From: Candidatus Staskawiczbacteria bacterium RIFCSPHIGHO2_01_FULL_39_25
GTDB taxonomy: Bacteria; Patescibacteriota; Minisyncoccia; Minisyncoccales; Staskawiczbacteraceae
Length of the DNA stretch: 64,000 nt
Reading direction: 5' to 3'
Assembly: GCA_001820095.1 (NCBI GenBank)
Contig: MHOO01000011.1
Span: 135,227-199,226 of the forward strand
In this document: positions 1 to 64,000 of the stretch, piece after piece
How positions within the stretch are numbered: the stretch's first letter is position 1
Layout of the letters: each line of letters starts with the position of its first letter
The notes under the pieces: model-generated
What the model was told of the DNA's origin: nothing
The model's database searches: none
What the model saw: only the letters and a program-made list of their open reading frames with translations
Position numbers and translations under genes: made by a program

Positions 1-1632
<1,632 letters not shown>

Positions 1633-1651
1633 AAATAATTTAGATTGCATA

Positions 1652-1684
1652 AAAATCTTTCTTGAAAACAGAAAGATTTTTTGT
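1652..1684 (+). terminator. Intrinsic terminator after groL
   Basis: AAAATCTTTC / GAAAGATTTT stem followed by T-run; it overlaps the upstream alternative start of the next ORF. Confidence 0.6.
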
Positions 1685-1745
1685 TAAAGTAAAATCCGGG
1701 TTTTGCGTGTTGCTCTTTTCCAATTCAATAAAGGAAGGCTTTAAC

Positions 1746-2213
1746 ATGGCTGATCAAACGCTTGGCGTGGACATTGGGGGAGTTATCATAAATCGCACGC
1801 TTAAGGGAGATTCTTATCCGCCCCTGCCTGATGTATTTGAAGTTTTGAAAAATTTGAGAGAGAAAAAGTTCGGAAATATTATTTTGGTTTCCCATGCTGA
1901 TTCAGATCTGCGGATGAAAATGCTTGATTGGCTTTTACGCCAGGACTTTCACCGTAAAACCGGCATTTCATTTTTGAATATCCATTTTTCCAGGAAAAGA
2001 AGCGAGAAGGTTGCCATTTGCAGAAAATATAAAGTAACCCATTTTATTGATGATAGAACTGAAGTCTTGGGGCACCTTCTTGGAAGCGGCATAAAAAGTT
2101 TGTATTTATTTCAAGGAAGGCAGGATGAAATGAAGTCCAATATGCACATTTTGCCATTTATAAAGCAAGTGGCTTCATGGCAGGAAATTGCGAAAGAACT
2201 GCTTGGCGAATAA
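1746..2213 (+). CDS. Hypothetical protein (possible HAD-like fold, no clear DxD motif)
   Basis: ORF 1662..2213; ATG at 1746 (MADQTLGVDIGG) preferred because 1662-1684 lies in the groL terminator hairpin. Confidence 0.55.
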   Translation: MADQTLGVDIGGVIINRTLKGDSYPPLPDVFEVLKNLREKKFGNIILVSHADSDLRMKMLDWLLRQDFHRKTGISFLNIHFSRKRSEKVAICRKYKVTHFIDDRTEVLGHLLGSGIKSLYLFQGRQDEMKSNMHILPFIKQVASWQEIAKELLGE

Positions 2214-2326
2214 GTTAGGTAGGTCCGGTACTTGGTATCGGACTTTTTTTATCCTTGTTTTCTGAAGGATTTTTGTTTAAGATAAAGATACTTCATACAA
2301 AATACTTTATACTGTATACTAAAAAT

Positions 2327-2860
2327 ATGCTTTGCCCTAACCGAGACCATAACTTAGAGAAAGCCTTATTCTATAATGTTGAAGTGGATTATTGTCCAGA
2401 GTGTTTAGGCGTATGGTTTGATAAAAATGAATTGCAGTGGGCAAGAGACAGTAAAGATGAACAGTTGAATTGGGTTGATGTTGACCTCTGGCGGGATAAG
2501 GGGAAATTTAAAACCCATCGCATTAACAAAAGATGTCCGGTATGCAGAATTCCTTTTTTTGAAATAAGCTACGATAGTAAAGCAAGCGTTAAGGTTGATT
2601 TTTGCAAACACTGCCAGGGAGTCTGGCTGGACCGAGGGGAATTCAAGCAAATTATGGTTTACCTAAAAAAGAAAGCAGATTATGAAATTCTGCACCGGTA
2701 TACCAAAAATCTTGCCGTGCAATTGTGGGAAGTATTTGCCGGCCCTGAAAAATTCAGGGAAGAGCTTTCTGACTTCTTTATGCTTTTAAAGCTATTTAAC
2801 TATAAATTTGTAGTCCAGCACCCCTATTTAAATAGCATGATTGAGAATTCGCAAAAATAA
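2327..2860 (+). CDS. Zinc-ribbon protein with two TFIIB-type CxxC...CxxC modules
   Basis: CPNRDH..CPECLGVWFDKNEL and CPVCR..CKHCQGVWLDRGEF repeats; ATG 2327 chosen inside ORF 2255..2860. Confidence 0.7.
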   Translation: MLCPNRDHNLEKALFYNVEVDYCPECLGVWFDKNELQWARDSKDEQLNWVDVDLWRDKGKFKTHRINKRCPVCRIPFFEISYDSKASVKVDFCKHCQGVWLDRGEFKQIMVYLKKKADYEILHRYTKNLAVQLWEVFAGPEKFREELSDFFMLLKLFNYKFVVQHPYLNSMIENSQK

Positions 2861-2861
2861 T

Positions 2862-2988
2862 TTAAAACTAGAATCTTGAATTTTGTATCTTGAAGCTTGA
2901 ATTGAATAGTGAATTTGGAATGTGAATTGACTATTCTATATTCCGTATTCTATTCTAGATTCGAGATTCCAGATTCTAGATTCATAAT
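2862..2988 (-). repeat. Family-2 quasi-palindromic intergenic element, empty copy (inverted relative to the 32.4/42.4 kb copies)
   Basis: Its reverse complement aligns with 42441..42560 and with the two arms flanking 32505..32894 (GAATCTAGAATC.., TTCAATTCAAGCT.., CAAGATTC). Confidence 0.6.
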
Positions 2989-2990
2989 TT

Positions 2991-3542
2991 ATGACGATAA
3001 CAATCATTATTTTAGCAATTGCAGCCTTGGTAGTATTGTGGCTTATCATAAGCTTCAATAGCTTGGTAACCCTAAAAAATAGGGCAAAGGAAGCTTGGTC
3101 TGATATTGATGTGCAGTTGAAAAGAAGGTATGACTTAATTCCCAATGTCGTGGAAACGGTCAAAGGGTATGCCACCCATGAACGTGAATTACTTGAAAAA
3201 GTAACCCAAGCGCGGGCAAATGCCATGGGGGCCCAAGGAGTAAAAGCAAAAGCAGATGCTGAAAATATGCTATCAGCTACCCTTAAAAGCCTCTTTGCCA
3301 TTTCAGAAAGCTACCCTGATTTAAAAGCTTCCGCAAACTTTTTAGAACTGCAGAGGGAATTGGCGGATACGGAAAATAAAATCCAGGCTGCCCGCCGATT
3401 CTATAATACCAATGTCAGAGATCTAAATATTGCAATTGAAAGTTTTCCAAGCAACCTCATTGCAGGTGTTTTCAATTTCAAGGCAATGGAATTATTCCAA
3501 GTGGCCGAAGGAGAAAAAGAACCGGTTAAAGTACAATTTTAA
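2991..3542 (+). CDS. lemA: LemA family protein
   Basis: N-terminal TM helix plus the LemA pattern (NRAKEAWSDIDVQLKRRYDLIPN..., RRFYN). Confidence 0.85.
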   Translation: MTITIIILAIAALVVLWLIISFNSLVTLKNRAKEAWSDIDVQLKRRYDLIPNVVETVKGYATHERELLEKVTQARANAMGAQGVKAKADAENMLSATLKSLFAISESYPDLKASANFLELQRELADTENKIQAARRFYNTNVRDLNIAIESFPSNLIAGVFNFKAMELFQVAEGEKEPVKVQF

Positions 3543-3593
3543 TTTTCTGATACGTCTCTGATGGTAGAGCCACGGGGTTCCGTGGCTCTAGAG

Positions 3594-4169
3594 ATGTATC
3601 ACATGACCAAAATTTACTTTATCATTGCGGTTCTCATTATTGTTGTTCAAATAGGAACGCTTTTTTGGCTGGGTAATTCTTTCATATGCCCATGCGGTTT
3701 GGTAAAATTATGGGGGCCGATAGTCAAAAGTCCCGAAAACTCCCAGCATCTTTTTGACTGGTACTCATTTTCTCACATCGTATATGGAATTGCAGGATAC
3801 TTTCTAGTATGGCCATTGCGTAAAAAATTTAAATGGGCGGTTACCATAGGTTTTCTCTTGGTGCTTGTATTATCGGTAAGTTGGGAAATTCTTGAAAATA
3901 CCGCGTATGTCGTTCATCATTACCAAACCAATACTATTTCCTTTGATTATTACGGCGACAGCGTGGTAAATTCTTTGGTGGACACCCTCTCTGTGGCAGC
4001 GGGATTCTGGCTAGCTTACTTTTTACCGGTATGGGCGGCGGTAGCTCTTGCCCTTGGTTTGGAAATTCTTACAATGGCGCTTATCCGTGACGGCCTTGTA
4101 TTGAATACCATTATGTTTGTTTACCCTTTGAAATCTATTGTCGCTTGGCAAGCGGCAATTATGCAATAA
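3594..4169 (+). CDS. DUF2585 (UPF0314) family membrane protein
   Basis: ICPCGLVKLWGPIVKSPENSQHLFDWYSFSHI signature; the ORF opens at 3561 but 3565-3590 is a hairpin, so ATG 3594 or 3603 is the likelier start. Confidence 0.7.
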   Translation: MYHMTKIYFIIAVLIIVVQIGTLFWLGNSFICPCGLVKLWGPIVKSPENSQHLFDWYSFSHIVYGIAGYFLVWPLRKKFKWAVTIGFLLVLVLSVSWEILENTAYVVHHYQTNTISFDYYGDSVVNSLVDTLSVAAGFWLAYFLPVWAAVALALGLEILTMALIRDGLVLNTIMFVYPLKSIVAWQAAIMQ

Positions 4170-4181
4170 TCCTACACCCCT

Positions 4182-5084
4182 ATGGCTTCTATTTATAAAA
4201 ACGCCGACAAAAACACCCGAAAAACATGGTTGTTTCTAACCTTGTTTTTGGTTTTTATTATCGCCGTCGGCTGGCTTTTCAGCTACCTATTAAACAGCAG
4301 TTTTATTTTATACGTCGCCGTTTTTCTAAGCGTTGCCATGAGCATCACCAGCTACTGGTTTTCAGATAAAATTGTGCTGTCTATGGCCCATGCCAAGCCC
4401 ATTGAAAAAAGTGACAACCCTGAACTGTACCGAATTGTTGAAAATTTGGCTATTACCGCAGGCCTTCCTTTGCCTAAAATTTATATTATCTACGAGCGGC
4501 AATTAAACGCTTTTGCAACGGGAAGGGATAAGAATCACGCCGTAGTTGCGGTAACACAGGGATTACTAGAGAAACTAGAAAGGTCAGAATTAGAAGGAGT
4601 CATTGCCCATGAACTGTCGCATATTGGAAACAAAGATATGCTATTAAGCACGGTCATTGTTATTTTTGCGGGGATTGTGGCATTGCTTTCAGATTTCTTT
4701 TTGCGCATCAGCTTCTGGGGCGGGGGTCGGAGAGATTCCGATAATAACAAGGCGGGGGCATTATTGATGGTTTTAGGCATTGCAGCCGCCATATTGGCTC
4801 CTTTGGCGGCTTCATTGATCAGGTTGGCCATTTCACGGAAAAGGGAATTTCTGGCTGATGCCGATGGCGCGCTGTTGACCCGTTATCCAGAGGGATTGGC
4901 CAGCGCTTTGGAAAAGATTGCAACCGATGTGACTCCCATGCGTTCTGCGCATGCGGCAACAGCCCATCTTTATATTGATTCTCCATTTAACGAAAAACAG
5001 AGCCACAATTGGTTTGTAAAGATTTTTCAGACGCATCCGCCCGTTGAAGAGAGAATAAAGGCATTGCGGGATATGAATATCTAA
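4182..5084 (+). CDS. htpX: M48-family zinc metalloprotease HtpX
   Basis: HELSH zinc motif, TM segments, C-terminal THPPVEERI. Confidence 0.9.
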   Translation: MASIYKNADKNTRKTWLFLTLFLVFIIAVGWLFSYLLNSSFILYVAVFLSVAMSITSYWFSDKIVLSMAHAKPIEKSDNPELYRIVENLAITAGLPLPKIYIIYERQLNAFATGRDKNHAVVAVTQGLLEKLERSELEGVIAHELSHIGNKDMLLSTVIVIFAGIVALLSDFFLRISFWGGGRRDSDNNKAGALLMVLGIAAAILAPLAASLIRLAISRKREFLADADGALLTRYPEGLASALEKIATDVTPMRSAHAATAHLYIDSPFNEKQSHNWFVKIFQTHPPVEERIKALRDMNI

Positions 5085-5097
5085 TTTCCAAACACTG

Positions 5098-5243
5098 TCT
5101 CTAAAAACTCTAAATCCTAAATCTTAAATCTGAAACAAATACTAAACACGAATTTTCAAAATTCTAAAAAAGTACCGTTTTAAACATTAGATTTTTGATT
5201 ATTAGGATTTGTTTAAGGTTTCGTGCTTCGTGCTTAGGATTTA
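5098..5243 (-). repeat. Family-3 quasi-palindromic intergenic element (inverted relative to the 34.6 kb copy)
   Basis: Reverse complement aligns with 34592..34727 (AATTAAATCC.AAGCACGAA ... AAACAAAT ... ATTTGTTTC ... GGATTTAG). Confidence 0.5.
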
Positions 5244-5253
5244 ATTAGATATT

Positions 5254-6021
5254 ATGACTATAGTCCAGAGTATTATTTTGGGAATTGTTGAAGGTGTGAC
5301 GGAATTTTTGCCTATTTCATCAACTGGGCATTTAATTTTAACGAGCAAATTATTAGGAGTTGGCGACTCTGATTTTTTGAAAAGCTTTGAGATAGCTATT
5401 CAATTCGGGGCTATTTTGGCGGTGGCAGCGCTTTATTGGAAAAAGTTTTTATTAGGCACAGAACATTGGAAAAAAGTTTTAATTGCTTTTTTGCCGACGG
5501 CCATCATCGGCTTTTTGCTTTATAAAACACTTAAAAATTATTTATTATCAAACAGCCTGCTGGTGGTGTGGTCATTGTTTTTGGGTGGCATTGCATTAAT
5601 TGTCTTCGAAATTTGGCATAAAAAAAGGAGCATGGTTAACGCTAGTATCATAAGCTATAAGCAATCATTTTTGACGGGAGTGTTTCAGTCGTTGGCAATT
5701 ATTCCCGGTATTTCAAGATCAGGGGCCACGATTATCGGAGGCTTGTTAATGGGAATTAGCAGAGAAGCGATTGTAGAATTTTCTTTTTTGCTAGCAGTGC
5801 CAACCATGGCGGCTGCCACGGGGTATGATTTATTGAAAAGCGCCGGAGATTTTTCTTTCGGCCAATTTTATTTGCTGGCAATAGGGTTCGTTGTCTCTTT
5901 TATTGTTGCATTATTAAGCATAAAATGGTTGTTATATTTTATTAAACATCACACATTTATTGCCTTCGGGATTTATAGAATTATTGTAGCTTTGCTTTTC
6001 TGGGTTTTTGTTATAAAGTAG
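5254..6021 (+). CDS. uppP: Undecaprenyl-diphosphate phosphatase
   Basis: BacA/UppP pattern (GVTEFLPISSTGHL, PGISRSGATI), polytopic membrane protein. Confidence 0.92.
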   Translation: MTIVQSIILGIVEGVTEFLPISSTGHLILTSKLLGVGDSDFLKSFEIAIQFGAILAVAALYWKKFLLGTEHWKKVLIAFLPTAIIGFLLYKTLKNYLLSNSLLVVWSLFLGGIALIVFEIWHKKRSMVNASIISYKQSFLTGVFQSLAIIPGISRSGATIIGGLLMGISREAIVEFSFLLAVPTMAAATGYDLLKSAGDFSFGQFYLLAIGFVVSFIVALLSIKWLLYFIKHHTFIAFGIYRIIVALLFWVFVIK

Positions 6022-6028
6022 TTCAAAA

Positions 6029-6115
6029 GGAAGGGTGGCCGAGTGGTTCAAGGCGCACGCTTGGAAAGCGTGTGGGAGCAATCCCTCGCAGGTTCGAATC
6101 CTGTCCCTTCCGCCA
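6029..6115 (+). tRNA. tRNA-Ser(GGA), CCA encoded
   Basis: GGAAGGG/CCCTTCC acceptor stem, CACGC-TTGGAAA-GCGTG anticodon arm, long variable arm, GGTTCGAATCC T-arm, GCCA 3' end. Confidence 0.93.
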
Positions 6116-6358
6116 GTTAGGAAATAAGGTCATTGGCTCGCCCGCCCCGACTTCGCTAAAGCTACGACGGGCAAGTACGCGGGCTCGCCATCTGTTTTTC
6201 GGGGAAATTTCAAGCCGTTTTGAATGAAGTCAAGGCCAAAAGCACGCTCTTTTTTTCGGATTATGAAGAGTCAAACAATAACTTTCTAGTCTCTTCGGCA
6301 AGTGATATAGTTAATCAAAGGTCGATTCATTATCAAACATTAAACAAAAGATAAAATT

Positions 6359-6541
6359 ATGACACGAAAATCTATTGACTGCCGCGAGATGCCTAGCGAA
6401 AAAGCATGCGATCTTAAAATGAGTGGTAGTGAGGAACATTTGCTCCCGGCTGCGGTAAGCCATGCCGTAACAGCGCATGGGCACCAAGATACCCCGGAGC
6501 TCAAAGAAGAAATCAAGAAAATGCTAAAGGACGAGGAGTAA
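6359..6541 (+). CDS. DUF1059 family small protein
   Basis: 60 aa; CREMPSEKACDLKMSG...HAVTAHGH pattern typical of DUF1059. Confidence 0.7.
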   Translation: MTRKSIDCREMPSEKACDLKMSGSEEHLLPAAVSHAVTAHGHQDTPELKEEIKKMLKDEE

Positions 6542-6544
6542 AAT

Positions 6545-6856
6545 ATGAATACTATTGTTAAAAAGAGTTTCGCATCTCCGGACGAGGTCTACCATCCAAA
6601 AGAAACGATGAAGCTTGAAATTCTTAATGTGGGAGAGGGTCTTAAATTGCAGAGGAATACGGCACAGCCAGGGTATCATGGGGAAGATTGTCCATATGAC
6701 CATATGCTATACGTAGTTTCAGGTAAATTCCATGTCCGTATGCCCGGAGGTGATGAAATTGAATTTGGCCCCGGCGAAGTCGGAGTAATACCCGCCGGAC
6801 ACGATTTACGGGTTACAAGCAATGAACCCGCAGTCTGGCTGGAAATCAAGCACTAA
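6545..6856 (+). CDS. Cupin domain protein
   Basis: 103 aa; cupin beta-barrel pattern (GEVGVIPAGHDLRV); starts 4 nt after the previous gene. Confidence 0.7.
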   Translation: MNTIVKKSFASPDEVYHPKETMKLEILNVGEGLKLQRNTAQPGYHGEDCPYDHMLYVVSGKFHVRMPGGDEIEFGPGEVGVIPAGHDLRVTSNEPAVWLEIKH

Positions 6857-7089
6857 AAAATTCTTTATAATTGGGTCAAGAGTCCAGAAAGTGAGCCGTC
6901 TATAAGCCGTTTTCGGTTCTAACATCGGGACATCACTACCGCATATGAGTAAATCAGTAACAGGTTGAGGCTAAAAACTGCAATTTGTTCTTAAATTTGG
7001 TGCGAATCCCGTCTCCTGTAAAAATCGCTCTTCCAATATTTTTATTTGCGTTTGTACTTGACCGTTTTATTTGGTATAGTGTAAATAAC

Positions 7090-7581
7090 ATGGCTTTTAA
7101 TAAGAAAAAGTATCAAAATGCGATTCTTTACCTCTGCCAAAAACTACAAGGAGAGGTGCGAGGTAAGAAAAAGTTAGCAAAATTACTCTATTTTGCGGAT
7201 TTTGATTTGTATGAAAAGAACCAGAAATCTATCACTGGTGATGTTTATCGTGCACTCCCCATGGGCCCATTTCCTTCTGCTTTGGAAGAAGTTACCTCGG
7301 AAATGGCTGAAAAAGAGATGTTACAGGTTCAACAAGTTGAGGAACGAGAAGGTTATATTGCCACGGAAGTTTATAAATGTATTACCGAACCCGATCTTTC
7401 AGTTTTTGATGATGAAGAAAAGAAGATGCTCGATCGAATTGTGGTAAAATATGGTCATCTTAATGGTAAACAATTAGAAGAATTATCTCACGCCGAAGCC
7501 CCTTATGTAGGTACGGAATTACGAAAAGATATTCCCTACGACTTGGCTTTCTACCGTGGTACGGATTTTAACGAACAATGA
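7090..7581 (+). CDS. Panacea/DUF4065 (SocA/PanA-type) antitoxin-domain protein
   Basis: KLAKLLYFADFDLY, PMGPFPS, ELSHAEAPY motifs; ATG 7090 inside ORF 6985..7581. Confidence 0.8.
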   Translation: MAFNKKKYQNAILYLCQKLQGEVRGKKKLAKLLYFADFDLYEKNQKSITGDVYRALPMGPFPSALEEVTSEMAEKEMLQVQQVEEREGYIATEVYKCITEPDLSVFDDEEKKMLDRIVVKYGHLNGKQLEELSHAEAPYVGTELRKDIPYDLAFYRGTDFNEQ

Positions 7582-7946
7582 TTGAATTCCTTTACCACGA
7601 CGGCATTAAGAAAGAAATCGCCGCTCTAGAGCGGCGATTTCGTACTATTCGTGATGGGCTGACTATTTTTGAAAGGTTGTGCGAAAAACAGTTTAACCCT
7701 AAAAATCCGCAACAAGTAATTGGGCCTGCTAAATTGCATCGTATTAAGCAAAGTGATCTTTGGACTATTTGGAAAATTGAATTAGTATTACCAAATTCTG
7801 GTCTGCGTCCAAATCAATGACCGAGAATGTGGTTTGCGGTAAAAGGAGGAATGATCGCATTTTTGTGTATATGTTCGCATATTGATAACTACAATGATCA
7901 AGAAATGGATCAGCTCGCTTTATCAAGAGTTTCAGATTTTTTTTAA
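7578..7946 (+). pseudogene. RelE/HigB/Gp49-fold toxin-like ORF interrupted by an in-frame TGA (7818-7820)
   Basis: ATGA overlap with the antitoxin; the frame stays open for 41 more codons after the TGA, to TAA 7944-7946; the downstream part reads PRMWFAVKGGMIAFLCICSHIDNY. Confidence 0.5.
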
Positions 7947-8033
7947 ACAAGAGACTGGATTTCCTGTTCAAAATAGGTTCTAATGTCTTCCAATCCTTTC
8001 CGCATTTTAAAAGTTAGTTAATATTTTTTATCC

Positions 8034-8429
8034 ATGGAAACAACCATTTTTTTAGCCAGGACAATAGGGCTCTTTGGAGTCATAAGCGCGTTGGCAATTA
8101 TTGCCCGTTACGAAAAATTTATTCAGATAGAAAAAAATATTGCGAAAAATGTATCAACTATATATCTATCCGGGTTTTTTATTATCATGATTGGCGCGGC
8201 GATCATAGCGAGTCACAATATCTGGCTCTGGGATTGGCCGGTCATTATTACGCTTTTGGGCTGGGCGGCCCTTATCAAAGGAACCATGCGCATTCTTTTT
8301 CCGGAAACCGTGGTATATCTTATTAATAAAAAAGTAAATAACTACTGGTTTTTGTCGGCAGAAATATCGTTTTTGATGTTGAGCGCATATCTTTTGTATC
8401 AGGGTTTTTTTGGTTTAGATGCGTTTTAA
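8034..8429 (+). CDS. Hypothetical integral membrane protein
   Basis: 131-aa ORF with about four hydrophobic helices; no recognised family. Confidence 0.55.
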   Translation: METTIFLARTIGLFGVISALAIIARYEKFIQIEKNIAKNVSTIYLSGFFIIMIGAAIIASHNIWLWDWPVIITLLGWAALIKGTMRILFPETVVYLINKKVNNYWFLSAEISFLMLSAYLLYQGFFGLDAF

Positions 8430-8445
8430 TTTTTTCATTACGTTT

Positions 8446-8961
8446 ATGAACAAATTAGAGAAAGTTCTCTACATTATATTTTTTATCGCTTTGACTATCT
8501 TTTTTATTAAATTTTTCTTGCTGGTTTTATTGATAGTGCTGCTATTGGGGTTTTTACGGACCTGGCAAATGCAACAAGAGCCAAATAACAAAGCATTTTT
8601 AAACGGAGCGCTGCCCAACCCCACGCCAGACGGATTTTACCAAGGCGATGTAGGATTTAACACCTCGTGGCTTGGCAAAAAATTTGATGCGGAAAACTCA
8701 ACTGGCATTAATGTATTTAAAAATAAAAGGGGAGTCCAAATTGAAAAGTATCCATTCAAAACATATGCAGGCAGGGGATTGGCGGACCAGCAGTTGTTTG
8801 TTTTAAAAATAGATTATAATGTAACAGGCAATCCGTTTTGGCTAAGGCCTGTTTTAGATGAAATTGTTCAGATAGCTCCCAATGAATATCTGGGGAAAAT
8901 GCATGCAAGAATTATCCCCGATTTCCCATTTTCTTTTTTGTATTTTCAATTAAAAAAATAA
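8446..8961 (+). CDS. Hypothetical membrane-anchored protein
   Basis: ORF 8419..8961; MNKLEKV start followed by a TM helix and a soluble domain; no recognised family. Confidence 0.55.
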   Translation: MNKLEKVLYIIFFIALTIFFIKFFLLVLLIVLLLGFLRTWQMQQEPNNKAFLNGALPNPTPDGFYQGDVGFNTSWLGKKFDAENSTGINVFKNKRGVQIEKYPFKTYAGRGLADQQLFVLKIDYNVTGNPFWLRPVLDEIVQIAPNEYLGKMHARIIPDFPFSFLYFQLKK

Positions 8962-8963
8962 CT

Positions 8964-10787
8964 ATGTGCGGAATTGTAGGCTACATAGGCAAAGAGGAAT
9001 CTTTGCCAATATTATTGCATGGACTAAAAACGCTTGAATACCGCGGATATGATTCTGCGGGAGTTGCGGTGCTGGCTAATGGCAGTGTAGAAATTAAAAA
9101 GAGCGTCGGGCAAGTTGCCCTTTTGGAAAAAGCGCTGGAAAAAGAAACCGGCTTTAATGGTTCTGTGGGCATCGGGCATACTAGGTGGGCAACCCACGGG
9201 GTTCCCAGCGAGCAGAACGCGCACCCGCACACAGATTGCCAAAACCGCATCTTCGTAGTCCATAACGGGATTATAGAAAATCATAAAGAGTTAAGGGAAT
9301 ATCTGCAAACCAAAGGGCATATTTTTCAATCAGAAACTGATACCGAAATAATGCCCCACCTTATAGAACATTTTTTAAAAGAAGGGAAAGATTTTACCAC
9401 AGCTCTTTTTGATGCTTTAAAAATGGTAAAGGGCGCCTATGCCCTTTTAATTATGGATGCATTGCAGCCAGAAGTATTATACGCTACACGGTTATCTAGC
9501 CCTTTAGTGATTGGAGTGGGAGATGGAGAGCATTTTTTAGCTTCAGATCCCTCTGCCCTCATAGATAAAACGAAAAATGTTATTTACCTTCAAGATGGCC
9601 AAGTTGCCAAAATATCTAGAAACAACGTTGATATTTCTAATGTAGACAATCAAAAAACTCCGTTTGAGGTAATCAGATTGGAGTGGAATTTAGAACAAGC
9701 CCAGAAAGGCGACTTTCCTCATTTTATGCTCAAAGAAATTTTTGAGGGACCGGAAGTTGTAAGGTCTGCGTCTCGCGGAAGAATGAAAAGCAAAGAAAAT
9801 TTTGTGAAACTAGGCGGTCTAACAGAAGTGGCCGATAAACTTAAGGAGATAAAAAGAATCATCATACTTGCCTGCGGGACTTCTTACTACGCCGGCCTGG
9901 TGGCAGAATATCTTTTTGAAGAAATTGCAAAAATACCAACCGAAGTCCACTTCGCTTCAGAATTCCGCTATAGAAATGAACCATTTGAAAATGGGACGGC
10001 AGTTATTGCCATTTCCCAATCGGGGGAAACGGCAGACACGCTGGCGGCGCTCCGCAAGGCAAAAGAGCATGGCCTGCTTGCCTTGGGCATGGTAAATACG
10101 GTTGGCTCTACCATTGCCAGGGAAACCGATGCAGGGGTGTATAACCATGCCGGCCCTGAAATCGGTGTTGCTTCAACCAAGGCGTTTCTCTCGCAGTTAA
10201 CCGTATTAACGTTAATGGCAGCCTATTTTGCAAAAGACAAGCATGCAAACGAACCTATACTTGCAGAACTTGAAAAAATTCCAGAAAAAATACAGCAAAT
10301 TTTGGGCCAATCAGCTATTATAGAAACGTTAGCAGAAAAATATAAAAACCATGAAAATTTTCTCTTTTTGGGCAGAAGATATAACTACCCGGTTGCGTTG
10401 GAAGGGGCATTGAAATTAAAAGAAATATCCTACATTCATGCCGAAGGCTATGGGGCAGGTGAAATGAAACATGGGCCCTTGGCAATGATCAGCCAGGATT
10501 TTCCCACGCTGGCAATTATTCCCCAAAATGGCGTTTCTGAAAAAATGCTTTCAAATTTGGAAGAAATTAAAGCGCGCAGGGGGCCTATTCTGGCAATTGC
10601 TAGCGAAGGAGATAAAAAAGTATCTTCAGTGGCAGATGATGTAATATATATCCCTAAAACCATAGAGCCTCTTGAACCGTTTTTAACCGTAGTGCCGCTT
10701 CAGCTTTTTGCTTACTATATGGGTACCAAACGAGGCTTTAATGTAGATAGGCCCAGGAATTTGGCAAAATCGGTAACCGTTGAATAG
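8964..10787 (+). CDS. glmS: Glutamine--fructose-6-phosphate aminotransferase
   Basis: MCGIVGY N-terminal nucleophile, two SIS domains, C-terminal KSVTVE. Confidence 0.97.
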   Translation: MCGIVGYIGKEESLPILLHGLKTLEYRGYDSAGVAVLANGSVEIKKSVGQVALLEKALEKETGFNGSVGIGHTRWATHGVPSEQNAHPHTDCQNRIFVVHNGIIENHKELREYLQTKGHIFQSETDTEIMPHLIEHFLKEGKDFTTALFDALKMVKGAYALLIMDALQPEVLYATRLSSPLVIGVGDGEHFLASDPSALIDKTKNVIYLQDGQVAKISRNNVDISNVDNQKTPFEVIRLEWNLEQAQKGDFPHFMLKEIFEGPEVVRSASRGRMKSKENFVKLGGLTEVADKLKEIKRIIILACGTSYYAGLVAEYLFEEIAKIPTEVHFASEFRYRNEPFENGTAVIAISQSGETADTLAALRKAKEHGLLALGMVNTVGSTIARETDAGVYNHAGPEIGVASTKAFLSQLTVLTLMAAYFAKDKHANEPILAELEKIPEKIQQILGQSAIIETLAEKYKNHENFLFLGRRYNYPVALEGALKLKEISYIHAEGYGAGEMKHGPLAMISQDFPTLAIIPQNGVSEKMLSNLEEIKARRGPILAIASEGDKKVSSVADDVIYIPKTIEPLEPFLTVVPLQLFAYYMGTKRGFNVDRPRNLAKSVTVE

Positions 10788-10813
10788 TTTTAATTCAGTA
10801 GTATAATAGCAAC

Positions 10814-11626
10814 ATGGATGCCTATAAAAAAATCGCAAATGATGCCAGAAAGAAAGTTTTGGAAATGATCCACAATGGCCAAACAAGCCATATCGGGTCA
10901 AACTTTTCCGCAATTGATATTATGGCGGTTTTATTTTCCAAACTTAATCTAGACAAAGATTTAAAGCCCAATCGCGACCGGTTCGTGCTTTCAAAAGGAT
11001 GGGTGGCAGCGGCGCTGTATTATTTTTTGTCAGAAAAAGGCATTATCCCCAAAGAAGATCTGGAAGAATTTGGCAAAGAAGGTTCAAAGTATATTGGCTT
11101 GTCAGAGCCTGCAGTCAGGGGTGTAGAAGCGGCCGGCGGGGCGATGGGCCACGGGCTTCCTATTGCCTTAGGCATGGCCTTGGCGGCAAAACGTGGCGGA
11201 GAATCTTGGAAAACGTATGTATTAATGTCTGACGGAGAATTGGACTGCGGCACTACCTGGGAATGCGCTTTGCTGGCTGCCCACCAGAAATTAAATAATT
11301 TAACGGTGATTGTTGACAGCAATGGATTCCAAGCCATGGGGACCAAGCAAGAAGTGCTAGACGTGGAACCGTTACCTGAAAAGTGGCGGGCTTTTAATTG
11401 GGATGTTGTGGAAATTGACGGCCATAATTACCGAGAAATTAGCGATGCATTAGATCGTGCGGGCACGGGGGAAAAACCTCTTATGATTATTGCGAGAACT
11501 TTGAAGGGACGCGGAGTTTCTTTTTTTGAAGGAAAATTAGAGTGGCACTACAAGACGATAGACGCGGAGAATTATCAAAAAGCGTTAATAGAACTAAATA
11601 CTTTGAATTACGAAATGCCCAATTAA
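10814..11626 (+). CDS. Transketolase, N-terminal (TPP-binding) subunit
   Basis: 270 aa; GHIGSNFSAIDI, GAMGHGLP, SDGELDCG motifs of split transketolases. Confidence 0.9.
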   Translation: MDAYKKIANDARKKVLEMIHNGQTSHIGSNFSAIDIMAVLFSKLNLDKDLKPNRDRFVLSKGWVAAALYYFLSEKGIIPKEDLEEFGKEGSKYIGLSEPAVRGVEAAGGAMGHGLPIALGMALAAKRGGESWKTYVLMSDGELDCGTTWECALLAAHQKLNNLTVIVDSNGFQAMGTKQEVLDVEPLPEKWRAFNWDVVEIDGHNYREISDALDRAGTGEKPLMIIARTLKGRGVSFFEGKLEWHYKTIDAENYQKALIELNTLNYEMPN

Positions 11627-11667
11627 AAGCAAGTTTCAGGTTCGGGAAAGCATTTCGTAATTCAAAG
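11601..11667 (+). promoter_or_regulatory. 18-bp perfect inverted repeat spanning the transketolase-N stop codon, with a conserved 17-mer in its loop
   Basis: CTTTGAATTACGAAATGC (11601-11618) / GCATTTCGTAATTCAAAG (11650-11667); loop 17-mer AAAAGCAAGTTTCAGGT recurs at 43044-43060. Confidence 0.45.
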
Positions 11668-11676
11668 TAAATAGCA

Positions 11677-12237
11677 ATGGACGATAAACAAACATCAATT
11701 CCAGGATTTACGCATGGGTTGCCTAATGAGGTTGCCAAAGAAAAAACGGCGAGATCCGCCCGCGGGGTTTTTATGGAAACGCTTGAAGAACTGGTGCAGA
11801 AAGACAGCAGAATTATTTTAGTGGTAGGGGATGTAGGATTTTCGTATATGGCCGAATTCCAGAAAAAATACCCAAACCAATATATTAATACCGGAGTAAT
11901 GGAGCAGTCATTTATGGGAATTGCCGCGGGGCTGGCCCAAAGCGGCTGGAAACCCTATGTATATTCTATGGTTCCTTTTGTGATTATGCGAAATTACGAG
12001 CAATTAAGAAACGATGTATGTTATGGCAATGCCAACGTAAAAATTGTGGGGGCGGTAGGAAATGTCCATTATCGGTTTCAGGGAATGAGCCATAACTTGC
12101 TGGGCAGTGAAAATGAAGAAGATTTGCTGAAAAATTTGCCTAATATCCAAAGGTTTTATCCAAAAACAACCGATGAGGTCAGGAATATTGTGCTAGAGTC
12201 TTACAAAAATACTGCGCCAACGTATATCCGCTTATAA
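11677..12237 (+). CDS. Transketolase C-terminal subunit, pyrimidine-binding domain only (short form)
   Basis: 186 aa ending ...APTYIRL; no sequence for the usual C-terminal domain follows. Confidence 0.8.
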   Translation: MDDKQTSIPGFTHGLPNEVAKEKTARSARGVFMETLEELVQKDSRIILVVGDVGFSYMAEFQKKYPNQYINTGVMEQSFMGIAAGLAQSGWKPYVYSMVPFVIMRNYEQLRNDVCYGNANVKIVGAVGNVHYRFQGMSHNLLGSENEEDLLKNLPNIQRFYPKTTDEVRNIVLESYKNTAPTYIRL

Positions 12238-12242
12238 CTACC

Positions 12243-12602
12243 ATGGAAATTACATCAGAAATTAAAAAAGATGCTTATGCAGTAAAGTTTACCGCAATGG
12301 AAAACGGTAAAACAGCAGGCTGGGCTTACCTGTATTTGATTTTCCAAGACCGCCACGAAGAACCCTATGGGTTGATGGAAAACGTGTATGTGGAATCTGA
12401 ATTTAGAAGCAAAGGAATCGGTACCCAGCTGGTTAAATTGGTCATTGAAGAAGCTAAAAAGAGAAACTGCTATAAATTAATTGGCAACAGTAATCTTGAT
12501 AATACGAGGGCGCAGGCGCTGTACGAACGCTTGGGTTTCAGAAAATACGGCATTGAATTGAGAATGGATATTAAAGAGTCAAAAATCAAACAAAAAGATT
12601 AA
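12243..12602 (+). CDS. GNAT family N-acetyltransferase
   Basis: FRSKGIGTQLV acetyl-CoA-binding motif, ALYERLGF. Confidence 0.85.
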   Translation: MEITSEIKKDAYAVKFTAMENGKTAGWAYLYLIFQDRHEEPYGLMENVYVESEFRSKGIGTQLVKLVIEEAKKRNCYKLIGNSNLDNTRAQALYERLGFRKYGIELRMDIKESKIKQKD

Positions 12603-12606
12603 AAAA

Positions 12607-13533
12607 ATGAAAGCAGTTCAAATTACTAGGCATGGCCATGTTGATGCGGTTAAGATTGTTGATATAGAAAAACCAAAAGCAGGCAAAGGGAATGTATTAA
12701 TAAAAGTATATGCCTCTTGCATAAACCCTATTGATATTAAAATACGGGAAGGCGCGGTACCTAATATTGCATTTCCATTTACGCTGGGTTCTGATGTGGC
12801 AGGGGTAGTAACGGAAATTGGCGAGGGGGTAGAAAGTATAGCTATAGGAAATAAGGTGTATGGACAAGCGATTGCTTTGGCGGGAGCCTCGGGGGCTTTC
12901 GCTGAATTTGCTTCTGTCCCGGCTGGCATGCTGGCCAAAATGCCAAAAAATCTTGACTTCAACCATGCTGGTGCCGCAGTTCTTACGGGGACGAGCGCCG
13001 TTCAGGCGTTGTTAGAACACATCAAGCTACAGCCTGGTCAGAAAATTCTTATCCATGGAGCCGCTGGCGGAATTGGCACCATTGCCATTCAAATTGCAAA
13101 ACATATCGGGGCTTACATTGCCACTACGGCTACGGGAGAAGGAATAGACTATGTAAAAAAGCTGGGAGCCAGCGAAGTTATTGATTATAAGCATCAGGCT
13201 TTTGATGAAATGCTTCAGGGCTATGATGCGGTTTTTGATACGGTAGGCGGCCAGACGTATGAAAAATCTTTTAAGATATTAAAAAGGGGCGGAATAATTG
13301 TTTCTATGGTGGCTGCCCAAAATCAAAAGCTTGCTGATGAGCATGGGGTTTCTGCCATAAGCCAATGGACAAAAGTTACTACAAGAAATCTTAATATGCT
13401 CACCAAATTTATTGAAGATAGTATCGTAAGGGTGCACATTGATAAAATATACTCATTTGATAGAATAAAAGAGGCATTTGAAGAGCAAGAGTCGGGAAAC
13501 GTAAACGGTAAAATTGTTATTGCTATTCATTAG
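12607..13533 (+). CDS. NADPH:quinone reductase-like medium-chain dehydrogenase/reductase
   Basis: Zeta-crystallin/Qor pattern (NPIDIKIREG, HGAAGGIGT Rossmann motif). Confidence 0.88.
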   Translation: MKAVQITRHGHVDAVKIVDIEKPKAGKGNVLIKVYASCINPIDIKIREGAVPNIAFPFTLGSDVAGVVTEIGEGVESIAIGNKVYGQAIALAGASGAFAEFASVPAGMLAKMPKNLDFNHAGAAVLTGTSAVQALLEHIKLQPGQKILIHGAAGGIGTIAIQIAKHIGAYIATTATGEGIDYVKKLGASEVIDYKHQAFDEMLQGYDAVFDTVGGQTYEKSFKILKRGGIIVSMVAAQNQKLADEHGVSAISQWTKVTTRNLNMLTKFIEDSIVRVHIDKIYSFDRIKEAFEEQESGNVNGKIVIAIH

Positions 13534-13598
13534 ACTTGTTACGTAGCATGCTACGTAACAAGCTACGTAACAAGTTCTATTAATAATTTTAAAAAATT

Positions 13599-14360
13599 AT
13601 GGAAGAAAAAACACATACCATAGAGTTTTCAGAAAAAGTATTTAAATTGGGGCTTGCCATTATTGCTGTAACCGCGCTTTTTTTAATCGGCCAAATGATT
13701 TACCAATTTAAATCATTGCCGCAAAACGCTCCCCATGAAATAACTGTAAGCGGCGAGGGCAAGGCATTGGTAAAACCCGACATCGCAACCATCAGCTTTG
13801 GAGCCAATACCCAAGGCCTAAAGAGCCAAGAGGTGGTTAACCGCAATAACGATATTATGAATGCGGTCATTAAATCAATCAAAGAGTCGGGGGTAGAAGA
13901 TAAGGATATTAAAACCACGTTCTATAACTTAACTCCTATTTATGACTACACGCCGCGGGGAGGCAGGGAATTCAAAGGGTACTCTTTAGACCAACAAATA
14001 AGCGTTAAAATAAGGAATTTTGATAAAATTTCCGAAATTTTAGATAAAGCTGCTGCCAATGGGGCAAATACTATCGGAGATTTGCAGTTTACCGTAGATG
14101 ATATGGAAAAAATACGGGCAGAAGCAAGGACAGAAGCAATTAAAAACGCAAAAGAAAAAGCCATGTCATTAATAGGTCCGGCAGGCCTGACGATAGAGAG
14201 GGTCGTCAGCATTACCGAGGGGCATGGAATTCAGCCGCCGCAGCCTTTCTACGGCCAAGCAGAAGCTTTCTCTAAAGATGCTGCAAGCATTGCTCCTCAA
14301 ATCCAACCTGGCCAAATGGAGGTTGTCAGCAATGTTACATTAACTTACCGAGTCCGGTAA
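13599..14360 (+). CDS. SIMPL (DUF541) domain protein
   Basis: N-terminal TM anchor plus the SIMPL pattern (ITVSGEG...PDIA, IRAEARTEAIKNAKEKA). Confidence 0.85.
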   Translation: MEEKTHTIEFSEKVFKLGLAIIAVTALFLIGQMIYQFKSLPQNAPHEITVSGEGKALVKPDIATISFGANTQGLKSQEVVNRNNDIMNAVIKSIKESGVEDKDIKTTFYNLTPIYDYTPRGGREFKGYSLDQQISVKIRNFDKISEILDKAAANGANTIGDLQFTVDDMEKIRAEARTEAIKNAKEKAMSLIGPAGLTIERVVSITEGHGIQPPQPFYGQAEAFSKDAASIAPQIQPGQMEVVSNVTLTYRVR

Positions 14361-14376
14361 ATTTCAAATTCGTAGT

Positions 14377-14763
14377 ATGGATTGTATATTCTGTAGCATT
14401 GTAAAAGGTGAAATTGATTCGGCTAAAATTTGGGAAGATAACCATGTATTAGCTTTTTTGGATGTTCACCCTGATACGAAGGGGCATTGTTTAGTCATTC
14501 CTAAACAGCACTGTGAAAATATTTTTGATATAGATGAAAATCTATTGCAAAAAGTTATCGTAGCAAGTAAAAAAATTGCAGAAAAAATCAAAAACTCTTT
14601 GCAGGCAGAGGGAATTAATCTGATGAGTAATAATGGCAAAATAGCAGGGCAAATAGTGCCTCATTTTCATATCCATATTATTCCAAGATATGCAGAAGAA
14701 GATCTGTTGTTCAATAAAACCCCTGATATGAATACACTGAAAGCATTAGCCCGGCAAATTTAA
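14377..14763 (+). CDS. HIT family hydrolase
   Basis: CIFC N-terminus and histidine triad HFHIHIIP. Confidence 0.9.
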   Translation: MDCIFCSIVKGEIDSAKIWEDNHVLAFLDVHPDTKGHCLVIPKQHCENIFDIDENLLQKVIVASKKIAEKIKNSLQAEGINLMSNNGKIAGQIVPHFHIHIIPRYAEEDLLFNKTPDMNTLKALARQI

Positions 14764-14779
14764 AAAATTCGTGAGTTAG

Positions 14780-14845
14780 TGAGTTAGGCTAAGCCTAACT
14801 CCAGGCAATAGGCTTGTGAGTTAGGCTAAGCCTAACTCCAGGCAA
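14780..14845 (+). repeat. Two tandem copies (period 37) of a hairpin repeat TGAGTTAGGCTAAGCCTAACTCCAGGCAA
   Basis: Identical 29-mers at 14780-14808 and 14817-14845; a related hairpin GTGGAGTTAGGCTTAGCCTAGCTCCAC lies at 25502-25528. Confidence 0.6.
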
Positions 14846-14846
14846 G

Positions 14847-14882
14847 CCAAAAATCGGCAGCAAGAACTGCCGATTTTTGGTT
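14847..14882 (+). terminator. Intrinsic terminator after the HIT gene
   Basis: CCAAAAATCGGCAG / CTGCCGATTTTTGG stem followed by TT. Confidence 0.7.
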
Positions 14883-14947
14883 ATGCAGGATGTTGATTTC
14901 TATTAATTTTGTGTTAATATGAATTCAGTTTAAAAATTCTCATTTGC

Positions 14948-16777
14948 ATGGACTCCCAAATAGAAGAAATCAAAAGCAAATTAAGCGTTGTGGACGTCGT
15001 GGGGAGTTATATGAAATTGGCCAAAACGGGGGCTAATTTTAGGGGAGTCTGCCCTTTCCATTCAGAAAAAAAACCCTCTTTTTTTGTGTCTCCGGCACGA
15101 GACCTCTGGCATTGCTTTGGATGCGGCGCCGGGTCCAGTATTTTTGACTTTGTCATGAAAATTGAAGGGGTGGAATTTGGAGATGCCCTAAGGATTTTAG
15201 CTAACAAGGCAGGGGTTGAATTGAAAAGGGAAAATGTGCAGTTGAGGACCGAACGCCAGCGCCTCTATGAAATTTGCGAATTAGCTTGTAAGTTTTTTGA
15301 AAAGCAGTTAGAGGGCGGAGTAGGCAAAGAGGCAGAAGAGTATTTGCTAAAAAGGGGAATTGCCAAAGAGAGTATAAAAAAGTGGAGGCTGGGGTATTCT
15401 CCCGATACGTGGAACGGCCTGTCAGATTTTTTAATAGGCAAAGGATATAAAAGGGAAGAAGTTGTAAAAGCTGGATTGGCAATTCAAAAAGAGCAGAGGA
15501 ATGATTCTTATGATAGATTCCGCGGCAGGATTATGTTTCCCGTGTTTGACTTGAACTCCCAGCCGGTGGGTTTTGGGGGAAGGGTATTTAAGCAGGGTTC
15601 AGACAAAGAAATTGCAAAATATATCAATACTCCGCAAACCTTGCTGTATGACAAATCAGGAATTCTCTACGGATTGAATAACGCCAAACTGGCCATTAGA
15701 AAGCAAAACCAATGCGTGGTGACGGAAGGATACACCGATGTCATTATGTGCCACCAGGCCGGCTATGAAAATACGGTAGGTGCGTCGGGAACCGCTTTAA
15801 CTTCCCAGCACATGGTCATTTTAAAAAGGTATTCTGAAAAATTAATCCTGGCGTTTGATATGGATATTGCTGGGGATTCGGCCACCAAACGGGGGATTAA
15901 CGGAGCCCAAGAACAGGGTTTTGACATTAAAATTATAGAAACATACCTCAAGAATGCCGATCCCGCAGACATTATTGTAAAAGATCCTGCGGCATGGGAA
16001 CAAGCGGTAGCCCAAGCCAGGGGCATTATGGATTATTACTTTGACTCGGCTTTTGCAGCATTTAATAAGAATGCTCCGGAAGGCAAAAGGGATATCGGTA
16101 AAATACTGTTGCCTGTTATTAAGCGCTTGCCTAATAAGATAGAGCAGTCATACTGGATCCAAAAATTATCTGAAATGCTGGGCGTAAAAGAAGAAGCGGT
16201 CATGGAAGAGCTGGTGAAAACTCAGGTTGCAGAACGTTCTAGTTTTGCCCGCAAGGATGCAAAAATGGCCGATAGCGCGCAAGATGAGGTATTGGGCACC
16301 GAAGGCAGAAAGAAGCTTATAGAAGAAAAAGTTATTTCGTTAATTTTAAAAAACCCTGATTATGTTAAATTAATAGACGAGGCGCACTACGCTTTTTTTT
16401 CCGAAAAAACAAGGAATTTCCTGCAAAAACTTAGCAAGATTATAGAAGAGCAAAAGCCTCTAGCAGAAGGGGAATTAGTAAAAGATTTCAGGGCAATTTT
16501 TGACAGCCTTCTTTCTTCAAAAGGAGAAGGAGTAGAGGCAGAATTTAATTCCGAGGTTAAAAATTTTTTGGCGGCGCTCGCTTTGCGGGCCGATGCCGAC
16601 TACCAAGAGGATGGCCAGGAGGAGATGTCGCTTTGCTTATTGCAGCTAAAAAATATAGAATTAAAAAATAAATTAAATAAAATTTCAGAGGATATTAAAA
16701 AAGCAGAACAGGAAAATGACCACCAAAAAGTGAATGCCTTGATTGCAGAATTTAATGCGCTAACAAAAGAATTATAA
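14948..16777 (+). CDS. dnaG: DNA primase
   Basis: [11 protein letters not shown] zinc finger, TOPRIM ([15 protein letters not shown]). Confidence 0.95.
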
Positions 16778-16779
16778 TA

Positions 16780-17964
16780 ATGGCAAAAAAGAAAAAACCA
16801 AGAAAATTAAAAAAACCGAAGCCCTTAAAGAAGAAAAAAGTTTCCAGAAAACTTTCTAAGACAAGGAAGCGTAAACCGGCAAAAAGGGTTAAAAAGGAAA
16901 AAATTACCCAAGAGCAGATAGATGCCCTTTTACGCAAAGGTGAAGAGCGGGGTTTTTTGACGAACTCTGAAATACTGTATTTTTTCCCCAACATAGAAAG
17001 CAACGTGGACGAACTGGAAAGAATATACGATCTCTTAAAAGAGCGGGGGGTTGCGATACGGGAGGTAAGGGAATTCTTGGAAATAAAATCCAAGAAAGAA
17101 AAAAAAGCAAAGAAAGCGGTTTTAGGCAAAATTGACCCCATCCAAATGTACTTAAAAGAAATCGGCAGGTCGGGGTTTTTGTCGGCCAAGGAAGAAAAAG
17201 AGTTGGCCAAGCGCATTGAACATGGAGAAGAGGACGCAAAAAATAAATTGGCATTGGCAAACTTGAGGCTCGTGGTTTCTATTGCCAAAAAATACATCGG
17301 CAGGTCGCCAAACCTCACGTTATTGGACTTGATCCAAGAGGGAAACCTGGGGCTTTTTAAGGCCGTGAAAAAATTTGACTGGAGGAAGGGGTATAAATTT
17401 TCCACCTATGCAACCTGGTGGATCCGCCAGTCAATTACCCGCGCCTTAGCTGACCAGGCAAGAACCATCAGGATTCCCGTGCACATGATTGAAACTATTT
17501 CAAAGTACACTAAAATCAGGAGGAGCCTTTTGCAAGAACTGGGCCGGGAGCCTTTGGCAGAAGAAATTGCCGCTGAAATGGGGCTGGAAGTTGATAAAGT
17601 CCACCACATCAGGAAAATTGCCCAAAAAGCGGTTTCATTGGAGACTCCGATTGGAGAAGATAAAGACAAGCAAGACAGCGTATTGGCAGAATTCATTAAA
17701 GACGACAAGTCAATTGCGCCAAACACCGAGGCCTCCAGAAAACTGTTGAAAGAACGGTTAAAAGAAATTTCCAGCGAGCTTACCCAGCGGGAATTAAAAA
17801 TTTTGGGTATGCGGTTCGGTTTGGAAGACGGCGTTATGCATACCCTTGAAGAAACTGGTGAAGAATTCGGGGTTACCCGCGAAAGAATCAGGCAGATCCA
17901 GGCAAAAGCTTTAGAGAAACTGCGAAGGCATTCAGACCTGAAAAAAGTACGAGACTATTATTAA
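16780..17964 (+). CDS. rpoD: RNA polymerase primary sigma factor with a Lys-rich N-terminal extension
   Basis: Regions 2-4 ([29 protein letters not shown]); starts 3 nt after dnaG. Confidence 0.95.
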
Positions 17965-18100
17965 ATTTGAAATTTGAAATTTACAATTTGAAATCAATTT
18001 TAAATAACTAAATTTGAAATGATTAAAACCGACGTCGCCTTTTCAAATTAATATATTGTAGTATTGAATTCAAATTTCAAATTTCGAATTTCAAATTCAA
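17965..18100 (+). repeat. Family-1 (TTTGAAAT-type) quasi-palindromic intergenic element, copy 1
   Basis: Fills the rpoD-pyk gap; core GAAATGATTAAAACCGACGTCGCCTTTTCAAATT flanked by complementary TTTGAAAT/ATTTCAAA arms. Confidence 0.65.
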
Positions 18101-18106
18101 AACGCT

Positions 18107-19183
18107 ATGAATCCACGAATTATTGCAACGATAGGGCCTAAATCTGAAGAATATGACATCTTAAGCCAAATGGCTGCTGAAGGAATGAATATCATGCGGG
18201 TTAATTTTTCCCATGCCACAGAATCTCAATGGCATAAAATAAAAGATAATCTTGCAAGGATAAAAAAAGAAACCGGCGCCGATATAAAAATGATGGCAGA
18301 CCTCCAGGGCCCAAGGATACGCTTGGGAGTGTTGCAAAAAGATGTAGAAATTGTGAAGGGCGCTACGTATATATTTTTTTCAGGGAAAGCGAACGTTGCA
18401 AAAAATGAACTGCCTATAGATTACCCTGACCTCCATAAATTCATTAAACAGGGGCAACCGATGTATCTTTCAAACCGTTTGGTTGAGTTGCGGGTTGAAA
18501 AAGTATCGGGAAAGAAAATTTTTGCAAAAGCTGTTACGGGCGGAGTGGCCTCAAGCAGAAAAGGCATTAATGTTCCAGAGACCATTATTGCGGGCAGTGC
18601 CTTAACCAAGAAAGATATCAAAGACGCAAAATTTGTGGCAAAAAACGGCGCGGATTATGTGTGCCTTTCGTTTGTGCAAACCAGCAAAGATGTTGAGCAG
18701 CTAAGAAAAGCGCTGGCAGATGATGCTATAGATATTATTGCAAAAATAGAAAGGGCGTCGGCGTTAGACCACATTGACAGCATTATAAAAGCTTCCAATG
18801 GAATTATGATTGCCAGGGGGGATTTGGGGATTGAAATGCCCATAGAAGAGCTTACTATTATACAAAAAAACCTCATCCGCCATGCGCATCAATACAAAAG
18901 GCCTGCCATTGTGGCAACCCAGATGCTAGATTCCATGGCAAAAAATCCGTATCCTACGCGGGCAGAGGCCGCTGATGTAGCCAACGCCATTTTTGACGGG
19001 GCTGACGCCGTCATGCTTTCCGATGAAACGGCTTCCGGAAATTATCCGGTCATGGCGGTGTCTACCATGAAAAAAATTGCCAAGAAAGTAGATGAATACT
19101 TCAATAGCACTAACTATTTTGAGCAGGCCCATGGGGGTGTGGGACTTGAACAGAACCAGCTTGAGAAGCGAAAACAGAGATGA
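18107..19183 (+). CDS. pyk: Pyruvate kinase, short form lacking the C-terminal domain
   Basis: Barrel-domain motifs (MRVNFSHA, MIARGDLGIE, MLSDETASG); 358 aa; last ~17 codons lie in the 5' arm of the element at 19133..19399. Confidence 0.85.
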   Translation: MNPRIIATIGPKSEEYDILSQMAAEGMNIMRVNFSHATESQWHKIKDNLARIKKETGADIKMMADLQGPRIRLGVLQKDVEIVKGATYIFFSGKANVAKNELPIDYPDLHKFIKQGQPMYLSNRLVELRVEKVSGKKIFAKAVTGGVASSRKGINVPETIIAGSALTKKDIKDAKFVAKNGADYVCLSFVQTSKDVEQLRKALADDAIDIIAKIERASALDHIDSIIKASNGIMIARGDLGIEMPIEELTIIQKNLIRHAHQYKRPAIVATQMLDSMAKNPYPTRAEAADVANAIFDGADAVMLSDETASGNYPVMAVSTMKKIAKKVDEYFNSTNYFEQAHGGVGLEQNQLEKRKQR

Positions 19184-19399
19184 GGTCAAGGCGCGACGAG
19201 GAAACATAGCCTTGCGCTATGTTTCCGAAGTCGCAACGCAGACATCATCTCTGTTTTCGCTTCCCTTCGGGCTCTGTCACTTGCTTGTCTTCTTCGTATT
19301 CAGAATGAAACGATGCGCAAGGCATCGTTTCATTCCTCAATCCTTGAATACAAGCAATATACGAGAGCTCAATTGGTTCTGTTCGAGTCCCACACCCCT
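19133..19399. ncRNA. Candidate structured RNA or structured element, copy A (267 nt; homologous to 62892..63160)
   Basis: 25-32-bp closing helix and two long internal hairpin domains; motifs TCAAGGCGCGA, GCAACG, GCGCAAGGC (GCAAG pentaloop) and CCTTGAA at the same relative offsets as in copy C. Confidence 0.5.
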
Positions 19400-19443
19400 A
19401 GCATCAAGATTGATTTTAGAAACTTATAAAAGATAAATTTTGC

Positions 19444-19480
19444 AAAAAAAATTGGGATGTCGGACATCCCAATTTTTTTG
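19444..19480. terminator. Bidirectional intrinsic terminator
   Basis: A-run, AATTGGGATGT-CGG-ACATCCCAATT stem, T-run; lies between convergent units. Confidence 0.7.
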
Positions 19481-19497
19481 TTGCAACGTTGCAATAC

Positions 19498-19893
19498 TTA
19501 GCGGTTTATCTGTTCTTTTACCAGTTCAACTAATTGCATAGGGGAAATATTTGCTTTCACCAAAAATTTATCTGGTTTTATATAGCTTATGTTATGCAGG
19601 GCATCGCTGGTGTAATTACTTAAAATAAAAATAGCAATATCTTTGGTCGCCTCATTCTTTCGTAGGGCATACAGGATCTCTAACCCGTTGATGTCGGGCA
19701 ATACCAAGTCAAGCAAAACCAATGCTGGTTTTTCCCGTTTGCCTGCCTGCATTTCTTTTATTTTTTCCATAGCTTCTCTGCCCGTGGTGATCCCCTCCAC
19801 GTTAATATGAGCTGCTTTCAGGGCGGTGGTGTAAATAGCCATGATTTCCAGCTCATCCTCAATAAGAAAAACGTTATTTTTTGATGGTGTCAT
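19498..19893 (-). CDS. Single-domain response regulator (receiver domain only)
   Basis: 131 aa; CheY-like pattern (LIEDE, LVLLDLVLPDINGLE, K near the C-terminus). Confidence 0.85.
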   Translation of the reverse strand: MTPSKNNVFLIEDELEIMAIYTTALKAAHINVEGITTGREAMEKIKEMQAGKREKPALVLLDLVLPDINGLEILYALRKNEATKDIAIFILSNYTSDALHNISYIKPDKFLVKANISPMQLVELVKEQINR

Positions 19894-19981
19894 AGTGAAT
19901 ATTTTTACTATATTTCATTACATCAATTATATCATTTTTTGAAAAATCAAACAAAAACCGAGATCTAATCTCGGCAAATGT

Positions 19982-20256
19982 TGGCTCCGCAGGTAGGATT
20001 CGAACCTACGACCCGCTCCTTACACGTTGCCCCAAATTTTCAAATGGGAGTGGACTATATCTTTACCCTTGTGGGTATTTCGGTATCTAGTCTCTACGGA
20101 GCCCACGCGGCACAAAGTGCTTTGCGTGGTTCCCTCGGTATTGGCTTAGTCTTTCGACATTAGCGTTCACCGATATCCCGAAAAGTTCATTTCAAGATTT
20201 CTCTTGAAAGCTGCCTTAATCGACAGGGAGCCGCTCTACCGCTGAGCTACTGCGGA
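19982..20256 (-). tRNA. tRNA-Asn(GUU) interrupted by a group I intron in the anticodon loop
   Basis: Exons 20256-20223 and 20022-19982 join into a 75-nt cloverleaf (UCCGCAG/CUGCGGA acceptor, G73, CCA, loop CUGUUAA). Confidence 0.85.
20023..20222 (-). ncRNA. Group I intron (200 nt, no ORF)
   Basis: Exact S-element AAGATATAGTCC (complement of 20052-20063), R-like GTAGAGACTAGA (complement of 20086-20097), 5' exon ends in U opposite a GCAG guide, intron ends in G. Confidence 0.85.
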
Positions 20257-20414
20257 ATGTACTTATATATTACTAAATTATAAGAATTTTTCAATACAGG
20301 GGATAGAGAGCATTTTGGCATTCAAGCATAATCTAAAAAATCGTCAGTGTTTGCTGGTTATTTTTTTATTTAAGACTTATACTGAAAAAACAATCATCCA
20401 AAACACTTTCTCTT

Positions 20415-21515
20415 ATGGAAAATTTTTTTAACGTTGTCTCTCACTACCAAAAAATAAAATCCCTTTATTTCCGCTATGAACGGTGGCTGATGCCGGCAAC
20501 GCTGGTTATCGGTTTTTTGGTTGACTATATTACCTTCACCAACATCCAGCTCAAAATAACCCTTTCCCTGCTTTTATTCTACTGGGTAATTACGGGAGCA
20601 ACCATTGCTTTTACCAATTTCTACGATACTGGAAAACTATCGTTAAAATTCAGATACTTGCGCCTGTTTGCGCCGTTATTAATTCAGTTTACGTTTGGAG
20701 CGCTACTCGGCAGTTCAATGGTTTTTTACTGGTTTAGCGGAGCCTTTTCCATTAGCTGGCCGTTTATGGCAATCATTGCGATGCTCATGGTTTCCAACGA
20801 TGTCCTCCGGCATTATTTTTTAAAGCCCATCGTACAGATCAGCGTATATTTTTTTACCACCATATCCCTTTTTTCTATTATTCTGCCCATTCTTTTCCAC
20901 TCATTAAGCGCTTGGCTTTTTATGGCAGCGGGCGCGGCAAGCCTTGCAGTATTTTATTTTTATATCCGTTTTTTATCTTCCAGCAGAGATTATATGCGCC
21001 AGCAAAAAAAGTATTTTCTTGCTTCCATTGCTACCATATTTTTTACCATGAACGTTCTGTATTTTGCCAATATTATTCCGCCAATACCGTTAGCCTTGCG
21101 GGAAGCCGGAATGTACCATAACATCCGCGTATCTAACAGATCTTACGTGATGGCTGGCGAAGCCGAAGGGTTTTGGCAAACCTTAATCCATGGGCAAACC
21201 CTGCGCTTAAAACCAGGCGAGCGCGCGTATGTCTACACCTCTATTTTCGCTCCTGCTGAATTGCGCGCCGCCATTTTTCATCATTGGCAGCATTACGATG
21301 AAGAAAAAAAGGATTGGGTGGAGAAAGATGCACTGTCGTTTACTATTACGGGCGGCCGGAAAGAAGGCTATAAAGGATATTCTTGGGAATCTAATTTAGC
21401 GCCTGGCAGGTGGCGCATCTATGTGAAAAATTACCGAGGCCAGGTGCTTGGGATTATAAGATTCAATGTTGAAAGAACCCAAGAAGAAGTAAAGCTCCAA
21501 GAAACCATCCGGTAA
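20415..21515 (+). CDS. Polytopic membrane protein with a DUF2914-like C-terminal domain
   Basis: About eight hydrophobic helices, then a soluble beta-rich domain (GRWRIYVKNYRGQVLGIIRFNV). Confidence 0.65.
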   Translation: MENFFNVVSHYQKIKSLYFRYERWLMPATLVIGFLVDYITFTNIQLKITLSLLLFYWVITGATIAFTNFYDTGKLSLKFRYLRLFAPLLIQFTFGALLGSSMVFYWFSGAFSISWPFMAIIAMLMVSNDVLRHYFLKPIVQISVYFFTTISLFSIILPILFHSLSAWLFMAAGAASLAVFYFYIRFLSSSRDYMRQQKKYFLASIATIFFTMNVLYFANIIPPIPLALREAGMYHNIRVSNRSYVMAGEAEGFWQTLIHGQTLRLKPGERAYVYTSIFAPAELRAAIFHHWQHYDEEKKDWVEKDALSFTITGGRKEGYKGYSWESNLAPGRWRIYVKNYRGQVLGIIRFNVERTQEEVKLQETIR

Positions 21516-21681
21516 GATATTTGCGTTTTACAGACACCCGGAGTCTGAACTTTAGCAAGGACAGTCCTTGCTAGGGGTGTTCGCAGAAAATCCGCTATAG
21601 CGGATTTTCTGCGAACGAACCAACATTCATTGCGAACGAACCAACATTCATTTACATTTTTTAATTTTCAGTGCATACTAT

Positions 21682-21704
21682 AAAAACCCGCTGCGGGTTT
21701 TTTA
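21682..21704. terminator. Intrinsic terminator hairpin
   Basis: AAAAACCCGCTGCGGGTTTTTT. Confidence 0.6.
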
Positions 21705-21729
21705 ATTTCCTATAAAACGGTCCCATACC

Positions 21730-23211
21730 ATGGCTAACGAAACAATACTGCGGTTTAATAATGTTTCATTTGAATACACCGCCTCAAAAAAAATACTTGA
21801 TGAGGTTGATTTTTCGGTACGCAAAGGCGCAAAAATTACCATTATGGGGCAGAATGGGGCGGGCAAAAGCACCATATTCCAGTTGATGGCGGGCGGCTTG
21901 TCTCCGGAATCAGGCAGCGTTAATGTGGGGCAGAATATAACCATTGCCTTGGCGCGCCAGGCAGTTTTGGCTGACCAAATGGATTTAACCTTGCGCGAAT
22001 TTTTCCAGAAATCTCTTAATGAAGCCGCCTCCGCCAAGGCTTCGGCGAGCCAAAGAAAAATCTATGACATTGACCCGAAAATTGATGCTGTACTGGAGGC
22101 CGTAAATTTAACAGCTGACCACGAGAAAAAAATAAAAAGTTTTTCGGGCGGGCAGCAGGCTAGGATTCTCTTGGCTTCAGCATTAATACAAGACAGTGAC
22201 TTGCTGCTGCTAGACGAACCAACCAATAATTTAGACAAAGAGGGCATTGCCCATTTAACCAAATTTTTAGTGCAGTATAAGAAAACGGTGGTGGTCATTT
22301 CCCATGATTCTGATTTTTTAAATGCCTTTACTGACGGGGTTCTCTATTTAGACGTGCACACTAAAAAAGTGCAATGGTACCAGGGAAATTATTATGATGT
22401 GTTAGACCAAGTTGCCGCCCAAATTGAAAAAGAGGCCAGCCAAAATGCCAGGCTTTCGAAAAGCATTACTGATAAAAAAGAAAAAGCAAATTATTTTGCC
22501 AACAAAGGCGGCCGGCTTCGTCTGCTGGCCGCCAGAATGCGCGAAGCCGCCGAAGAAATGGAAGACAATAAAGTAGAAAGCAGGAAAGATGATAAAACCA
22601 TACGCCAGTTCACCATTCCGGCGCAAGAAGGTACGGGCGGGGAACTGTTGAAAATTACCAGTTTGACAGTGATAAAAAACCACCAGCCCAAAAATATAAA
22701 AGCCAATATTTCTTTATATAAGAACCAGCATTTATTAATTTCTGGCCCAAATGGAATTGGCAAAAGCACACTGCTGGAATCTTTGGTAACGGGAAACGCC
22801 AAGGGCGCCAGCATTGCGCCTGGAGTGGTGGTGGGGTACTACAAACAAGATTTTTCAACCCTTAATGTTGATGAAACAGTATACCGGGCATTTTCAAAAG
22901 TGGCGGGCGGATTAGACGAGCAGAGTTTGCGGGCTATGGCCGCGGGATTTTTAATTTCAAACGACGTATTATTTTCTAAGATCGGAAGTTTGTCAGAAGG
23001 CCAGAAAGGGCTGGTAATGTTGATGAAATTGACATTGCTAAAACCCGGCCTGCTGATTTTAGACGAACCCACCAACCACATCAACTTCAGGCATTTGCCT
23101 GTCATTGCCAAGGCCTTAGACGAGTATAAGGGGGCCATGGTATTGGTGAGCCACGTTCCTGAATTTGTGGCAAAAATCCGTATCGATGAAACGCTGGAGT
23201 TAAAAGCTTGA
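21730..23211 (+). CDS. ABC-F family ATPase (two ABC domains, no TM domain)
   Basis: Two Walker A motifs (GQNGAGKST, GPNGIGKST), two signature motifs (SGGQ, SEGQ), charged linker. Confidence 0.9.
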   Translation: MANETILRFNNVSFEYTASKKILDEVDFSVRKGAKITIMGQNGAGKSTIFQLMAGGLSPESGSVNVGQNITIALARQAVLADQMDLTLREFFQKSLNEAASAKASASQRKIYDIDPKIDAVLEAVNLTADHEKKIKSFSGGQQARILLASALIQDSDLLLLDEPTNNLDKEGIAHLTKFLVQYKKTVVVISHDSDFLNAFTDGVLYLDVHTKKVQWYQGNYYDVLDQVAAQIEKEASQNARLSKSITDKKEKANYFANKGGRLRLLAARMREAAEEMEDNKVESRKDDKTIRQFTIPAQEGTGGELLKITSLTVIKNHQPKNIKANISLYKNQHLLISGPNGIGKSTLLESLVTGNAKGASIAPGVVVGYYKQDFSTLNVDETVYRAFSKVAGGLDEQSLRAMAAGFLISNDVLFSKIGSLSEGQKGLVMLMKLTLLKPGLLILDEPTNHINFRHLPVIAKALDEYKGAMVLVSHVPEFVAKIRIDETLELKA

Positions 23212-23236
23212 CACGGCTTCTTTTATATAGTATAAT
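23208..23236 (+). promoter_or_regulatory. Sigma-70-type promoter for the helicase gene
   Basis: TTGACA (23208-13), 17-nt spacer, TATAAT (23231-36). Confidence 0.5.
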
Positions 23237-23309
23237 TAAAGTATAGCTTATTTATCACAAATTTTGAAGCCAAAAGAGTGATTCAGCGAATCACTCTTTT
23301 TTCGCGCTT

Positions 23310-24596
23310 ATGAAAAAAAATATGCAAAAAAATACGAAAATAAACGACAACAACCAGCCGCAAGAACCTGTCCTGAGCCACGATAAAGGGTTCGGCGATC
23401 TTGGCATTGATCAAAAAATTATGCAGGTTTTGGATGCCCTGCATTTTAAGGTGCCAACCCCTATCCAGCATAAGGCAATTCCCGCAGCCATTGAGGGCAA
23501 AGACATTATTGGCATTGCCCAAACAGGAACCGGAAAAACGCTGGCGTTTGGCTTGCCCATGATTCAGCTTTTAGCTCAAATGGCTGGCAAACAGGGAATT
23601 GTTATTTTGCCCACGCGCGAACTGGCGCTGCAGGTTGATGAAACGCTGCAAAAAATCGGACGCAGTTTTGGATTAAAAACCGCTGTGCTTATTGGGGGGA
23701 CGGGAATGGGGTTGCAAGTAAGCCAGCTGCAGAGATGCCCCCACATTATTATTGGAACTCCCGGCAGGATTAATGACCATCTTGAACGCAGAACATTGCA
23801 ATTTGGCAACATGGCAATTTTGGTGCTGGACGAAGCCGATCATATGTTTGATATGGGGTTTGCTCCGCAGATCCAAAAAATTATTGCATTACTGCCCAAA
23901 GAGCGCCAAACGATGCTGTTTTCGGCCACCATGCCATCAGCTATTTTAAAGATTGCCGCTGCCCATATGAGGCTTCCCGTACGCGTGGAAATTGCGCCTC
24001 AGGGAACTGCTGCCGAGCGCGTAGAGCATGAATTATTTTTTGTATCCCGAGAGCAGCGCTTGCCATTGTTGCAAAAATTATTGGCAGAATACAAAGGCAG
24101 TGTGCTGGTATTTTTGCGCACCAAACATAGCGCCCAAAAAATATGCAGGCAGCTGACAGCGGTGAATATTGGCGCGTCAGAAATCCATTCTAATAGATCG
24201 CTTAACCAGCGGCGCGCCGCATTGGATGGATTTAAGTCTGGGAGATACCGGGTGCTAGTGGCAACCGATATTGCTTCCCGCGGCATTGATGTAAAGGGAA
24301 TTGAGCTGGTGATCAACTATGATTTGCCGGAAAGCGCCTCAGATTATGTCCATAGAATTGGCAGAACGGGGCGGGCCGGTTTGACCGGAAAAGCTATTTC
24401 TTTTGCCATGCATGACCAACGCCACAAGATTAAAGAAATTGAACGGTTGATCAGATATGTCATTCCGGTTTCGCAAATGCCGGGGTTTGTGCGGGTTCCA
24501 GCACAGCCCTCCCAGCCTTATTTGCAAAAATACCGCCACGGAAATTATCATCCGCACAAAAGTAAATTCCCCAGAAAATTTTCCAAAAGGTACTAG
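23310..24596 (+). CDS. DEAD-box ATP-dependent RNA helicase
   Basis: Q motif, AQTGTGKT, DEAD, SAT, HRIGRTGR. Confidence 0.92.
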   Translation: MKKNMQKNTKINDNNQPQEPVLSHDKGFGDLGIDQKIMQVLDALHFKVPTPIQHKAIPAAIEGKDIIGIAQTGTGKTLAFGLPMIQLLAQMAGKQGIVILPTRELALQVDETLQKIGRSFGLKTAVLIGGTGMGLQVSQLQRCPHIIIGTPGRINDHLERRTLQFGNMAILVLDEADHMFDMGFAPQIQKIIALLPKERQTMLFSATMPSAILKIAAAHMRLPVRVEIAPQGTAAERVEHELFFVSREQRLPLLQKLLAEYKGSVLVFLRTKHSAQKICRQLTAVNIGASEIHSNRSLNQRRAALDGFKSGRYRVLVATDIASRGIDVKGIELVINYDLPESASDYVHRIGRTGRAGLTGKAISFAMHDQRHKIKEIERLIRYVIPVSQMPGFVRVPAQPSQPYLQKYRHGNYHPHKSKFPRKFSKRY

Positions 24597-24624
24597 TACT
24601 TTTCTGTCAGTCTGAGACCACTAA

Positions 24625-24648
24625 AAAACCGATTTTCAATCGGTTTTT
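24625..24648 (+). terminator. Intrinsic terminator after the helicase gene
   Basis: AAAACCGATT-TTCA-AATCGGTTTT followed by a T-rich run. Confidence 0.65.
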
Positions 24649-24709
24649 AATTTTTATGCTACAATAAATAATGTCCGATGTTGCGCATACTTAATCATAA
24701 AATAAATTT

Positions 24710-25351
24710 ATGGCGTATATTTTTTTAGATGAAAGTGGAGATTTAGGCTTTAATTTTGATAAAAAGGGAACCTCTAAATTTTTTATTGTAACGTTTCTTT
24801 TTATTTCTGGAAGTAAAAAACCCTTCGAAAAAATTATTAAAAAAACTCATTCAGAATTAAAGAAAAAAATAAAAAAACGGATAGGTATTTTACATGCTGT
24901 TAATGAAAAACCTACTACTCGTCAAAGATTATTGAAGAGGCTATCTGAGAAAGATTGCACAATAATGACCATTTACCTTAATAAAAGCAAAGTATTTACA
25001 AAGCTACAAGATGAAAAACAGGTGCTCTATAATTATGTAACCAATATCTTGCTGGATAGAATTTATACAAAGAGGGCAGTTAGCAACGATAAGGAAATTG
25101 AACTGATTGCTTCAAGGCACGAAACGAACAAATTTCTTAATGAGAATTTTAAAGATTACCTTCATCGAAAAGTTCGCGATAATCATAAAGGAATTATGAT
25201 GATATCCATTCGTACTCCGGCAGAAGAAAAAGTCTTACAAGCAGTCGATTTTATTAGTTGGGCGATATTTAGAAAGCATGAGAAACATGATGACAGATAC
25301 TACAATATTATTAAGAATAAAATTGTTGAAGAAAATCCTTTATATCCATAA
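24710..25351 (+). CDS. DUF3800 family protein
   Basis: N-terminal YIFLDESGD motif characteristic of DUF3800. Confidence 0.8.
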   Translation: MAYIFLDESGDLGFNFDKKGTSKFFIVTFLFISGSKKPFEKIIKKTHSELKKKIKKRIGILHAVNEKPTTRQRLLKRLSEKDCTIMTIYLNKSKVFTKLQDEKQVLYNYVTNILLDRIYTKRAVSNDKEIELIASRHETNKFLNENFKDYLHRKVRDNHKGIMMISIRTPAEEKVLQAVDFISWAIFRKHEKHDDRYYNIIKNKIVEENPLYP

Positions 25352-25715
25352 AAAAACAAAACCCCGTACGTTATTTGCGAGCAACCATCCGGAAGCCCAC
25401 GTACGAGGATTTACTTGTTACGACTTTAGTGTAGTCTATTAGATATTCTTTGTCAATAGTTTAATATAAACAGGTTAAACCTGTTTTTTTTGTTTCTGCT
25501 CGTGGAGTTAGGCTTAGCCTAGCTCCACTGGGTGTTTGTAAAAGTGTGAGTAAGGTGTGGGTAAGCGTATTAATAACTGTGTTTATAAAAACGGTAAAAA
25601 GATTGTAAAAACAATTAACGCCCCCTTAAAACTGCTGTAAAGTTATCCACATACTCTACATATATTGACAAGTTTTTTTATAGTATAATGAAAGAATTTA
25701 TATTCAAATGAAATA

Positions 25716-25792
25716 GATGCGTATCGGATAGACGATACGATTTGCATCGGGTAGGCAATGGTAATCATATCGGATAGACGATTATCATCGCC
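25716..25792 (+). promoter_or_regulatory. Two tandem hairpins that both present the 15-mer TATCGGATAGACGAT, in the leader of the giant gene
   Basis: Identical 15-mers at 25722-25736 and 25768-25782; hairpins 25716-25748 and 25754-25792; a TATAAT lies at 25684-25689. Confidence 0.4.
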
Positions 25793-25817
25793 ATAAAAAA
25801 TTTTCAAATAAAAAAAC

Positions 25818-28800
25818 GTGAAAATTAACGAAGAAAAAGCCGAAATATTTTTAGACCCTGAAGATTCTAAGAAAAAGCTGTGGGCGGCTTCAGCAGATTT
25901 AATTTCCCTGTCAGAGGCTGCCAAGTTTACGCCCTACAGCGCAGAGTACTTAAGCTATCTCGCCCGCAAAGGAAAAATTGAAGCGGTAAAACTTTCGCGC
26001 GATTGGATGACCACCAAAGAAATTGTGGTTGAGTATGTTAAAGAACAGGAAGATCGGCAAAAAAAATTATCTGAAAGATTCCAGCAAGCCGAACAGTTCC
26101 GCCACCACGCCCAAGCCGGTTTTATTGGCATGAAAATATTAGCGGTAGCCAGCGCGGCTATGATGACGGTTTCCAGCGTACTGTCTCCAACGGTTACCGA
26201 ATATAAAAATCTGGCAGAAAAAGTTTCTGAACTACCAACAAAAGTTTCTGAAATTAAAATGCCGCAGATGCCAGAGATTCCCGAAATTACCCCCGCTGGC
26301 GTAAGCCAATCAACAGTAAATTACCTTACCACCATTAGCAACGCCGCAAACAACCATGCTGAAAATTTGGCGCGATCAGCAGGCAATAATCTAGCGAACT
26401 TAAGCATCTCTGTAAATAACAAAGCTGACAACTTAGCCAGGTCAGCGGGCAACGGCCTTGCCAATTTAAACCAATCAGTAAATGACGGCCTCATTAATTT
26501 AACCAAGCCGTTAACAGCTACGTTGCAAAGTTACAACGTGGGCAACATCAGCGGACGTTACAAAGTTGAAATTCCCGCGTCCGGCACCGCTAAAAAAAAT
26601 CAACTGGCCGTAGTACCAGCAACGCCAACAGCTCCAGCCGTCAAAGATTCTGCTACCACTGCTGCCACGGCTCCCGTAGTAACTTCTAAAGCGCCAAGCG
26701 TTGATGATATTATTGCTCAAAAATTACAGCTCATGCTGGCCCAGGGCCTTCTCACCGGCCCCGCAGGGCCTATTGGCCCAACCGGTCCAGCCGGGCTTCA
26801 AGGCCCTCTGGGTCCGGCAGGCCCGCAAGGGCCGGCGGGGTCTGGCATTGTTAGCAATGGCGGCGGCAGAACGAGCGCCGTAGTTGGAACCACTTCTATT
26901 GTAACGTACATACCCGCCAATCCGCCGGTAAACAATGGAGGCTCATCAATAGCAGGTTTTACCACTCTATCAGCAGACACCTTCAACACCAAAGATGCTA
27001 CGCTTAGCGGTTCATTAGCGGTTACAGGTACTTCCACGCTGGCAAGCATAACCGCTTCAGGCGCTGTAAACCTTACGGGAACTACCACCATTGCCGCGCT
27101 TACCACGACCACCTTAAACCCGGGCTTTACGGCCGGGTCCATTGTATTCCAAGGGGCTTCTAACTTGGCTCAAGACAACGCTAACTTCTTCTGGGATGAT
27201 ACCAACAATCGGCTAGGAATTGGCACGGCTAGCCCAGGCGCATTGCTGGACGTTCGCGGCGCGGCCATTTTCAACGAAGATGGCGCTGACGCGGATTTCC
27301 GCGTTGAAGGAGATACGGATGCCAACCTTTTGTTTATAGACGCTTCCACTGATCGCGTTGGCATTGGCACGGCCACGCCTTCAGCCCTATTCAGCGTTGG
27401 TAGTGGCAGCCCCTTCCAGGTTGATTCTTCCGGCAACATTGCTTCTTCCGGAACCACCGGCGTTACACTTTCCGGGGTTGGCGCCGACCTCACGTTCACA
27501 GGTACCGGCAACCATGATGTTTCGGCTTCGTCTGGAACACTGCGGGTTGGAGCCTCAACCATCATAGGCAATGTCCAAGCCGTAGATGATACTATAGACA
27601 TTGGTACGGCAGGTGTCCGGTTTGATAAAATCTACGCCAATGAAGTCAATGCCTCCATATTGGTGGGCACCATTAGCGGCGGCAATGTTCAGGCAGAAAC
27701 GTTAAGCATTAATTCTGACAACGCCACCGCTGATACCGAGGATGCCTTTTTAGCTTTTGAGCGCGGCACGGTTACCCCCAACGCCCTCTTGCAGTGGGAT
27801 GCTACCAGCGACCTGTTTGACTTCAACTCCCGCCTAAGGCTGACTGGCACCATCCTTGGCGACCCATCAATTATCTTTAACTCTGCTACCGCCAGCGATA
27901 CTGATTATTGGATTTCCCTGCAGGAAGACGGCGCCGGAGACGATGATGACACCTTTCAAATTGGCAAGGGTACAATACCGGGGACCAGCTCTTTTGTCAC
28001 TATCAACAAAGACGGCAACGTCGGGATTGGCACCTCAACGCCGATGTCAGCAGCAGGATTTCGCAAGGGACTAGAAATTGCTGCAGAGCCGAATACGTTT
28101 ACCCCATCACTAGTACTTCGAAGCACTGCCTCCACAAGTAATAATGCACAAATCATGTTTACGGGCCCCTCAGGAAATAACTGGGCAATTGGCACCGACG
28201 TAGCAAGCGGTTCTGGATCACGGGACTTCCATTTTTATGATCTGAACTCCTTAACGCTGAAGATGGTTGTACAGAGTAGTACTGGAAACGTCGGGATCGC
28301 TGACTCCTCTCCCGACGACCTCCTGAACATCCACTCCGCCTCCGCCGCCGCAGGGATGGCGATCACCAGCCTCGGCACCGACACCGACCCGTATATCAAG
28401 TTCGAGCTTGCAGATGGCACTCCCACCTTCACCATGGGCGTGGACGACTCGGACAGCGACAAATTCAAGATCAGCACGACGGCGCTGGGGACGAGTGATC
28501 GGTTGGTGATTGATTCGAGTGGAAATGTGGGCATCGGAGACACCTCCCCCGACGACCTCTTAAACATCCACTCCGCCACTGCCGCCGCAGGATTAGCGAT
28601 CACGAGCCTCGGCACCGACACCGACCCGTATATCAAGTTTGAACTCGCGGACGGCACCCCCACCTTCACCATGGGCGTGGACGATAGCGATTCTGACATG
28701 TTCAAGATTAGCACCACCGCCTTAGGAACAAGCGACCGGTTGGTCATTGATTCGAGCGGGAATGTAGGCATTGGCGATACCTCACCCGACGACCTATTAA

Positions 28801-31800
28801 ACATCCACTCCGCAAGCGCAGCCGCAGGCTTGGCGATCACGAGCCTCGGCACCGACACCGACCCCTATATCAAATTCGAACTTGCGGATGGTACATCCAC
28901 TTTCATTATGGGGGTAGATGATTCAGATTCCGACAAGTTCAAAATCAGCACAACGGCGTTGGGGACGAGTGATAGGTTCGTGATTGATAGCAGTGGGAAT
29001 GTGGGCGTCGGTAACACCGACCCGTATGCCCAATTCCATCTGGGTGCTCGCTACGCTGTAACGCCGACCAACATTACCAGTGCCAAGGCTGCCATCACCA
29101 ACGGTGCTCTGTACATTGGCACGACGGCCCAAGGCTCAAACAACACCAACGTCGATCTGCTTGAGTTAGGACACATTAAGACGGGCGCTTTCGGCGGCGG
29201 TTCGGTCAACATCAACTTCCGGGGCTTCGACGCCGGCAACGGTACGAACAGAGGTGTGCTTGCGCAAATCAATGGCGGTCAGAAAAATGACGATTTGGTC
29301 GGTTCTGGGTTCCTTGCATTTGGCGTAGCTGCTGATGAAGCTACGACTCCTACCGAGGCGATGCGGATTGTCGAAACTGGATTGATCGGAATCCAAAATA
29401 CCGATCCTTACGCAAGGCTTCATGTCGGAGCCAAGTACCCTTTTACTCCCACCGGAGCCACGAGTGGGAAAGCGGCGATCACTGGAGGAAGTTTGTTCAT
29501 AGGTACGTCAGCTCAAGCGGACCACAACCTCAACATCGACCTTTTGGACTTGACCCAAACGCAGAATGGAACAGTCAATGGTGGATCGGTCAATATTAAC
29601 TTCCGGGTCTATGATACCGGTAACAATAGCAACAAAGGTGTCTTAGCGCAGGTCGTTGGTGGGCGCAAAGATGGCATCTCAGCCGCTGGTTCGGGTTTCC
29701 TAGCATTCAAGACAGCGGCAGCTGCCGCAACAACATCAACCGAGAGGATGCGAATCGATGAAAACGGAAACGTCGGGATTGGTGACACTTCTCCCGATGA
29801 CCTTCTAAATATCTCCTCCGCTGCTGCGGAAGCCGGCATTGCGATCACCTCCCTTGGCACCGACACCGACCCGTATATCAAGTTTGAACTCGCGGACGGC
29901 ACCCCCACCTTCACCATGGGCGTGGACGATAGCGATTCTGACATGTTCAAGATTAGCACCACCGCCTTAGGAACAAGCGACCGGTTGGTCATTGATTCGA
30001 GCGGGAATGTAGGCATTGGGACGGCAAGCCCAACGGCATCCTTACACATTAAAGCAGGTACAGCCACCGCCAACACTGCTCCGCTTAAATTTAATTCAGG
30101 GACACTGCTTACCACTGCAGAAGCGGGAGCCGTAGAATTCTTAACCGACGCTTATTACGGAACCATCACCACGGGAGCCGCAAGAAAAACATTCGCATTT
30201 TTAGAAAGTCCAATCTTCACCGGCACCGTTACCATCCCAACTCCATTTACCCTTGGGGCTACTTCGGTAACTACTACCGGCACACAATTGAATTATCTCA
30301 ATGCGGCAACTGGAACCACGGGAACCGCCAGCACTAATCTGGTATTTTCAACTTCGCCAACTATTACAACTCCTATATTTACCACAAATATTACAACTCC
30401 ACTGGTGATTGGAGGCACGTCAACCACCGCTAACCTCACCTTGCAGACCACGACAGGCGTCGGCACGACAGGTGCGGATATGCACTTCCTTGTTGGGAAC
30501 GCTGGGGCGACGGAGGCGATGACGATTTTAAATAACGGAAACGTCGGGATTGGCGATACAGATCCTGGTTCTCTCCTCCAGGTGGCAGGAAGAATTATTG
30601 GTGGTGCGAACACAGCGCCATCATCAAATAATACTACGACTCCATTGTACTTATTCACGAGTGCTAACGGAGGCATTCGTTTGCATCCTTCTGCTGCAAC
30701 AAATAGCACTACTATTATAGACGTAAGCGATGCATCTACTCGATATGCCCAAATTCAATACGATGGCACTAATAGCATATTGAATATTTCAAGCCAACAA
30801 TCAACAACAGGACAAATTAAATTATCAACTGGTTCTGGAACCGAAGCAGTAAGGATTGATGCTTCTCAAAGAGTTGGCATCGGCACCACCGCCCCACAAT
30901 CATTGCTCGATGTTCAAGGACCAACAGGCACCGGAGCAGCAACTGCAGGTATCCTTACGTTAGCCACCAAAGAGCTTACTATTGTTGATGATGACCAATT
31001 AGGAAGAATTAATTTTAACGCCCCTCTTGAATCTGACGGCTCTGACGCTATCTTGGCGGGCGCAGCTATTTGGGCGGAAGCGGAAGCAACTTTTAGCTCC
31101 ACCGTCAACAACACAGCTTTGGTATTTGGAACCGCAACCACATCAGCGGCAGTTGAAAGAATGAGGATAGATGCGAGCGGGAATGTGGGGATCGGCGACA
31201 CTACGCCAAGTTATAAATTAGATGTTACTGGCGATGCTCACTTTACTGCTAATATGACGCTTGATGCTGGTCTTACGGTTGCTAGTACCGCCAGTATTGG
31301 AAGCACGGTGACTCCGTCAAATTCAACGTTATTTGTAAATGGAACACTGGCAATAGGATCAGACGCCCTAAATAACCGGTTTAGCACTACCACCAGCGGT
31401 ACCGGCTCCACCCAGATGTTTATTGGAAATTCTACCATTGATGTAACTGCCCCTTCTGACGTTATTACCAAGGAAAATATTGTTTCTACCCAGTATGGGC
31501 TCAATGACTTAATGAAGCTTTCTGTAAAAGAATTTAATTATAAAAAAGAGTATGTAGATGAAGGCGAAATGCAAAAGCTGCACACGGGAATGATTGCTCA
31601 AGAAGTAGAGCAAATTTTCCCCGAAGCTACTATATATAGGTCAGACGGATTAAAGTCTATTGATTACTCAAAAATGGTGCCGTTGCTTATTAAGTCTATC
31701 CAAGACTTGCGGCTGGAGTTTACTGCTGCTTTGGGAGATTACCTTGCAGCAAACCCAAATGCGCTTACGGGTAGTTCGGGGTCATTGTCTGAAATGAAGA

Positions 31801-32429
31801 GCCTGACATTGAGCGAGGATTTGACAGTAAAAGGAAAAGCGACGTTTGAGGGCGATGTTGACACCCAGGGAACGCTGACCTTAAGCAAGCAGCAGGGAGG
31901 GCTGGCTACTATTGGGGCTGGGGCAAAAGAGGTAAGCATTAACTTTAGCAAGCCGTTTGCCGCAAAACCAATTGTTACGGTAACGCCGGAGGGGGAGTCG
32001 GTGGTGTTCAGCACGTCTGACGTAAGCGCCACGAGCTTTACCATTAAGCTGGCGGTTCCGGCAACGTCTAACATCACCTTTGCCTGGATAGCGCTGGCGG
32101 TACAAGATGCAACTTCTATTAGTACGGGAGGTACGGGCAGTGTTGGCGGAATTTCTGGGTCTTCGGGTGGTTCTGGCTCTTCTACAACAGAGCCTGCGGA
32201 CTCTCCGGCGGCTGAAACTGATTCAACAGCAACAGAGACGCCTGCTGGTTCAGAAGCAGAAGAAACCTCTACTTCTGAAACTGAAACTGCGCCTTCTTCA
32301 GAAACTCCGGTTGCCGAAACTCCAGCCTCTGAACCTGCTTCTGAACCAGAACCAGCTCCAGAACCAGAGCCTGCTCCGGCTCCTGCACCAGAACCGACTC
32401 CCGAGCCAGCTCCAGAGCCAACACCGTAA
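25818..32429 (+). CDS. Giant (2203-aa) membrane-anchored fibre protein: HTH-like N-terminus, TM helix, collagen-like run, tail-fibre-type repeats, peptidase-S74-like chaperone module, lectin-like module, Pro/Glu/Ala-rich tail
   Basis: Uninterrupted 6.6-kb ORF (GTG start); 10 G-X-Y triplets at 26757-26846; 79-aa repeats; SDVITKENIV...MVPLLIKSIQDL module; PEPAPEP tail. Confidence 0.85.
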   Translation: MKINEEKAEIFLDPEDSKKKLWAASADLISLSEAAKFTPYSAEYLSYLARKGKIEAVKLSRDWMTTKEIVVEYVKEQEDRQKKLSERFQQAEQFRHHAQAGFIGMKILAVASAAMMTVSSVLSPTVTEYKNLAEKVSELPTKVSEIKMPQMPEIPEITPAGVSQSTVNYLTTISNAANNHAENLARSAGNNLANLSISVNNKADNLARSAGNGLANLNQSVNDGLINLTKPLTATLQSYNVGNISGRYKVEIPASGTAKKNQLAVVPATPTAPAVKDSATTAATAPVVTSKAPSVDDIIAQKLQLMLAQGLLTGPAGPIGPTGPAGLQGPLGPAGPQGPAGSGIVSNGGGRTSAVVGTTSIVTYIPANPPVNNGGSSIAGFTTLSADTFNTKDATLSGSLAVTGTSTLASITASGAVNLTGTTTIAALTTTTLNPGFTAGSIVFQGASNLAQDNANFFWDDTNNRLGIGTASPGALLDVRGAAIFNEDGADADFRVEGDTDANLLFIDASTDRVGIGTATPSALFSVGSGSPFQVDSSGNIASSGTTGVTLSGVGADLTFTGTGNHDVSASSGTLRVGASTIIGNVQAVDDTIDIGTAGVRFDKIYANEVNASILVGTISGGNVQAETLSINSDNATADTEDAFLAFERGTVTPNALLQWDATSDLFDFNSRLRLTGTILGDPSIIFNSATASDTDYWISLQEDGAGDDDDTFQIGKGTIPGTSSFVTINKDGNVGIGTSTPMSAAGFRKGLEIAAEPNTFTPSLVLRSTASTSNNAQIMFTGPSGNNWAIGTDVASGSGSRDFHFYDLNSLTLKMVVQSSTGNVGIADSSPDDLLNIHSASAAAGMAITSLGTDTDPYIKFELADGTPTFTMGVDDSDSDKFKISTTALGTSDRLVIDSSGNVGIGDTSPDDLLNIHSATAAAGLAITSLGTDTDPYIKFELADGTPTFTMGVDDSDSDMFKISTTALGTSDRLVIDSSGNVGIGDTSPDDLLNIHSASAAAGLAITSLGTDTDPYIKFELADGTSTFIMGVDDSDSDKFKISTTALGTSDRFVIDSSGNVGVGNTDPYAQFHLGARYAVTPTNITSAKAAITNGALYIGTTAQGSNNTNVDLLELGHIKTGAFGGGSVNINFRGFDAGNGTNRGVLAQINGGQKNDDLVGSGFLAFGVAADEATTPTEAMRIVETGLIGIQNTDPYARLHVGAKYPFTPTGATSGKAAITGGSLFIGTSAQADHNLNIDLLDLTQTQNGTVNGGSVNINFRVYDTGNNSNKGVLAQVVGGRKDGISAAGSGFLAFKTAAAAATTSTERMRIDENGNVGIGDTSPDDLLNISSAAAEAGIAITSLGTDTDPYIKFELADGTPTFTMGVDDSDSDMFKISTTALGTSDRLVIDSSGNVGIGTASPTASLHIKAGTATANTAPLKFNSGTLLTTAEAGAVEFLTDAYYGTITTGAARKTFAFLESPIFTGTVTIPTPFTLGATSVTTTGTQLNYLNAATGTTGTASTNLVFSTSPTITTPIFTTNITTPLVIGGTSTTANLTLQTTTGVGTTGADMHFLVGNAGATEAMTILNNGNVGIGDTDPGSLLQVAGRIIGGANTAPSSNNTTTPLYLFTSANGGIRLHPSAATNSTTIIDVSDASTRYAQIQYDGTNSILNISSQQSTTGQIKLSTGSGTEAVRIDASQRVGIGTTAPQSLLDVQGPTGTGAATAGILTLATKELTIVDDDQLGRINFNAPLESDGSDAILAGAAIWAEAEATFSSTVNNTALVFGTATTSAAVERMRIDASGNVGIGDTTPSYKLDVTGDAHFTANMTLDAGLTVASTASIGSTVTPSNSTLFVNGTLAIGSDALNNRFSTTTSGTGSTQMFIGNSTIDVTAPSDVITKENIVSTQYGLNDLMKLSVKEFNYKKEYVDEGEMQKLHTGMIAQEVEQIFPEATIYRSDGLKSIDYSKMVPLLIKSIQDLRLEFTAALGDYLAANPNALTGSSGSLSEMKSLTLSEDLTVKGKATFEGDVDTQGTLTLSKQQGGLATIGAGAKEVSINFSKPFAAKPIVTVTPEGESVVFSTSDVSATSFTIKLAVPATSNITFAWIALAVQDATSISTGGTGSVGGISGSSGGSGSSTTEPADSPAAETDSTATETPAGSEAEETSTSETETAPSSETPVAETPASEPASEPEPAPEPEPAPAPAPEPTPEPAPEPTP

Positions 32430-32448
32430 TAAATTTGAAATTTACAAT

Positions 32449-32948
32449 GAATCTTAGTCGAATCTAGAATCTTGTATCTTGTAGCTTGAATAGAATACGG
32501 AATTATGAATAACGATGAAAATAAAATTAAAAAATTCACTGACCTTCATGCTTGGCAGGAGGGGCATAAATTAGTCTTGATGGTATATAAAAATACTGAA
32601 AAATTTCCTGATAAAGAGCGGTTTGGAATTACAGATCAAATGAGAAGGGCGGTAGTTTCACTAACTTCTAATATAGCAGAAGGATTTTCAAGAAGATCGT
32701 CAAAAGAAAAGAACAGATTTTACTGCATGGCCCAAGCATCCTTAGTAGAACTGCAAAACCAACTTATTATATCCCGCGATATTGGTTACTTACCAAATGA
32801 TGATTTTAAAATTATTGCAGATCAGTCAATTGTAGCCAATAAACTTTTAAACGGGCTTTTAAAAGCCACAAAAGATAAAAAATTTGAGTTTTAAATTCTA
32901 GATTCCACATTCAATTCAAGCTTCTAAATACAAGATTCAAGATTCTTA
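32449..32948 (+). mobile_element. Family-2 quasi-palindromic element carrying a four-helix-bundle gene between its arms
   Basis: Left arm 32449-32504 and right arm 32895-32948 match the contiguous empty copies at 42441..42560 and 2862..2988 (inverted). Confidence 0.5.
32505..32894 (+). CDS. Four-helix-bundle protein (23S rRNA intervening-sequence protein family)
   Basis: 129 aa; FTDLHAWQEGHKL, ITDQMRRAVVSLTSNIAEGF and ASLVELQNQL motifs typical of the family. Confidence 0.85.
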   Translation: MNNDENKIKKFTDLHAWQEGHKLVLMVYKNTEKFPDKERFGITDQMRRAVVSLTSNIAEGFSRRSSKEKNRFYCMAQASLVELQNQLIISRDIGYLPNDDFKIIADQSIVANKLLNGLLKATKDKKFEF

Positions 32949-33001
32949 AGTTTAAATTATGGTATAATATAAGTAAGTAATATTATTAACTTAATATATG
33001 T

Positions 33002-33475
33002 ATGGATAAAAAAATTATCAAATGGGGCAGTTTGGGCGCTACGTTAGTTGTCTTAGCGGTTTTTTATGGAGTTTATCAATACTATATAACTAAGACACCA
33101 ACCTATAACGAGCAAAATAACACCGCTACTACCCAAAATGAAAGCAATGAGGCGGATATAGGCAATAATGCTGGCGGCGGTACGACGAATCTTACATATA
33201 CCCAAGCGGTAAAATTATATGTTGATAAAAGAATTCAATTCAATGACACCTGCGTGGCCTCTCCCAATTATGTGGTTTTCAAAAAAGGAACCACCATTAT
33301 GCTGGATAACCGGTCAAATAAACAGAGGGTTATCTCATTAGATGGCGTGAAATATAATTTGAAACCGTATGGTTTTGTGCTGGTTACCTTAACCACTACT
33401 GCTAAGCTACCTCATACCATTATGATTGATTGCGGTACGGGCCAAAATAACGCCAGAATACTTTTGCAAAGCTAG
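33002..33475 (+). CDS. Hypothetical membrane-anchored or secreted protein
   Basis: 157 aa; N-terminal TM helix, low-complexity linker, beta-rich C-terminal domain. Confidence 0.6.
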   Translation: MDKKIIKWGSLGATLVVLAVFYGVYQYYITKTPTYNEQNNTATTQNESNEADIGNNAGGGTTNLTYTQAVKLYVDKRIQFNDTCVASPNYVVFKKGTTIMLDNRSNKQRVISLDGVKYNLKPYGFVLVTLTTTAKLPHTIMIDCGTGQNNARILLQS

Positions 33476-33498
33476 TTTTAAATAGTTTTAAATAAAAA

Positions 33499-33560
33499 GG
33501 CAACGTCCGACGTTGCCGCATTTGGTGAAAAATGAGGACGTCCGACGTCCTCATTTTTTT
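33499..33560 (+). terminator. Two tandem terminator hairpins with a shared ACGTCCGACGT apex
   Basis: GGCAACGTCCGACGTTGCC, then AAAAATGAGGACGTCCGACGTCCTCATTTTTTT. Confidence 0.7.
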
Positions 33561-33651
33561 GTAAGTAACACATTAAAGTGGGACGTGTGACTCCCAATTT
33601 TTTTTGTAAGTAATAGTAGGTGTAAGCGTCATATATCGTAGAACGAAACCT

Positions 33652-33794
33652 AATTTGAAATTTTCAATTTGAAATTTGAAATCAATTTGAAATTATTGAA
33701 TTTGAAATGATTTAAACCCGGCGTCGTGTTTTCAAATTTAAATATTCAATCATTGAAATATTGAATTCAAATTTCAAATTTCAAATTGAAAATT
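33652..33794 (+). repeat. Family-1 quasi-palindromic intergenic element, copy 2
   Basis: Core GAAATGATTTAAACCCGGCGTCGTGTTTTCAAATT with TTTGAAAT/ATTTCAAA arms; ends about 10 nt before ATG 33804. Confidence 0.65.
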
Positions 33795-33803
33795 CGCAAA
33801 GAT

Positions 33804-34556
33804 ATGGACAACAATACTAAAGCGCTCATTATTGGCGGTATCGTAGCGGTGCTCTTGGTGGGAGGATTGTGGGTATTATCAAATACGGAGCTGTTTAGCG
33901 GGACGGAAAATCCATCCCAGAATAATGGGACCATATTGCAAAATAATAAAGAGAAGGGCACGCTGGTGCTTTCTATTACCGATGCCGCCGTTGACATGGG
34001 CACCATAAGCGCCGTAAGCATGACCATAGATAAGGTCTACGTACATAGCAAAGCGCAAGGATGGGTTACGGTGTTAAAGGCTCCGCAAAGCTTCAGCCTG
34101 CTTACCTTAAAGTCAAGCGGACGGGCGGCATTGCTTGCAAAAATTGATATTGCCGCAGATACGTATGACCAGGCCTGGCTGCACATTAGCAATGTAACTA
34201 TTACGGAAGCAGGGAAAGTGAAGGAAGCATTGTTGCCATCCAATGATTTTAAAATGGAAGGCTCAATTAAGGTTGAGAATAATACCAATTCCATTGCTAA
34301 GTTTGATATTCTTGCCGACCAATCTATTCATAAGACCAGCAAAGGGGAATTTGTGTTTGCTCCGGTCATAAAATTTGAAAGCAGGATTAATGCTACCATT
34401 AGTTTTGATTCAAACAATTTTGTGACGATATCGGACGGAAATTTAGTTTCCAGCACTACGGCGGGGATGAATGTTGACGGGCAGGTAAAAACAAATTTCC
34501 AGCTTGACCCTAAAAAAGAGCTTGAGATTAAAAACGGGGTAATTGAAATTAAGTAA
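33804..34556 (+). CDS. DUF4382 domain protein (membrane-anchored)
   Basis: LSITDAAVDMGTISAVSMTIDKVYVH... pattern; ATG 33804 inside ORF 33786..34556. Confidence 0.7.
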   Translation: MDNNTKALIIGGIVAVLLVGGLWVLSNTELFSGTENPSQNNGTILQNNKEKGTLVLSITDAAVDMGTISAVSMTIDKVYVHSKAQGWVTVLKAPQSFSLLTLKSSGRAALLAKIDIAADTYDQAWLHISNVTITEAGKVKEALLPSNDFKMEGSIKVENNTNSIAKFDILADQSIHKTSKGEFVFAPVIKFESRINATISFDSNNFVTISDGNLVSSTTAGMNVDGQVKTNFQLDPKKELEIKNGVIEIK

Positions 34557-34591
34557 TACTAATACTTGAATTTGAAATTGTAAATTTCAAA

Positions 34592-34727
34592 TTAAATCCG
34601 AAGCACGAAATCCGAAATCCGAAACAAATTCAAAATACCAAAATTAAAAATCAAAAAACACGTTTAGAATTTCCCGTCTTTAGAATTTAGATATTGTTTC
34701 GAATTTCGAGATTCGGATTTAGGGTTT
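34592..34727 (+). repeat. Family-3 quasi-palindromic intergenic element
   Basis: AAATCCGAAGCACGAAATCCGAAATCCGAAACAAAT ... ATTGTTTCGAATTTCGAGATTCGGATTT; homologous to 5098..5243 (inverted). Confidence 0.5.
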
Positions 34728-34756
34728 AAAACAGAGGTTGGGCCTCTGTTTTTTAC
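34728..34756 (+). terminator. Intrinsic terminator
   Basis: AAAACAGAGG-TTGG-GCCTCTGTTTT followed by TT. Confidence 0.65.
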
Positions 34757-34803
34757 GTACAAATAGGACTAAGTTATACACAGCCCGCTTGACGGGTCTT
34801 TTG

Positions 34804-34812
34804 TGATATAAT
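34804..34812 (+). promoter_or_regulatory. Extended -10 promoter element (TGaTATAAT) 8 nt upstream of the giant-gene ATG
   Basis: TGATATAAT at 34804-34812; ATG at 34821; implies a leaderless or near-leaderless mRNA. Confidence 0.4.
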
Positions 34813-34820
34813 TGATAAAC

Positions 34821-37800
34821 ATGGTTCTGGGAATCCATATTTTGAAGTTGAAAAAAATACGTAAAAATACGCAGAAATTTTTTGGTATTTTTATATTGAT
34901 ATTCAGCATTTTTAATGTATTTTTAGCATTTCCCGCTAATAATGTCCTTGCCGTTACGGGAGCTCCTAAAATTTTATCCCAGCAGGGCAGATTGCTGAAC
35001 TCAAGCGGGGACTTGCTGGGCGGGTCATCGGGAACAGATTACTGCTTTAAGTTTTCCATTTACGACGCTTCAAGCAGTGGCACCAAACTGTGGCCTTCCG
35101 GATCTCCGTCCAGCATGACTTTTAATGTCAAAAATGGAGTATTTAACGCCTTAGTTGGCGATACGTCGGCTGGGGGAGATGTGCTGGATTACAATTTCCA
35201 AGATAATGATACGGTATATCTTAATGTGGAAGTTGCAACCAAGTCAGGATCCACCTGCGGCACGTTTGAAACATTAACACCACGCCAGCGCGTGGCGTCT
35301 TCTGGGTATTCATTAAATGCCAATACGGTAGGCGGGTTTACTCCCGCGCAATCGGCAACCGGAAATCAAATACCTGTTCTTACCTCCGGCAATCTTATTT
35401 TGGGATCGGGCGGCGGACTTGTCATTACCGGAGGAGCCGGCAATCCGACTGCTACCAATGGCACCGTTTGGTACGATACCACGGCCAATAAATACAAAAT
35501 TGTTGAAAATGGCACCGTAAAAACGCTTTGCAACACGACTGATGCGGGCTGTGGCGCGGGTGGCAGTGGCTCAACCCTTCAGGCCGCGTATGACGCTACC
35601 GGTGGCAATATCATCACAACTACGACCGCGAGGGATATAGACTTTGTGCTTGATAATACTGCCACTGATTCTAATTTTGATATTGATATTAACGCCGGCT
35701 CAACCTCTACAGTTTCAATTTCGCGGCTTGACGGGGCGGACACGGGATTTCCCGCCCAGCTTTTGCTTCTTGAAAATCTGGATACGACCGATGGGCCGGG
35801 GATGGGGCTCCTGATAACTTCGGTAGGAGCGCTTGATACCGCAATAGACCTTTCATCTGCTGCTATAGATACTGCCTTGAATGTAGGAGGCAATAACATC
35901 ATCGGCGGAACCGCCGGAATAACTTTTACGGACTTTATCTTAAGCACTGACGGAAAGATAACTTTTGCATCCGATACGACGGGCGACCAGATGTTCATTA
36001 CAGCTCCGTCGGTTAATTTTCAGGCGTTGGTGGTAGACGCAACCACGAATGATTCCACGCAAACGGAAGGAATGATTGATTTGAATGTTGACACGGCGAC
36101 CAATACCGCGATCGGCGGTCTCGCGCTTGATTTTGCCGTTAAAGACGCGGGGGGAAATTTAACCGTCTACGGAAACAGAACGAATGTGACGGTGGACACG
36201 GACACTGGGCAATCACACACCGTTGCTGGAGAATATATTGGCATCACCGCAAACGACGCGAGCTCAACTACTTACGGTTTGCAAATTGTCGCTGAAGATG
36301 CGGGCGAGCAAGTTGCGACCGCTGGGCTTTTGATTGAAAACTTGCAGGCGACAGACATTGATTTGACGGATGCCGTGCTCGTTCGCGCGACGACGGCGGA
36401 CTCCATCGTTGACGCTTTTGACGCGTCCGATACTGAAATCACCAACGCATTGAATGTCGGGGATAATATCGTAACGGGAGGAGACTGGACTGTCATCAAC
36501 GCCACTGATATTGCCGAAGGCCTCACCTTTACTCTCGCCGGCGGAATAGGCTTTGACATCACCGGTACTGCCGGCCAGGATTTCAGGGTTACCAACACCG
36601 GCGGATCAATCGCGCTTAATGCATCGGAGGCAATCGCGAACGCAATTGCTATTAATGCCTCTAACGCCGCCGGCGGAATTGATATTGATTACGGCACCGG
36701 CGATATCGTTATTTTGGGGACCGGCGTCGGCGCCGACTTCACCCTAGATGCTGATTTAATTTCAATAGACGGAACAGGAACTTCCAACTTTACCATCACC
36801 GGAGCGGTAGATGAAGATTTTACTATTGCTCAAGTTGGTAGCGCGGATAATTCTCTTATTATTTCTTCAACAGGTACAACGGGAGACGCTCTCCAAATTA
36901 AAACCACCGCGGGAGGAATTGATATTACTTCAACGGGTGCGGCCGCCGGGGAAGATATTGATATTACGACTAATGCGTCCGTTAATATTTTTTCCTCTGA
37001 AGCGGCGGTGTCGGACGCGATTAAACTTACTGCCTCGGATGCGGCGGGACAAATTTTCATTGACGCGGGTACGACGGACAAAACTGCGGATGCGATACGA
37101 TTTGATGTGGATATAAATTCGGCAAGCGTTGACGGACTGTTTATGGATTTGGATGTCGGCACGGCGCTCTCATCGGGCGAAATAGGAAATGGCTTAAATA
37201 TTGATGTGGCGGGCCTTGCCGGAGATAATGCGGCATCCGCGATAAATGCGATTTCGCTCACGGGAGATGTAACATCCGCAGGAACCGTAACCGCGATTGA
37301 ACTAAACGGCTCGTTTGACGACAGCATTGATTTATCGGGCGCTTCTACCACGATTGATATTCGTCTTGACGACGGACTTACTATTTCTCAAACATCAGAC
37401 GATGATTTGGATATTGTTGAAGGAAGCCAAACGCTTAATGTTGATTTTGCTGAAACGACTGCCAGCACCATCACGTTTGGAACAGCATCTAATTTAGAAT
37501 TTGAATCAACAGCAAATTCGGCCGCCTCGTTAAAACTTGAGTCAACTTTGGGCGGCATAGACATCTTTGCATCGGGAGCCGGAGCGGGAGAGGATATTGA
37601 TATTATGGCAACGGGGTCTTCTATAAATATTCAATCATCCGAAGCGATTTCTGACGCGATATTGATTGAAGCGACCGGCGCGGGCGGCTCAATGAGATTA
37701 ACTGCGGGAACGGGAGAGCCATCGGCGCTCACTGACGGAAGCGATATTGAATTTTTGACGACTGATGATATTCTTTTTACTCCCGCTGACGATGTATCTA

Positions 37801-40800
37801 CTCGGCTTGCCGCGGGCGATAAGCAATTTTTAATTGATGCGCTGACTAATGCAAATACTTCTACTGGCGGAGTTATTGATTTAAATGTAAGCTCAATAAC
37901 CACCGGTAATATCGGACTCAATATTGATTACACTTCGGCGGACGGCGTGGCGAATGACGCGGATATGTTTGGTGCCAAATTTAATATCACGCAAAGCGAT
38001 ATTAGCGGGGATTTGTTCGGACTTGTGATTTCAAATCTTGCGACTAGCGCGGCTGTCGGCGCCGACGCCGTTGAATGTTTACTCTGTCTGGACAATGTTG
38101 AAAATACTGCCAATGTTTTAAGTGACGCGATACGGATAACAAACTCCGGCGGAACGGATAACGCCATTACCACCGGTCTTGATTTTGATACGGTAAATAT
38201 CGTAACAGATATAGAATTGCAAAATGGCGAGACGATAGATAATAATACCAACGGCACCATTCTTTTCACTGCGCCCACAACGCAAACATCCGGCATAATG
38301 CTCGTTGGCGATGGCTCGGGCGATTATCTGTCATTTTCCGAAGAATCCGGAGATCCTACTGGTTGCGCAGCGGGAGAATTTAGAATTTGGGCGACAACTA
38401 CGGGGAACATTTTACGAAAATGCGAGAACGGAGCGGTCTCAAATCTTGACGCGGCCGGATCGTGGAGTGAAATTACTGCGCCGTCCGGGAATCTTACTCT
38501 TGACCACAAAGAAAACATTACCACTTTTACGTGGGATAATTTTGACGGAATCGCAAACGCCCTTGATTATTTCAAACTCGCTTCAACAAATGATGCGGAT
38601 ACGGACGGTGCCACACAGAGAATCATGGTCATTACCAATAATGACGCGGCCGGCGCGGGAGTCGGAACGACCGAAACGCTTCTTGCCCTTACCAATGCTG
38701 ACGCAAACGAAGCGATTACCAACGGCATTCTTTTTGACGCAACCGGAGCGGGAGGGGCTACCAACGCATTGCAGATAGCAAATTCAGGAGGGGGTACCAT
38801 TACGACTGGCATTAATTTTGCTTCCGGCACCATTACCACGGGCATTGATCTCTCGGGGGCGGCTTCTACAACCGATATCATTTTGGATGATGGACTGACG
38901 ATTGCCCAGACTTCAGACAATGATTTGGATATTGTTGAAGGAAGCCAAACGCTCAATATTGATTTCGCCGAAACAACAGCAAGCACCATCACGTTTGGAA
39001 CAGTATCTAATTTAGAGTTTGAATCAACGGCAAATTCGGCCGCCTCGTTAAAACTTGAGTCAACTTTGGGCGGCATAGACATCTTTGCATCGGGAGCCGG
39101 AGCGGGAGAAGACATTGATATTGTAGCTACGGGGTCAAGCGTGAACATTACTTCAACTGAAGGAGTTGCAGACGGGCTCGTATTCACTTCAACGAATGGC
39201 GGCATTGACATAACAACTACGGGAGCCGCCGCCGGAGAAGATATTGATGTAACCTCAAGCGCATCCTTGAATCTCGTCGGCCAGGAAGCGGTAACCGACG
39301 CGGTCTTGATTGACGCCTCCAACGCTTCCGGCGGAATAACCATGAGTTTTGCCGCCGGCGGGCTGACAATGGCAAACGATGCGGCCAGCTCAGGCACGCC
39401 CACAGGACTTGTATTCACTGGCGCGCTGCACACGGCTTTAGCCAATGCCGAAGCGACGGATGTAAATTTTAATTTGGGACGCACGGTGCAGTTTACCGGA
39501 ACAGCTACGCTACCAACACAAAGAGCATTCAGAATTCAAAATCCGACTTATTCTTCAGACACAGCCACCAAAACAATCAACAATGCGATAACATTGTCTA
39601 TTGGAGGGCCGCCCATTCAAGGAACAAATGTTACCTTAGGCAGCACCTATGGATTAAAAATAGACACCGCCGCCGTTAGCACCGCCACCAATGCCTATGG
39701 CTTGTATGTTGAAGTCCCAACTGGGGCGACCAACAATTGGTCTGCCTGGCTGACCGGCTCAATGGGCGGTCGGCAGGGGACTTGCGTAAGGACTGATACG
39801 GGGAACCTAACAGTAAACTGGTCAACTGTTACCGGCGGTGCCGGAAATAATTGCAATTCTTCAAGCTCAAACCTCGGCGTAAATAATTTAACTTATTACG
39901 TTGAACAAAATGCCGCCGCGACCGCAACGGTTTTTACCGTTAACATTGATACTATACCCAATATAGACGGAACTATAGCGTTTGTAGTCACAAGAGCTCT
40001 TACGTGCGGTGCTGTAAGCAACAGATCAGTTGTTATCCAAGTTCAGGGGACTACGGTGATGACCAACACTTGTTCGGCAACTGTAACTGATACGGAGTTG
40101 AGCGGCGTTGTCATTAGGGGCAATGGCACGTGGCGCCATATCGGTTATTTTCCGGGTTCCACAAATGACTTGGAAGCGTCAGACTTGGCCGAGTGGATTT
40201 CTTATACTGGCCAAAAACCTGTAGCAGGAGAATTATTATCGGCGGCAAATGCATCTCAGACGGTAGAAAAATCAAATGGTGCCTATCAAAGAGGGCTTTT
40301 AAGCTTTGTTTCCACCAAGCCGCATACTACTATGGGCAAGCAAACGGAAAATTCCGTGCCAATAGTCTTAGCGGGAAGAGCGCCGGTGATTGTAACGACC
40401 AGAAACGGCAATATAAAAAACGGAGATCCCATTACTTCATCTTCAATGCCCGGAGTTGGGATGCGCGCGTGGAAAGCCGGCATTACGGTGGGGAAAGCCC
40501 TTGAAAATACGGATGATTGGAACGACGCAAATTGTCCGGCGGTTTCTTCTTATGAAAACATTTCATGGCCGGAAGATGACGGGACAAATCCCGCGCGCCC
40601 GTGCTTTAATGTCAATGGCGTGTATATCGGAAAAATTATGATGATGATGGAATACGGGTACACAGAGGGCGATGCGGAAGGATTTGTTGACGCAGCGATT
40701 AACAACGCGCCCGAGGGAATGGAAGCGGCGCAGGCGATACTTACCGCGCTTTCAAGTAATAAGCAAACTGATGTAGAGGAAAAAGACCTTTCTCAAATAT

Positions 40801-42089
40801 ATACTGACAGAATCATTGCCGGCCTTGAAGTTATTGCTCCCGAAATCACAACTAAAAAATTGAGTGTTGACGAAATTATTGCTGGGAAAGTTAACGCCAA
40901 GCAAATTTTAGGGCTTGAGATATTTACCGATAAAATTTCCGTTTTGGACGCGGCGGTTGCCGCGCTTGAGTCGTCGCAGGAAAGCGCATCAGAGGATATT
41001 TCAGAAAGCATTGCAGAAAATTCAATAAGCGTCCAAAATCTTATCGCGGCAGTTTCTGGCATACAGCCGCAGATTGATGCGAACGGGGAGACGATCGCGA
41101 ATTTGCAAATTACATTTGATAAATTAAACGAGAACTTCACCGTGCTTTCAGCCGCGGTTTCCGGCATACAGCCGCAGGTTGATGCAAACGGGCAGACACT
41201 TGCGAATTTGCAAGCTACCTTTGACGAATTAAGCAAGAACTTCACGGTCTTCTCAAATTATTTTGCTTTTGATGTTGCCGATGTTTTGCAGATAACCAAG
41301 GGGCTTAAAGTAAATGCGCTTGCAACTTTTTCGGGGGGATTGCAAGTTGATTCCATTGATTCTATTTCCGGCATGTTGTCATTTGTTTCCGATGTTTCTT
41401 TCTTTGGCACGCCGTACTTTAATACCGATACCGCTGGATTTGCGGTTATACATTCCGGTGATCGTTTTGTAGATATAGTATTTGAAAAAGAATACCTAGA
41501 AAAACCGATAGTTAACGCAACTATTTCTCTTGAATCAGATAATCAGTTGGCAGATGAATTGGTATTTACCAGCGATATCAGGTTTATTGTCACCAAGAAA
41601 AGCGTTAAAGGATTTACCATTGTTTTAAATAAACCAGCTCCTGCTGATATTATATTTAGCTGGACTGCGTTTGCCGTAAAAAATCCAAGAACATTCTTTT
41701 CATTAAAACCGGAAGTTGTGGCGCCTGCAGCTTCAGAACCGGCGCCTAGTTTGGCGCCTGCATCGGAGCCTGTTGTTGAACCTGCTATTGAACCTGTCTT
41801 AGAGCCTGCTTCTGAACCACAGCCTGCTTCGGATTCAGAGCCAGCGCCAGAATCTGTTCCGGAATCTGAATCTACTTTGACTCCAGCTTCTGAACCAGTT
41901 CCTGAACCTTCACCAGAACCAGCTCCGGCTGAATCTGACCCACCTGCAACCACAGAGCCGGTTACAGAGCCAGCTCCAGAACCTGCCCTCGAACCAGTGC
42001 CAGAATCAATTTCTGAACCAACTCCGGAGTCAGCCCCCGAGCCTGCCCCAGCCCCCGAACCAACTCCTTCTCCTGAACCAGCCCAGTGA
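34821..42089 (+). CDS. Giant (~2422-aa) secreted or anchored fibre protein with internal duplications, coiled-coil segment, lectin-like module and Pro/Glu/Ala-rich tail
   Basis: Uninterrupted 7.3-kb ORF; hydrophobic signal/anchor FFGIFILIFSIFNVFLAFPA; its C-terminal module is collinear with that of 25818..32429. Confidence 0.85.
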   Translation: MVLGIHILKLKKIRKNTQKFFGIFILIFSIFNVFLAFPANNVLAVTGAPKILSQQGRLLNSSGDLLGGSSGTDYCFKFSIYDASSSGTKLWPSGSPSSMTFNVKNGVFNALVGDTSAGGDVLDYNFQDNDTVYLNVEVATKSGSTCGTFETLTPRQRVASSGYSLNANTVGGFTPAQSATGNQIPVLTSGNLILGSGGGLVITGGAGNPTATNGTVWYDTTANKYKIVENGTVKTLCNTTDAGCGAGGSGSTLQAAYDATGGNIITTTTARDIDFVLDNTATDSNFDIDINAGSTSTVSISRLDGADTGFPAQLLLLENLDTTDGPGMGLLITSVGALDTAIDLSSAAIDTALNVGGNNIIGGTAGITFTDFILSTDGKITFASDTTGDQMFITAPSVNFQALVVDATTNDSTQTEGMIDLNVDTATNTAIGGLALDFAVKDAGGNLTVYGNRTNVTVDTDTGQSHTVAGEYIGITANDASSTTYGLQIVAEDAGEQVATAGLLIENLQATDIDLTDAVLVRATTADSIVDAFDASDTEITNALNVGDNIVTGGDWTVINATDIAEGLTFTLAGGIGFDITGTAGQDFRVTNTGGSIALNASEAIANAIAINASNAAGGIDIDYGTGDIVILGTGVGADFTLDADLISIDGTGTSNFTITGAVDEDFTIAQVGSADNSLIISSTGTTGDALQIKTTAGGIDITSTGAAAGEDIDITTNASVNIFSSEAAVSDAIKLTASDAAGQIFIDAGTTDKTADAIRFDVDINSASVDGLFMDLDVGTALSSGEIGNGLNIDVAGLAGDNAASAINAISLTGDVTSAGTVTAIELNGSFDDSIDLSGASTTIDIRLDDGLTISQTSDDDLDIVEGSQTLNVDFAETTASTITFGTASNLEFESTANSAASLKLESTLGGIDIFASGAGAGEDIDIMATGSSINIQSSEAISDAILIEATGAGGSMRLTAGTGEPSALTDGSDIEFLTTDDILFTPADDVSTRLAAGDKQFLIDALTNANTSTGGVIDLNVSSITTGNIGLNIDYTSADGVANDADMFGAKFNITQSDISGDLFGLVISNLATSAAVGADAVECLLCLDNVENTANVLSDAIRITNSGGTDNAITTGLDFDTVNIVTDIELQNGETIDNNTNGTILFTAPTTQTSGIMLVGDGSGDYLSFSEESGDPTGCAAGEFRIWATTTGNILRKCENGAVSNLDAAGSWSEITAPSGNLTLDHKENITTFTWDNFDGIANALDYFKLASTNDADTDGATQRIMVITNNDAAGAGVGTTETLLALTNADANEAITNGILFDATGAGGATNALQIANSGGGTITTGINFASGTITTGIDLSGAASTTDIILDDGLTIAQTSDNDLDIVEGSQTLNIDFAETTASTITFGTVSNLEFESTANSAASLKLESTLGGIDIFASGAGAGEDIDIVATGSSVNITSTEGVADGLVFTSTNGGIDITTTGAAAGEDIDVTSSASLNLVGQEAVTDAVLIDASNASGGITMSFAAGGLTMANDAASSGTPTGLVFTGALHTALANAEATDVNFNLGRTVQFTGTATLPTQRAFRIQNPTYSSDTATKTINNAITLSIGGPPIQGTNVTLGSTYGLKIDTAAVSTATNAYGLYVEVPTGATNNWSAWLTGSMGGRQGTCVRTDTGNLTVNWSTVTGGAGNNCNSSSSNLGVNNLTYYVEQNAAATATVFTVNIDTIPNIDGTIAFVVTRALTCGAVSNRSVVIQVQGTTVMTNTCSATVTDTELSGVVIRGNGTWRHIGYFPGSTNDLEASDLAEWISYTGQKPVAGELLSAANASQTVEKSNGAYQRGLLSFVSTKPHTTMGKQTENSVPIVLAGRAPVIVTTRNGNIKNGDPITSSSMPGVGMRAWKAGITVGKALENTDDWNDANCPAVSSYENISWPEDDGTNPARPCFNVNGVYIGKIMMMMEYGYTEGDAEGFVDAAINNAPEGMEAAQAILTALSSNKQTDVEEKDLSQIYTDRIIAGLEVIAPEITTKKLSVDEIIAGKVNAKQILGLEIFTDKISVLDAAVAALESSQESASEDISESIAENSISVQNLIAAVSGIQPQIDANGETIANLQITFDKLNENFTVLSAAVSGIQPQVDANGQTLANLQATFDELSKNFTVFSNYFAFDVADVLQITKGLKVNALATFSGGLQVDSIDSISGMLSFVSDVSFFGTPYFNTDTAGFAVIHSGDRFVDIVFEKEYLEKPIVNATISLESDNQLADELVFTSDIRFIVTKKSVKGFTIVLNKPAPADIIFSWTAFAVKNPRTFFSLKPEVVAPAASEPAPSLAPASEPVVEPAIEPVLEPASEPQPASDSEPAPESVPESESTLTPASEPVPEPSPEPAPAESDPPATTEPVTEPAPEPALEPVPESISEPTPESAPEPAPAPEPTPSPEPAQ

Positions 42090-42117
42090 AATACTTTAAA
42101 TTTTTTAATATAGATTC

Positions 42118-42381
42118 ATGTACTATACATATGTAATGCGCAGTTCGAAAGATAATAAATTATACATTGGTTATACGAAAAATTTAAAGTTGAGATTTGA
42201 GCAACATAGCAAAGGTTTGGTAGACTCAACAAAGTACAGAAAACCATTTGTCGTAATTTATTATGAGGCATGTCAATATCAGAAGGATGCTTTAAGAAGG
42301 GAAAAATTTCTTAAAACATACCGTGGTACCCAGTTTTTACATAAGAGACTCAAATCTCATTTCACGGGGGCAAGCACATAA
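42118..42381 (+). CDS. Stand-alone GIY-YIG nuclease-domain protein (87 aa)
   Basis: YYTYVMRS...KLYIGYTKNLKLRFEQH...R.EK.LK pattern (GIY-YIG core). Confidence 0.85.
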   Translation: MYYTYVMRSSKDNKLYIGYTKNLKLRFEQHSKGLVDSTKYRKPFVVIYYEACQYQKDALRREKFLKTYRGTQFLHKRLKSHFTGAST

Positions 42382-42440
42382 CGTTTGTTGTTTATAAAAA
42401 ATATGATAAAATTTATCCGGTTAGTAAAATAATTTTAAAT

Positions 42441-42560
42441 TAGAATCTAGAATCTCGTATCTTGAATCTGGAATAGAATAAAGGAATGCTGAATTCAAAA
42501 AACTTCATATTCCAAATTCAAAATTCAATTCAAGCTACCAGATACTAAATTCAAGATTCA
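42441..42560 (+). repeat. Family-2 quasi-palindromic intergenic element, empty copy
   Basis: AGAATCTAGAATCTCGTATCTTGAATCTGGAATAGAATAAAGGAAT ... TTCCAAATTCAAAATTCAATTCAAGCT...CAAGATTC. Confidence 0.6.
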
Positions 42561-42566
42561 TCGTTT

Positions 42567-43004
42567 ATGGTTCAAAAAGAAACAATTTTAGCCCCAATCC
42601 AAAAAGTAACTCATAATAAAATGGCAATCATTTTGCTTTCAGCCGGATGCATTGCCGCAATGACGATCGCAGGCTATTTTTATTGGCAGCTTGCCGAATT
42701 AAGGAAGAATCTGCAGAATGTTGAACAGCAAGAATTGCAGGAAGTGATCGCTAAAGTTTCCAAGTTAATTGTCTTGCCGGAAGGAGAAACCCCCACAATG
42801 GCTACGGTTACCGACCCCGCTCTTTTAAAAGACCAGCCGTTTTTTGCCAAAGCCCAGAAAGGAGACAAGGTATTAATTTATACTAATGCCAAGAAAGCAA
42901 TCCTGTATAATCCGTCTACTAATAAAATTGTAGAAGTTGCTCCGCTTAATATTGGTAATAACCAACCAGCTGCAGAAAAAACAACTACGCCAGAAACGAA
43001 GTAA
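42567..43004 (+). CDS. Hypothetical membrane-anchored protein
   Basis: 145 aa; one TM helix then a small soluble domain; no recognised family. Confidence 0.55.
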   Translation: MVQKETILAPIQKVTHNKMAIILLSAGCIAAMTIAGYFYWQLAELRKNLQNVEQQELQEVIAKVSKLIVLPEGETPTMATVTDPALLKDQPFFAKAQKGDKVLIYTNAKKAILYNPSTNKIVEVAPLNIGNNQPAAEKTTTPETK

Positions 43005-43012
43005 GCAAAGAG

Positions 43013-43197
43013 CATTAGACGTGAATCTTGAAACCCCTTATTAAAAAGCAAGTTTCAGGTCTTTTTCCTAAATTCCAGCTGCAAATGTGCAATAATTCTA
43101 AAACGTAGCTTGCTACGTTTTAGAATTCTATCACATTTTCGCTCTGGAATTTAGAAAAAATCCCAAGAAAGGGTTTCAAGGTTCACGTCATTAGATG
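43013..43197 (+). ncRNA. Candidate structured element B: 20-bp closing helix, conserved 17-mer, ~100-nt nested hairpin
   Basis: GACGTGAATCTTGAAACCC pairs with GGGTTTCAAGGTTCACGTC (one U-G wobble, + strand only); AAAAGCAAGTTTCAGGT at 43044-43060. Confidence 0.4.
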
Positions 43198-43205
43198 TTA
43201 AAGCG

Positions 43206-44555
43206 ATGCTTAAACGCCAAGGAACACGAAGATCAACACAAAAAAACACAAAAATATTAGTGTTAGTTAGTTTTGTATTAGTGTTAGCATTGGCGTCTTT
43301 TGGCGTATGGCCTGTTAAGGCCGAAGATTATTCCAGCAGCAGTTTTATTGTGCGCGATCCGGTTATCAATATCGCGGCCACGCAAGCCAGTTCTTCATCT
43401 TTTCAATTTTATTCAAGCGCCGGACAGCTGGCTCCCGGTGAGAGCTCAAGCGCTAACTTTAGCTACAAAGCTGGTTTTCTTTATTTTGCTACTGCCACTA
43501 CTCCCGTGATAAGCGCTACAGCTGGAAATGGGCAAGTAAGCTTTACGTGGACTGCTTCCACGGGGACATTTGGGAATGTTACCAATTACCAGCTAGGAAC
43601 CGCTACCTCTTCTGGAGGGTCTTTTACGTATGAGTCAGTGGGAAACGTCGTTTCTTATACCAAAACGGGGCTTACAAACGGCACCACCTATTATTTTAAG
43701 GTTAAGGCGGAAGCAGGGGGGCGTACGGTTGCCGAATCAGCTGAAGTTTCATCAACTCCTGTTGCGCCGGCAGATACTGGCGGGGGAGGCGGAGGGGGCG
43801 GCGGATATAGTTCTCCGACCACCCAGACCATTGTTAATTTTTATGGCAGGGCATACCCCAGAAGCGTCATCACGCTCCTTAAAGATGCCCAAGTTGCAGC
43901 TACCACCGTTGCCGGATCAGATGCCAACTTTCAAATAAGCCTTTCTAACCTTTCTGCGGGAAACTATATTTTTAGCATTTATTCAGAAGACAGCAAGGGC
44001 AATAGGTCTTCTTTGCTGACTTTCCCTATTAGTGTTACGGCGGGAGCCACGACCAATGTGAGCGGCATATTTATTGCGCCTACTATTGCCGTTGATAAGA
44101 GCCAAGTAAAACGGGGAGATAATATAGCTATTTTTGGCCAAAGCGTCTCTGAAGCTGAAATCACTATTTCGGTTAACTCTGACGAGGAATTCTTTGTAAA
44201 AACAAAAGCGGATAAAAACGGAGTCTACTTGAATAATTTTGATACCTCGGTGCTGGAAATGGGAAGCCACCTTGCCAAATCAAAGGCCGCGCTTGCCGAA
44301 AGCATCAGCGCCTACGGCAAGACCGTGGGATTCTTGGTAGGAACTAAAACAGTGTTAAGTGAACCTAGCAAATGCGGGAAGGCTGATTTAAACTGCGACG
44401 GCCGGGTCAATCTGGTGGATTTTTCCATCGCCGCATTTTGGTATAAAAGATCATTAAGTGAAAGTTTCAAGATAATTGAGCAAGAACGCTTAAACGCAGA
44501 CGGCAAGGTTAATTTAACCGACTTTTCAATCATGGCGTACTACTGGACCGGATAA
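43206..44555 (+). CDS. Secreted FN3/Ig-like protein with a C-terminal dockerin
   Basis: Signal/anchor, FN3 (YYFKVKA), poly-Gly linker, two dockerin repeats DLNCDGRVNLVDFS and LNADGKVNLTDFS. Confidence 0.8.
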   Translation: MLKRQGTRRSTQKNTKILVLVSFVLVLALASFGVWPVKAEDYSSSSFIVRDPVINIAATQASSSSFQFYSSAGQLAPGESSSANFSYKAGFLYFATATTPVISATAGNGQVSFTWTASTGTFGNVTNYQLGTATSSGGSFTYESVGNVVSYTKTGLTNGTTYYFKVKAEAGGRTVAESAEVSSTPVAPADTGGGGGGGGGYSSPTTQTIVNFYGRAYPRSVITLLKDAQVAATTVAGSDANFQISLSNLSAGNYIFSIYSEDSKGNRSSLLTFPISVTAGATTNVSGIFIAPTIAVDKSQVKRGDNIAIFGQSVSEAEITISVNSDEEFFVKTKADKNGVYLNNFDTSVLEMGSHLAKSKAALAESISAYGKTVGFLVGTKTVLSEPSKCGKADLNCDGRVNLVDFSIAAFWYKRSLSESFKIIEQERLNADGKVNLTDFSIMAYYWTG

Positions 44556-44591
44556 ATTAATTTTCAATTTTCAATTTTCAATCAATTTTCA

Positions 44592-45503
44592 ATGACACAA
44601 TTTACAAAGAAAAATTTATCTTTTTTCCTTCTGGTTGCTGGTTGCTGGTTGCTGGTTGCTACCCCTGCTCAAGCAGCCGAGGTTTTTTTTGGCGCTAACA
44701 GTAAAGAAGTGCAAGTAGACACCAAATTTGAAGTGGGGGTTTTTCTCAATGCCCAGGATCAATCGGTTAACGCCGTGGAAGCCCAGATTATTTTTCCCGC
44801 AGATTCCTTTGTATTTGAAGGCTTTCTTAGCGGGAACTCTGTTATTACCCTGTGGATTCAGCAGCCAAAATTAATTTCACCGGGAGTTATTTCATTTTCC
44901 GGTATTATGCCAGGAGGGTTCATGAGCCAGAAAGGATATCTGTTTTCCCTGATATTTAGAGCTGTTGAAACTGGCAATGCAACCATTGCTGCTGACCAAG
45001 AGAAGGTGCTTTTAGATGATGGAGAAGGTTCTGAAACCAGCATTTCCAAAGCTCCTTTGGCAATTAATATTGTAGAAAAAAGTTCTTCCCCTTTATTTAC
45101 TCCGCTTTATGATCCGGTGTTGCCGGAAGCATTTGAACCCCAAATCAGCAAAGATCCAAATGTATATGAAGAAAAATATTTTTTGACATTTGCCACTCAA
45201 GACAAAGACTCCGGAGTAGATTATTATGAGGTAATGGAGAGCGGCCAGTTCGGTTCATTTGCAAGCTTGTTGAAAAAGAGGCAATGGGTTCGGGCAGAAA
45301 GCCCTTATCTTTTGCAAGATCAATCATTAAAGAGCGTAATATCGGTGAAAGCCGTTGATAGAGCAGGGAATGAAAGGCTGGCAACTGTTAATGCGTCCAA
45401 TGGCTTTCCATGGTATGAGAATTATATTATTTGGATTATAATATTAATAATAATCGGGTCTTTGATGGTGATTTTTAAAAAGTTTCTATGGAAAAAGAAA
45501 TAA
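44592..45503 (+). CDS. Cohesin-domain protein with a C-terminal TM anchor
   Basis: Signal peptide, cohesin-like beta-sandwich pattern (FEVGVFLNA..VNAVEAQIIFP...GYLFSLIFRAVETGNATI), C-terminal TM IIWIIILIIIGSLMVIF. Confidence 0.72.
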   Translation: MTQFTKKNLSFFLLVAGCWLLVATPAQAAEVFFGANSKEVQVDTKFEVGVFLNAQDQSVNAVEAQIIFPADSFVFEGFLSGNSVITLWIQQPKLISPGVISFSGIMPGGFMSQKGYLFSLIFRAVETGNATIAADQEKVLLDDGEGSETSISKAPLAINIVEKSSSPLFTPLYDPVLPEAFEPQISKDPNVYEEKYFLTFATQDKDSGVDYYEVMESGQFGSFASLLKKRQWVRAESPYLLQDQSLKSVISVKAVDRAGNERLATVNASNGFPWYENYIIWIIILIIIGSLMVIFKKFLWKKK

Positions 45504-46519
45504 TTTATCGCAAAACGGACGCGAAACATAACGCAAAACGGACGCGAAATTTTTGCGTCTTTTTAGCGTTTTTGTTTTGCGTTAGTTTGGCGATGCCTGC
45601 CGCAGCAGAAGCGGCGAATTTATACTTTTCTCCGGTTTCAGGAAACTATGCCCAAGGAGAAAATTTTACGGTGAGTATCTTAGTAAATGCGGAAAAGCCG
45701 GTGAATGCGGTAAGCGGAACCATATCTTTTAACACCAAATATTTAGAAGTGCTTTCACTAAGTTATGCCAGCAGTATCATTAACCTTTGGGTGGTAAATC
45801 CCACCTTTTCTAACAAAGGAAGCACGGGAAATGTGAATTTTGAGGGAGTCATTTTTAACCCCGGCTATACGGGGTTTCAAGGAAGAGTCATTGACGTTGT
45901 ATTCCGCGCAAAGAGTATTGGGTCTACCAACTTGGTCTATAGCAATTCTGCGATACTAGCGAACGATGGAGAAGGCACGAATGTGGCTTCATCAAGCGGA
46001 TCAGCTACGTTTAACATTATTAAGTCGCAAGCGCCGCCGCAGGAAGTTTTGGAAAAAATAAAAAAAATTGAGGAAGATATAAAGACGATTACTGAAAAGC
46101 CTGCTCCCAAACCGGTGGTAATCGTGCAAACGTCAGAAGCGCCCCCTATATTAAAATTTTGGAATAGCCTGCCAGCCTGGCTAAGGGGAAGTGTTATTGC
46201 GGCGGTAAGCATACTTACCTTGATTTTCTTATTTATTATCGGCAGCTTGCTCTTAATTGTCATGGTATGGCTTTGGGGCCACGTATGGCGCAGAAGGCAA
46301 ATTTGGGCGTATAACGTCAAGCGTTTTTTCCTTACGCTTCTGCTCTTGCTTGGGTTGGCCAGGCGGGAGCTAAAGGGAGATATCCTTTACGGCGTCCATG
46401 AATTTAAAGAAGAGTTTAGCCATGCGGGCGATATTCCATCATTCAGGATGGTTTTGATTAATTATTGTTTGTTGATTGGAAGAGTAACAAAACGATTCTT
46501 CACCAAGAACGAAGGCTAG
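45488..46519 (+). CDS. Cohesin-domain protein with C-terminal TM segments
   Basis: 16-nt overlap with the previous gene; NFTVSILVNAEKPVNAVSGTISFNTKYLEV...VIDVVFRAKSIGSTNL; hydrophobic C-terminal helices. Confidence 0.72.
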   Translation: MEKEIIYRKTDAKHNAKRTRNFCVFLAFLFCVSLAMPAAAEAANLYFSPVSGNYAQGENFTVSILVNAEKPVNAVSGTISFNTKYLEVLSLSYASSIINLWVVNPTFSNKGSTGNVNFEGVIFNPGYTGFQGRVIDVVFRAKSIGSTNLVYSNSAILANDGEGTNVASSSGSATFNIIKSQAPPQEVLEKIKKIEEDIKTITEKPAPKPVVIVQTSEAPPILKFWNSLPAWLRGSVIAAVSILTLIFLFIIGSLLLIVMVWLWGHVWRRRQIWAYNVKRFFLTLLLLLGLARRELKGDILYGVHEFKEEFSHAGDIPSFRMVLINYCLLIGRVTKRFFTKNEG

Positions 46520-46520
46520 C

Positions 46521-46668
46521 CTTGAATTTGAAATTCGAAATTTGAAATTTGAATTCAATATTTTAATATTTAAATGTTCCAATTTGAAAACACGACGTCC
46601 GGTTTAAATCATTTCAAATTTGATAATTTCAAATTGACTTCAAATTGTAAATTGTAAATTTCAAATTT
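46521..46668 (-). repeat. Family-1 quasi-palindromic intergenic element, copy 3 (inverted)
   Basis: Reverse complement contains GAAATGATTTAAACCGGACGTCGTGTTTTCAAATT with the same arms. Confidence 0.65.
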
Positions 46669-46672
46669 TTTC

Positions 46673-48127
46673 ATGTTGACCAAAACTGATTTCATGAATT
46701 ACTTGGAATGCCCTATGTATCTGTGGCTTTCCAAACATCGGCCCGAGTTGCTCCCAAAAGATACGCCTGAAAAAGAGCGTATTTTTGCAATGGGCCGGCA
46801 GGTGGATGAACTTGCTAAAAAGTTATTTTCAGCCGGCATTGAAGCGCAAGGATATAACGAACAAGGCTGGGAAAATACCAAAAAAGCAATAGCGGGGGGA
46901 GCTGAAATTATATTCCAGCCGACAGCGGTTTCAGGAAACATTGGGTGCCGGGCCGATATTCTGGTTAAAAATAAAAAAGATAATACCTGGGATATTCACG
47001 AGGTAAAAATGGCCACCAAGGTAAAGAAAGAATATATTTTTGATGTCGGTTTCCAGCGCATCTGTTTTGAAAATGCTGGCATAACCATTTCAAGCACCCA
47101 TCTTGTTCATATTAATAGTGATTATGTTCGGAAAGGTGAAATTAACCCCCGTGAATTATTTGCCATCAGCGATATTACTGATGAGGTAAATAGAAAACTG
47201 CCTGAAATCCAAGATGAAATTGAAAGAGCGCTAGTGGTAGCAGATTGGAAAGAAGATCATTATGCAAACCTTGTTAACGGATGCCATAACGCAAAAAACT
47301 GCGAATATATAGAATATTTCTGCAAAGAGAATCCAAAAGTATATTCATTTTCCAGTGTCCTTTTGCCCCAAACGCTGCTAGCGTTATTGGATAGAAATAT
47401 TTTGGATTATCGTAACGTGCCAGCTGACATATTACAGGCTGTTGGGTACGAACTAGAACAAGAATTCACCGAAATAAATGCGCTGGCTATTAAAAAAGAG
47501 TTTGAAAAATTGCAGTATCCGTTATATTTCTTTGATTACGAAACGTACAATTCTCCAATACCCCCCTTTGACGGAGTAAAGCCCTACCAGCAGATTCCGT
47601 TCCAGTATTCGCTGATGATACAAGATAACCCAACAGCTTCCGTACGCCATACTGATTTTTTGATGAAGAAATTTGAAAATCCGATGCGCGACCTTCTTTC
47701 AAAACTTGAGAAAGACATTGGGCCGACGGGAAGCATTATTGTATGGTTTGCGCTGTTTGAATCCAAGCGCAACGAGGAAATGGCGGAACAAGAACCCGAA
47801 TTCATAGATTTTTTGAAATCAGTAAATGAACGGATGTTTGACCTTATGCTGATATTCAAATTTAAAAATAAAATGTACATTAAAAGCGAGTTTAAAAAGT
47901 TAGCTTCGTTAAAAATAGTGCTTCCTGTTCTATGTCCTGAACTTTCCTACAGTTCTTTAGCGATTCAAGAAGGGGGAACTGCTTCTGCCAGCTGGCCGAT
48001 TCTTACCAATGGCGTACTTACTCCGCATGAGAAAATAAAATTGGAAAACGACATGCTTGAATATTGCAAACGGGACACCCAGGCTATGGTAAGCATTTTG
48101 CATCGCGTTTATAAAGATATAGAATAA
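46673..48127 (+). CDS. DUF2779 protein: N-terminal Cas4-like PD-(D/E)xK nuclease plus C-terminal DEDD-type exonuclease-like domain
   Basis: YLECPMYLWL, ADILV..DIHEVK; C-terminal FFDYET and YCKRDTQAM motifs. Confidence 0.8.
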   Translation: MLTKTDFMNYLECPMYLWLSKHRPELLPKDTPEKERIFAMGRQVDELAKKLFSAGIEAQGYNEQGWENTKKAIAGGAEIIFQPTAVSGNIGCRADILVKNKKDNTWDIHEVKMATKVKKEYIFDVGFQRICFENAGITISSTHLVHINSDYVRKGEINPRELFAISDITDEVNRKLPEIQDEIERALVVADWKEDHYANLVNGCHNAKNCEYIEYFCKENPKVYSFSSVLLPQTLLALLDRNILDYRNVPADILQAVGYELEQEFTEINALAIKKEFEKLQYPLYFFDYETYNSPIPPFDGVKPYQQIPFQYSLMIQDNPTASVRHTDFLMKKFENPMRDLLSKLEKDIGPTGSIIVWFALFESKRNEEMAEQEPEFIDFLKSVNERMFDLMLIFKFKNKMYIKSEFKKLASLKIVLPVLCPELSYSSLAIQEGGTASASWPILTNGVLTPHEKIKLENDMLEYCKRDTQAMVSILHRVYKDIE

Positions 48128-48205
48128 CCTGGATAATTAATTATTTCTTAAGGTGAAGAATGATATTATATCAAAGATAATCGTAAATTATTAAGAACTA
48201 AAAAT

Positions 48206-49096
48206 ATGGGACAAAAAATTACTACTCATTTATGGTTTGATAAAGAAGCTAAAGAAGCGGCTGATTTTTATGTATCTGTTTTCGGAGGCGATTCAAAAAT
48301 CATAAGCTCAACAGTGCTTGAGAATACTCCCTCTGGTTCAGTAGATGTGGTCAACTTCCAGCTTTTGGATCACGAATTTACGGCTATCAGCGCCGGGCCG
48401 CTTTTTAAATTTAACCCATCAATATCATTTAGCGTCTCATGTAAAACAAATGAAGAAGTGGATGTATTATGGGGAAAGTTGGCAGAAGGAGGAAAAGTTC
48501 TTATGGAGCTCGATAAATATCCGTTTAGTGAACGATATGGCTGGCTGCAAGATAAGTACGGCCTTTCCTGGCAAATCATATCAATGGGAGGAGCAAAAGT
48601 TAAGCAGCAAATAACTTCGGTCATTATGTTTACCCAAGACAAGTGCGGCAAGGCGGAAGAAGCCATTAACTTTTACGCCTCCGTGTTTAAGAATGCGAAA
48701 GTCGGCGATATATTCCGATATCCCAAAGGCCAAGAGCCGGAAAAAGAAGGCACTATAGCTCATGCCTTTTTCACGCTGGAGGGCCAGGGTTTTGCGGCCA
48801 TGGAAAGTGCTAGGGAACACAACTTTATTTTCAACGAAGCCATTTCCTTTATGGTGCATTGCGAAGACCAAAAAGAAATTGATTACTATTGGGAAAAGCT
48901 TTCGGCGGTCCCCGAATCAGAACAGTGCGGCTGGCTCAAAGACAAGTATGGGGTTTCCTGGCAAATTGTGCCTGCGGCTATGGAAGAAATGATGGCAAAA
49001 GGCACCAAAGAGCAAATGGCGCGGGTAACCGAAGCGTTTTTGAAAATGAAAAAGTTTGACATTGCCAAACTCCAAGAAGCTTATAGAGGAAAATAA
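48206..49096 (+). CDS. VOC/PhnB-like (3-demethylubiquinone-9 3-methyltransferase domain) protein, tandem duplication
   Basis: Two homologous halves, each ending in DKYG(L/V)SWQI. Confidence 0.85.
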   Translation: MGQKITTHLWFDKEAKEAADFYVSVFGGDSKIISSTVLENTPSGSVDVVNFQLLDHEFTAISAGPLFKFNPSISFSVSCKTNEEVDVLWGKLAEGGKVLMELDKYPFSERYGWLQDKYGLSWQIISMGGAKVKQQITSVIMFTQDKCGKAEEAINFYASVFKNAKVGDIFRYPKGQEPEKEGTIAHAFFTLEGQGFAAMESAREHNFIFNEAISFMVHCEDQKEIDYYWEKLSAVPESEQCGWLKDKYGVSWQIVPAAMEEMMAKGTKEQMARVTEAFLKMKKFDIAKLQEAYRGK

Positions 49097-49117
49097 AAAA
49101 ATTTTACTACTAGATGA

Positions 49118-49807
49118 ATGAAAACTAGAAAATTAGCGATTTTTGATATTGACGGGACGATTTTCAGATCTAGTTTGCTTATAGAGGTTACCGAAGCCCT
49201 TATCCAAGAGGGCATTTTTCCTGTTTCAGCGCGCAAGGTATATGCCACGTCTTATGCAAACTGGCTGAACCGCAAAGATTCGTACGGAAAATATATTATG
49301 GATGTAGTGGGTGCCTTTGAAAAACATATCAAAGGAGTTTCGCAGGCTGACTTTGCCCGTGTTGCCAAGCGCGTGGTTGATTTCCACAAAAGCCGGGTGT
49401 ATCGCTATACGCGAGACCTTGTCGGTGATTTAAAAAAGAAAAATTACTATATTCTGGCCATTTCGCATTCGCCGCGGGAACTTGTCTATCAATTCTGCAA
49501 AACGATGGGCTTTACCAAAGTATACGGCCGCATCTATGAAGTTGATGATTCTGGACATTTTACCGGTAAAACTTCTTATGAAGATATAATCAATAATAAA
49601 GCAAACATTTTACGCCGGTTTATTGAAAAAGAAAACTTAAACCTTTCGAAGTCCTTTGGGGTAGGGGATTCAGAAAGTGACATTAACTTCCTCACGTTTG
49701 TTGAAAATCCAATTTGCTTTAATCCAAATTCAAAACTTTATTCTCATGCCAAAAAACACGGCTGGAAAGTGGTAGTGGAAAGGAAAGACGTAATTTACTT
49801 CCTCTAA
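49118..49807 (+). CDS. HAD-IB family hydrolase
   Basis: FDIDGT motif I, ISHSP, GVGDSESD motif IV. Confidence 0.85.
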   Translation: MKTRKLAIFDIDGTIFRSSLLIEVTEALIQEGIFPVSARKVYATSYANWLNRKDSYGKYIMDVVGAFEKHIKGVSQADFARVAKRVVDFHKSRVYRYTRDLVGDLKKKNYYILAISHSPRELVYQFCKTMGFTKVYGRIYEVDDSGHFTGKTSYEDIINNKANILRRFIEKENLNLSKSFGVGDSESDINFLTFVENPICFNPNSKLYSHAKKHGWKVVVERKDVIYFL

Positions 49808-49833
49808 AAATCCGCCTAATGGCGGATTTTTTT
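49806..49833 (+). terminator. Intrinsic terminator after the HAD gene
   Basis: AAAAATCCGCC-TAAT-GGCGGATTTTTTT. Confidence 0.7.
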
Positions 49834-49837
49834 ACCC

Positions 49838-49866
49838 TTGAAAATATCTCTTTTTAGGAATAAAAT
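49838..49866 (+). promoter_or_regulatory. Sigma-70-type promoter of the R-M/ATPase/AbiV operon
   Basis: TTGAAA (49838-43), 17-nt spacer, TAAAAT (49861-66); ATG 49875 is 8 nt downstream, so the mRNA is near-leaderless. Confidence 0.5.
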
Positions 49867-49874
49867 AAGTCAAT

Positions 49875-50741
49875 ATGACAATTAATACAATAGAAAAAAT
49901 TAATCTATTTAGTTCTAAGGCGGAGAATAAAATAAAAGCAAACATTATTCTGGGAGATTGTTTAGATGTATTAAAAAATATACCTGATAACTCAGTTGAT
50001 TTAATTGTAACTTCACCACCCTATGCTGATCAAAGAAAAAGTACATATGGAGGAATTAGTCCAGACAAATATGTAGAATGGTTTTTACCTATTTCAAAAG
50101 AATTACTGCGCGTATTAAGTAAAAAGGGAACGTTTATTTTAAACATAAAAGAAAAGGTAGTTAATGGAGAAAGACATATTTATGTTATGGAATTAATAAC
50201 TGCTATGAGGAAACAGGGTTGGCTTTGGACAGAAGAATTTATTTGGCACAAAAAAAATTGTTTCCCAGGAAAGTGGCCTAATCGTTTTCGTGATTCTTGG
50301 GAACGACTTTTGCAATTCAATAAACAAAAAGATTTTAATATGTATCAGGATGAGGTAAGAGTGCCCATGGGTGATTGGGCTAAGGTTCGCTTAAAAAACC
50401 TTAGTGAAACTGATAAAAAAAGAGACAATTCAAAAGTAGGGAGTGGTTTTGGAAAAAATGTGTCTAATTGGTTAGGGCGTGAGTTAGCTTATCCAACCAA
50501 TGTACTTATGATGGCAACTGAAAGTTCTAATAAAAATCATAGTGCAGTTTTTCCCAAAGAATTACCAATATGGTTTACAAAACTTTTTACTAAGAGTGGA
50601 GATACTGTTTTAGATCCATTTTTAGGTTCCGGGACAACTTCAATTGCAGCATTTCAACTTGATCGTAACTCTATTGGCATTGAAATACAGGAAGAATATT
50701 ATAAATTAGCTATTGAGAATATTAATCGTGAAATAGGTTAG
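49875..50741 (+). CDS. Beta-class N4-cytosine/N6-adenine DNA methyltransferase (SPPY type)
   Basis: Motif IV TSPPY near the N-terminus and motif I DPFLGSGTT near the C-terminus. Confidence 0.9.
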   Translation: MTINTIEKINLFSSKAENKIKANIILGDCLDVLKNIPDNSVDLIVTSPPYADQRKSTYGGISPDKYVEWFLPISKELLRVLSKKGTFILNIKEKVVNGERHIYVMELITAMRKQGWLWTEEFIWHKKNCFPGKWPNRFRDSWERLLQFNKQKDFNMYQDEVRVPMGDWAKVRLKNLSETDKKRDNSKVGSGFGKNVSNWLGRELAYPTNVLMMATESSNKNHSAVFPKELPIWFTKLFTKSGDTVLDPFLGSGTTSIAAFQLDRNSIGIEIQEEYYKLAIENINREIG

Positions 50742-50748
50742 TAAAAAT

Positions 50749-51507
50749 ATGAAAGGAATAGATTACAAAAAATTGAACACCTTCATAGCTTCTGATGTTA
50801 TAAAACCTTTTTATGAAATTAGGTTAGCCCGTCTTGGATTTGCTAAGATATCTAATATTGCAAAACGAAAGAACCCCTATTTATTTAAAGCAAAAAATAT
50901 TGAGACAGCGGGTGATTTAGCAAAAAGCATTCTCGATGCTTTTTTATCTTCACAAGAAGAAACAATCTTTGGTGATCTTATGGAAAATCTTGCAATTCAT
51001 ATTTGTAAACAAGTTTTTAATGGTAAAAAGGCTGAGGAGGGGAAGTATAAAAGTGTTGATTTAATATTTAACAGAGATAAAAAACTTTACATTGTTGGCA
51101 TTAAATCTGGGCCGAATTGGGGCAATTCTGACCAGATTAATATAATGAGAAAGAATCTAAAAAGTGCGAAAAGAATTATTCGTGCAGGATTAAACAAAGC
51201 TAATATTATTTCAGTGAATGGTTGTATTTATGGTAAAGACAATAAACCCCATAAGGTAAGTAAAAATCCGGATCTAAGTTACTATAAAATATGCGGTCAG
51301 GCATTTTGGGAATTAATTTCTGGGGATAATCAGCTATACAAAAAAATAATTCAGCCACTTGATCAAGAGGCTAAGAAAAGGGATGATGTTTTTAAAAAAT
51401 TATACATAAAAAAGATAAATGAAATGACAAAGGACATTGTGAATCTTTTTTATACTGAAGATAACTTAGATTGGGATAAAATTATAGACTATGTTTCCAA
51501 AAAGTAA
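50749..51507 (+). CDS. Probable type II restriction endonuclease
   Basis: Position directly after the MTase; candidate PD-(D/E)xK core (FGD ... VDLIF ... VGIKSGPNWGNSD); family assignment from memory only. Confidence 0.6.
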   Translation: MKGIDYKKLNTFIASDVIKPFYEIRLARLGFAKISNIAKRKNPYLFKAKNIETAGDLAKSILDAFLSSQEETIFGDLMENLAIHICKQVFNGKKAEEGKYKSVDLIFNRDKKLYIVGIKSGPNWGNSDQINIMRKNLKSAKRIIRAGLNKANIISVNGCIYGKDNKPHKVSKNPDLSYYKICGQAFWELISGDNQLYKKIIQPLDQEAKKRDDVFKKLYIKKINEMTKDIVNLFYTEDNLDWDKIIDYVSKK

Positions 51508-51509
51508 TT

Positions 51510-52685
51510 ATGGAAAAGATTGAAAAGATAATAATAAAAAAAGGCGACAATAAGACTATTAGTGATAATTTCATAATGGGTTTAAAACCATATACTGTTT
51601 TAGTTGGAGAAAATAACTCTGGAAAAACAAATTTCGTAAACGCTTTTTATGAACAAGAAAAGAAAAAATATAATATTATATTTTTCCGGGCAACTAATAT
51701 TGAACTTGAAAAAGCAGAGGAGGCAAATACTAGTAAAAAGACATCTCCTTTTTATGAACTTCTAGCTGAAATACTTAAAAAAGAAAATTTAAATCTAGCT
51801 GAGAATATAGTAAAACCAATAAATTCTAAATTATCTGCTATTACAGAAAAAATCAACGAGGGTATTGATTTTATTAAAAATAAAAAAATTATTTTGAAAA
51901 TGGTTGAAACACTAACAGAAGAGGCTGTTATTAAAAATTTAATTCCACTTAAAATTTTAGATAAACATTGGAGAAATGAGAAAGAAGTAGATCCTGATCA
52001 AATCGGACAAGGCACTCAAAGAATGATAATTTTTTCTCTGCTAAAATATTATTCAGAACAAAATGAAGGTAACGAGAAGCTTAATTTTTTTATTATTGAA
52101 GAACCAGAAGTTTATTTGCACCCCAAATACAAGAAAGAGTTCAATCAAATTCTATACAAGATATCGGAGAAAGAAAATAACCAGGTTTTAATTGCTACTC
52201 ATGATCCATATTTTATAGAAATGAATGCCAATGATGAAAGTAAGAAGGCTATACAAGCTCTTCAGAGAAATGAAAATACAGGGTTTACAGAGGGTAAGAA
52301 AATCACTAAACAAATCTTACAAGAGGTTTCTCATGGGGAAATTAATTATAGAGTTTTTGAGGTTTGCACAGATTCTTTCCATAACGAATTATACGGGCAC
52401 CTACAGGAAATAACACAAAAATATTATGAAAAAGATATAGAAGAATTTTTTGGCAAAAATGGTTTAATAAAAGATATGAAATGGACTCGAGAAAAGGCGG
52501 GGGAGCCCGATCCGGATTGGACAAATTATGATGTGACTCTGCAAACTTTTATTAGGAATAAAATTCATCATCCAGAGAACAAAGCAAAGAAAAATGAGAA
52601 GTTTTCTTCAGAGGATTTAAAGCAATCCATCGAAGAAATGATTAGTTTCATAGAAAGAATAAAATCTGGATCTATTGCAGTTTAA
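51510..52685 (+). CDS. OLD/ABC-type ATPase lacking a TOPRIM domain, with an unassigned C-terminal domain containing RNKIHH
   Basis: Walker A GENNSGKT, GQGTQR signature-like loop, Walker B FFIIEEPEVYLHP, ATHDP. Confidence 0.8.
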   Translation: MEKIEKIIIKKGDNKTISDNFIMGLKPYTVLVGENNSGKTNFVNAFYEQEKKKYNIIFFRATNIELEKAEEANTSKKTSPFYELLAEILKKENLNLAENIVKPINSKLSAITEKINEGIDFIKNKKIILKMVETLTEEAVIKNLIPLKILDKHWRNEKEVDPDQIGQGTQRMIIFSLLKYYSEQNEGNEKLNFFIIEEPEVYLHPKYKKEFNQILYKISEKENNQVLIATHDPYFIEMNANDESKKAIQALQRNENTGFTEGKKITKQILQEVSHGEINYRVFEVCTDSFHNELYGHLQEITQKYYEKDIEEFFGKNGLIKDMKWTREKAGEPDPDWTNYDVTLQTFIRNKIHHPENKAKKNEKFSSEDLKQSIEEMISFIERIKSGSIAV

Positions 52686-53235
52686 CTACTTCATGTCTTG
52701 GCCAACCCAAAGTGACTTCTTAGAGATTTACAGAATTGCTCACAATAATGCCACTAATCTACTAGAAGAAGCAGAGTTACTTTATGATAATGAATATTTT
52801 GCACGAGCCTATACATTAGCATTTACTGCTATTGAAGAAATATCCAAATCACAATTTGCAGCAGATGTGTTTACTGGTCTAAAAAGAGAAGAAGATTTCA
52901 AAAAGTTTTATAGGAACCATAGCGAGAAGATTGGTAGAATGACTTGGGCTCATATCGATGCTAATTCCTGTTCACATAATTTAAAATGGGTCGGTCCCGA
53001 TATCTACGACCTAGAAAAAATAAATCCTAAAGAACCTCAGTTTGAGAAAAGGCAAGATAGTTTGTATGTAGGAATCGATTTCCGAAACCAAAAAATTAAG
53101 AAACCAAAGGAACAAGTTTCGGAAGCAGATGCAAAGGAAATGATTAGGATTGTAGAAGTCACTCTTGAAAGGATTTGGGAGGTTTCTGGAGAATTTGGTG
53201 GCAATCAAGTTGGGACGAAAGGTTTTATGAAATAA
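52675..53235 (+). CDS. AbiV-family (HEPN-type) abortive-infection protein
   Basis: NNATNLLEEAELLYDNEYFARAYTLAFTAIEEISK pattern; candidate Rx4H (GRMTWAH); start is ATG 52675 (11-nt overlap) or ATG 52693. Confidence 0.7.
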   Translation: MQFNYFMSWPTQSDFLEIYRIAHNNATNLLEEAELLYDNEYFARAYTLAFTAIEEISKSQFAADVFTGLKREEDFKKFYRNHSEKIGRMTWAHIDANSCSHNLKWVGPDIYDLEKINPKEPQFEKRQDSLYVGIDFRNQKIKKPKEQVSEADAKEMIRIVEVTLERIWEVSGEFGGNQVGTKGFMK

Positions 53236-53327
53236 GTAAAAAATAAATTTATGCCAGCTTACTGAACCAGGGAAAAAACTTTTAAAGAGCTTCAAAAGTG
53301 AAAAAAGGAAGTGAATAATAAAAAACA

Positions 53328-53654
53328 ATGAATTCTTTTATAATATTTGTAGTCGGGTTGGTGATTGGAGCCATTGTAGTATTTTTAGTTTTTAGAAATT
53401 TTCGGAACGATAAAACTAACGAAAAAAATACTTTGGATTTGTTGAATCAGAATAAGGCGAAAATCGTAGAAGAAAACGAAAAGAAAATTTTGGATTTGAT
53501 TGCTCAAAAAGGTGAAGTTTCAAATGATGATGTTCAAAAACTACTTAGCATTTCAGATGCCGGAGCAACCAAGTACATGCAACGATTAGAAAGCAAAGGG
53601 AAAGTAGTCCAAGTGGGGAGCGAAGGTCACGCAGTGCGGTATAAGCTAAAGTAA
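53328..53654 (+). CDS. Membrane-anchored winged-helix protein
   Basis: N-terminal TM helix; C-terminal wHTH-like VSNDDVQKLLSISDAGATKYMQRLESKGKV. Confidence 0.6.
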   Translation: MNSFIIFVVGLVIGAIVVFLVFRNFRNDKTNEKNTLDLLNQNKAKIVEENEKKILDLIAQKGEVSNDDVQKLLSISDAGATKYMQRLESKGKVVQVGSEGHAVRYKLK

Positions 53655-53708
53655 AAGCCAAAACCAACGGCTACCACGCCGTGGTAGCCGTTGGAGCTTA
53701 AGGGAAAC

Positions 53709-54092
53709 ATGAAAAAGCAATTACATTTCATCTTGCTAAACGGAGCCATGGGTTCAGGTAAATCGACCGTCGCTGAATTATTAGGGAAGAAGCTAGAAAG
53801 AACAGCAATACTTGAAATTGAAGAAAAAAGCAATATGCATTTTTTGCATATTGCAAATTCTGATAAACCCGTAGCTATGTATTCACTAGACGTTATTTTA
53901 AGTGTCGGTTATAGAACTAATTCCATAATTGCCATAGAATTTAGAAAATGGGCTACTAAAACCCTTCGCGAGCGTATTACCAAGGGTTACACCATTAATA
54001 AAAAACAAATTGCCAAAAACTACGATGCGTTTATGAAATCAGTCGGCGATATTCAAGCGCTGTTGCCAGAGCATGTGGCAATAGTAAACTGA
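53709..54092 (+). pseudogene. Chimeric remnant: P-loop kinase N-terminus fused to an internal RhuM-family fragment
   Basis: LNGAMGSGKST Walker A for ~40 aa, then YSLDVILSVGYRTNSIIAIEFRKWATKTLRERITKGY (RhuM core); both parts are far shorter than their families. Confidence 0.55.
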
Positions 54093-54096
54093 TATC

Positions 54097-54369
54097 ATGA
54101 ACAAAAATAATTTTTTACAACATATTAAAGTTAGAATTTGTTATGATAAGGAATTAAAAATGATTACTAAGAAAGACTTTGAAAATGCTATAGTTTCAGA
54201 AGGAATAAACTTTGTAACTTTTTTGCATTTTATCTTTAGCTCGTATCCTGATATTACTAAAAAGTTTCCCCCGGGCACATTAGGATTTAAGTTGAACGGT
54301 AAAGCTCCTGGAGGATACGATATTTTACAGGATGGAGATATATTAGAACTTGTTACATCGCTTACTTAA
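54097..54369 (+). CDS. Small hypothetical protein, possibly beta-grasp (ThiS/MoaD-like) without a terminal GG
   Basis: 90 aa; IKVRI...FKLNGK...LQDGDILELV pattern; weak. Confidence 0.4.
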   Translation: MNKNNFLQHIKVRICYDKELKMITKKDFENAIVSEGINFVTFLHFIFSSYPDITKKFPPGTLGFKLNGKAPGGYDILQDGDILELVTSLT

Positions 54370-54378
54370 AAATATACT

Positions 54379-55218
54379 ATGATTCAAGACAAATATAGCG
54401 CATTATGGGTGTCGCATTCCTCAATTGGAGACTTTATTAAGTGTCCGAGGGCGTACTACTTGCATAATATTTACCGGACGAAGGATAATCGGAAGATAAA
54501 TACCGTAAGTCCTGCTTTGTCGCTAGGGATTGCGGTGCATGATACGCTAGAAAATTTGGCGAATTTTAAGACAGAAATTCGGTTTAATGTGCCTTTGGAA
54601 GTGGCGTTTGAAGAAAATTGGAAAAAGGTTTCAGGGAAGCTGGGTGGGTTTAAAAGCGAGACAGAAGAAGCGGAAGCCAAAGAGCGCGCCCGGAATATGG
54701 TGCTGCGGGTGCAAAAAAATCCGGGGCCTTTAGCCAAATTAACGGTTAAGTTACGGCCGCATGCCAATGACATGCCCCCTAATTTTTATTTATCGGAGGC
54801 TGACAACATTATTTTAAACGGAAAGATTGACTGGCTGGAATATGTGCCAGAAAATGACAGTATACGGGTAATTGATTTTAAAACAGGGAAAAATGAGGAA
54901 AGCCCGGATTCGCTACAGCTGCCTATTTATGCCTTATTGCTGCATAATTTGCAAAAACGGAAAGTGTCGGGAGCGGCGTATTGGTATTTAGATAAGGACG
55001 ACAAACCAAAAGATGTTGCGTTGCCAGAGATTGACCCGGCCAAAGAGCGGGTGCTTGCTATTGCTAAGAAAATAAAAGAAGCAAAAGAACGGGGCGTATT
55101 TGAATGTTCGCGCAAAACATACGGTTGCTTTGCATGTACGCCTTTTGAAAAAATTATAAAAGGCGAAGCCGAATTTGTGGGAATAGGAGGATATAATCAA
55201 GAACTTTATCTAATTTGA
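54379..55218 (+). CDS. Cas4/RecB-like PD-(D/E)xK nuclease with a Cys cluster
   Basis: N-terminal FIKCPRAYYL, IDFKTGK, C-terminal CSRKTYGCFAC. Confidence 0.8.
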   Translation: MIQDKYSALWVSHSSIGDFIKCPRAYYLHNIYRTKDNRKINTVSPALSLGIAVHDTLENLANFKTEIRFNVPLEVAFEENWKKVSGKLGGFKSETEEAEAKERARNMVLRVQKNPGPLAKLTVKLRPHANDMPPNFYLSEADNIILNGKIDWLEYVPENDSIRVIDFKTGKNEESPDSLQLPIYALLLHNLQKRKVSGAAYWYLDKDDKPKDVALPEIDPAKERVLAIAKKIKEAKERGVFECSRKTYGCFACTPFEKIIKGEAEFVGIGGYNQELYLI

Positions 55219-55344
55219 AATTTGAAATCAATTTGAAAATATCAAATTTGAAATGATTCAAACCCGACGTCACGTTTTCAAATTAAAATATTGTAACATT
55301 GAAATATTGAATTCAAATTGTAAATTTCAAATTTCGAATTTAAA
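55212..55344 (+). repeat. Family-1 quasi-palindromic intergenic element, copy 4
   Basis: Core GAAATGATTCAAACCCGACGTCACGTTTTCAAATT; overlaps stop codon 55216-18 and ends 3 nt before ATG 55348. Confidence 0.65.
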
Positions 55345-55347
55345 ATT

Positions 55348-56055
55348 ATGAACTTACAAAATAAGGTAATAATTTTGACGGGGGCGGCCAGAATTGGACA
55401 GCATGTGGCGGAGGAACTAAAAAAACGAGGGGCAAATTTAGTGATAGCATATTTTAAAGACCCAAAAGAAGCTGCGCTTGGTTTTGGTATGCAGGCTGAT
55501 GTTTCAAAAAAAGAAGATGTGCAAAGAGTAGTAGAATTTACAAAAGAAAAATTTGGCCAGATTGACGCGGTGGTGCATATGGCGGCTATTTATGAAAAAA
55601 GCATATGGGGAGAATTAAATGAAGGCCACTTTGAGAAGAATATGAATGTGATTGCCAAAAGCGCTTTTTTGTTTGGTAAAATAGCGGGGGATGAAATGCT
55701 TAAAAATCAAGGTGAAATCAAAGGCAAGATGATTTTCTTTTCCGACTGGTCAGTGCTGGCAAGGCCGTATAAAGATTATCTGGCGTATAACGCCGCAAAA
55801 TCAGCTGTGGTAGGTCTTACAAAATCATTTGCAAAAGAACTGGCGCCATCTATTTTGGTGAATGCCATAGCTCCTGGCCCCATGCTTCGTCCACCGGATT
55901 TAACCGATGAAGAAAATAGAGAAGTGCTTGCCGGCACGCTGTTAAAACGGTGGGGCGGACCAGAAGAAATTGTAAAAGGGGTTTGCTATCTTTTGGAGTC
56001 TGATTTTATTACCGGTCACATATTAACTATTGATGGGGGAAGGACCATTGCTTGA
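55348..56055 (+). CDS. Short-chain dehydrogenase/reductase
   Basis: TGAARIG cofactor motif, YNAAK catalytic motif. Confidence 0.9.
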   Translation: MNLQNKVIILTGAARIGQHVAEELKKRGANLVIAYFKDPKEAALGFGMQADVSKKEDVQRVVEFTKEKFGQIDAVVHMAAIYEKSIWGELNEGHFEKNMNVIAKSAFLFGKIAGDEMLKNQGEIKGKMIFFSDWSVLARPYKDYLAYNAAKSAVVGLTKSFAKELAPSILVNAIAPGPMLRPPDLTDEENREVLAGTLLKRWGGPEEIVKGVCYLLESDFITGHILTIDGGRTIA

Positions 56056-56073
56056 GTTATCCACACCCCACCC

Positions 56074-56102
56074 TTGACACGGTTTCTTGGCAGGAGTAAG
56101 AT
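56074..56102 (+). promoter_or_regulatory. Sigma-70-type promoter in front of the G-free tract
   Basis: TTGACA (56074-79), 17-nt spacer, TAAGAT (56097-102). Confidence 0.45.
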
Positions 56103-56114
56103 ACAGGTAGAAAG

Positions 56115-56256
56115 ATCATTCACAACTCAATCCTCCAACCCAACCCAAAAAATAACAAAATCCAACCCTTACCTTAAACCCACCCACCTATCCAACTCCT
56201 CCCCCTCCCTCCCAAAAACCCCAACTAACCACTCCACATCCCAAAACCAAAACCAC
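56115..56256 (+). other. 142-nt tract with no guanine on the + strand (C/A-rich), including four C-runs
   Basis: Direct reading: no G between G56114 and G56257; CCCCCTCCCTCCCAAAAACCCC at 56201-56222. Confidence 0.9.
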
Positions 56257-56337
56257 GAAGGCGCCTCTCATATGATTGGTGCTTTTATTTTGGATTTTTT
56301 TGCCCTGTGGGCAGTACGGACTTTAATGCTAAAATCA

Positions 56338-56366
56338 TTGACATAAGGGATGTTAGATGTTAGGAT
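56338..56366 (+). promoter_or_regulatory. Second sigma-70-type promoter upstream of csp
   Basis: TTGACA (56338-43), 17-nt spacer, TAGGAT (56361-66). Confidence 0.45.
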
Positions 56367-56480
56367 GACTTTACTTGTATAGGAGACTGGGTCGGGTTTC
56401 AAATAGCAGGTAATAAAATCAAATTCTAGCTTATAGGTTCTAGTGTTTAGACGCTAAAAGTTCTATAGCTAAAGCAAAAA

Positions 56481-56678
56481 ATGACAGGAACTATCAAAAC
56501 TCTTACCGAGAAAAACTTTGGATTCATTGCTCGCGAAGGCGAAGCAAAGGATCTCTTTTTCCACGCTAATGATTTGAATGGAGTATCATTCAGTGAGTTA
56601 AAAGTGGGAGATGCTGTTACCTTTGATGTTGTTGAGGGCGAAAAAGGCCCAAGCGCAAAGAATGTAACCAAGGCCTAA
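56481..56678 (+). CDS. csp: Cold-shock protein (CSD)
   Basis: 65 aa; RNP1-like NFGFI and RNP2-like DLFFH motifs. Confidence 0.92.
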   Translation: MTGTIKTLTEKNFGFIAREGEAKDLFFHANDLNGVSFSELKVGDAVTFDVVEGEKGPSAKNVTKA

Positions 56679-56691
56679 TACTTAGGTAACT

Positions 56692-56721
56692 AAAAACCAC
56701 CGCCTCAAAGCGGTGGTTTTT
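56692..56721 (+). terminator. Intrinsic terminator after csp
   Basis: AAAAACCACCGC-CTCAAA-GCGGTGGTTTTT. Confidence 0.75.
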
Positions 56722-56782
56722 AGTTATACGATATCAGAGCGGGTTCATTGAATTTTAACAGGTATTATTCTATGATTATGTT

Positions 56783-56926
56783 ATGGAAAAAGATTTTGAA
56801 AAAAAACTTCAAAAAGCCAAGTTGCATGTAGATAATTTCAGGTCAAAAGTTATAAGGTTATGGGGTTTGGCCAAGAGGCTAGATCAAAGCCACAGCAAGG
56901 GTGAAAAAAGAAAGAAAAAACAGTGA
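56783..56926 (+). CDS. Possible small basic protein (47 aa), absent from the ORF track
   Basis: ATG 56783 to TGA 56924-26 (MEKDFEKKLQKAKLHVDNFRSKVIRLWGLAKRLDQSHSKGEKRKKKQ); no homology evidence. Confidence 0.25.
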   Translation: MEKDFEKKLQKAKLHVDNFRSKVIRLWGLAKRLDQSHSKGEKRKKKQ

Positions 56927-56941
56927 AGTGTTCTGTTGCCC

Positions 56942-58984
56942 ATGAACTCCTTAAAATCTATCATTGCCCATACCTTAAAACTTCTTGTTCTTACTGGCAT
57001 ATATTTTGCCGCTGGATATTTTGGGTTGAAGTTTGATCCGACGAGCGGTTTTGCCACATTAGTATGGCCTTCTACCGGCATTGCTTTTGCGGCACTATTT
57101 ATTTTTGGATTAGAACTCTGGCCAGCTATATTGGTTGGAGCTTTTCTGGTTAATCTCAATACCGGAGCTCCTATTCTGGTAGCTTTGGGCATGGGAATAG
57201 GCAATACGGCAGAAGCCCTTATAGGGGTTTACTTTTTTAAGAAAGTGAGCGTCCAGGATAAACCATTCCAAACTCTCCGGAGCGTAATTTTATTTATTAT
57301 TTTCGTTGCTTTAGGCAGTACTTTTGTGAGCGCTACGGTGGGGGTAGCCAGCCTCTGGTTTGGTAATATTGTCTCGCTTTCCTCATTTGCCGCCACATTC
57401 AGATCTTGGTGGATAGGGGACATTTTAGGGGACCTTATCGTTGGATCATTTCTTGTGGTCTGGTTTATAAAAAAGCCAAGTTTACGCATTCCTCTTGCCA
57501 GCTTCATAGAGTTGTCTGTTATGGTGCTTTTGGTCTTTTTTACGGGGATAGCTGTTTTTGGCAATATTGCAACATCCAACATTGGCAAAAATGCCCCTAT
57601 AGAATATTTCGTATTTCTTCCATTAATATGGGCTGCATTAAGATTTCAACAGCGCGGCGCTTCAATGGCTACCATCCTGCTTGCTGTTATTGCTATTTGG
57701 GGCACTACCAAGGGATTTGGACCATTTGCGCATGGAAGGTTAAGCGATAACCTTCTTTTACTACAATTATTCATGGCAGTAGTAGCGGCGACAGGAATGA
57801 TATTAGCTTCTATTGTTGAAACAAGGGAGCGCCTTACTCTGGAGCTGAAAGAAAAAATTAAAGAAATTGAAGAAGAAAAAGTAATTGATGACGCCATTTT
57901 AGTGTCCATAGGCAATGGCTTGGTGGTAGTTGATAAAAAAAGCAAGATTGTTATGGTCAACAAAGCTTTTGAAGACCTGTTGCAATGGAAAAAAGAAGAA
58001 GTGATGGGGAAAGATATTGCCGATATTATTGTTGTGGAGGATGAATCTGGCAATAAAATTTCTTTCAGTGAAAAAGTGCTGACGCGCATATTTTCAAAAG
58101 AAGAAGCTTCTATTGGATCAACGGTTAAGCTAGCATGGTATTTTTTCAGAAAAGACAAAACAAAGTTCCCCGCTTCTTTTGTGGCAACTCCTATTATGCT
58201 AAGAGGCAAGATTATTGGCGGAGTAGAGGTGTTTTATGATATTACTAAGGAAAAAGAGCTGGAAAAAGCTAAAAATGAATTTGTATTTTTAACAAGCCAT
58301 CAGCTTCGCACGCCACTTTCTTCCATTAAGTGGCACCTGGAAGTACTTTTAAAGAAAAAAACGGGAACTCTTAATAAAAAACAGCAGGAATACCTTAAGG
58401 TTGTTGACGCGCGCAATGAGCATATGATTAAGCTCGTTAATGCGTTGTTGAATGTTTCTAGAATTGACCTTGGGCAGTTGTCGGTAAATCCAGAAGTAAT
58501 TGACTTAGAGCAATTGATAATGGCAACCATAAAAGAGCAAGAATTTATTATAAAAGAAAAAAAACAGAAAGTATTATTGCGTGTTGTTAATAAAATTCCC
58601 CATATTGTTACTGATTTTAAGTTATTAAAAATTGCTCTTCAAAATATTCTTGAAAATGCCATACAATATACAAGGCCGGGGGGAGAAATTGCGTTTACGG
58701 TGACATTCACTGCGGGAAATATCCAAATAGCATTGAAAGATACGGGTATAGGTATTCCCAAGGAACAGCAGGCTAGAATTTTTCAAAAGTTTTTCAGGGC
58801 CGATAATGCAATTTTGGAACATGCCCATGGCACTGGCCTTGGATTGTATATTGTTAAGGCGGCGGTTGAGATTTTGGGAGGTACAATCAAATTCCAATCA
58901 GAATATAGCCAAGGAACGGTATTTACATTATTATTACCCGTTGAAAGCATGAGAAAAAAGGTCGGATCTGAAGTTTATTTATAG
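56942..58984 (+). CDS. Sensor histidine kinase (MASE1-PAS-HisKA-HATPase)
   Basis: Polytopic MASE1-like N-terminus, PAS region, H-box SHQLRTPL, G-boxes DTGIGI and GTGLGL. Confidence 0.88.
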   Translation: MNSLKSIIAHTLKLLVLTGIYFAAGYFGLKFDPTSGFATLVWPSTGIAFAALFIFGLELWPAILVGAFLVNLNTGAPILVALGMGIGNTAEALIGVYFFKKVSVQDKPFQTLRSVILFIIFVALGSTFVSATVGVASLWFGNIVSLSSFAATFRSWWIGDILGDLIVGSFLVVWFIKKPSLRIPLASFIELSVMVLLVFFTGIAVFGNIATSNIGKNAPIEYFVFLPLIWAALRFQQRGASMATILLAVIAIWGTTKGFGPFAHGRLSDNLLLLQLFMAVVAATGMILASIVETRERLTLELKEKIKEIEEEKVIDDAILVSIGNGLVVVDKKSKIVMVNKAFEDLLQWKKEEVMGKDIADIIVVEDESGNKISFSEKVLTRIFSKEEASIGSTVKLAWYFFRKDKTKFPASFVATPIMLRGKIIGGVEVFYDITKEKELEKAKNEFVFLTSHQLRTPLSSIKWHLEVLLKKKTGTLNKKQQEYLKVVDARNEHMIKLVNALLNVSRIDLGQLSVNPEVIDLEQLIMATIKEQEFIIKEKKQKVLLRVVNKIPHIVTDFKLLKIALQNILENAIQYTRPGGEIAFTVTFTAGNIQIALKDTGIGIPKEQQARIFQKFFRADNAILEHAHGTGLGLYIVKAAVEILGGTIKFQSEYSQGTVFTLLLPVESMRKKVGSEVYL

Positions 58985-59014
58985 TAATACAAAATATTTT
59001 TATTAGTTTTTTAT

Positions 59015-59422
59015 ATGGAAAGTGCAAATAAACCTTCTGGGCGAAAAACTGCAGAAGGCCAAAAAAAAGTTTTAATTGTAGAAGATGAAAAGTCTCTTCT
59101 TGCAGTGCTCAAAGAAGAATTTGAAAGCGAAGGTTTTCTAGTAGTTACTGCGCTAGATGGCCAAGAAGGGCTCCAAGCAGTTGATAAAGAAAACCCGGAT
59201 CTGGTACTCTTAGATATTGCTATGCCAAAGATGGATGGATTAACTATGATAGAAGCGCTTAAATCTAAAGGAAAAGACATACCTACTATCATTTTGACTA
59301 ATTTAGATGATCTCAACCATATTAGCAAGTCGGTGGCCCTTGGTCCGTTTGATTATTTAATAAAATCTGATTGGAAGCTTCAAGAGATTGTAAAAAGGGC
59401 AAAAATGAAGCTTGGCATCTGA
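59015..59422 (+). CDS. Single-domain response regulator
   Basis: VLIVEDE, LVLLDIAMPKMDG, receiver domain only. Confidence 0.88.
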   Translation: MESANKPSGRKTAEGQKKVLIVEDEKSLLAVLKEEFESEGFLVVTALDGQEGLQAVDKENPDLVLLDIAMPKMDGLTMIEALKSKGKDIPTIILTNLDDLNHISKSVALGPFDYLIKSDWKLQEIVKRAKMKLGI

Positions 59423-59545
59423 TGTTAAAATTGTAGTTGCTTTTAGTTAGTAGTATACTATAGAAAAGGTCATATATGCCTTACATTACCGATGCTTTAT
59501 GGAAAAACCATGAAAGTACGCAGTAATTTAAGGTAAAAATATTTT

Positions 59546-59746
59546 ATGGAAAACATGCAAAATGTATGCAAGTGCCCTCACCATAAAGTTGTACCAGTAT
59601 TAGTGATATTATTTGGTCTAACTTTTCTTTTGGGGGCTTGGGGCACATTTACCGCTAGCACGGTGAATACCATTTGGCCGGTATTGGTGATATTGGCGGG
59701 CGCGATGAAGTTAATAGACAGGTCTGGCATGTGCAAGTGCTGCTAA
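59546..59746 (+). CDS. Small two-TM protein with terminal Cys/His clusters
   Basis: 66 aa; CKCPHH at the N-terminus, CKCC at the C-terminus, two hydrophobic helices; followed by a terminator at 59758-59788. Confidence 0.5.
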   Translation: MENMQNVCKCPHHKVVPVLVILFGLTFLLGAWGTFTASTVNTIWPVLVILAGAMKLIDRSGMCKCC

Positions 59747-59925
59747 GAAGTCTCTTTTGAAAAAACCCATTACCATGGGTTTTTTCTTTGCATTTGATGG
59801 TGGTTCTAGTATAATGAGAGTATTAAAAATTAATTAAATAGAAAAACTATAGCCGAGGATAGCGAAGGAAGTAAATGTGCCGCAGTATATTTACTTCCGA
59901 GCGTCGCAGGCTATATGCTTTGCAT

Positions 59926-60321
59926 ATGGAGGGTTATATATCTAACATTGAAAAAGACACGGTTGAAAATAACAATTTTCGCAAAGTTATTTATACTGCT
60001 AAGTATAGCCAATTGGTGGTAATGAGCCTAAAGCCTGGAGAGGATATAGGGGAGGAAATTCACCAAGGAGACCAATTTATTAGGATTGAAAAGGGAAAAG
60101 GCCAAGCAGTGTTAGACGGCGTAATACATGATGTGCAAGATGATTTTGCGGTTATAGTGCCAGCGGGCGCCAAACATAATGTCATTAATAACATGGACGG
60201 ATATATGAAGCTTTATACTATTTATTCTCCACCAGAACATCTAAAAGATACGGTTCATGTTACCAAACAGGATGCGATGGCCGATACCAAAGACCATTTT
60301 GATGGAAAAACCAGCGAATAA
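59926..60321 (+). CDS. Cupin domain protein
   Basis: PGEDIGEEIH...VIVPAGAKHNVIN; ATG 59926 chosen because 59848-59915 is a hairpin. Confidence 0.75.
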   Translation: MEGYISNIEKDTVENNNFRKVIYTAKYSQLVVMSLKPGEDIGEEIHQGDQFIRIEKGKGQAVLDGVIHDVQDDFAVIVPAGAKHNVINNMDGYMKLYTIYSPPEHLKDTVHVTKQDAMADTKDHFDGKTSE

Positions 60322-60365
60322 GCGAATTTATTAGAAATTAGGAATTATAAATTAGAAATTAAGCC

Positions 60366-60926
60366 ATGATTTTATCTGACGTTACATTAAAAAAAATGAT
60401 TGATAGCGGGGAATTGATAGTGAAACCAATTAAAAAAGAATCAATTCAACCTGCTTCCATTGATTGCCATTTGGGCAAGCACTATCTTACCATTGAAGAC
60501 AGGAAAATGAGCGTGATTACGTTAGATTCCCCGATACAATATCGGGAAATTTCGTCTAACAGCATCACGATTCCCGCTCATTCTTTTTTGCTGGCTACTA
60601 CCGAAGAGTATATCAAGCTTCCCGCTGATGTAACGGCATTCGTTGAGGGCAGGAGTTCCATTGGCCGCATAGGCTTGTTTATCCAAAACGCGGGGTGGGT
60701 AGACCCCGGTTTTGAAGGCCGGATTACCCTAGAGCTTTATAATGCAAATTCCCTGCCAATTAAGCTGCAGTCAGGGAGAAGAATCTGCCAGCTGGTATTT
60801 TGCAAAATGGACCAATCAGCTAAAAACCCTTATGCCGGCAAATACCAAGGGCAGGTTAAATCTATTGGCAGCAGGATATACCAGGATAAAGAATTAAAAC
60901 TATTAAAGATTCATCCGGTAAAGTAA
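60366..60926 (+). CDS. dcd: dCTP deaminase
   Basis: QPASIDCHLG, GRSSIGRIGL and GWVDPGFEG motifs. Confidence 0.92.
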   Translation: MILSDVTLKKMIDSGELIVKPIKKESIQPASIDCHLGKHYLTIEDRKMSVITLDSPIQYREISSNSITIPAHSFLLATTEEYIKLPADVTAFVEGRSSIGRIGLFIQNAGWVDPGFEGRITLELYNANSLPIKLQSGRRICQLVFCKMDQSAKNPYAGKYQGQVKSIGSRIYQDKELKLLKIHPVK

Positions 60927-61696
60927 TGCAAAAAAGGAGGACAAATTTATATAAGCCGGGGTTGGAAACGCCGTTTAACGTCAGCAGGTCAAAGATCGCG
61001 CTGTTTTTAGAGTGTCCCCAGTGTTTTTACCTAGACAGAAGGTTGGGGATATCAAGGCCGGATATGCCAGGGTGGTCGTTAAACAGCGCAGTAGATTATT
61101 TATTAAAAAATGAATTTGATCTATTGCGGGAAGCGCAGCAGCCCCATAGGCTTATGCTGTTTCATAGGATAGATGCGGTTCCGTTTTCTCATCCCGATTT
61201 GCACATCTGGCGCGACGACCATAATAAAAAAATCGGGGCTTCGGTTTTGCATAAAGAAACGCAGCTAAACATCTGCGGCATCATTGATGATATTTGGCTG
61301 AATACCAAGAACCAGGAACTTCACATTGTTGACTATAAATCTACCAGCACGGACTATAAAATATCGCTGGATAGCAAGTACAAAGAGGGTTATAAACGGC
61401 AAATGGAAGTGTACCAATGGATTTTTAAAAAAATGGGGTTTAACGTTTCTAAAACAGGGTATTTTTTATTTGCCAATGCCACAAAAAACCGCTCGGGCTT
61501 CCACGGAAAACTGGAATTTGAAAATTCAATTATTCCTTATGAAGGAGATGATGCTTGGGTAGAATCTACCATTGTAAAAATCAAAAAGTGCCTTGATGCC
61601 AACGAGGTTCCCGAATCCAGCCCTGTATGCCAGTATTGCGCATACCGGAATCTTATCAATAATGAAACCTTGCGAACCCAGCTGAATTTGATTTAG
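60926..61696 (+). CDS. Cas4-like PD-(D/E)xK nuclease with Cys motifs
   Basis: FLECPQCFYL, IVDYKST, C-terminal CQYCAY; 1-nt overlap (TAATG) with dcd. Confidence 0.75.
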   Translation: MQKRRTNLYKPGLETPFNVSRSKIALFLECPQCFYLDRRLGISRPDMPGWSLNSAVDYLLKNEFDLLREAQQPHRLMLFHRIDAVPFSHPDLHIWRDDHNKKIGASVLHKETQLNICGIIDDIWLNTKNQELHIVDYKSTSTDYKISLDSKYKEGYKRQMEVYQWIFKKMGFNVSKTGYFLFANATKNRSGFHGKLEFENSIIPYEGDDAWVESTIVKIKKCLDANEVPESSPVCQYCAYRNLINNETLRTQLNLI

Positions 61697-61713
61697 AAAA
61701 TTTTAAGCTTGCT

Positions 61714-61749
61714 AAAAACCGTCCCGAGCATAGTCGAAGGACGGTTTTT
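61714..61749. terminator. Bidirectional terminator hairpin
   Basis: AAAACCGTCC ... GGACGGTTTT between convergent genes. Confidence 0.65.
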
Positions 61750-61765
61750 ATTTGCATCAGTGTTT

Positions 61766-62425
61766 CTAGGGGTTGGTAATAAAGCTTGACTGGTTGGTTA
61801 CACTTACATTACCGGGGTTATCGGCGGCCACAATCATATAGTAGTAAAGTTTATTAGGCATAAGCCCCGGGATAGTAACGCTTTGGCTGGACTGTATGTT
61901 GGTTGCCAGCGCGACAGATCCTCCCGAGATCATCGGTTCACTGAAACTGCCGGTTGCCTCTGCTAACAAGAATGGGGAAGCGCTATAAAACACTTTCCCT
62001 CTGGCAGATTCGGTGGTATTCCAGCTTATCTGGGCGCTGTTACTGGTTTTTTGGACAGATGTATTATAAATAGTAGGAGCATACACATCTATTCCATAGC
62101 CTGCTGCTATGACACTGTTTATCTTGGCCATTGTCATAGGTCCCACGCGGCCTACCGGAGGCAATCCATAATGCAGCTGGAATTGGGTCACTGCCCTTTT
62201 TGTAAGAGTGCCATAGTATCCGGAAATTATTCCTTCGGGGTAAATATTGCTGTTTGAAGCAAGAAATGTCTGCAAGCTAATTACATCATTTCCCCGTGAT
62301 CCAAATTCCAATTGGCTATTTATTTGGGCAAAGGTAGCGCCATGCGCCAACCCGGCAAATAAAGAAAACGCCAATACTATACTACTCGTTAAAGCAATTT
62401 TTTTATGTATATTTGTAGTGTTCAT
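61766..62425 (-). CDS. Secreted peptidoglycan-binding (PG_binding_1) protein with an FN3-like domain
   Basis: Signal peptide, GNDVISLQTFL...YGTLTKRAVTQFQ, C-terminal FN3-like KLYYYMIVA. Confidence 0.8.
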   Translation of the reverse strand: MNTTNIHKKIALTSSIVLAFSLFAGLAHGATFAQINSQLEFGSRGNDVISLQTFLASNSNIYPEGIISGYYGTLTKRAVTQFQLHYGLPPVGRVGPMTMAKINSVIAAGYGIDVYAPTIYNTSVQKTSNSAQISWNTTESARGKVFYSASPFLLAEATGSFSEPMISGGSVALATNIQSSQSVTIPGLMPNKLYYYMIVAADNPGNVSVTNQSSFITNP

Positions 62426-62623
62426 ATTTTTTTACCCGATCAAATAATTTTGCCTTTGGTAAAATTAGAAATCCTTTGGATTTCTATTTGATCGGGTGAA
62501 TTTTAGTTTCTTTTTTACGTTTGTCGACCCTGGATTTAATTGTCGCCTTGTAACCTATATGACGAATTAGGCTATAAATTTTTACATTTGTAAGACTTTG
62601 CTATATATTGCGTCCCATAATAT

Positions 62624-62884
62624 ATGTTCAAGTATATACATATATTATTAGCACTTCTTATTGCAGGATTCGGAGGCACTTGCGTGGCCCTAGAGCACAG
62701 TTCTTTTCAGTACCCCAAAAATTTGGCATATATGGCCTTGCCAGCATATGCTGCAGAGGGTGATATTACAGAAGCCAAAGAAATCACTGAATCTTCTGAT
62801 GAAGCTTTTGAACTTCGGAATCGTATCAATATGCTGGAGATAAAATTAAAAGGATATAGTGAAAGCGATTATTTGATAAATTAG
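62624..62884 (+). CDS. Hypothetical small secreted protein
   Basis: 86 aa with an N-terminal hydrophobic segment; no family. Confidence 0.4.
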   Translation: MFKYIHILLALLIAGFGGTCVALEHSSFQYPKNLAYMALPAYAAEGDITEAKEITESSDEAFELRNRINMLEIKLKGYSESDYLIN

Positions 62885-62891
62885 AAAATTT

Positions 62892-63160
62892 AGAGCCACG
62901 GAACACATTATAACTAGTTTTAGCGGAGCGAATTAAGCCAAGATTCAAGGCGCGAGGAAGAGATACGTACCCTCTGCGGTACGTTCTCGACGAGCAACGA
63001 AGAAGCTTGGCTTAATTCGCCCGCCCAAGGGGAAGCCAAAAAATGAATAATTTCTGCGTTATGCCTCCGAGGCGTAGCGCAAGGCTACGCCTCGTTCGGC
63101 AAGCCTTGAAATTATTTCATTTTTTGGGTTCTAAAACTAGTTATAATGTGTTCCGTGACT
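62892..63160. ncRNA. Candidate structured RNA or structured element, copy C (269 nt; homologous to 19133..19399)
   Basis: 31-bp closing helix (one mismatch), 13-bp and 19-bp internal helices; TCAAGGCGCGA 62944, GCAACG 62993, GCGCAAGGC 63076, CCTTGAA 63103. Confidence 0.5.
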
Positions 63161-63375
63161 CCAGGTTCGTAAAGAACAGTCTCACTTAATGTGGGAAGGT
63201 CGTACAAATTTCTAATTTGTATGACAGGAAAAATATAGCTCATTCAAGAGCAAAAGAGCCGCTTAAAGCGGCTCTTTTGCTCTAAACTCAATACAGAGTT
63301 TAACACCCTTTATGATAATTTGATTAAATTTTGTAAGTAATAACCAAGTCGTCCGTCATATAGTAAGAAAAATAT

Positions 63376-64000
63376 ATGACAAAACAAAAAATATCTTTAA
63401 ACCATAAAGAACGTGAGGGCCTGCGTGATTCAATGATTCATTTCATTAAAACAAACCCTCCTATAACCTTAAAGTCAACGAGGCAAAAAAGTAAATTACT
63501 TTTGAAATATGCATCAATAACATCTGTAATAGTCATGTTATTTGGATTTGCAGGCATTTCTTTTGCAGCCCAAAATTCTTTGCCTGGGGACTTTATGTAT
63601 CCTTTAAAAATCAGGCTTAATGAGAAAATTTTAGCATTCATGCCATTTTTGGATGAGCCTAAGCCTAGCTATTATCTTTACCTTGCCCACCTAAGGCTAG
63701 AGGAAGCAGAGCAGTTGGCGGTTCAAGGAAAATTAAATAAAAAATTGAGCAAGAAGATTGTTTCCCTTTTAAACGAACATATCACTGATGCTAAAAACTC
63801 TTCTAAAGCCACGGAGAATAAGAGTAAGGCAAACCTTTTAGTAGAAACCAGTTCTTCATTAGAAGCATCGTTAAGCGCCCACGGTAAAATTTTAAGCAAG
63901 TTAGCGGATAATAGGGGCAAAACTTCAGAAGGGGTAAAGAATATGGTTCGTGAGATTCAAAACAAAACCGAGGAAACAAAGCAAATGCGGCAAGATAGCG
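63376..64000 (+). CDS. DUF5667 domain protein (5' part; runs off the window)
   Basis: Open frame from ATG 63376 to the window end; TM helix followed by the PGDFMYPLK motif and a helical repeat region. Confidence 0.75.
   Translation, partial: MTKQKISLNHKEREGLRDSMIHFIKTNPPITLKSTRQKSKLLLKYASITSVIVMLFGFAGISFAAQNSLPGDFMYPLKIRLNEKILAFMPFLDEPKPSYYLYLAHLRLEEAEQLAVQGKLNKKLSKKIVSLLNEHITDAKNSSKATENKSKANLLVETSSSLEASLSAHGKILSKLADNRGKTSEGVKNMVREIQNKTEETKQMRQDS

Follow-up and report, generated by a model that had tools for sequence, protein, structure and literature searches.

Bacteria of the candidate phyla radiation (CPR) have small genomes, which are considered to contain little mobile DNA. In the 64,000-nt stretch analysed here (contig MHOO01000011.1 of the uncultured groundwater CPR bacterium Candidatus Staskawiczbacteria bacterium RIFCSPHIGHO2_01_FULL_39_25, positions 135,227 to 199,226; "the window" below), one palindromic repeat, which we call Family 1, is found four times in the short spaces between genes, and the copy at the head of this report separates rpoD from pyk. 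What kind of element is it, how would it have come to lie there, and what would it do to the transcripts of its neighbours?

Copies and anatomy of Family 1

The four copies that the initial annotation had reported, one of them inverted, are real. They measure 129-143 nt, with a pairwise identity of 80-88% and a mean column identity of 82%, and a family HMM recovers each of them with an E value of 1e-28 to 1e-35. Copy 1 (17964..18097, + strand, 134 nt) lies between rpoD, whose stop codon (17962-17964) it overlaps by 1 nt, and pyk, whose ATG (18107) stands 9 nt downstream. Copy 2 (33652..33794, + strand, 143 nt) is located 9 nt upstream of the ATG (33804) of a DUF4382 gene and 176 nt past the previous stop. 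Copy 3 (46525..46667, - strand, 143 nt) is the one inverted relative to its flanking genes; it begins 5 nt past the stop of a 343-aa ORF and ends 5 nt before the ATG (46673) of a DUF2779 gene. Copy 4 (55212..55340, + strand, 129 nt) provides the upstream gene, for a PD-(D/E)XK nuclease, with its TGA stop (55216-55218); 7 nt lie between the element and the ATG (55348) of an SDR gene. The common core of the family, TTTGAAATGATTNAAACC, is present exactly in all four copies and has no other exact match in the window. In dinucleotide shuffles about 1.1 matches to it are found even with three mismatches allowed, and none of 100 shuffles reaches five.

The arms of the palindrome had been described as TTTGAAAT-type units. 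They are indeed made of repeated units, but the units are tandem heptamers, AATTTGA on one side and TCAAATT, with the variants GTAAATT and TCGAATT, on the other arm. This 7-nt periodicity is seen as a match fraction of 0.51 at lag 7, compared with 0.33 +/- 0.013 in shuffles, and as additional maxima at lags 14 and 21. Not all copies have the same number of heptamers: copy 4 is without two left units and one copy from another organism (L008, see below) has one extra. Each window copy forms a near-perfect palindrome with the centre (C)GACGTC(G) and is predicted to fold into a single hairpin of about 50 bp, with energies of -28.6 to -35.6 kcal/mol and z scores of -2.75 to -6.5 against shuffles. 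The G+C content is 20%, and CGTC is found solely at the apex. The ends are sharp and common to all nine copies known from the window and elsewhere, AATTTGAAAT ... ATTTCAAATT or a one-base variant. Terminal inverted repeats are therefore present, but the palindromy spans the whole element. At the centre (ATGATT...GTTTTCAAATT), an ATG in sense orientation marks the start in eight of the nine copies. Family 1 is non-coding, with a sole internal ORF of 2-10 codons that is not conserved.

Several partial copies accompany the full ones. An interior-less copy, consisting of the termini only (AATTTGAAATT GTAAATTTCAAATT; 34569..34593, no strand assigned), forms a mini-palindrome that adjoins another heptamer palindrome. 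A fragment of the left terminus (AATTTGAAATTTACAAT; 32432..32448, + strand) is found just past the stop of a 2203-aa ORF and adjoins the family 2 cassette described below. A solo right terminus (AAATTTCAAATT; 14359..14370, + strand) overlaps a TAA stop 6 nt before the next ATG and is possibly a deletion scar or a target-like site. A right-end fragment is also found outside the window, at 1592-1622 of locus L001.

Dispersal beyond the window

The initial annotation had made its view of the repeat depend on further copies in the rest of the genome. This condition could be applied only in part, through core scans, which did find copies in other organisms. Nine full copies are known, the four in the window and one each in loci L001, L008, L010, L011 and L012. 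Because the scans used the strict 21-base core, these counts are lower bounds. Among 185,579 species-representative genomes the core has one match, in the Danish MAG MFD04540.bin.3.21 (L001). In the JGI metagenomes it was found on five contigs. Four of them carry true copies (L008, L010, L011 and L012), all from sample Ga0209542; on the fifth, L009, the core matches by chance and there is no copy. The core pattern has no match in viral contigs.

No flanking DNA is common to the window and any of the five foreign copies. The neighbours of the L001 copy are genes for an amino-acid transporter and a Na/Ca exchanger. In L008, dnaA lies 144 nt downstream of the element. The order in L010 is rpmF, element, nusB and rnc, so that the gene of RNase III itself is located about 500 nt downstream of the copy. 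The L011 copy adjoins tsf and the L012 copy adjoins pilM. Since the same 140 nt, about 85% identical, are found at unrelated places in at least three organisms, Family 1 is, as judged by sequence comparison, a dispersed, mobile or once-mobile, yet rare element.

Insertion sites relative to genes

The copies had been said to occupy entire intergenic gaps and to start at or near the upstream stop codon. Both statements hold for copies 1, 3 and 4, with a 1-nt overlap with the TAA stop in copy 1, a distance of 5 nt in copy 3 and the TGA inside the element in copy 4, as the initial annotation had it. Neither holds for copy 2: its upstream ORF reaches only to 33475, no ORF of at least 20 aa ends closer than 176 nt upstream, and two terminator-like hairpins (33536-33568 and 33579-33613) precede the element. 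The short distance to the next start codon is confirmed for the whole set, being 9, 9, 5 and 7 nt for copies 1 to 4. With the foreign copies included, the right end stands 5-9 nt ahead of an ATG in 8/9 copies, and the upstream ORF ends inside the element or at most 5 nt away in 7/9. The element itself supplies the TGA in copy 4 and L012, while the stop is formed across the junction, as T+AA or TA+A, in copy 1, L001, L010 and L011. The orientation relative to the neighbouring genes is alike in eight of nine copies (two-sided binomial about 0.04). Copy 2 and the L008 copy lie outside operon spacers.

The window is densely coded. In our gene map, which is a greedy, non-overlapping ORF-based map and not a curated annotation, 59 of 64 ORFs are on the + strand and the spacers are mostly 2-40 nt long. 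The apparent filling of whole gaps is thus explained by insertion into a compact genome with very short native spacers. Moreover, tandem AATTTGA units offer a TGA stop in each reading frame over a span of 21 nt, so that a protein would still end at once if the element were inserted into the last codons of its gene.

The junctions were searched for traces of the insertion process. No direct repeat flanks any of the nine copies, and only the terminal AATT is repeated. As AATT is self-complementary, a 4-bp duplication is indistinguishable here from the inverted repeat. There is no TA pair at the flanks, which read T...C in most copies, and no conserved tetranucleotide stands ahead of the left end. 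Copies 2 and 4 at first seemed alike in their left flanks, but outside the element only 13 of 21 bases agree, and the likeness was dropped. The comparison of syntenic loci proposed in the initial annotation could be carried only part of the way. All strains in the databases keep copies 1, 2 and 4 unchanged, and the nearest other relatives are without synteny, so that neither an empty site nor a presence/absence polymorphism was found. In particular, pyk homologues of 66-72% identity no longer adjoin rpoD. When the SDR and DUF4382 proteins were looked up, every strain retrieved had the identical elements, and the genes that flank the foreign copies have no orthologues in any of the retrieved loci.

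Expression signals and RNA-level tests

It had been argued that either the promoter, terminator and ribosome-loading signals of the downstream genes lie within the element or the neighbours are co-transcribed through the hairpin. The first branch finds little in the copies. A promoter scan gave only weak 9/12 matches, which arise from TTGAAA units, and no terminator-like site (a G+C-rich stem followed by a T run) was found in the elements. Elsewhere in the window the same scans do detect good terminators and a promoter with a perfect TTGACA-17-TATAAT match. A Shine-Dalgarno-like motif precedes just 7 of 61 window genes, so genes without one, pyk and the others behind Family 1 copies included, are the rule in this organism and the concern about ribosome loading falls away. 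Given the lack of consensus promoters and terminators and the rarity of Shine-Dalgarno motifs, read-through is the simplest reading for copies 1, 3 and 4, and the second branch, co-transcription of the element with its neighbours, is the likelier one on these sequence scans. Copy 2 is a separate case, since it lies behind terminators and transcription of the DUF4382 gene must begin within the element or immediately ahead of it; no start site was identified there.

We also looked for marks of selection on the RNA. Sense and antisense folding are equal across 17 ORF-less elements, and the arms of all seven PF05635 cassettes described below pair slightly better as antisense. The sense strand thus has no folding advantage, and no mark of selection on the transcript is apparent; the palindromy may be kept at the DNA level or through the copying mode of the element. 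Covariation within Family 1 is too sparse to be informative: two of 36 pairs are compensated, and in three other copies these two are disrupted by non-pairing bases or gaps. In a search of Rfam 15 only a tRNA reaches threshold in the window, with chance-level hairpin matches around copies 1 and 2. The window holds no rRNA gene, and all Family 1 copies lie between protein-coding genes.

Sister families in the window

Family 1 is not the only heptamer-armed palindrome in this stretch. Sister family 2, with the units GAATCTT / AAGATTC, is present in an ORF-bearing form (32460..32945, + strand), in which 51-nt inverted heptamer arms (80% complementary) surround an ORF of 129 aa (32505-32894). [quoted passage not shown] Two further copies of family 2 are ORF-less palindromes on the + strand, one upstream of a LemA gene (2868..2986) and one at 42443..42559. 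Both keep the ATG region and the last bases of the ORF; in the loop of the 42443 copy about the last 12 nt of the full-form ORF are retained, which suggests an internal deletion.

Two other palindromes of this architecture were identified, likewise on the + strand. One, at 34592..34729, has arms of AAATCCG / CGGATTT and a AAACACGTTT-type apex. The other, at 5100..5250 upstream of bacA, has arms of AAATCCT / AGGATTT. Heptamer-armed palindromes make up about 1.3 kb of the 64-kb window.

PF05635 cassettes in other genomes

The ORF at 32505-32894 has 2,057 homologues at E <= 1e-10, which form a smooth identity series and are often on short contigs. Inverted heptamer arms were found around 7/7 PF05635 genes examined in CPR loci. 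When the duplexes between upstream and downstream DNA of 122 genes were ranked, those of the seven were among the strongest, at -58 to -15 kcal/mol against -16.2 +/- 8.1 kcal/mol for the controls; a few non-PF05635 genes score high too. The arms and the ORFs change together. ORFs of 78-91% identity share the common family 2 arms, a relative of 65% identity has GAATATA units, and ORFs of about 20% identity are flanked by unrelated heptamers. In three of the seven CPR cassettes a same-strand gene follows at close range, and there 6-9 nt separate the end of the right arm from the ATG of that gene. A type IV secretion-like operon on one Staskawiczbacteria contig has a PF05635 gene in each of three consecutive spacers.

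The same arrangement extends to other phyla. A tblastn search against plasmids found homologues in 30 records, mainly from Nostoc, Calothrix and other cyanobacteria, and also from Riemerella and Azospirillum. We examined the plasmid-borne homologues of 14 of these 30 records for arms. Tandem arrays of short units lie on at least one side in 12/14, and the arms are complementary (z <= -2.4) in 9/14. Examples are (GTAGGGA)n...(TCCCTAC)n, with a duplex of -81 kcal/mol, GGGTGTA/TACACCC and AAGGTTC/GAACCTT. On the L078 plasmid the gene stands between direct, not inverted, arrays, (AGCTAAA)10 and (AGCCAAA)10. Many of the plasmid-borne homologues lie between same-strand genes, for instance between cas10 and cmr3 or between cas6 and cas4. 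One of the 14, on Azospirillum lipoferum AZO_p2, is an ORF-bearing insertion at the helix-45 region of a genuine 23S rRNA (Rfam LSU, 404.8 bits), and the stem arms of this intervening sequence (IVS) are themselves heptamer-periodic (CAGAGGA CGGATGA CAGAGGA CGGAGGA...).

Searches for an ORF-bearing Family 1 cassette were negative. None turned up in some 100 kb of DNA from related CPR loci, and two arm-pattern scans of viral contigs returned low-complexity matches only, with no full Family 1 copy and no PF05635 gene. In the literature that we searched, an incomplete collection, we found no description of heptamer-armed four-helix-bundle cassettes in operon spacers and no link of such cassettes to the heptamer repeats of cyanobacteria.

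Origin of Family 1

Family 1 is probably a non-coding, dispersed stem-loop that belongs to a superfamily with inverted tandem-heptamer arms, as a gene-less, IVS-like form that would be transcribed within operon RNA. We hold this reading with moderate confidence. It is suggested by what Family 1 has in common with the PF05635 cassettes, namely heptamer arms, arm length, stem-loop form, niche and a distance of 5-9 nt to the next ATG, together with the ATG at the centre of 8/9 copies. We infer that Family 1 may descend from a PF05635 cassette or may have been moved by the same machinery. As no ORF-bearing Family 1 copy was found, the tie is drawn from architecture, niche and the precedent of family 2.

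Alternatively, Family 1 could be a classical MITE, an internally deleted IS mobilised in trans by a DDE transposase with specificity for its terminal inverted repeats. The size of 129-143 nt, the missing ORF, the sharp inverted termini, the dispersed copies and the intergenic sites would all suit such an element, and ERIC, Correia and Nezha are elements of this kind of 104-170 bp (PMC3184786). However, outside the element there is no target-site duplication, only the self-complementary AATT being repeated, and the 64-kb window and the retrieved loci contained neither a transposase gene nor an IS with such ends. Furthermore, the whole element is palindromic and not its ends alone, the arms are tandem heptamers of varying number, and in this genome the relatives with an ORF encode a four-helix-bundle protein instead of a transposase. 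We consider a MITE origin unlikely. The lack of a target duplication would suit a hairpin of the REP/REPIN kind, transferred as single-stranded DNA by a Y1 (RAYT / IS200-type) transposase, since hairpin repeats without target duplication are typical of the Y1 mechanism. A related CPR locus (L057, 4256-5225) has a Y1_Tnp gene with repeated G+C-rich hairpins on its flanks, and the CGTC at the Family 1 apex is the tag of one REP superfamily (PMC3733652). Yet REPs are 20-40 nt long, with GTAG or CGTC at one end (PMC3733652), and G+C-rich (PMC3184786), whereas Family 1 is 80% A+T, 129-143 nt long and has its CGTC at the apex. No conserved tetranucleotide precedes its left end, no Y1 gene lies in the window or adjoins any copy, and the L057 repeats differ from Family 1. 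All this makes a Y1-driven origin very unlikely.

Could the element instead be regulatory DNA or RNA native to each locus, such as a promoter, terminator, attenuator or iteron-like protein-binding array, and not a selfish repeat? Its position 5-9 nt ahead of start codons is strikingly constant, 8/9 copies have a common orientation, one copy lies upstream of dnaA, and copy 2 follows terminators, so that its downstream gene needs a nearby promoter. Against this, the same 140-nt sequence, about 85% identical, stands between functionally unrelated genes in different organisms; it has neither a promoter nor a terminator consensus and no Rfam match; one copy is inverted, and most window genes do without the element. 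A host-regulatory nature is therefore highly improbable. The order of events could also be the reverse of the one we prefer: gene-less heptamer palindromes would be primary, or landing pads, the four-helix-bundle gene would be a later cargo at the apex, and Family 1 would never have had an ORF. Several ORF-less families do have an apex of the AAAC-CG..CG-GTTT type that is absent from ORF-bearing cassettes, and the L078 gene stands between direct heptamer arrays as if inserted into one array. The ORF-less family 2 copies, however, retain the ATG region and the last bases of the ORF, pointing to deletion, and arms and ORFs diverge together. We regard this reversed order as the least probable of the explanations considered.

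On the preferred reading, in which Family 1 is a gene-less IVS-like form, copies would land in the few bases between the stop codon of one gene and the start codon of the next on the same strand. An insertion at the very end of a gene would still terminate it, either through a TGA, available in all frames, or through T+AA giving TAA. Without a promoter or terminator of its own, the element would become part of the operon RNA as a stem of about 50 A-U-rich bp. By analogy with rRNA IVSs, RNase III would cut this stem and split the operon transcript.

A more far-reaching, joint reading is that Family 1 and its sister families are gene-less forms of one cross-phylum mobile class, in which inverted tandem-heptamer arrays enclose a TIGR02436 gene for an Avd-like four-helix-bundle protein. 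Its members would live in the spacers of ordinary operons in CPR, cyanobacteria, Bacteroidota and Proteobacteria, and the class would be the source of 23S IVSs and perhaps of STRR arrays. Its arms would grow and shrink by units, and the Avd-like protein would act in mobility or arm maintenance, possibly via an RNA intermediate. We offer this reading as a tentative one, which as a whole is possible but rather doubtful.

The wider pattern of heptamer arms and PF05635 genes is more interesting than Family 1 itself. With heptamer-armed palindromes inside core operons (rpoD-pyk, rpmF-nusB-rnc and tsf), transcripts would carry double-stranded stems of about 50 bp just before start codons. The origin, mobility and function of rRNA IVSs and their conserved ORF have been open for about 30 years (PMC4990558). 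Should elements of this kind live in the operon spacers of several phyla, with and without the ORF, many natural variants would be available for testing its movement and the role of the protein. The same material would also be a lead on why cyanobacteria have tandem heptamer arrays.

Comparison with known systems

The initial annotation had likened Family 1 to ERIC and Correia elements (CREE) of Enterobacteria and Neisseria. Those are imperfect intergenic palindromes of about 104-157 bp, which are co-transcribed with their neighbours and can alter mRNA stability, and they have terminal inverted repeats with a flanking TA or target duplication (PMC3184786). The likeness stands for size, for the transcribable intergenic palindromes and for the way of life. 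It does not make them the closest relatives. From the published descriptions of ERIC and Correia elements, Family 1 is set apart by the lack of a TA or other flanking duplication, by its tandem-heptamer arms and by its CPR host, and it is not known to be related to them in sequence; no matching IS was found, and the PF05635 cassettes are nearer. With REP/REPIN sequences Family 1 shares repeated extragenic hairpins without target duplication, but it is long and A+T-rich, with no RAYT nearby.

Tandem 7-nt units in intergenic DNA are common to Family 1 and the cyanobacterial STRR. Elhai et al. reportedly described in 2008 small hairpin elements nested inside heptamer arrays, and such nesting is also seen in four Family 1 copies. 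Nezha, a MITE of 130-170 bp with a very stable predicted fold, is similar in size; it has direct repeats and ends in common with ISNpu3 (PMC3184786). Family 1 differs from STRR and Nezha in its unit sequences and in its host.

IVSs of 23S rRNA are known from Leptospira, Coxiella, Brucella and Salmonella. They have complementary borders, which form a stem that is a substrate of RNase III, and this enzyme excises them from the transcript. They may encode the PF05635 ("S23p") protein, forms without an ORF occur as well, and such elements are viewed as selfish and as having spread horizontally (PMC4990558). PF05635 ORFs occur, too, in insertions in CPR rRNA genes (PMC11270868). Family 1 resembles these IVSs in the long stem formed by complementary termini and in the short loop, and the arms of the Azospirillum IVS are likewise heptamer-periodic. 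In contrast to them, it lies between protein-coding genes and not in a helix of 23S or 16S rRNA, and it has no ORF, the ORF being found in sister family 2. In kind, Family 1 is an IVS/MITE-like stem-loop repeat, and its gene-less copies would stand to the ORF-bearing cassette as a MITE stands to its IS, or as a short ORF-less IVS stands to an ORF-bearing one.

Mini-hairpins nested in the Family 1 arms

The heptamer arms of four foreign Family 1 copies, on contigs of the JGI metagenome sample Ga0209542, are found to hold nested small G+C-rich mini-hairpins of 17-30 nt (L010, 2311-2340; L012, 999-1027; L011, 2232-2250; L008, 2916-2938). The copies in L010 and L012 have in common a double-hairpin insertion at the identical position, though their loci differ, and the stems of the two insertions show a compensated change (CTGCC..GGCAG vs CTGTC..GACAG). 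The nesting, the shared insertion position and the compensated stem change together suggest a second, tiny mobile element with the heptamer arrays as its target.

Other palindromes and a strain-level breakpoint

A comparison of the strain-level contig L003 (ERZ4903125 k141_4640776) with the window shows 99.95% identity up to window position 19401 (L003 position 4295). This position is the edge of a 270-nt palindrome, beyond which L003 runs into other genes. Since the identity stops at the palindrome edge and different genes follow, the comparison points to a rearrangement at the palindromic element.

The ~270-nt palindromes form a distinct, G+C-richer family with arms of 25-31 nt that are 96-97% complementary. 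Copies are observed at window 62893-63161 and 19134-19398, one of them overlapping the 3' end of pyk, and a related copy is held by the Ga0209542 contig L012 (3654-3923). A third family of intergenic palindromes, 100-200 nt long with the apex ACGTAGC..GCTACGT and without heptamer periodicity, is common to the window (43005-43205, also 11594-11674) and metagenome contigs (L008, 2092-2210; L012, 5030-5206, 9133-9302 and 10340-10516).

Small hairpins, solo arrays and start-site context

A small repeated terminator-like hairpin of the type GGACGTCCGACGTCC, followed by a T run, occurs several times in the window (33499-33517, 33536-33568, 33581-33613 and 19455-19487), and two such hairpins stand in tandem directly upstream of Family 1 copy 2. 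The 30-nt hairpin-forming unit GTGAGTTAGGCTAAGCCTAACTCCAGGCAA is present in two perfect copies 37 nt apart (14779-14845) and in a third, diverged copy 10.7 kb away (25503-25532). Solo heptamer arrays with no obvious partner arm are found at 44555-44591, where four AATTTTC units end in the ATG of the next ORF, and at 60322-60365, where ATTAGAA-type units resemble the right arm of one cassette in the related CPR locus L017. Across the whole window, a Shine-Dalgarno-like motif precedes only 7 of the 61 predicted genes, and most start codons come after A/T-rich spacers a few bases long.

Internal repeats and a C-terminal repeat region rich in Pro/Glu are common to two giant ORFs, of 2203 aa (25818-32429) and 2425 aa (34812-42089). 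A member of family 2, the sister family with heptamer arms, comes after each of them, and after the 2425-aa ORF there is also a stand-alone GIY-YIG nuclease ORF of 87 aa (42118-42381).

Cassettes, an rRNA intervening sequence and a Y1_Tnp gene outside the window

In another Staskawiczbacteria genome, each of three successive spacers of a PrgI-like/TraC-like/VirB4-like operon is taken up by a PF05635 cassette that has heptamer arms of its own (L017 3587-6129, same in L018-L021). Plasmid four-helix-bundle genes flanked by tandem heptamer arrays sit between same-strand genes (L072-L085; plasmids of Nostoc, Calothrix, Picosynechococcus, Pseudanabaena, Riemerella and others). Several are hosted by CRISPR-Cas operons, at cas10-cmr3, at cas6-cas4 and upstream of cas4; on a Pseudanabaena plasmid the two arrays, (AGCTAAA)10 and (AGCCAAA)10, are direct, not inverted.

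Heptamer-periodic stem arms are also found in a bona fide helix-45 intervening sequence with a PF05635-like ORF, in a 23S rRNA gene of Azospirillum lipoferum 4B plasmid AZO_p2 (L082 254-722); the AZO_p2 record carries no annotation at this place. Downstream of a Y1_Tnp (RAYT/IS200-like) gene on a related CPR contig lies an array of repeated, G+C-rich hairpins with units GGGCTTCTCCGTGAAGG (L057 4256-5225), an arrangement that looks like a REP/RAYT system.

Follow-up and report, generated by a model that had tools for sequence, protein, structure and literature searches.

A two-fold-symmetric nested-hairpin repeat in Candidatus Staskawiczbacteria, probably a mobile MITE-like element

Families suitable for comparison with a folded, repeated element in a bacterial genome include the Correia elements of Neisseria, the ERIC elements of enterobacteria, the Rickettsia palindromic elements and the bcr1 element of Bacillus cereus. 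In bcr1, compensatory changes have reportedly been seen. Among viruses, the inverted terminal repeat of the parvovirus AAV forms a T-shaped hairpin with the order A-B-B'-C-C'-A'. The genomes of the CPR (Patescibacteria) are small and streamlined, and their content of repeats and mobile elements is poorly described. [quoted passage not shown] In PMC12045711, the stem-loop tigRNA architecture comprises a variable palindromic stem, two strands of 8-12 nt, each bounded by a box C (CNA) and a box D (YG) with C-G closing pairs, and an inner stem-loop.

In the groundwater Candidatus Staskawiczbacteria genome RIFCSPHIGHO2_01_FULL_39_25, a stretch of 64,000 nucleotides of contig MHOO01000011.1, hereafter the window, contains two copies of a large nested hairpin, the only two found there by motif and covariance-model scans. 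Copy A (19133..19399, plus strand) has a minimum free energy (MFE) of -162.1 kcal/mol, compared with -78.5 ± 4.8 kcal/mol for shuffled sequences (z -17.6; 0/200). Copy B (62893..63161, plus strand; 269 nt against 267 nt) gives -151 kcal/mol, with a z of -15.7 in the comparison with shuffles, and has the same three-helix architecture. All of the helices that a first-pass annotation had described in copy A are present, including the closing helix of 25 nt (arms 19134-19158 and 19374-19398 in the inverted-repeat listing, 96% complementarity) and the domain-1 helix of 23 nt (19165-19187 and 19241-19263, 96%). The related copy that it placed at 62.9 kb is equally real, with TCAAGGCGCGA, GCAACG, GCGCAAGGC and CCTTGAA at offsets 0/47/129/156 in copy A and 0/49/132/159 in copy B. 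Taking fold and inverted repeat together, the outer helix P1 of copy A extends over 19133..19165 and 19368..19398. The outer arms of copy B (62893-62923 and 63131-63161) are 31 nt long with 97% complementarity, and its inner arms lie at 62928-62946 and 63002-63020. Across the family, elements are 266-273 bp long and the outer arms measure 25-33 bp, with complementarity of 96-97%.

The element is dyad-symmetric, domain 2 being the reverse complement of the domain-1 module. This module of about 60 nt consists of TTCAAGGCG(C/T)GA, a hairpin with the loop GCCTTGCGC, and then (C/T)AACG(C/A)AGAA; each of the two inverted modules is clamped by its own stem of 19-23 bp within the outer inverted repeat. 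In copy A, the forward module of domain 1 (19173..19255, plus strand; covariance-model match of 89.1 bits) runs from a stem through TCAAGGCGCGA (at 19186, and at 62945 in copy B), a hairpin with the loop CTTGC and GCAACGCAGA to the closing stem. A small central hairpin, CCCTTCGGG (19263..19271, plus strand, from sequence and fold), sits on the two-fold axis. It is followed by the inverted module of domain 2 (19278..19360, minus strand; 76.5 bits and module alignment), which in plus-strand reading gives TTCTTCGTATTC, a hairpin with the loop GCAAG, and CCTTGAA. The corresponding modules of copy B are at 62932..63016 (plus strand, 83.1 bits) and 63040..63122 (minus strand, 88.8 bits). With domain 2 reverse-complemented, eight modules can be aligned, and the module covariance model finds one match per strand in each element, at 70-89 bits; owing to the symmetry, either strand offers one forward module in its 5' half. 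The loop motifs of the element are CAAGGC, GCCTTG and AACGCAGAA. TCAAGG and CCTTGA are mutually complementary, and the 6-mer CAAGGC/GCCTTG, as read from copies A and B, is present at four places in each element, with its orientation alternating. The inversion of domain 2, the TCAAGG/CCTTGA complementarity, the overlap with the pyruvate kinase gene and the partial conservation of the termini had all escaped the first-pass annotation.

Comparison of the copies points to exchange among the modules. The core of domain 1 in copy A shares 93% identity with that of domain 2, inverted, in copy C, a member of the family from another genome, and the flanking stems of copy C match those of copies B and D at 76-84%. 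In copy D, also from other DNA, the apical loop of domain 1 is flipped, with GCAAG in place of CTTGC. Judged from these alignments, module cores reassort between the domains in inverted orientation, and the flipped loops and swapped cores show DNA inversion or recombination acting on these palindromes. The resulting pattern of conservation is unusual: the loops are fixed, the stems are free in sequence yet perfectly paired, the modules are inverted and the cores reassort.

The covariation of the helices is real. As the first-pass annotation had maintained, the stems of copies A and B differ in sequence and stay paired. Of the helix pairs, 52/103 are altered on both sides, compared with 27.3 ± 3.3 in shuffles (0/500), and a control with slid partners gave 6-19 double-changed pairs. 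It should be mentioned that covariation cannot by itself show whether a hairpin belongs to an RNA gene or to a DNA element, which is a warning for structure-based RNA discovery, and that a symmetry test combined with a strand-specific wobble test can separate the two. Here the two strands fold equally well, with paired MFE values of -159.5 against -159.2 kcal/mol and -148.6 against -148.3 kcal/mol, and the minus strand of copy A folded as single-stranded DNA has a z of -16.8. About 97% of the helix pairs are Watson-Crick and only 1-3% are G-U. The internal G-U/A-C counts, among some 400 Watson-Crick pairs, are 6/3 on the plus strand and 10/3 on the minus strand, and the family helices contain no strand-specific excess of G-U over A-C. 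The dyad symmetry favours a DNA palindrome, since a palindrome has it by nature and an RNA has no need of a motif together with its own reverse complement.

The pyruvate kinase gene pyk (ORF 18107..19183, plus strand) shares its final 50 nt with copy A. The ORF ends inside the element, whose 5' outer-helix arm encodes the C-terminal tail GGVGLEQNQLEKRKQR and the stop; from the ORF and the comparison with orthologues, the last 16-17 codons and the stop of pyk derive from the element. The protein is a 100% match to that of Candidatus Staskawiczbacteria bacterium RIFCSPLOWO2_01_FULL_40_39. Among the matches listed, most orthologues align to about 95% of the query, the closest having 339-344 aa. 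In 14/14 orthologues examined, the tail is missing and the chain ends 0-8 residues past a conserved NY[FL], the closest five ending 5-6 residues past it (for example ...NYFEHIKN, then the stop). Judged from these ends, copy A has replaced the stop codon of pyk, adding a tail of 16 residues, and the same element-derived tail is found on the product of ruvB at another locus described below. The element thus remodels host gene ends at pyk and ruvB. Downstream of copy A, a bidirectional terminator-like hairpin read in the sequence, AAAAAAAATTGGGATGTCGGACATCCCAATTTTTTT (19440..19478), is shared by pyk with the element and by a convergent response regulator gene (19498-19893, minus strand). Copy B starts 9 nt past the stop codon of an 86-aa ORF and is followed by a perfect 18-bp terminator-like hairpin (63247..63283, an inverted repeat). 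No convincing promoter or terminator of its own was found in the element. The sole long reading frame through copy A is not retained in copies B, C and D, so that the element itself codes for nothing.

Further homologues were found outside the window. The closest, at 4578-4843 of a metagenome contig (L009), occupies the 3' end of ruvB and over 266 nt has 99.2% identity with copy A. This contig has no other match to the window; its tetranucleotide composition correlates with that of the window (r 0.97), and its source metagenome also holds strain contigs of this organism. Copy C (L001, another Staskawiczbacteria genome) adjoins a tRNA-Ser gene, and copy D (L012, other Staskawiczbacteria DNA) lies upstream of efp. 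Alternative contig joins place the element after a 223-aa ORF (L156) and upstream of a DUF378 gene (L167/L172). These would represent one or two extra loci and could be assembly chimeras; chimeric joins would still imply repeats, because chimeras require them. Contigs end inside copy A, which belongs to the A-type subfamily, at 7/10 and 5/9 places; the element breaks up metagenome assemblies. Copy B, the only member of the B/C/D subfamily seen in this genome, is assembled through in 6/6 cases and is identical in six independent assemblies.

An exact-pattern scan of 185,579 species genomes gave one true match with patterns that were strict, and 12 matches were obtained from metagenomes, where the ruvB copy and copy D are genuine and the others are chance matches in GC-rich DNA. 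The patterns demanded the conserved blocks, so that block conservation in copies C and D is uninformative, being built into the search, and the unbiased evidence for conservation is the comparison of copy A with copy B. Three viral scans with the element patterns returned noise or nothing, and BLAST against plasmids and phages gave no match to the element. In Rfam 15 there was no hit for either copy at the gathering score and only noise at E<=10, the best at 22.9 bits against a cut-off of 40. The family is previously uncatalogued, with no Rfam, plasmid or phage match. A protein query with six-frame translations of the elements, for spurious ORFs elsewhere, found nothing; a profile of the tail, GVGLEQNQLEKRKQR, with an E of about 1e-7 in a local test, gave 7 word-index candidates and no match against the database. 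The pyk neighbourhoods of relatives (L151-L154) contain no copy of the element. Several apparent hits were set aside. The pair TCAAGG...CCTTGA at 16205-16358 of another contig (L139) is a chance occurrence within an aminoacyl-tRNA synthetase gene of high GC content. At 25112 and 35721 of the window, sequences close to TCAAGGCGCGA lie within coding regions and do not represent copies, and a seemingly differing site (L162) was rejected as low-complexity assembly junk at a contig end.

At the boundaries, the termini read GGGG...CCCC in copies A, C and D, mostly with T-R just before, and in the left flanks (C/T/A)-T-R stands ahead of the G run in 6/6 copies, a small sample. TA or TG abuts most element ends, and TA...TA can be read at the ruvB copy only. 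The end helices, which the first-pass annotation had called unconserved in sequence, thus have partly conserved termini. Its argument from that lack of conservation against a MITE fails as well, the two copies compared having come from two subfamilies; within a subfamily the ends are identical. No clean target-site duplication was seen at the observed copies, and an empty site was not recovered either: the most similar orthologue of pyk is only 72% identical, and the strain assemblies are identical across copy B. Pfam searches of the window and 20 kb of extensions revealed no transposase, HUH protein, recombinase or reverse transcriptase; the first-pass annotation had likewise reported no reverse transcriptase, IscB/TnpB or integrase nearby, and none was found.

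Considering the symmetry, the equal strands, the near-identical copies at unrelated loci and the altered 3' end of pyk, we lean towards regarding the element as a small, multi-copy, non-coding, non-autonomous MITE-like repeat of Candidatus Staskawiczbacteria, two-fold symmetric and probably mobile. It resembles the relic of a hairpin transposon more closely than it does a conventional RNA gene. We propose that a protein encoded elsewhere helps the element to spread, or did so recently. What this protein recognises would be the module in its folded, single-stranded hairpin form, with conserved internal and apical loops, much as folded DNA is read by integron integrases or by HUH transposases of the IS200/IS605/REP type. 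Only copies with an intact hairpin would propagate, which would explain why the helices have remained paired despite the drift of their sequences. Resident copies would be passively co-transcribed in 3' UTRs, between cistrons and in leaders, where the stable hairpins may also influence the processing or stability of mRNA. Counting against the MITE-like repeat are the negative searches described above for a transposase, an empty site and a clean target-site duplication, the possibility that the alternative joins are chimeras, and the rarity of the family, which gave one genome match and two metagenome matches under the strict patterns.

The first-pass annotation had instead proposed a new structured RNA family and not a MITE. 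Its description as uncatalogued, with conserved loops and covarying stems, stands; its assignment to RNA rather than to a DNA element is, in our assessment, unlikely. Such an RNA would act as a cis element in 3' UTRs or leaders, or as a processed small RNA, with the three-way junction and the conserved loops binding a protein or another RNA. Besides the strong covariation and the lack of any match to a known family, an RNA would be consistent with the pairing, possible on reading the sequence, of the apical loop GCCUUG with the internal-loop CAAGGC. The observed copies are oriented as their flanking genes in 6/6 cases and occupy regions expected to be transcribed, namely 3' UTRs (A and B), the space between cistrons (the ruvB copy), the tRNA-Ser leader (C) and the region upstream of efp (D). 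In addition, TCAAGGCGCGA of domain 1 is identical in copies A and B, while its mirror in domain 2 has drifted. A shared orientation and a better-kept domain-1 motif would also be expected of a strand-specific RNA function. However, the orientation bias has a confounder in the window, where almost every gene lies on the same strand. The G-U pairs are rare and unbiased between strands that fold equally, perfect duplexes of 20-33 bp are atypical of functional bacterial RNAs, and copy D has its apical loop in inverted orientation. Unrelated loci carry near-identical copies, one of which disrupts the end of an ORF, and both mutations that distinguish copy A from the ruvB copy weaken pairing.

Two further readings retain a folded module and are both improbable. 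The first, a long shot in our estimation, is that the element is a new, CPR-specific mobile hairpin cassette and that some partner reads its conserved module as a folded single strand of nucleic acid. The partner might be a Nop-domain/Tas-like or an IS110-like RNA-guided protein, the module then being an orphan guide with a fixed target carried on a transposon; an HUH-type enzyme of a new kind is the alternative. Two-fold symmetry would in this case have evolved so that the element works from either strand or in either insertion orientation. If a partner protein were found, the element would offer a tractable case of hairpin-directed mobility in the CPR or, less likely, of a guide-RNA-like function. 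The second, which we consider very improbable, is that the forward module is itself a guide-RNA-like unit akin to stem-loop tigRNAs (TIGR-Tas) or IS110 bridge-RNA loops, bound by a Nop-domain protein encoded elsewhere, with the mobile palindrome giving a functional unit from either strand. The architecture fits published descriptions, with a long variable palindromic stem and two strands of about 10 nt (9-11 nt) enclosing an inner stem-loop, and in every domain-1 module each strand starts with C-A-A or C-G-A at the closing C-G pair, both triplets being allowed as box C, and finishes with N-G at the following closing pair. The would-be box D is nonetheless AG and not UG or CG, and the variability of tigRNA spacers is absent: copies A and B, each found independently, have GGCGCGA and GCAAC in common, and the would-be spacers are partly complementary to each other. 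There are no tandem arrays, the second unit being the reverse complement of the first; a Pfam search of some 50 proteins of the window and of the flanks turned up neither a Nop-domain nor a Tas gene; two ORFs lacking annotation are without a relative in the PDB; and Staskawiczbacteria are absent from the text supplementary files of PMC12045711.

A site of regulation or recombination acting at the level of DNA, be it an invertible segment between the inverted repeats of 25-33 bp or a four-site CAAGGC/GCCTTG array for a DNA-binding protein, is likewise very improbable. Inverted repeats around some 210 bp are the geometry of invertible DNA switches, and the four alternating 6-mers, the flipped loops and the swapped cores are consistent with such a site. 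On the other hand, there is no invertase nearby and no promoter evident inside the element, whose interior is itself two-fold symmetric, so that inversion would change little; double-stranded sites need neither perfect nested hairpins nor covarying stems, and the mostly 3'-of-gene positions would be odd for operators. An assembly artefact or chance palindrome can practically be dismissed: metagenome assembly can make hairpin chimeras and contigs do break here, but the sequence is identical in NCBI, ENA and JGI assemblies of different samples, related distinct copies exist in other genomes, and the z-scores are below -15. By inspection, a kink-turn, an H/ACA pocket, attC R/L boxes, a tRNA-like 3' end and CTTG nick sites of the pC194/IS91 type were rejected, each fitting at a few bases at most.

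The MITE-like repeat can be placed among the systems it resembles. With tigRNA and IS110 bridge-RNA loops the module shares the variable stem, strands of the form C-N-A...N-G at closing C-G pairs and the inner stem-loop; unlike tigRNAs, the units are solitary and inverted rather than tandem, and no tas gene lies within 84 kb. The AAV terminal repeat has in common with the element an outer palindrome around two side-by-side inner ones and a flip/flop-like inner inversion. In contrast to it, the element, 267 nt in length, belongs to a bacterial chromosome, lies away from a genome end and has no Rep binding or nicking motif, and the likeness, drawn by analogy, is one of shape only. Palindrome-associated elements derived from IS200/IS605, REP/REPIN sequences with RAYT, and integron attC sites, like the element, combine a folded hairpin with conserved unpaired bases and free stem sequence. 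They leave no target duplication, and no clear one is seen at the element; attC sites are likewise found immediately 3' of ORFs, and REPINs are inverted doublets. Elements of the IS200/IS605 type insert 3' of a fixed motif of 4-5 nt, for which the T-R-containing left flanks are the only counterpart here. The element differs from these in being far larger, nested, built of three helices and two-fold symmetric as a whole; it shows neither the R/L boxes of attC nor a GTAG-type motif, and no gene for a Y1 HUH transposase (TnpA) or integrase is seen in the window and 20 kb flanks. From the Correia, ERIC, Rickettsia palindromic and bcr1 elements it is set apart by the want of a clear target duplication or a known cognate insertion sequence and by an interior of two inverted modules with clamp stems of their own; its termini and stems diverge across subfamilies and its internal loop motifs are fixed, the reverse of the usual pattern. 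Like these four families, the element is short and non-coding, with terminal inverted repeats and long hairpins, occurs as near-identical copies at unrelated loci in transcribed intergenic regions and gene ends, and adds residues to proteins.

All of the helices listed by the first-pass annotation are present exactly in copy A of the element (19133-19399, at the 3′ end of pyk) and in copy B (62893-63161). Folded as RNA, copy A has a minimum free energy (MFE) of -162.1 kcal/mol compared to -78.5 ± 4.8 for dinucleotide shuffles (z = -17.6), and copy B has an MFE of -151 kcal/mol (z = -15.7 against such shuffles). The common plan runs from the first arm of an outer helix, P1 (25-33 bp), through domain 1, made up of a 19-23 bp stem that leads into a conserved internal loop and an inner hairpin, then a small hairpin at the centre and a domain 2 built like domain 1, to the other arm of P1. 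Both copies have the motifs TCAAGGCGCGA, GCAACG, GCGCAAGGC and CCTTGAA at matching offsets, as had been described; beyond these four motifs they have little sequence in common. No third copy lies within the 64-kb window. Consistent with the proposal of a new family, Rfam 15 gave no match at the gathering score, and relaxed searches returned noise only. Within the 3′ arm of P1 in copy A is GTTCGAGTCCCAC (19378-19392), similar to a tRNA T-loop and T-stem; this sequence is absent from copies B-D, and no tRNA is predicted at 19378-19392.

An exact-pattern scan of a genome collection (one genome per species) gave one match, copy C, located in another Staskawiczbacteria genome between a terminator and tRNA-Ser. 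An extended -10-like sequence, TGGTAGAAT, precedes it and tRNA-Ser(CGA) follows (331-414 and 712-760 of retrieved sequence L001), which would make copy C part of the leader of the tRNA precursor. Two of 12 matches from a metagenome scan with exact patterns are real. One is copy D, upstream of efp (L012). The other (L009) is 99.2% identical to copy A over 266 nt at a wholly different locus, where it is joined to ruvB at the gene's 3′ end, giving ruvB the same tail as pyk (...PRGVGLEQNQLEKRKQR, then the stop). L009 stems from a metagenome that also yielded contigs of the window organism, and its composition agrees with that of the window (tetranucleotide r 0.97). Copy A differs from the ruvB copy by two substitutions, both loosening pairing in A (MFE -159.5 versus -165.8 kcal/mol), as would be expected from decay of a resident copy.

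Independent assemblies were looked up via the genes flanking copy A. On the response-regulator side contigs break inside the element in 7 of 10 cases, and on the pyk side in 5 of 9. There are two alternative joins, both with diagnostic sequence variants: in L156 the TAG stop codon of a 223-aa ORF spans the 5′ junction, and in L167/L172 a promoter-like sequence and then a DUF378 gene come after the element's 3′ end. Copy B, the sole member of its subfamily found in this genome, is assembled through in all six contigs with identical sequence. Copy A behaves as a multi-copy repeat in the assemblies, and the A subfamily occupies at least three loci. The A-type copy in L156 also carries, within its P2 5′ arm, a 45-nt mini-hairpin, TAGGGACGCGAGGCGTAATTTGCTTTAGCAAATTCGCCCCGTCCT (3226-3270; -23.6 kcal/mol), with ends TAGGG...CCT similar to those of the large element; the similar ends suggest a nested insertion by the same machinery.

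In an alignment of five sequences, 52 of the 103 consensus pairs predicted with RNAalifold are changed on both sides with pairing kept. Shuffled partners gave 27.3 ± 3.3 such pairs (none of 500 shuffles reached 52), and partners slid by 1-3 columns gave 6-19, the paired cells dropping from 84.7% to 37-47%. Pairing is therefore maintained, which shows that a folded single strand is what selection, or a mechanism of copying, acts on; the result is silent on RNA versus DNA. The observation that the stems differ yet stay paired stands, and covariation alone does not support the further step to a structured RNA.

The reverse complement of copy A reveals the domain-1 module, a ~60-nt unit, again in domain 2, where it is inverted. 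With domain 2 taken as its reverse complement, all eight modules of copies A-D align, giving the consensus TTCAAGGCG(C/T)GA, followed by a hairpin that carries GCCTTGCGC at its apex and by (C/T)AACG(C/A)AGAA. A covariance model of the module matches each element once per strand at 70-89 bits and has no match outside the elements in 190 kb of Staskawiczbacteria DNA. The MFEs of the two strands are nearly equal (-159.5 and -159.2 kcal/mol for copy A; -148.6 and -148.3 for copy B), and the minus strand folded as DNA has a z of -16.8. The helices are ~97% Watson-Crick. The plus strand has 6 internal G-U pairs against 3 A-C mismatches, the minus strand 10 against 3, counts that give no sign of selection on one transcribed strand. 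Furthermore, the domain-1 apical loop of copy D is inverted (GCAAG in place of CTTGC), the domain-1 core of A is 93% identical to the inverted domain-2 core of C, and the clamp stems of C resemble those of B and D (76-84%). Keeping a motif along with its reverse complement, flipping loops and swapping inverted cores is how DNA palindromes behave under recombination, not how an RNA gene does.

The pyruvate kinase (18107-19183) has an identical counterpart in Candidatus Staskawiczbacteria bacterium RIFCSPLOWO2_01_FULL_40_39, and the window was placed on contig MHPB01000013.1 (GCA_001820275.1). Copy A starts in pyk, whose ORF runs 16-17 codons into the P1 and P2 arms, ending ...FEQAHGGVGLEQNQLEKRKQR before its stop. 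Most of the orthologues listed cover ~95% of the query, the closest having 339-344 aa, and those examined stop a few residues past the conserved NY[FL] motif (...NYFEHIKN and ...NYLEQNLK). Excision of 19133-19398 would bring TAG immediately after ...CAT, which places the element at the original pyk stop or at most a codon or two away. The block common to the pyk and ruvB copies is GGGGTGTGGG...CCCACACCCCT. T-R precedes the 5′ G-run in six of six copies (CATG, CCTA, CCCTA, TTTA, CCTG, GCTA), TA or TT follows the element at three of five visible 3′ ends, and most ends adjoin TA or TG; two of the six copies came from patterns that forced the conserved blocks. No consistent target duplication is readable at the six 5′ junctions and five 3′ ends, and no empty site was found. 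Three A-type junctions have a stop codon (TAG or TAA) exactly at the boundary. The gene-end location may reflect a TA-rich target preference together with purging of insertions within genes.

A Pfam scan of ~50 window proteins found housekeeping genes (groEL, glmS, a split transketolase, dnaG-rpoD-pyk), a restriction-modification pair, an AbiV pair, PD-(D/E)XK nucleases, a DUF3800 protein, two giant ORFs and an Avd-like protein. Neither these proteins nor 10-kb extensions on either side include a transposase, HUH enzyme, reverse transcriptase, recombinase or Nop-domain protein by Pfam, which bears out the annotation's statement that no reverse transcriptase or integrase is adjacent. The Avd-like/23S rRNA intervening-sequence protein (32505-32894) immediately follows a 2203-aa ORF (region 25818-32894), a layout that recalls diversity-generating retroelements, with no reverse transcriptase nearby by Pfam; a DUF4382 ORF lies at 33786-34556. 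A defence island (49875-53235) encodes an N6/N4 DNA methylase and an EcoO109I-like endonuclease, then an AAA_15/AAA_21 ATPase and a HEPN AbiV protein. PD-(D/E)XK/Cas4-like nucleases lie at 54379-55218 and 60926-61696, and a DUF2779/Cas4-like protein at 46673-48127. Several RNA motifs associated with DUF3800 (here 24710-25351) exist in Rfam, none of which reaches the gathering score in the window.

Other repeats were also noted. An exact 16-mer, AAAGCAAGTTTCAGGT (11626-11641 and 43045-43060), lies in the loop region of two long hairpins with unrelated stems, a second family that likewise keeps its loop motif while the stems vary freely, again at a gene end. The transketolase N-terminal ORF (10814-11626) runs with its 3′ end into the hairpin at 11594-11674; the hairpin at 43018-43189 is nested (MFE -78.9 kcal/mol, z -11.1), its outer stem holding CTTGAAACCC/GGGTTTCAAGG. 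A third family comprises intergenic inverted repeats of ~140 nt from AATTTGAAATTTGAAAT-type short periods (17961-18100, directly upstream of pyk; 33652-33794; 46525-46667). In L139, an aminoacyl-tRNA synthetase gene (tRNA-synt_2; 15805-17109) adjoining a second paralogue is clearly GC-richer than its surroundings and may have been acquired horizontally; a TCAAGG...CCTTGA match within it is due to chance.

The analysis shows a multi-copy element of two-fold symmetry, with covarying stems, reassorting cores and damage to host genes. We lean toward a MITE-like repeat, non-autonomous and functioning through its module hairpin. A protein encoded elsewhere would recognise the folded module through the conserved 5-by-6 internal loop, the apical loop and a purine-purine mismatch three pairs below the internal loop, and propagation would be limited to copies with intact hairpins. 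The symmetry would let either strand show a forward module in its 5′ half. Passive co-transcription probably also turns copies into very stable 3′ UTR RNA hairpins, which may affect processing.

A true RNA family is a less likely reading. It would account for the covariation, for domain 1 being better conserved than domain 2, and for an orientation shared with the flanking genes in six of six copies (nominal chance 1/64, or 1/32 counting mutual agreement only; nearly all window genes are on one strand, so transcription and replication direction are confounded). However, it fits poorly with the two-fold symmetry, perfect duplexes of 20-33 bp, wobble pairs without strand signal, and mobility.

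A guide-RNA-like module akin to the stem-loop tigRNA of TIGR-Tas is improbable. Published stem-loop tigRNAs have variable palindromic stems and two 8-12 nt spacers between box C (CNA) and box D (YG), with C-G closing pairs; those of CPR clades have an additional inner stem, one studied system being from Staskawiczbacteria. The forward module does have CAA or CGA at every closing C-G pair, 9-11 nt strands and an inner hairpin. Against this reading, the sequence of the strands is conserved, with partial self-complementarity, AG stands where box D would be, the units occur singly and inverted, and Pfam detects no tas gene in the window or its flanks. Assignment to tigRNAs was rejected, as two defining features fail. 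An invertible switch or protein-binding array seems slightly more remote still, and an artefact is excluded by identical sequence across the NCBI, ENA and JGI assemblies.

The element matches no described family. Palindromic non-autonomous repeats are a known kind of element; what is unusual is the combination of fixed loops and perfect but freely varying stems with a pair of inverted modules and reassorting cores.

Follow-up and report, generated by a model that had tools for sequence, protein, structure and literature searches.

A tRNA-Asn(GUU) gene of a Patescibacteria genome very probably split within its anticodon by a 200-nt group I intron

The window, that is, the whole stretch of 64,000 nucleotides analysed here, carries genes for DnaG, RpoD, Pyk, a response regulator, a DUF2914 protein and an ABC-F protein around the locus of interest. 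Judged by gene content and by the nearest RpoD matches, which are Patescibacteria genome bins, the genome is placed in the candidate phyla radiation (CPR), Patescibacteria. On the minus strand, a 34-nt 5' exon (20256-20223, TCCGCAGTAGCTCAGCGGTAGAGCGGCTCCCTGT) and a 41-nt 3' exon (20022-19982, TAAGGAGCGGGTCGTAGGTTCGAATCCTACCTGCGGAGCCA) of a tRNA-Asn(GUU) gene are separated by a 200-nt intron (20222-20023), which begins CGAUUAAGGCAG and terminates ...CAACGUG. The elements of the gene, in the direction of the minus strand, are the following.

20267-20294, minus strand: promoter-like site TTGAAA-16 nt-TAATAT, found by consensus scan as a pattern match only; putative function
20223-20256, minus strand: 5' exon, tRNA-Asn positions 1-35, matching exactly the 5' part of an uninterrupted tRNA-Asn at metagenome locus L137
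20023-20222, minus strand: predicted group I intron, 200 nt, without endonuclease ORF (Rfam RF00028, homologues, covariation and ORF list)
19982-20022, minus strand: 3' exon (sequence, ARAGORN and match to uninterrupted tRNA-Asn)
19947-19975, minus strand: intrinsic-terminator-like hairpin GCCGAGAU-UAG-AUCUCGGU followed by UUUUUGUUUG, a pattern match only; putative function

The 5' exon supplies the 5' strand of the acceptor stem, the D arm, the 5' strand of the anticodon stem and C32 U33 G34 U35, and the 3' exon supplies U36 A37 A38, the 3' strand of the anticodon stem, the variable loop, the T arm, the 3' strand of the acceptor stem, G73 and CCA. Joined, the exons give 75 nt that ARAGORN calls as tRNA-Asn(gtt), a canonical cloverleaf with U1-A72, G73, an encoded CCA and the anticodon loop CUGUUAA. 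The initial annotation, made from the letters of the window, had arrived at the same two exon lengths, the same 75-nt tRNA-Asn(GUU) and loop, and a discriminator G followed by CCA. The R-like and S elements that it had seen in the intron were located at 20097-20086 (GTAGAGACTAGA) and 20063-20052 (AAGATATAGTCC), both on the minus strand, and it was correct in stating that a homing-endonuclease ORF is absent: no endonuclease gene was found in the intron, where the longest sense-strand ORFs encode 31 and 27 aa. The -10 hexamer of the putative sigma-70-like promoter, as matched by pattern, ends 11 nt upstream of tRNA position 1, and the terminator-like hairpin, which contains GC pairs and is followed by a T-run, starts 7 nt past the CCA.

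Two other features of this neighbourhood can be recorded. A 61-aa ORF on the plus strand (19978-20163) overlaps the 3' exon and the intron's 3' half in antisense orientation, and several public assemblies (L122, L123, L124 and L126) list it as a gene; it is almost certainly an artefact of the tRNA having gone undetected. Directly 3' of the DUF2914 gene lies a 38-nt perfect palindrome (21579-21616), which matches itself on both strands in blastn and is probably a terminator between the DUF2914 and ABC-F genes.

Standard tools pass over the gene. ARAGORN with default settings reports only a tRNA-Ser elsewhere in the 64-kb window, and Rfam at the gathering threshold reports nothing at the tRNA-Asn locus. 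When Rfam was run in E-value mode, the intron matched RF00028 (Intron_gpI) over the full model (1-253) with 46.5 bits, 3.5 bits below the gathering score of 50 bits for this family; the E-value was 8e-11 for the local stretch and 1.1e-8 for the whole 64-kb window, within which this mode gave no other group I match. A search with the Rfam group I model had been proposed in the initial annotation as a check, and its outcome is thus a full-length match, though one below the gathering score. With introns allowed, ARAGORN does find a split tRNA, which it calls Thr(tgt) i(33,200) and not Asn.

Homologues were collected by scanning genomes, one from each species, for the R...S core, AGAGACTAGA-N(12-42)-AAGATATAGTC; the scan returned at least 120 loci. 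Among the matches listed, almost all are Patescibacteria genome bins, with labels that include Saccharibacteria, Paceibacterota, Yanofsky-, Moran-, Peregrini-, Gracili-, Doudna- and Lloydbacteria and others. ARAGORN with introns allowed finds an interrupted tRNA in 90 of 121 stretches (the 120 listed loci plus the window). Hosts were assigned after a check that the 5' site is preceded by U and the 3' site by G; among the matches listed they are mainly tRNA-Asp(GUC), tRNA-Asn(GUU) and tRNA-Tyr(GUA), all cut after C32-U33-G34-U35. The tRNA-Asn(GUU) hosts among these matches number 27 with the window, or 26 further ones. The window precursor aligns with its homologues end to end in blastn at about 65-71% identity, with E-values down to 1e-34. 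A tRNA-His(GUG) host, which would have completed the GUN set, was considered and dropped, since of its two candidates L031 proved to be Asp and L055 Tyr. In a phage search the only match was one of 43 nt between the P4/P5 region and Enterococcus phage DNA, in or next to a DNA polymerase I gene (annotated so in one of eight records), and it is uninformative.

The same scan brought up several further points. The split tRNA-Asp(GUC) genes at L002, L007, L019, L030, L039, L082, L085, L086, L102 and L114 have the T-loop GTCAGCA in place of the usual TTCGAAT, with the T stem GTGGG/CCCAT, and ARAGORN does not call them; this T-loop is an unusual trait of one group of Patescibacteria. Some intron-bearing bins are labelled as Gammaproteobacteria (L008, L010, L035, L061, L067 and L116) or Bdellovibrionales (L080 and L083). 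Three of these (L008, L061 and L080) share the rpoD/tRNA-Asn neighbourhood and have RpoD proteins 56-59% identical to that of the window, and such labels may be unreliable. The R...S core pattern also occurs in group I introns of 23S rRNA (L018, L021, L042 and L089; 3' flanks ...GCGTGAGACAGGTTGGTC...AGTACGAGAGGACCGG) and 16S rRNA (L104; 3' flank ...AAACTTAAAGGAATTGACGG), the last in a record labelled Saprospiraceae, not Patescibacteria. Relative to the CPR rRNA group I introns, the intron of the window has the same R...S core; the host gene and the guide differ, and the rRNA introns are often longer.

A structural alignment was built from 25 Asn-type introns. From it, and from the fold of the window copy, the elements of the ribozyme are assigned as follows.

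20211-20226, minus strand: P1 hairpin, exon CUGU plus C+1 (20226-20222), loop GAUUAA, guide G plus GCAG (20215-20211)
20190-20209, minus strand: P2 hairpin UUUCAAGA-GAAA-UCUUGAAA; compensatory changes at 8 of 8 pairs, also in the minimum free energy (MFE) fold
20178-20183, minus strand: P3 5' strand UUUCGG, partner 20083-20078; 6 pairs, 4 of them compensatory, 100% of alignment cells paired
20135-20173, minus strand: P4 (UCGGUG/UACCGA) around P5 and the P5a GAAA hairpin; pair swaps among homologues
20098-20134, minus strand: P6/P6a/P6b stem; 93.8% of cells paired, compensatory change at 3 pairs
20086-20097, minus strand: R element GUAGAGACUAGA, presumably the same as the Azoarcus sequence, holding the P7 5' strand G-A(bulge)-GACUA (20094-20088)
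20078-20083, minus strand: P3 3' strand CCGAAA, forming the P3/P7 pseudoknot (covariation, MFE fold)
20064-20077, minus strand: P8 hairpin UACCC-ACAA-GGGUA; compensatory change at 3 of 4 counted pairs
20052-20063, minus strand: S element AAGAUAUAGUCC, J8/7 plus the P7 3' strand UAGUCC
20031-20048, minus strand: P9 hairpin CCCAUUU-GAAA-AUUUGGG, with two U·U mismatches in the window copy
20023, minus strand: omega-G, the last intron nucleotide; G in 27 of 27 Asn-type homologues listed, 35/36 junction

RNAalifold, run on the alignment, predicted P1, P2, P3, P4, P5, P6, P8 and P9 independently. Once P7 was included as a pseudoknot, 96.0% of helix cells were paired, compared with 35-44% when the partners are slid by 1-3 columns. 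Compensatory double changes occur at 25 pairs (214 cells), and none of 500 shuffles matched any of the observed measures. For example, the first pair of P4 changes from A-U to U-A in 6 sequences, the first pair of P5 is C-G or G-C in a ratio of 12:11, and 5 of the 7 pairs of P9 covary. Since the scan pattern prescribed the R element and P7, these do not vary among the homologues, and P7 draws no covariation evidence from this set. In the window intron, the core helices P3-P8 and the P3/P7 pseudoknot can all be placed, and its single-sequence MFE fold recovers P2, P3, P4, P5/P5a, P6/P6a/P6b and P8. By inspection, the 3' strand of P3 adjoins P8 directly and P7.1/P7.2 are not visible. No conserved P10 was seen by eye among the homologues, and a UAA/UUA pairing with loop L1 is possible in the window copy. 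In P2 and P9 the GAAA loops, together with the P5 motif, may reflect tetraloop-receptor bracing, as in other compact tRNA introns.

These results bear on the idea that two tRNA halves merely flank chance group I motifs, or that the intron is one cut out by a protein endonuclease. The failure of the default detectors is all that speaks for it. The covariance model matches over its full length with the E-value given above for the whole window, homologues reach 1e-34, and covariation is strong in P2, P3, P4, P5, P6, P8 and P9; moreover, to our knowledge bacteria lack the tRNA splicing endonuclease pathway. We regard such a coincidence, or cutting by a protein, as vanishingly unlikely.

A more specific doubt concerns the junction. 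The initial annotation had warned that another junction would turn the product into tRNA-Thr(UGU), and the concern is a real one: with the same intron placed two nucleotides upstream, at 33/34 (5' exon ending at U33, 20225; 3' exon starting at 20024), the exons give an equally well-folded tRNA-Thr(UGU) with the loop CUUGUAA. At both candidate junctions a U precedes the 5' splice site and a G the 3' one, and both products form a good cloverleaf. Thr(tgt) is also the choice of ARAGORN in intron mode, and the alignment given by Rfam pairs U33 with A at the junction in a longer, mismatched P1 (CGGCUCCCU/AGGCAGCUU). That P1 is displaced by CUGUC/GGCAG, which has the support of covariation. Within the latter helix, CUGU/GCAG is invariant, U33 is in a Watson-Crick pair with A, and the wobble is formed by U35 (20223) with G (20214), as U35·G in 25 of 25 aligned homologues. 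The U·G wobble in a CUGU/GCAG P1 had been foreseen in the initial annotation. The pair beside it, between intron position +1 and the base 5' of GCAG, is G-C in 10, A-U in 8, C-G in 6 and U·G in 2 of the 27 Asn hosts listed, so that pairing is kept in 26 of 27 with one mismatch; the sister hosts listed keep it in 35 of 35 (Asp) and 18 of 19 (Tyr). This covariation fixes the register of P1.

The other end of the intron and the exons point the same way. The terminal G proposed in the initial annotation is present at 20023 and throughout the Asn-type homologues listed. In 3 of the 27 (L016, L061 and L080) the intron ends ...AUG, and the Thr junction would therefore be without a terminal G there. 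The P1 wobble register and these homologues without an alternative omega-G place the insertion between 35 and 36. In bacteria, tRNA-Asn is marked by U1-A72 and G73, and its synthetase recognises the anticodon together with G73. The uninterrupted tRNA-Thr(UGU) genes in the Patescibacteria loci collected have G1-C72 and U73 in 21 of 21 cases and are at most 75% identical to the window exons; neither these identity features nor a wobble at U33 is present in the exons and P1 of the window. Scanning metagenomes for the anticodon arm in its unbroken form, GCTCCCTGTTAAGGAGC, gave 84 loci, in 43 of which ARAGORN calls a tRNA-Asn(GTT) that contains the arm. Seven uninterrupted tRNA-Asn(GTT) genes are at least 90% identical to the spliced exons, and the one at L137 is identical at 73 of 73 positions. 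The Thr-type uninterrupted counterpart GCTCCCTTGTAAGGAGC occurs in 0 of the 210 loci collected, a biased sample. The same miscall as Thr(UGU) 33/34 by ARAGORN and tFind is on record for Patescibacteria genes (Nakagawa, Amikura, Omae & Suzuki, mSystems January 2026, PMC13011429; bioRxiv 10.1101/2025.07.03.662931, July 2025), where it was settled by sequencing of the spliced product: a Patescibacteria tRNA-Asn intron underwent GTP-dependent self-splicing in vitro, with an omega-G-to-C control, and the sequenced junction was 35/36. On these comparisons we consider the Thr(UGU) junction extremely unlikely and reject it in favour of Asn 35/36.

Group I introns of bacterial tRNA genes were long associated with a few sites, namely tRNA-Leu(UAA) at 34/35 and tRNA-fMet at 33/34 in cyanobacteria, tRNA-Arg(CCU) at 36/37 in Agrobacterium and tRNA-Ile(CAU) in Azoarcus, all of subgroup IC3. 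Unlike these classical introns, the one described here has an Asn host and lies at 35/36, rather than at 33/34, 34/35 or 36/37. The initial annotation had listed Leu, fMet, Arg and Ile hosts and had called an Asn host in this lineage unusual; the list is right for the classical set known before 2020 and falls short of the present range, and the judgement of rarity is out of date. The number of settings for bacterial tRNA group I introns rises from 4 to 21 in Williams 2020 (bioRxiv 10.1101/2020.01.27.920355), whose label 'Asn.4Ug', and its confusion with 'Thr.2Ug', are given here as quoted in PMC13011429. In 95 complete Patescibacteria genomes, group I introns at 35/36 were reported in 15 tRNA-Asn(GUU) genes, 3 tRNA-Asp(GUC) genes and a tRNA-Tyr gene, with lengths of 184-894 nt and mostly without endonuclease genes. 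The introns at 35/36 were assigned to subgroup IA in 25 of 28 cases, and no Patescibacteria tRNA intron was assigned to IC (PMC13011429). In Patescibacteria, an Asn, Asp or Tyr host with the intron at 35/36 is by now the norm.

By its Asn exons, its 35/36 site, its Patescibacteria host and a ribozyme homology of 65-71%, the intron of the window falls within this Asn class. It resembles the published members in host tRNA, site (CUGU|UAA), phylum, size range, the U-1 and omega-G boundaries, the failure of standard tools and the Thr(UGU) 33/34 miscall. It differs in the genome only, GCA_001820275.1 being a draft bin from the Rifle aquifer, outside the 95 complete genomes of Table 1 in PMC13011429. 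With the Patescibacteria Asp(GUC) and Tyr(GUA) introns at 35/36 it shares the R and S elements, the guide GCAG and the covarying +1 pair; the host tRNA differs, and hence the first base of the 3' exon, which is C or A in those hosts, not U. The kind of intron is thus already known, with self-splicing shown in vitro for homologues (PMC13011429), and the present copy is functional-looking as far as its sequence can tell. It adds one CPR example from the Rifle aquifer, together with a close intron-less lineage, to the published pattern and raises no new question.

Could the window copy be a relic, a decayed intron that no longer splices within a tRNA pseudogene, with Asn decoded by a gene elsewhere? 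The Rfam score below gathering, the two U·U mismatches in P9, a P5 motif (GCUAAU/UAAGC) that departs from the GCUAAG/UAUGC of several relatives, and a tRNA survey that spans the 64-kb window only would all be compatible with decay. However, the window copy keeps all 62 columns that are invariant in the 25-sequence alignment, and every core helix pairs. Across its family, P9 commonly contains mismatches (87% of cells paired). The exons show no difference from an intact tRNA-Asn, and neither the promoter-like nor the terminator-like signal is disrupted. The interrupted gene is also identical in six independent assemblies, which include GCA_001820275.1, an ANAN16-labelled scaffold (L123) and a JGI metagenome contig (L125). 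Over a longer range, a stretch of 6,396 bp (L121) from contig MHPB01000013.1 of GCA_001820275.1 is 100% identical to window positions 16498-22893, as is the same stretch in L123, and the protein of the neighbouring response regulator has exact matches in GCA_001820275.1 and five other assemblies. Finally, in the published genomes concerned, the intron-bearing tRNA-Asn is the sole copy (PMC13011429). A relic is therefore very unlikely.

The reading that we prefer, and hold to be very probable, is that of a single Patescibacteria tRNA-Asn(GUU) gene split at anticodon positions 35/36 by a 200-nt group I ribozyme without an endonuclease. The Rfam match, the covariation, the tRNA identity features and the identical uninterrupted gene agree on the group I intron inside tRNA-Asn(GUU) that the initial annotation had proposed. 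By analogy with the homologue spliced in vitro, we infer that the window copy is transcribed and spliced. Transcription from its own promoter to its own terminator would yield a precursor of about 275 nt, in which the intron would adopt the usual core fold of helices P1-P9 and a P3/P7 pseudoknot. The guide G-GCAG would pair with C32-U33-G34-U35 and C+1, so that the U35·G wobble would mark the 5' splice site, and free guanosine would attack after U35. The terminal G (20023) would then take the G-binding site of P7, the G-C pair beside the bulged A (GAGACUA/UAGUCC), and the freed 3'-OH of U35 would attack after G20023, ligating ...CUGU to UAAGG... The spliced product would read ...CCCUGUUAAGGAG..., a mature tRNA-Asn with the loop CUGUUAA.

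The closest relative found is a metagenome contig (L190), whose RpoD is 91.5% identical in amino acid sequence to that of the window. It is syntenic with window positions 12619-17975, which comprise genes upstream of dnaG, dnaG itself and rpoD, and about 3.4 kb downstream of rpoD it carries, on the minus strand, an uninterrupted tRNA-Asn(GTT) that is 95% identical (L190:4736-5797 and L190:9202-9276). The genes between rpoD and the tRNA differ between the two. An rpoD gene near tRNA-Asn was also seen in at least 15 other Patescibacteria loci, and the uninterrupted gene of L190 is therefore plausibly the same locus minus the intron. The intron is one gained or lost between close lineages, in either direction.

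For readings of movement and regulation, the data cover a shared guide sequence and this presence/absence difference. Reverse splicing into C32-U33-G34-U35, a motif common to the Asn, Asp and Tyr tRNA genes, might let one ribozyme lineage move among these hosts, and such movement would fit the absence of the intron from L190. It is unlikely, in our estimation, that the intron is kept as a regulator and not as a neutral passenger. Were it so, maturation of what is possibly the sole tRNA-Asn would depend on free guanosine or GTP and on Mg2+, and in a genome that has few protein regulators the capacity for translation would thereby be tied to nucleotide status.

The main practical value of the locus lies in annotation. 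Default tRNA finders and the Rfam gathering threshold miss the gene, and intron-aware ARAGORN mislabels it as tRNA-Thr(UGU); the completeness of the genome would consequently be underestimated, with tRNA-Asn scored as missing.

A further observation concerns AT-rich elements of about 140 nt elsewhere in the window, at 17963-18098, 33651-33795, 46524-46668 and 55211-55348, with a partial copy at 34568-34594. At least two copies are intergenic, one between rpoD and pyk and the other between ORFs that end at 46519 and start at 46673. The elements are built from 7-nt tandem units, with (AAATTTG)n in one arm and inverted (CAAATTT)n in the other, and AAATTTGAAATTTGAAATTT has 31 matches in the window with up to three mismatches, where 0.17 would be expected. 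When folded, the rpoD/pyk copy forms one long hairpin (-34.8 kcal/mol, z = -6.8). The element may act as a bidirectional terminator, or it may be a repeat of REP or MITE type.

Follow-up and report, generated by a model that had tools for sequence, protein, structure and literature searches.

A giant chromosomally encoded protein of Candidatus Staskawiczbacteria built from phage tail-fibre modules behind a membrane anchor: a putative adhesive surface fibre

The window (the whole 64,000-nucleotide stretch of DNA analysed) carries two giant genes (Table 1), and the first of these, giant gene 1, is described here. No other long ORF occupies its place, and an identical product is annotated on contig MHPB01000013.1 (NCBI); no literature on giant protein 1 was found. 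Its modules are arranged as winged-helix head, TM helix, stalk, collagen segment, shaft, Peptidase_S74 module, H-type-lectin-fold domain and disordered, acidic Pro-rich tail, which supports the order first read from the translation in the earlier note. The contig is chromosomal and comes from Candidatus Staskawiczbacteria, a tiny and probably symbiotic bacterium of a CPR lineage, in agreement with the episymbiont-type organism guessed previously. GroEL, GlmS, DnaG, RpoD and pyruvate kinase are encoded around giant gene 1, and the gene downstream encodes a four-helix-bundle protein of the 23S_rRNA_IVP family. In a Pfam scan, the 47 window ORFs other than the two giants were housekeeping or defence genes or received no assignment, and none matched capsid, portal, terminase, tail, baseplate, integrase or RT families. 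At three homologue loci in other genomes, the neighbours were likewise housekeeping genes and no virion- or integrase-type genes were seen; no neighbouring gene was conserved across the four loci. A cellular, non-prophage setting, as had been proposed, is thus upheld. The GC content of giant gene 1 is above that of its flanks; the excess falls on codon position 2, as a consequence of amino-acid composition, and the GC3 values of the neighbours span that of giant gene 1.

Table 1. Features of giant gene 1 and of the second giant gene (nt, positions in the window; aa, residues of the respective protein)
Feature	Position (nt)	Strand	Residues (aa)	Details and basis
Whole giant gene 1	25818..32429	+	2203 aa	GTG start; stop at 32427-32429
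Excisionase/MerR-class winged-helix head, predicted cytoplasmic	25887..26087	+	~24-90	HTH_17 in homologues, AF2, Foldseek
Juxtamembrane helix and single TM segment	26115..26183	+	100-122	KD19 >1.6, AF2 helix
Low-complexity stalk	26184..26756	+	123-313	Two ~22-aa repeats, each with NLARSAGN; a stretch rich in Ala/Thr/Pro
Ten uninterrupted collagen G-X-Y triplets	26757..26846	+	314-343	
Phage-tail-fibre-like shaft	26850..31454	+	345-1879	~14 'IDxxGNVGIG' repeat starts; PHROG, tblastn
Three tandem 79-aa repeats	28278..28982	+	821-1055	TRF period 237 nt
Two tandem ~130-aa repeats	28998..29768	+	1061-1317	
Fourth 79-aa repeat copy	29754-29990	+	1313-1391	
Predicted scissile bond	31452..31457	+	Pro1879/Ser1880	Alignment to MyRF P586/S587
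Peptidase_S74/intramolecular chaperone auto-cleavage module	31455..31751	+		Pfam, Foldseek, AF2
H-type-lectin-fold six-stranded beta domain	31845..32102	+	~2010-2095	AF2, Foldseek, H_lectin sub-threshold
Low-complexity tail	32103..32426	+	2096-2203	Gly/Ser, then Thr/Glu/Ser, then (Glu-Pro-Ala)n
Second giant gene (GIANT2)	34812..42089	+	2425 aa	Signal-peptide-like N-terminus; without S74
Lectin-like module of GIANT2	41370-41663	+	2187-2284	Pro/Glu-rich tail too

The head was modelled by AF2 (monomer predictions throughout) as a beta-alpha-alpha-beta-beta winged helix with pLDDT >90 for aa 21-100. Foldseek paired it with TraN, RdfS excisionase, Xis, BldC and Cox at prob 0.9-0.99, with weak E-values (0.05-0.4) owing to the small domain size. 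HTH_17 (Pfam) reached 15.6 bits with whole giant protein 1 and 20.8 bits (E 4.8e-4) with the isolated head, both under the cutoff of 27, and was matched by 17 of 20 homologous heads (best 1e-9). The HTH claimed at aa 28-59 is therefore borne out by its fold and its homologues, but the query itself is sub-threshold. No signal peptide precedes the head. The TM helix ILAVASAAMMTVSSVL (aa 107-122) belongs to a moderately hydrophobic segment (KD 1.71); a Kyte-Doolittle value of 1.6 is surpassed in just two 19-residue windows, which overlap and begin at aa 100 and 103, so this is the single such segment in giant protein 1, as first described. The flanking charges are consistent with an N-in orientation, and a clear hydrophobic TM-like segment follows most homologous heads.

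The same head with its TM segment occurs on ~33 large proteins in reference genomes, some of which carry two tandem heads, and the head domain is found as small stand-alone proteins in ~25 reference genomes, one being encoded divergently beside homologue P0002. These distributions, the tandem heads as in TraN, the fold shared with the DNA-binding Xis, BldC, TraN and MerR-N domains and the predicted helix (AF2, aa 67-122) that runs unbroken from the head into the TM segment would fit a protein that mainly signals across the membrane, with a topology like that of ToxR/CadC. In this reading the fibre would sense contact or tension, and trimer-clustered heads would bind DNA and alter transcription on engagement or on shedding of the distal cassette. 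We consider signalling unlikely as the primary function, although it is compatible with adhesion: neither a DNA target nor an operator repeat nor a regulated neighbour was found, the four loci share no neighbour, the query is under the HTH family threshold, and MYRF-type release of the head is impossible with S74 across the membrane from it.

In the stalk, NLARSAGN is present at aa 183 and 205, as a pair only, and the term 'repeats' used previously was slightly overstated. The collagen triplets were located exactly at nt 26757-26846 from the start, and eight of the ten have Pro at X; the Pfam Collagen model did not match giant protein 1, the run being half the model's length. The many tail-fibre repeats reported for the shaft were recovered as six strict matches to the IDSSGNVGIG type and ~14 by profile, and the repeat units include four full 79-aa and two 130-aa repeats. 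PHROG tail-fibre families matched the shaft strongly (phrog_9942, E 8e-47; phrog_18345, E 2e-28), and tblastn aligned pelagiphage and cyanophage tail fibres at 25-31% identity over up to 81% of 767 aa. Judged by these similarities, the ~1500-aa shaft is homologous to pelagiphage and cyanophage tail fibres. Giant protein 1 is not unique but a member of a large family, with 217 homologues that are almost all giant Patescibacteria proteins.

A virion component, encoded by a tail-fibre gene of a phage or prophage whose place in a bacterial contig is incidental, would suit the PHROG matches, the raised GC and the similarity seen by tblastn to genes annotated as tail fibres or as S74 'chaperone of endosialidase'. 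This origin is very improbable, since virion, integrase and RT families are absent from the other window ORFs and around the three homologues, an N-terminal HTH with a TM anchor is no virion attachment domain, and the GC excess is limited to codon position 2 with GC3 equal to that of the neighbours. In addition, 50,697 phage genomes, the top-50 BFVD matches and an IMG/VR pattern scan yielded no cassette of S74 followed by the lectin-like domain.

Peptidase_S74 (Pfam) matched aa 1880-1937 (E 8.8e-11, 42.4 bits against a cutoff of 22), and the earlier assignments to S74 and tail-fibre families are thus both confirmed by profiles. The module contains the dyad Ser1880/Lys1885, the residues Phe1906/Tyr1908 and a C-terminal helix (aa 1950-1978), and its best structural match in Foldseek was the MyRF ICA (7dc3, E 8e-4). 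The MyRF ICA is cleaved at P586/S587, with K592 (PMC8326128). The query shares the P/S-D-x-x-x-K arrangement of MyRF, and the aromatic pair is also conserved. The Ser/Lys dyad was invariant in all 61 S74 modules of relatives (28/28 terminal and 33/33 internal), and 33 of the 61 modules in related giants are followed by 100-600 residues; the internal position of S74 was therefore correctly recognised and is general. Because internal S74 modules are common and the dyad is invariant, cleavage releasing a lectin-plus-tail fragment is a fair prediction. If S74 cleaves, the lectin domain would be severed from the fibre, which fits poorly with a role as adhesive tip; phage fibres have their receptor-binding part before S74.

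The domain beyond S74 was modelled with pLDDT 96-98. Foldseek matched it to the Helix agglutinins (HPA/HAA; prob 1.0, TM ~0.5 on the target), to SLL-2 and discoidin II, and to the C-terminal domains of the R2 pyocin fibre, the Pam1, LKA1, phi297 and Sf6 tailspikes and K1 lyase; six family members matched Pfam K1-lyase_C. H_lectin (Pfam) aligned 65 of 67 model positions at E 0.0027 and 18.3 bits, below the cutoff of 24. The proposed H-lectin-like module thus holds for the fold but not for the sequence score. The PEPAPEP tail is present in the translation as stated, and tails of like composition follow the module in most relatives. The module was found in 7,540 protein clusters, typically ~100 aa from the C-terminus, and S74 lies directly upstream in 51 of the top 143 carriers. 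The neighbouring giant has the same ending without S74, which indicates an independent terminal module rather than a chaperone appendage. Since the ending occurs without S74 in GIANT2 and in 92/143 carriers, the role of lectin plus tail may be something other than receptor binding.

The lectin-like domain and acidic tail could be a retention or assembly module that binds the producer's own envelope glycans and not an adhesive tip. The N-terminal TM helix and the C-terminal module on the wall would first hold each chain at its two ends, thereby concentrating the three C-termini for trimerisation by S74 and nucleation of the shaft. The S74 cut would then free the mature fibre, with the last shaft repeat (aa ~1784-1879) as its tip, as in T5 pb1 and endosialidase. 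The independent C-terminal ending in so many clusters, the strictly conserved dyad of internal S74 modules, which implies a downstream part meant for separation, the position of receptor-binding parts before S74 in phages and the second giant, which has no candidate anchor besides its signal-peptide-like N-terminus, argue for this alternative. We nevertheless give it a low probability. Fifty mid-size carriers have the module fused only to fibre or adhesin parts, never to enzymes or typical wall-anchored cargo; the modules of the two giants are 34% identical, no closer than orthologues elsewhere; and the closest phage and pyocin structural relatives are distal, receptor-side domains.

The distal modules of relatives are lectin-like, Ig-like (PF16403), Laminin_G_3 or YadA-head. 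P0001 is 98% identical to giant protein 1 over the proximal 900 residues and has a different distal half, a mosaicism typical of receptor-binding proteins. Such exchange between near-identical relatives, the order of stalk, autoprotease and variable C-terminal module and the use of tail-fibre repeats as polymorphic-toxin stalks (PMC3482391) would also be expected of a polymorphic toxin or contact-dependent effector with S74 as the peptidase releasing C-terminal cargo. That interpretation is extremely unlikely: neither toxin folds nor toxin families are represented among the C-terminal modules, which are of lectin, Ig-like or low-complexity type, the 23S_rRNA_IVP-family gene downstream is outside the known immunity families, and S74 is missing from the releasing peptidases of the polymorphic-toxin survey (PMC3482391).

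On balance, giant protein 1 is probably a membrane-anchored, homotrimeric, chromosomally encoded surface fibre of a CPR bacterium, made of phage tail-fibre modules and adhesive; adhesion is its most likely function, and we infer an attachment organelle. The head would be kept in the cytoplasm, and everything beyond aa 122 would be exported. Trimerisation of three chains would be nucleated, as it is in phage fibres, at S74 with its coiled coil; collagen segments and lectin domains of H type are classically trimeric units. The shaft would fold from the distal end towards the membrane, giving a fibre on the order of 100 nm. S74 would cut Pro1879/Ser1880, and the 324-residue trimer of chaperone, lectin and tail would be separated or stay as a non-covalent cap. 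The fibre may adhere to glycans on the surface of a partner or host cell, and the exchangeable distal part would hold the binding specificity. DNA binding is probable for the cytoplasmic head, which could be a membrane-tethered regulator reporting the fibre state or a tether to the nucleoid or a partner.

Among phages, tail fibres and tailspikes whose S74 chaperone is C-terminal (endosialidase endoNF/K1F, T5 pb1 and phi29 gp12) have homologous shaft repeats and share with giant protein 1 the Ser/Lys dyad, the coiled-coil helix after it, collagen-like triplets and the trimer logic. Unlike these fibres, giant protein 1 is chromosomal with no virion genes nearby, is anchored by an N-terminal TM helix in place of a virion attachment domain, and has a lectin-fold domain and tail after S74, whereas the phage receptor-binding domain precedes it. 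The C-terminal beta-sandwich of R-type pyocin fibres and tailspikes (R2 PA0620, Pam1, LKA1 gp49, phi297 gp61, Sf6 and K1 lyase), which are cellular or phage trimeric fibres, resembles the post-S74 domain; it forms the extreme C-terminus of the mature fibre, without S74 before or a disordered tail after it. H-type lectins (Helix pomatia and Helix aspersa agglutinins, SLL-2, discoidin II) have the same six-stranded beta-sandwich and are trimeric, consistent with a trimeric fibre, whereas the domain of giant protein 1 is under the Pfam gathering threshold and is located in a giant fibre of a bacterium that ends in an acidic tail.

Eukaryotic MYRF/MrfA (PDB 7dc3), a membrane-bound transcription factor, has a scissile Pro/Ser...Lys motif and aromatic pair identical to those of giant protein 1, and both proteins carry an internal S74, a DNA-binding-type domain and one TM helix on the same polypeptide. 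The DNA-binding folds are unrelated (Ndt80 in MYRF, excisionase-type winged helix here) and the order differs: in MYRF (DBD-ICA-TM) cleavage liberates a DNA-binding trimer, whereas in giant protein 1 (HTH-TM-fibre-ICA) the TM helix lies between head and S74 and the cut cannot release the head. The membrane-bound one-component regulators ToxR and CadC share the N-terminal cytoplasmic winged helix, single TM helix and extracytoplasmic C-terminal part, but their HTH is of the OmpR/PhoB type and not excisionase/MerR-N, and a compact sensor domain stands in place of the ~2000-residue fibre. YadA-type autotransporters, BclA and Scl, which represent the trimeric fibrous adhesins and collagen-like surface proteins of bacteria, form long trimeric fibres on the surface and carry a globular domain at the distal end, as proposed for giant protein 1, which has a collagen-like segment and whose relative P0028 has YadA-head repeats. 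Compared with them, giant protein 1 lacks a beta-barrel anchor and both the LPXTG and the exosporium-targeting motif; its anchor is N-terminal and its shaft is of the phage-fibre type.

Giant 1, one of two giant genes in the window, runs from an HTH head through a transmembrane (TM) helix, a stalk, collagen triplets, a phage-fibre-like shaft, a Peptidase_S74 module and a lectin-like domain to a proline-rich tail. It is the sole long ORF at its place, and its 2203-residue product is also annotated by NCBI on contig MHPB01000013.1 of assembly GCA_001820275.1. The window consists of ordinary chromosomal DNA. GroEL, M48 peptidase, BacA, GlmS, transketolase, DnaG, RpoD, pyruvate kinase, an ABC-F ATPase and a DEAD helicase are encoded upstream, and a restriction-modification/AbiV-type defence cluster, a histidine kinase and dCTP deaminase are encoded downstream. 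The neighbouring DEAD-box helicase has the same sequence as proteins named from Candidatus Staskawiczbacteria MAGs, which places the organism among the Parcubacteria/CPR. The earlier note had stated that capsid, terminase and integrase genes are missing nearby, and this was borne out: no Pfam match to capsid, portal, terminase, tail, integrase or reverse-transcriptase families was obtained in the 47 window ORFs scanned besides both giants. The GC content of giant 1 is 0.51-0.54 vs about 0.40, with the excess located at codon position 2 (0.52 vs 0.33-0.38) because of the Thr/Ala/Gly/Ser-rich composition; GC3 (0.50) lies inside the range of neighbouring genes, and codon-position GC gave no sign of recent transfer. 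Three homologues also have housekeeping neighbours, namely, L20/IF3 (P0071), LeuRS/LepA/MurJ (P0002) and UvrA/UvrB (P0022), and no neighbour gene is conserved among these loci. A prophage origin was rejected in view of the gene context in four genomes and of codon-position GC. The promoter/terminator scan gave a result not above chance, and the NCBIfam scan of giant 1 gave no match.

Coordinates of the features of giant 1 and its surroundings (nucleotides of the window; residues of the respective product)
Feature	Nucleotides (strand)	Residues	Remark
SocA/Panacea antitoxin-domain gene	6985-7581 (+)		separate from the defence cluster
Giant 1	25818-32429 (+)	2203 aa	GTG start
Giant 1, HTH head		24-90
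Giant 1, TM helix		100-122
Giant 1, collagen triplets	26757-26846	314-343	ten, exactly over these nucleotides
Giant 1, Peptidase_S74 match	from 31455	1880-1937	begins with SDVITK
Giant 1, helix ending the S74 fold		1950-1978	29 residues, AF2 model
Giant 1, lectin module		about 2027-2094	six-stranded beta domain
23S_rRNA_IVP/TIGR02436 gene	32505-32894 (+)		directly downstream of giant 1
AT-rich intergenic direct repeats, 56 nt	32890-32945, 34572-34627, 42504-42559		61-80%
AT-rich intergenic direct repeats, 52 nt	33659-33710, 34569-34620, 44559-44610		63-75%
DUF4382 gene	33786-34556		between giant 1 and giant 2
Giant 2	34812-42089 (+)	2425 aa	second giant gene
Giant 2, lectin module		2187-2284
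Gene with fn3, Big_6 and weak dockerin-type match	43206-44555 (+)	449 aa	just past giant 2
Defence cluster	49875-53235 (+)		N6/N4 DNA methylase, EcoO109I-type restriction enzyme, AAA_15 ATPase, HEPN AbiV
PD-(D/E)XK/Cas4-like nucleases	54379-55218 and 60926-61696		two genes

The fn3/Big_6 protein adjoining giant 2 marks the stretch as a surface-protein cluster. Both AT-rich repeat families recur in the spacer that follows giant 1 and in those that precede and follow giant 2, where they may represent regulatory or terminator regions common to the cluster. The four-helix-bundle gene next to giant 1 has weak similarity to Avd, which prompted the consideration of giant 1 as a DGR target. This candidate was rejected: DivGenRetAVD reached 24 bits vs a cutoff of 80, the window ORFs include no reverse transcriptase, and the window holds no TR/VR-like repeat and hence no TR/VR pair.

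The proximal part of the exterior was largely as the earlier note had described it. Two copies of the NLARSAGN repeat are present, and the run of collagen G-X-Y triplets is uninterrupted, with Pro at X in 8/10. The Pfam Collagen model is about twice the length of this run, which probably explains the lack of a match in the whole-protein scan, a check that had been proposed. With the collagen rise of 0.286 nm per residue, this segment would be roughly 9 nm long. Tail-fibre repeats of the (I/V)DSSGNVGIG type were recovered as six strict copies and about fourteen profile-detected 'IDxxGNVGIG' starts. Tandem Repeats Finder delimited a 237-nt (79-aa) repeat, and a profile self-search gave four full 79-aa copies and two copies of ~130 aa. 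PHROGs tail-fibre families matched the protein (phrog_9942, E 8e-47 over seven stretches; phrog_18345, E 2e-28), and the S74 region also drew several weaker PHROGs matches. Using tblastn, residues ~795-1561 matched pelagiphage and cyanophage genes annotated as 'tail fiber', 'chaperone of endosialidase' or 'virion structural protein', with 25-31% identity over at most 81% of the query. These alignments indicate true homology between the shaft and virion fibres, and extrapolation from phage fibres of known length would make it very roughly on the order of 100 nm long. Giant 1 shares this homology with virion tail fibres and has no place in a virion or tail gene module.

The S74 module passed the Pfam threshold (PF13884, 42.4 bits vs cutoff 22, E 8.8e-11, model positions 1-56/58). 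In a phmmer search against PDB sequences, it aligned with the ICA domain of MyRF (E 0.008) and more weakly with the phage fibre termini 8jov, 3gud and 6f45. P1879-S1880-D-V-I-T-K1885 is aligned with P586-(S587)-D-L-R-A-K592 of MyRF, and F1906/Y1908 with Y615/Y617. MyRF is cleaved at the P586/S587 bond, cleavage is abolished by S587A and by K592A, these two residues have been equated with S911/K916 of endoNF, and trimerisation is driven by a C-terminal coiled coil (PMC8326128). The Ser and the Lys five residues on are invariant in 61/61 related S74 modules. An AF2 monomer model of residues 1858-2100 (mean pLDDT 87.4) shows the S74 fold at pLDDT 83-97 ending with a long helix, and its best PDB match in Foldseek is 7dc3 (E 8e-4, prob 1.0). 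At the level of sequence, the module thus has everything that the predicted autocleavage requires. Phage-type placement leaves only a coiled coil of ~30-70 aa after the Pfam match, whereas 266 residues follow it in giant 1, so that the module is internal as previously claimed. This placement is common among relatives, where S74 lies within 70 residues of the C-terminus in 28/61 and is followed by 100-600 residues in 33/61.

The domain after S74 had been likened to H-type lectins, and the likeness holds in the fold while falling short of the Pfam H_lectin threshold. The six-stranded beta domain (pLDDT 96-98 in the same model) was matched by Foldseek to the Helix aspersa/pomatia agglutinins 4q56, 2ccv and 2ce6 (E about 7e-3, prob 1.0), and also to SLL-2 and discoidin II; across the lectin set, including 3wmp and 2vme, prob was 0.94-1.0 and E 7e-3 to 0.26. 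A second group of matches comprised C-terminal domains of phage and tailocin proteins, namely, R2/R1 pyocin fibres, LKA1 gp49, phi297 gp61, Sf6 tailspike, K64-1 depolymerase and K1 lyase; the C-terminal domain of the Pam1 tailspike superposed with 27% identity and an rmsd of 2.2 A. H_lectin (PF09458) gave no match in the whole-protein scan and reached 18.3 bits vs a cutoff of 24 when the segment was scanned alone (E 0.0027, model positions 2-66/67). It was matched by 9/24 relatives (best 1e-4), six of the relatives matched K1-lyase_C, and 1/50 further carriers matched H_lectin at 3.3e-5. The profile of the lectin module found nothing significant among PDB sequences; against 1.84 billion cluster representatives, its matches numbered 7,540 at E<=1e-3, of which 2,966 reached E<=1e-10.

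In the top 143 carriers, the distance between the lectin module and the C-terminus has a median of 102 residues, and the module is followed by a Ser/Pro/Thr/Ala/Glu-rich tail, in which a TM-like segment occurs in just 2/143. The PEPAPEP tail of giant 1 is likewise a Pro/Glu/Ala tail, as the earlier note had read it. S74 is directly upstream of the lectin module in 51/143 of these carriers, usually with a gap of 25-60 residues. Giant 2 has a signal-peptide-like N-terminus, matches no Pfam family and lacks both S74 and the HTH head. It carries coiled-coil-like repeats near the C-terminus, then the lectin module and a Pro/Glu-rich tail resembling that of giant 1; its DNA contains repeats of 300 nt at 85% and a 105-nt tandem. 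Pfam partners in 50 mid-size carriers were S74 (12), Bact_surface_Ig-like (2), Laminin_G_3 (1) and H_lectin (1), and no enzyme domain was among them. These 50 carriers give no support to the lectin module as a generic wall anchor of secreted enzymes. The fibre-specific form of that proposal stays as a rival, and the chaperone-lectin-tail trimer could be an aid to assembly that binds the envelope and stays behind after cleavage.

A viral source of the unit formed by S74 and the lectin module (the S74-lectin cassette) was sought in several collections. Matches of the cassette in 50,697 phage genomes reach the S74 part alone (query residues 7-137), and 0/227 records from these genomes cover at least 80% of it. 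The top 50 structural matches in BFVD align 94-174 of 243 positions, and a pattern scan of IMG/VR for one lectin sub-clade found nothing. A viral cassette was absent from the searches made, which are of limited sensitivity for such negatives.

The whole-protein search retrieved 217 homologues at E<=1e-3; searches with the short C-terminal and N-terminal segments, limited by a word prefilter, gave 6 and 2 matches. Among the matches listed, homologues measure 1.2-3.8 kaa and named sources are Nomurabacteria, Paceibacterota, Moranbacteria, Daviesbacteria and 'Patescibacteria group'. Iterated profiles on the fetched homologues detected S74 in 60 proteins, the post-S74 module in 24 and the head in 19. 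Relatives without a match to the lectin profile have another small module after the S74 coiled coil and then a low-complexity tail. Three types were distinguished: an approximate Cys motif, 'C-x-G-x-T-C-[VI]-[TD]-E-x-Q-L' (P0003, P0005, P0035, P0047, P0072, P0074); a 'G-[FI]-T-I-Y-D...C' module (P0002, P0006, P0012, P0076); and a divergent lectin-like or Bact_surface_Ig-like domain. The first two are without family assignment. YadA-head repeats are present in the homologue P0028. The homologue P0001 is 97.7% identical to query residues 105-1006, lacks the repeat block at residues ~1007-1306 and then resumes with another stretch at 92.6% identity. Its distal half is completely different, with a Bact_surface_Ig-like domain at the end and no S74. 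From the alignment, P0001 is read as evidence of repeat-mediated deletion and distal cassette exchange within a population. Phage receptor-binding proteins show the same mosaic pattern of a near-identical proximal part and an exchanged distal part, and the mosaic of P0001 argues that specificity sits distally.

The CPR/Patescibacteria account for a large fraction of bacterial diversity and for the most part live attached to other cells. We favour giant 1 as an adhesion fibre in view of this lifestyle, of distal modules of the lectin, Ig-like and YadA types, and of the distal half being mosaic. The reading as a polymorphic toxin was rejected: neither toxin nor immunity families were found, and S74 is missing from the releasing peptidases in the survey of such systems (PMC3482391). 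For a trimeric autotransporter, the Pfam scan of giant 1 at E<=1 showed no YadA-type beta-barrel anchor, and the C-terminus is a disordered tail.

Collagen triplets, phage-fibre shafts, S74 with its coiled coil and H-type lectins all belong to families that classically form trimers. The claimed single TM helix was borne out: Kyte-Doolittle values exceed 1.6 in two overlapping 19-residue windows alone, starting at residues 100 and 103, and the flanks are basic on the N-terminal side and net acidic on the C-terminal side. Since no signal peptide precedes the head and one TM segment follows it, an N-in topology is the simplest, which would put about 2080 residues on the exterior. On the model of phage fibres, the S74 trimer would nucleate folding of the shaft from the distal end and then cleave the Pro1879/Ser1880 bond. 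The resulting chaperone-lectin-tail trimer of 324-residue chains could be shed or kept as a non-covalent cap.

The HTH-like segment was found in the translation as the earlier note had described, and its proposed assignment to HTH_17 held for the family and not for giant 1 itself. HTH_17 (PF12728) scored 15.6 bits on the whole protein and 20.8 bits on the isolated head, below the cutoff of 27, and was matched by 17/20 homologous heads (best E 1e-9). An alignment of the 20 heads shows a conserved core, 'SLSEAAK-TPYSAEYLS-LARKGK', in which Tyr44/Arg50 are conserved and the R-K-G-K patch is basic. The AF2 model (mean pLDDT 85; >90 for residues 21-100) gives E28-30, H31-37, H42-51, E57-59 and E62-66, a beta-alpha-alpha-beta-beta winged helix, followed by a long helix that continues into the TM segment. 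Foldseek matches were TraN of pIP501 (4p0y), RdfS excisionase (8dgl), mycobacteriophage Xis (4j2n), BldC (6ama) and P2 Cox (4lhf), with prob 0.90-0.99 and rmsd 1.5-3.3 A over 44-58 residues; E-values were 0.05-0.4, weak as expected with a domain of ~55 residues. The head profile also had a marginal sequence match to AM32, a homologue of TraN (E 0.019). DNA binding by the head is putative, based on fold class.

Among one-genome-per-species references, the motif [TS]PY[ST]AEYL[SG][LY] occurs at 94 loci in three contexts: small stand-alone ORFs (about 25/94), the N-terminal head of large single-pass Patescibacteria proteins (about 33/94) and the C-terminal end of ~310-360-aa proteins, mostly from Nitrososphaeria and other archaeal MAGs (about 15/94). 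Most homologous heads have a clearly hydrophobic TM-like segment within about 20-200 residues downstream, and some proteins have a tandem pair of heads. The head is a genuine and mobile domain of the excisionase class, and in CPR bacteria its fusion to a TM helix and a giant ectodomain is routine. Stand-alone copies occur in about 25 reference genomes, mostly Saccharibacteria MAGs; in a Candidatus Nomurabacteria genome, an 82-85-aa HTH_17/MerR protein (L005/L006, 7316-7573 (-)) is encoded divergently and immediately upstream of the giant gene P0002. The motif at the extreme C-terminus, preceded by ~260 residues, was observed in MAGs of Nitrososphaera, Nitrosopumilales, Micrarchaeota and Thermoplasmata (loci L041, L042, L046, L055, L058, L059, L062, L063, L067, L073, L075 and L078; match at about 10001-10150 in most).

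Overall, the observation in the earlier note was confirmed and its interpretation was supported with corrections, the function being one that we infer. Each module of giant 1 falls in a known fold class, and its sequence and those of its relatives are already public, for the most part annotated as hypothetical proteins. A full-text literature search found no paper joining Patescibacteria/CPR with S74, an intramolecular chaperone or endosialidase, and the papers retrieved in a further search do not mention an H-type lectin. The HTH-TM-fibre-S74-lectin-tail arrangement, the cellular use, the reversed order of S74 and lectin and the size of the un-named lectin-module family are new. Giant 1 provides a concrete and widespread candidate for the means by which CPR bacteria recognise and hold their partners, namely, a receptor-binding fibre of phage type that has been converted into a cell-anchored organelle and whose distal modules can be exchanged. 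Three points are of general interest: bacteria use the auto-cleaving S74 chaperone internally, upstream of adhesion-type domains; thousands of protein clusters contain a lectin-fold terminal module that is not covered by a dedicated Pfam family; and giant extracellular proteins are routinely joined through a TM helix to an excisionase-type HTH.

The head may turn the fibre into a DNA binder tethered to the membrane, in the manner of ToxR. A more far-reaching proposal, which we consider unlikely, is that giant 1 links the outside world to the chromosome in a single chain, as a trimeric antenna with excisionase-type heads that serves as a contact-sensing transcription switch or a fibre-to-nucleoid tether. 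The ~100-nm antenna would gather three DNA-binding heads beneath the membrane, and their state would be set by assembly, by engagement of partner-cell glycans or by S74-mediated shedding of the lectin cassette. If this were true, CPR episymbionts would sense contact without a two-component system, the S74-lectin cassette would act as a cap whose shedding is regulated, rather than as a chaperone to be discarded, and giant 1 would be a bacterial counterpart of MYRF with rearranged modules. MYRF-type release of the head was ruled out, as the TM helix separates the head from S74. In MYRF, the DNA-binding domain and the ICA are on one side of the membrane and cleavage frees a DNA-binding trimer, whereas in giant 1 the two would be on opposite sides.
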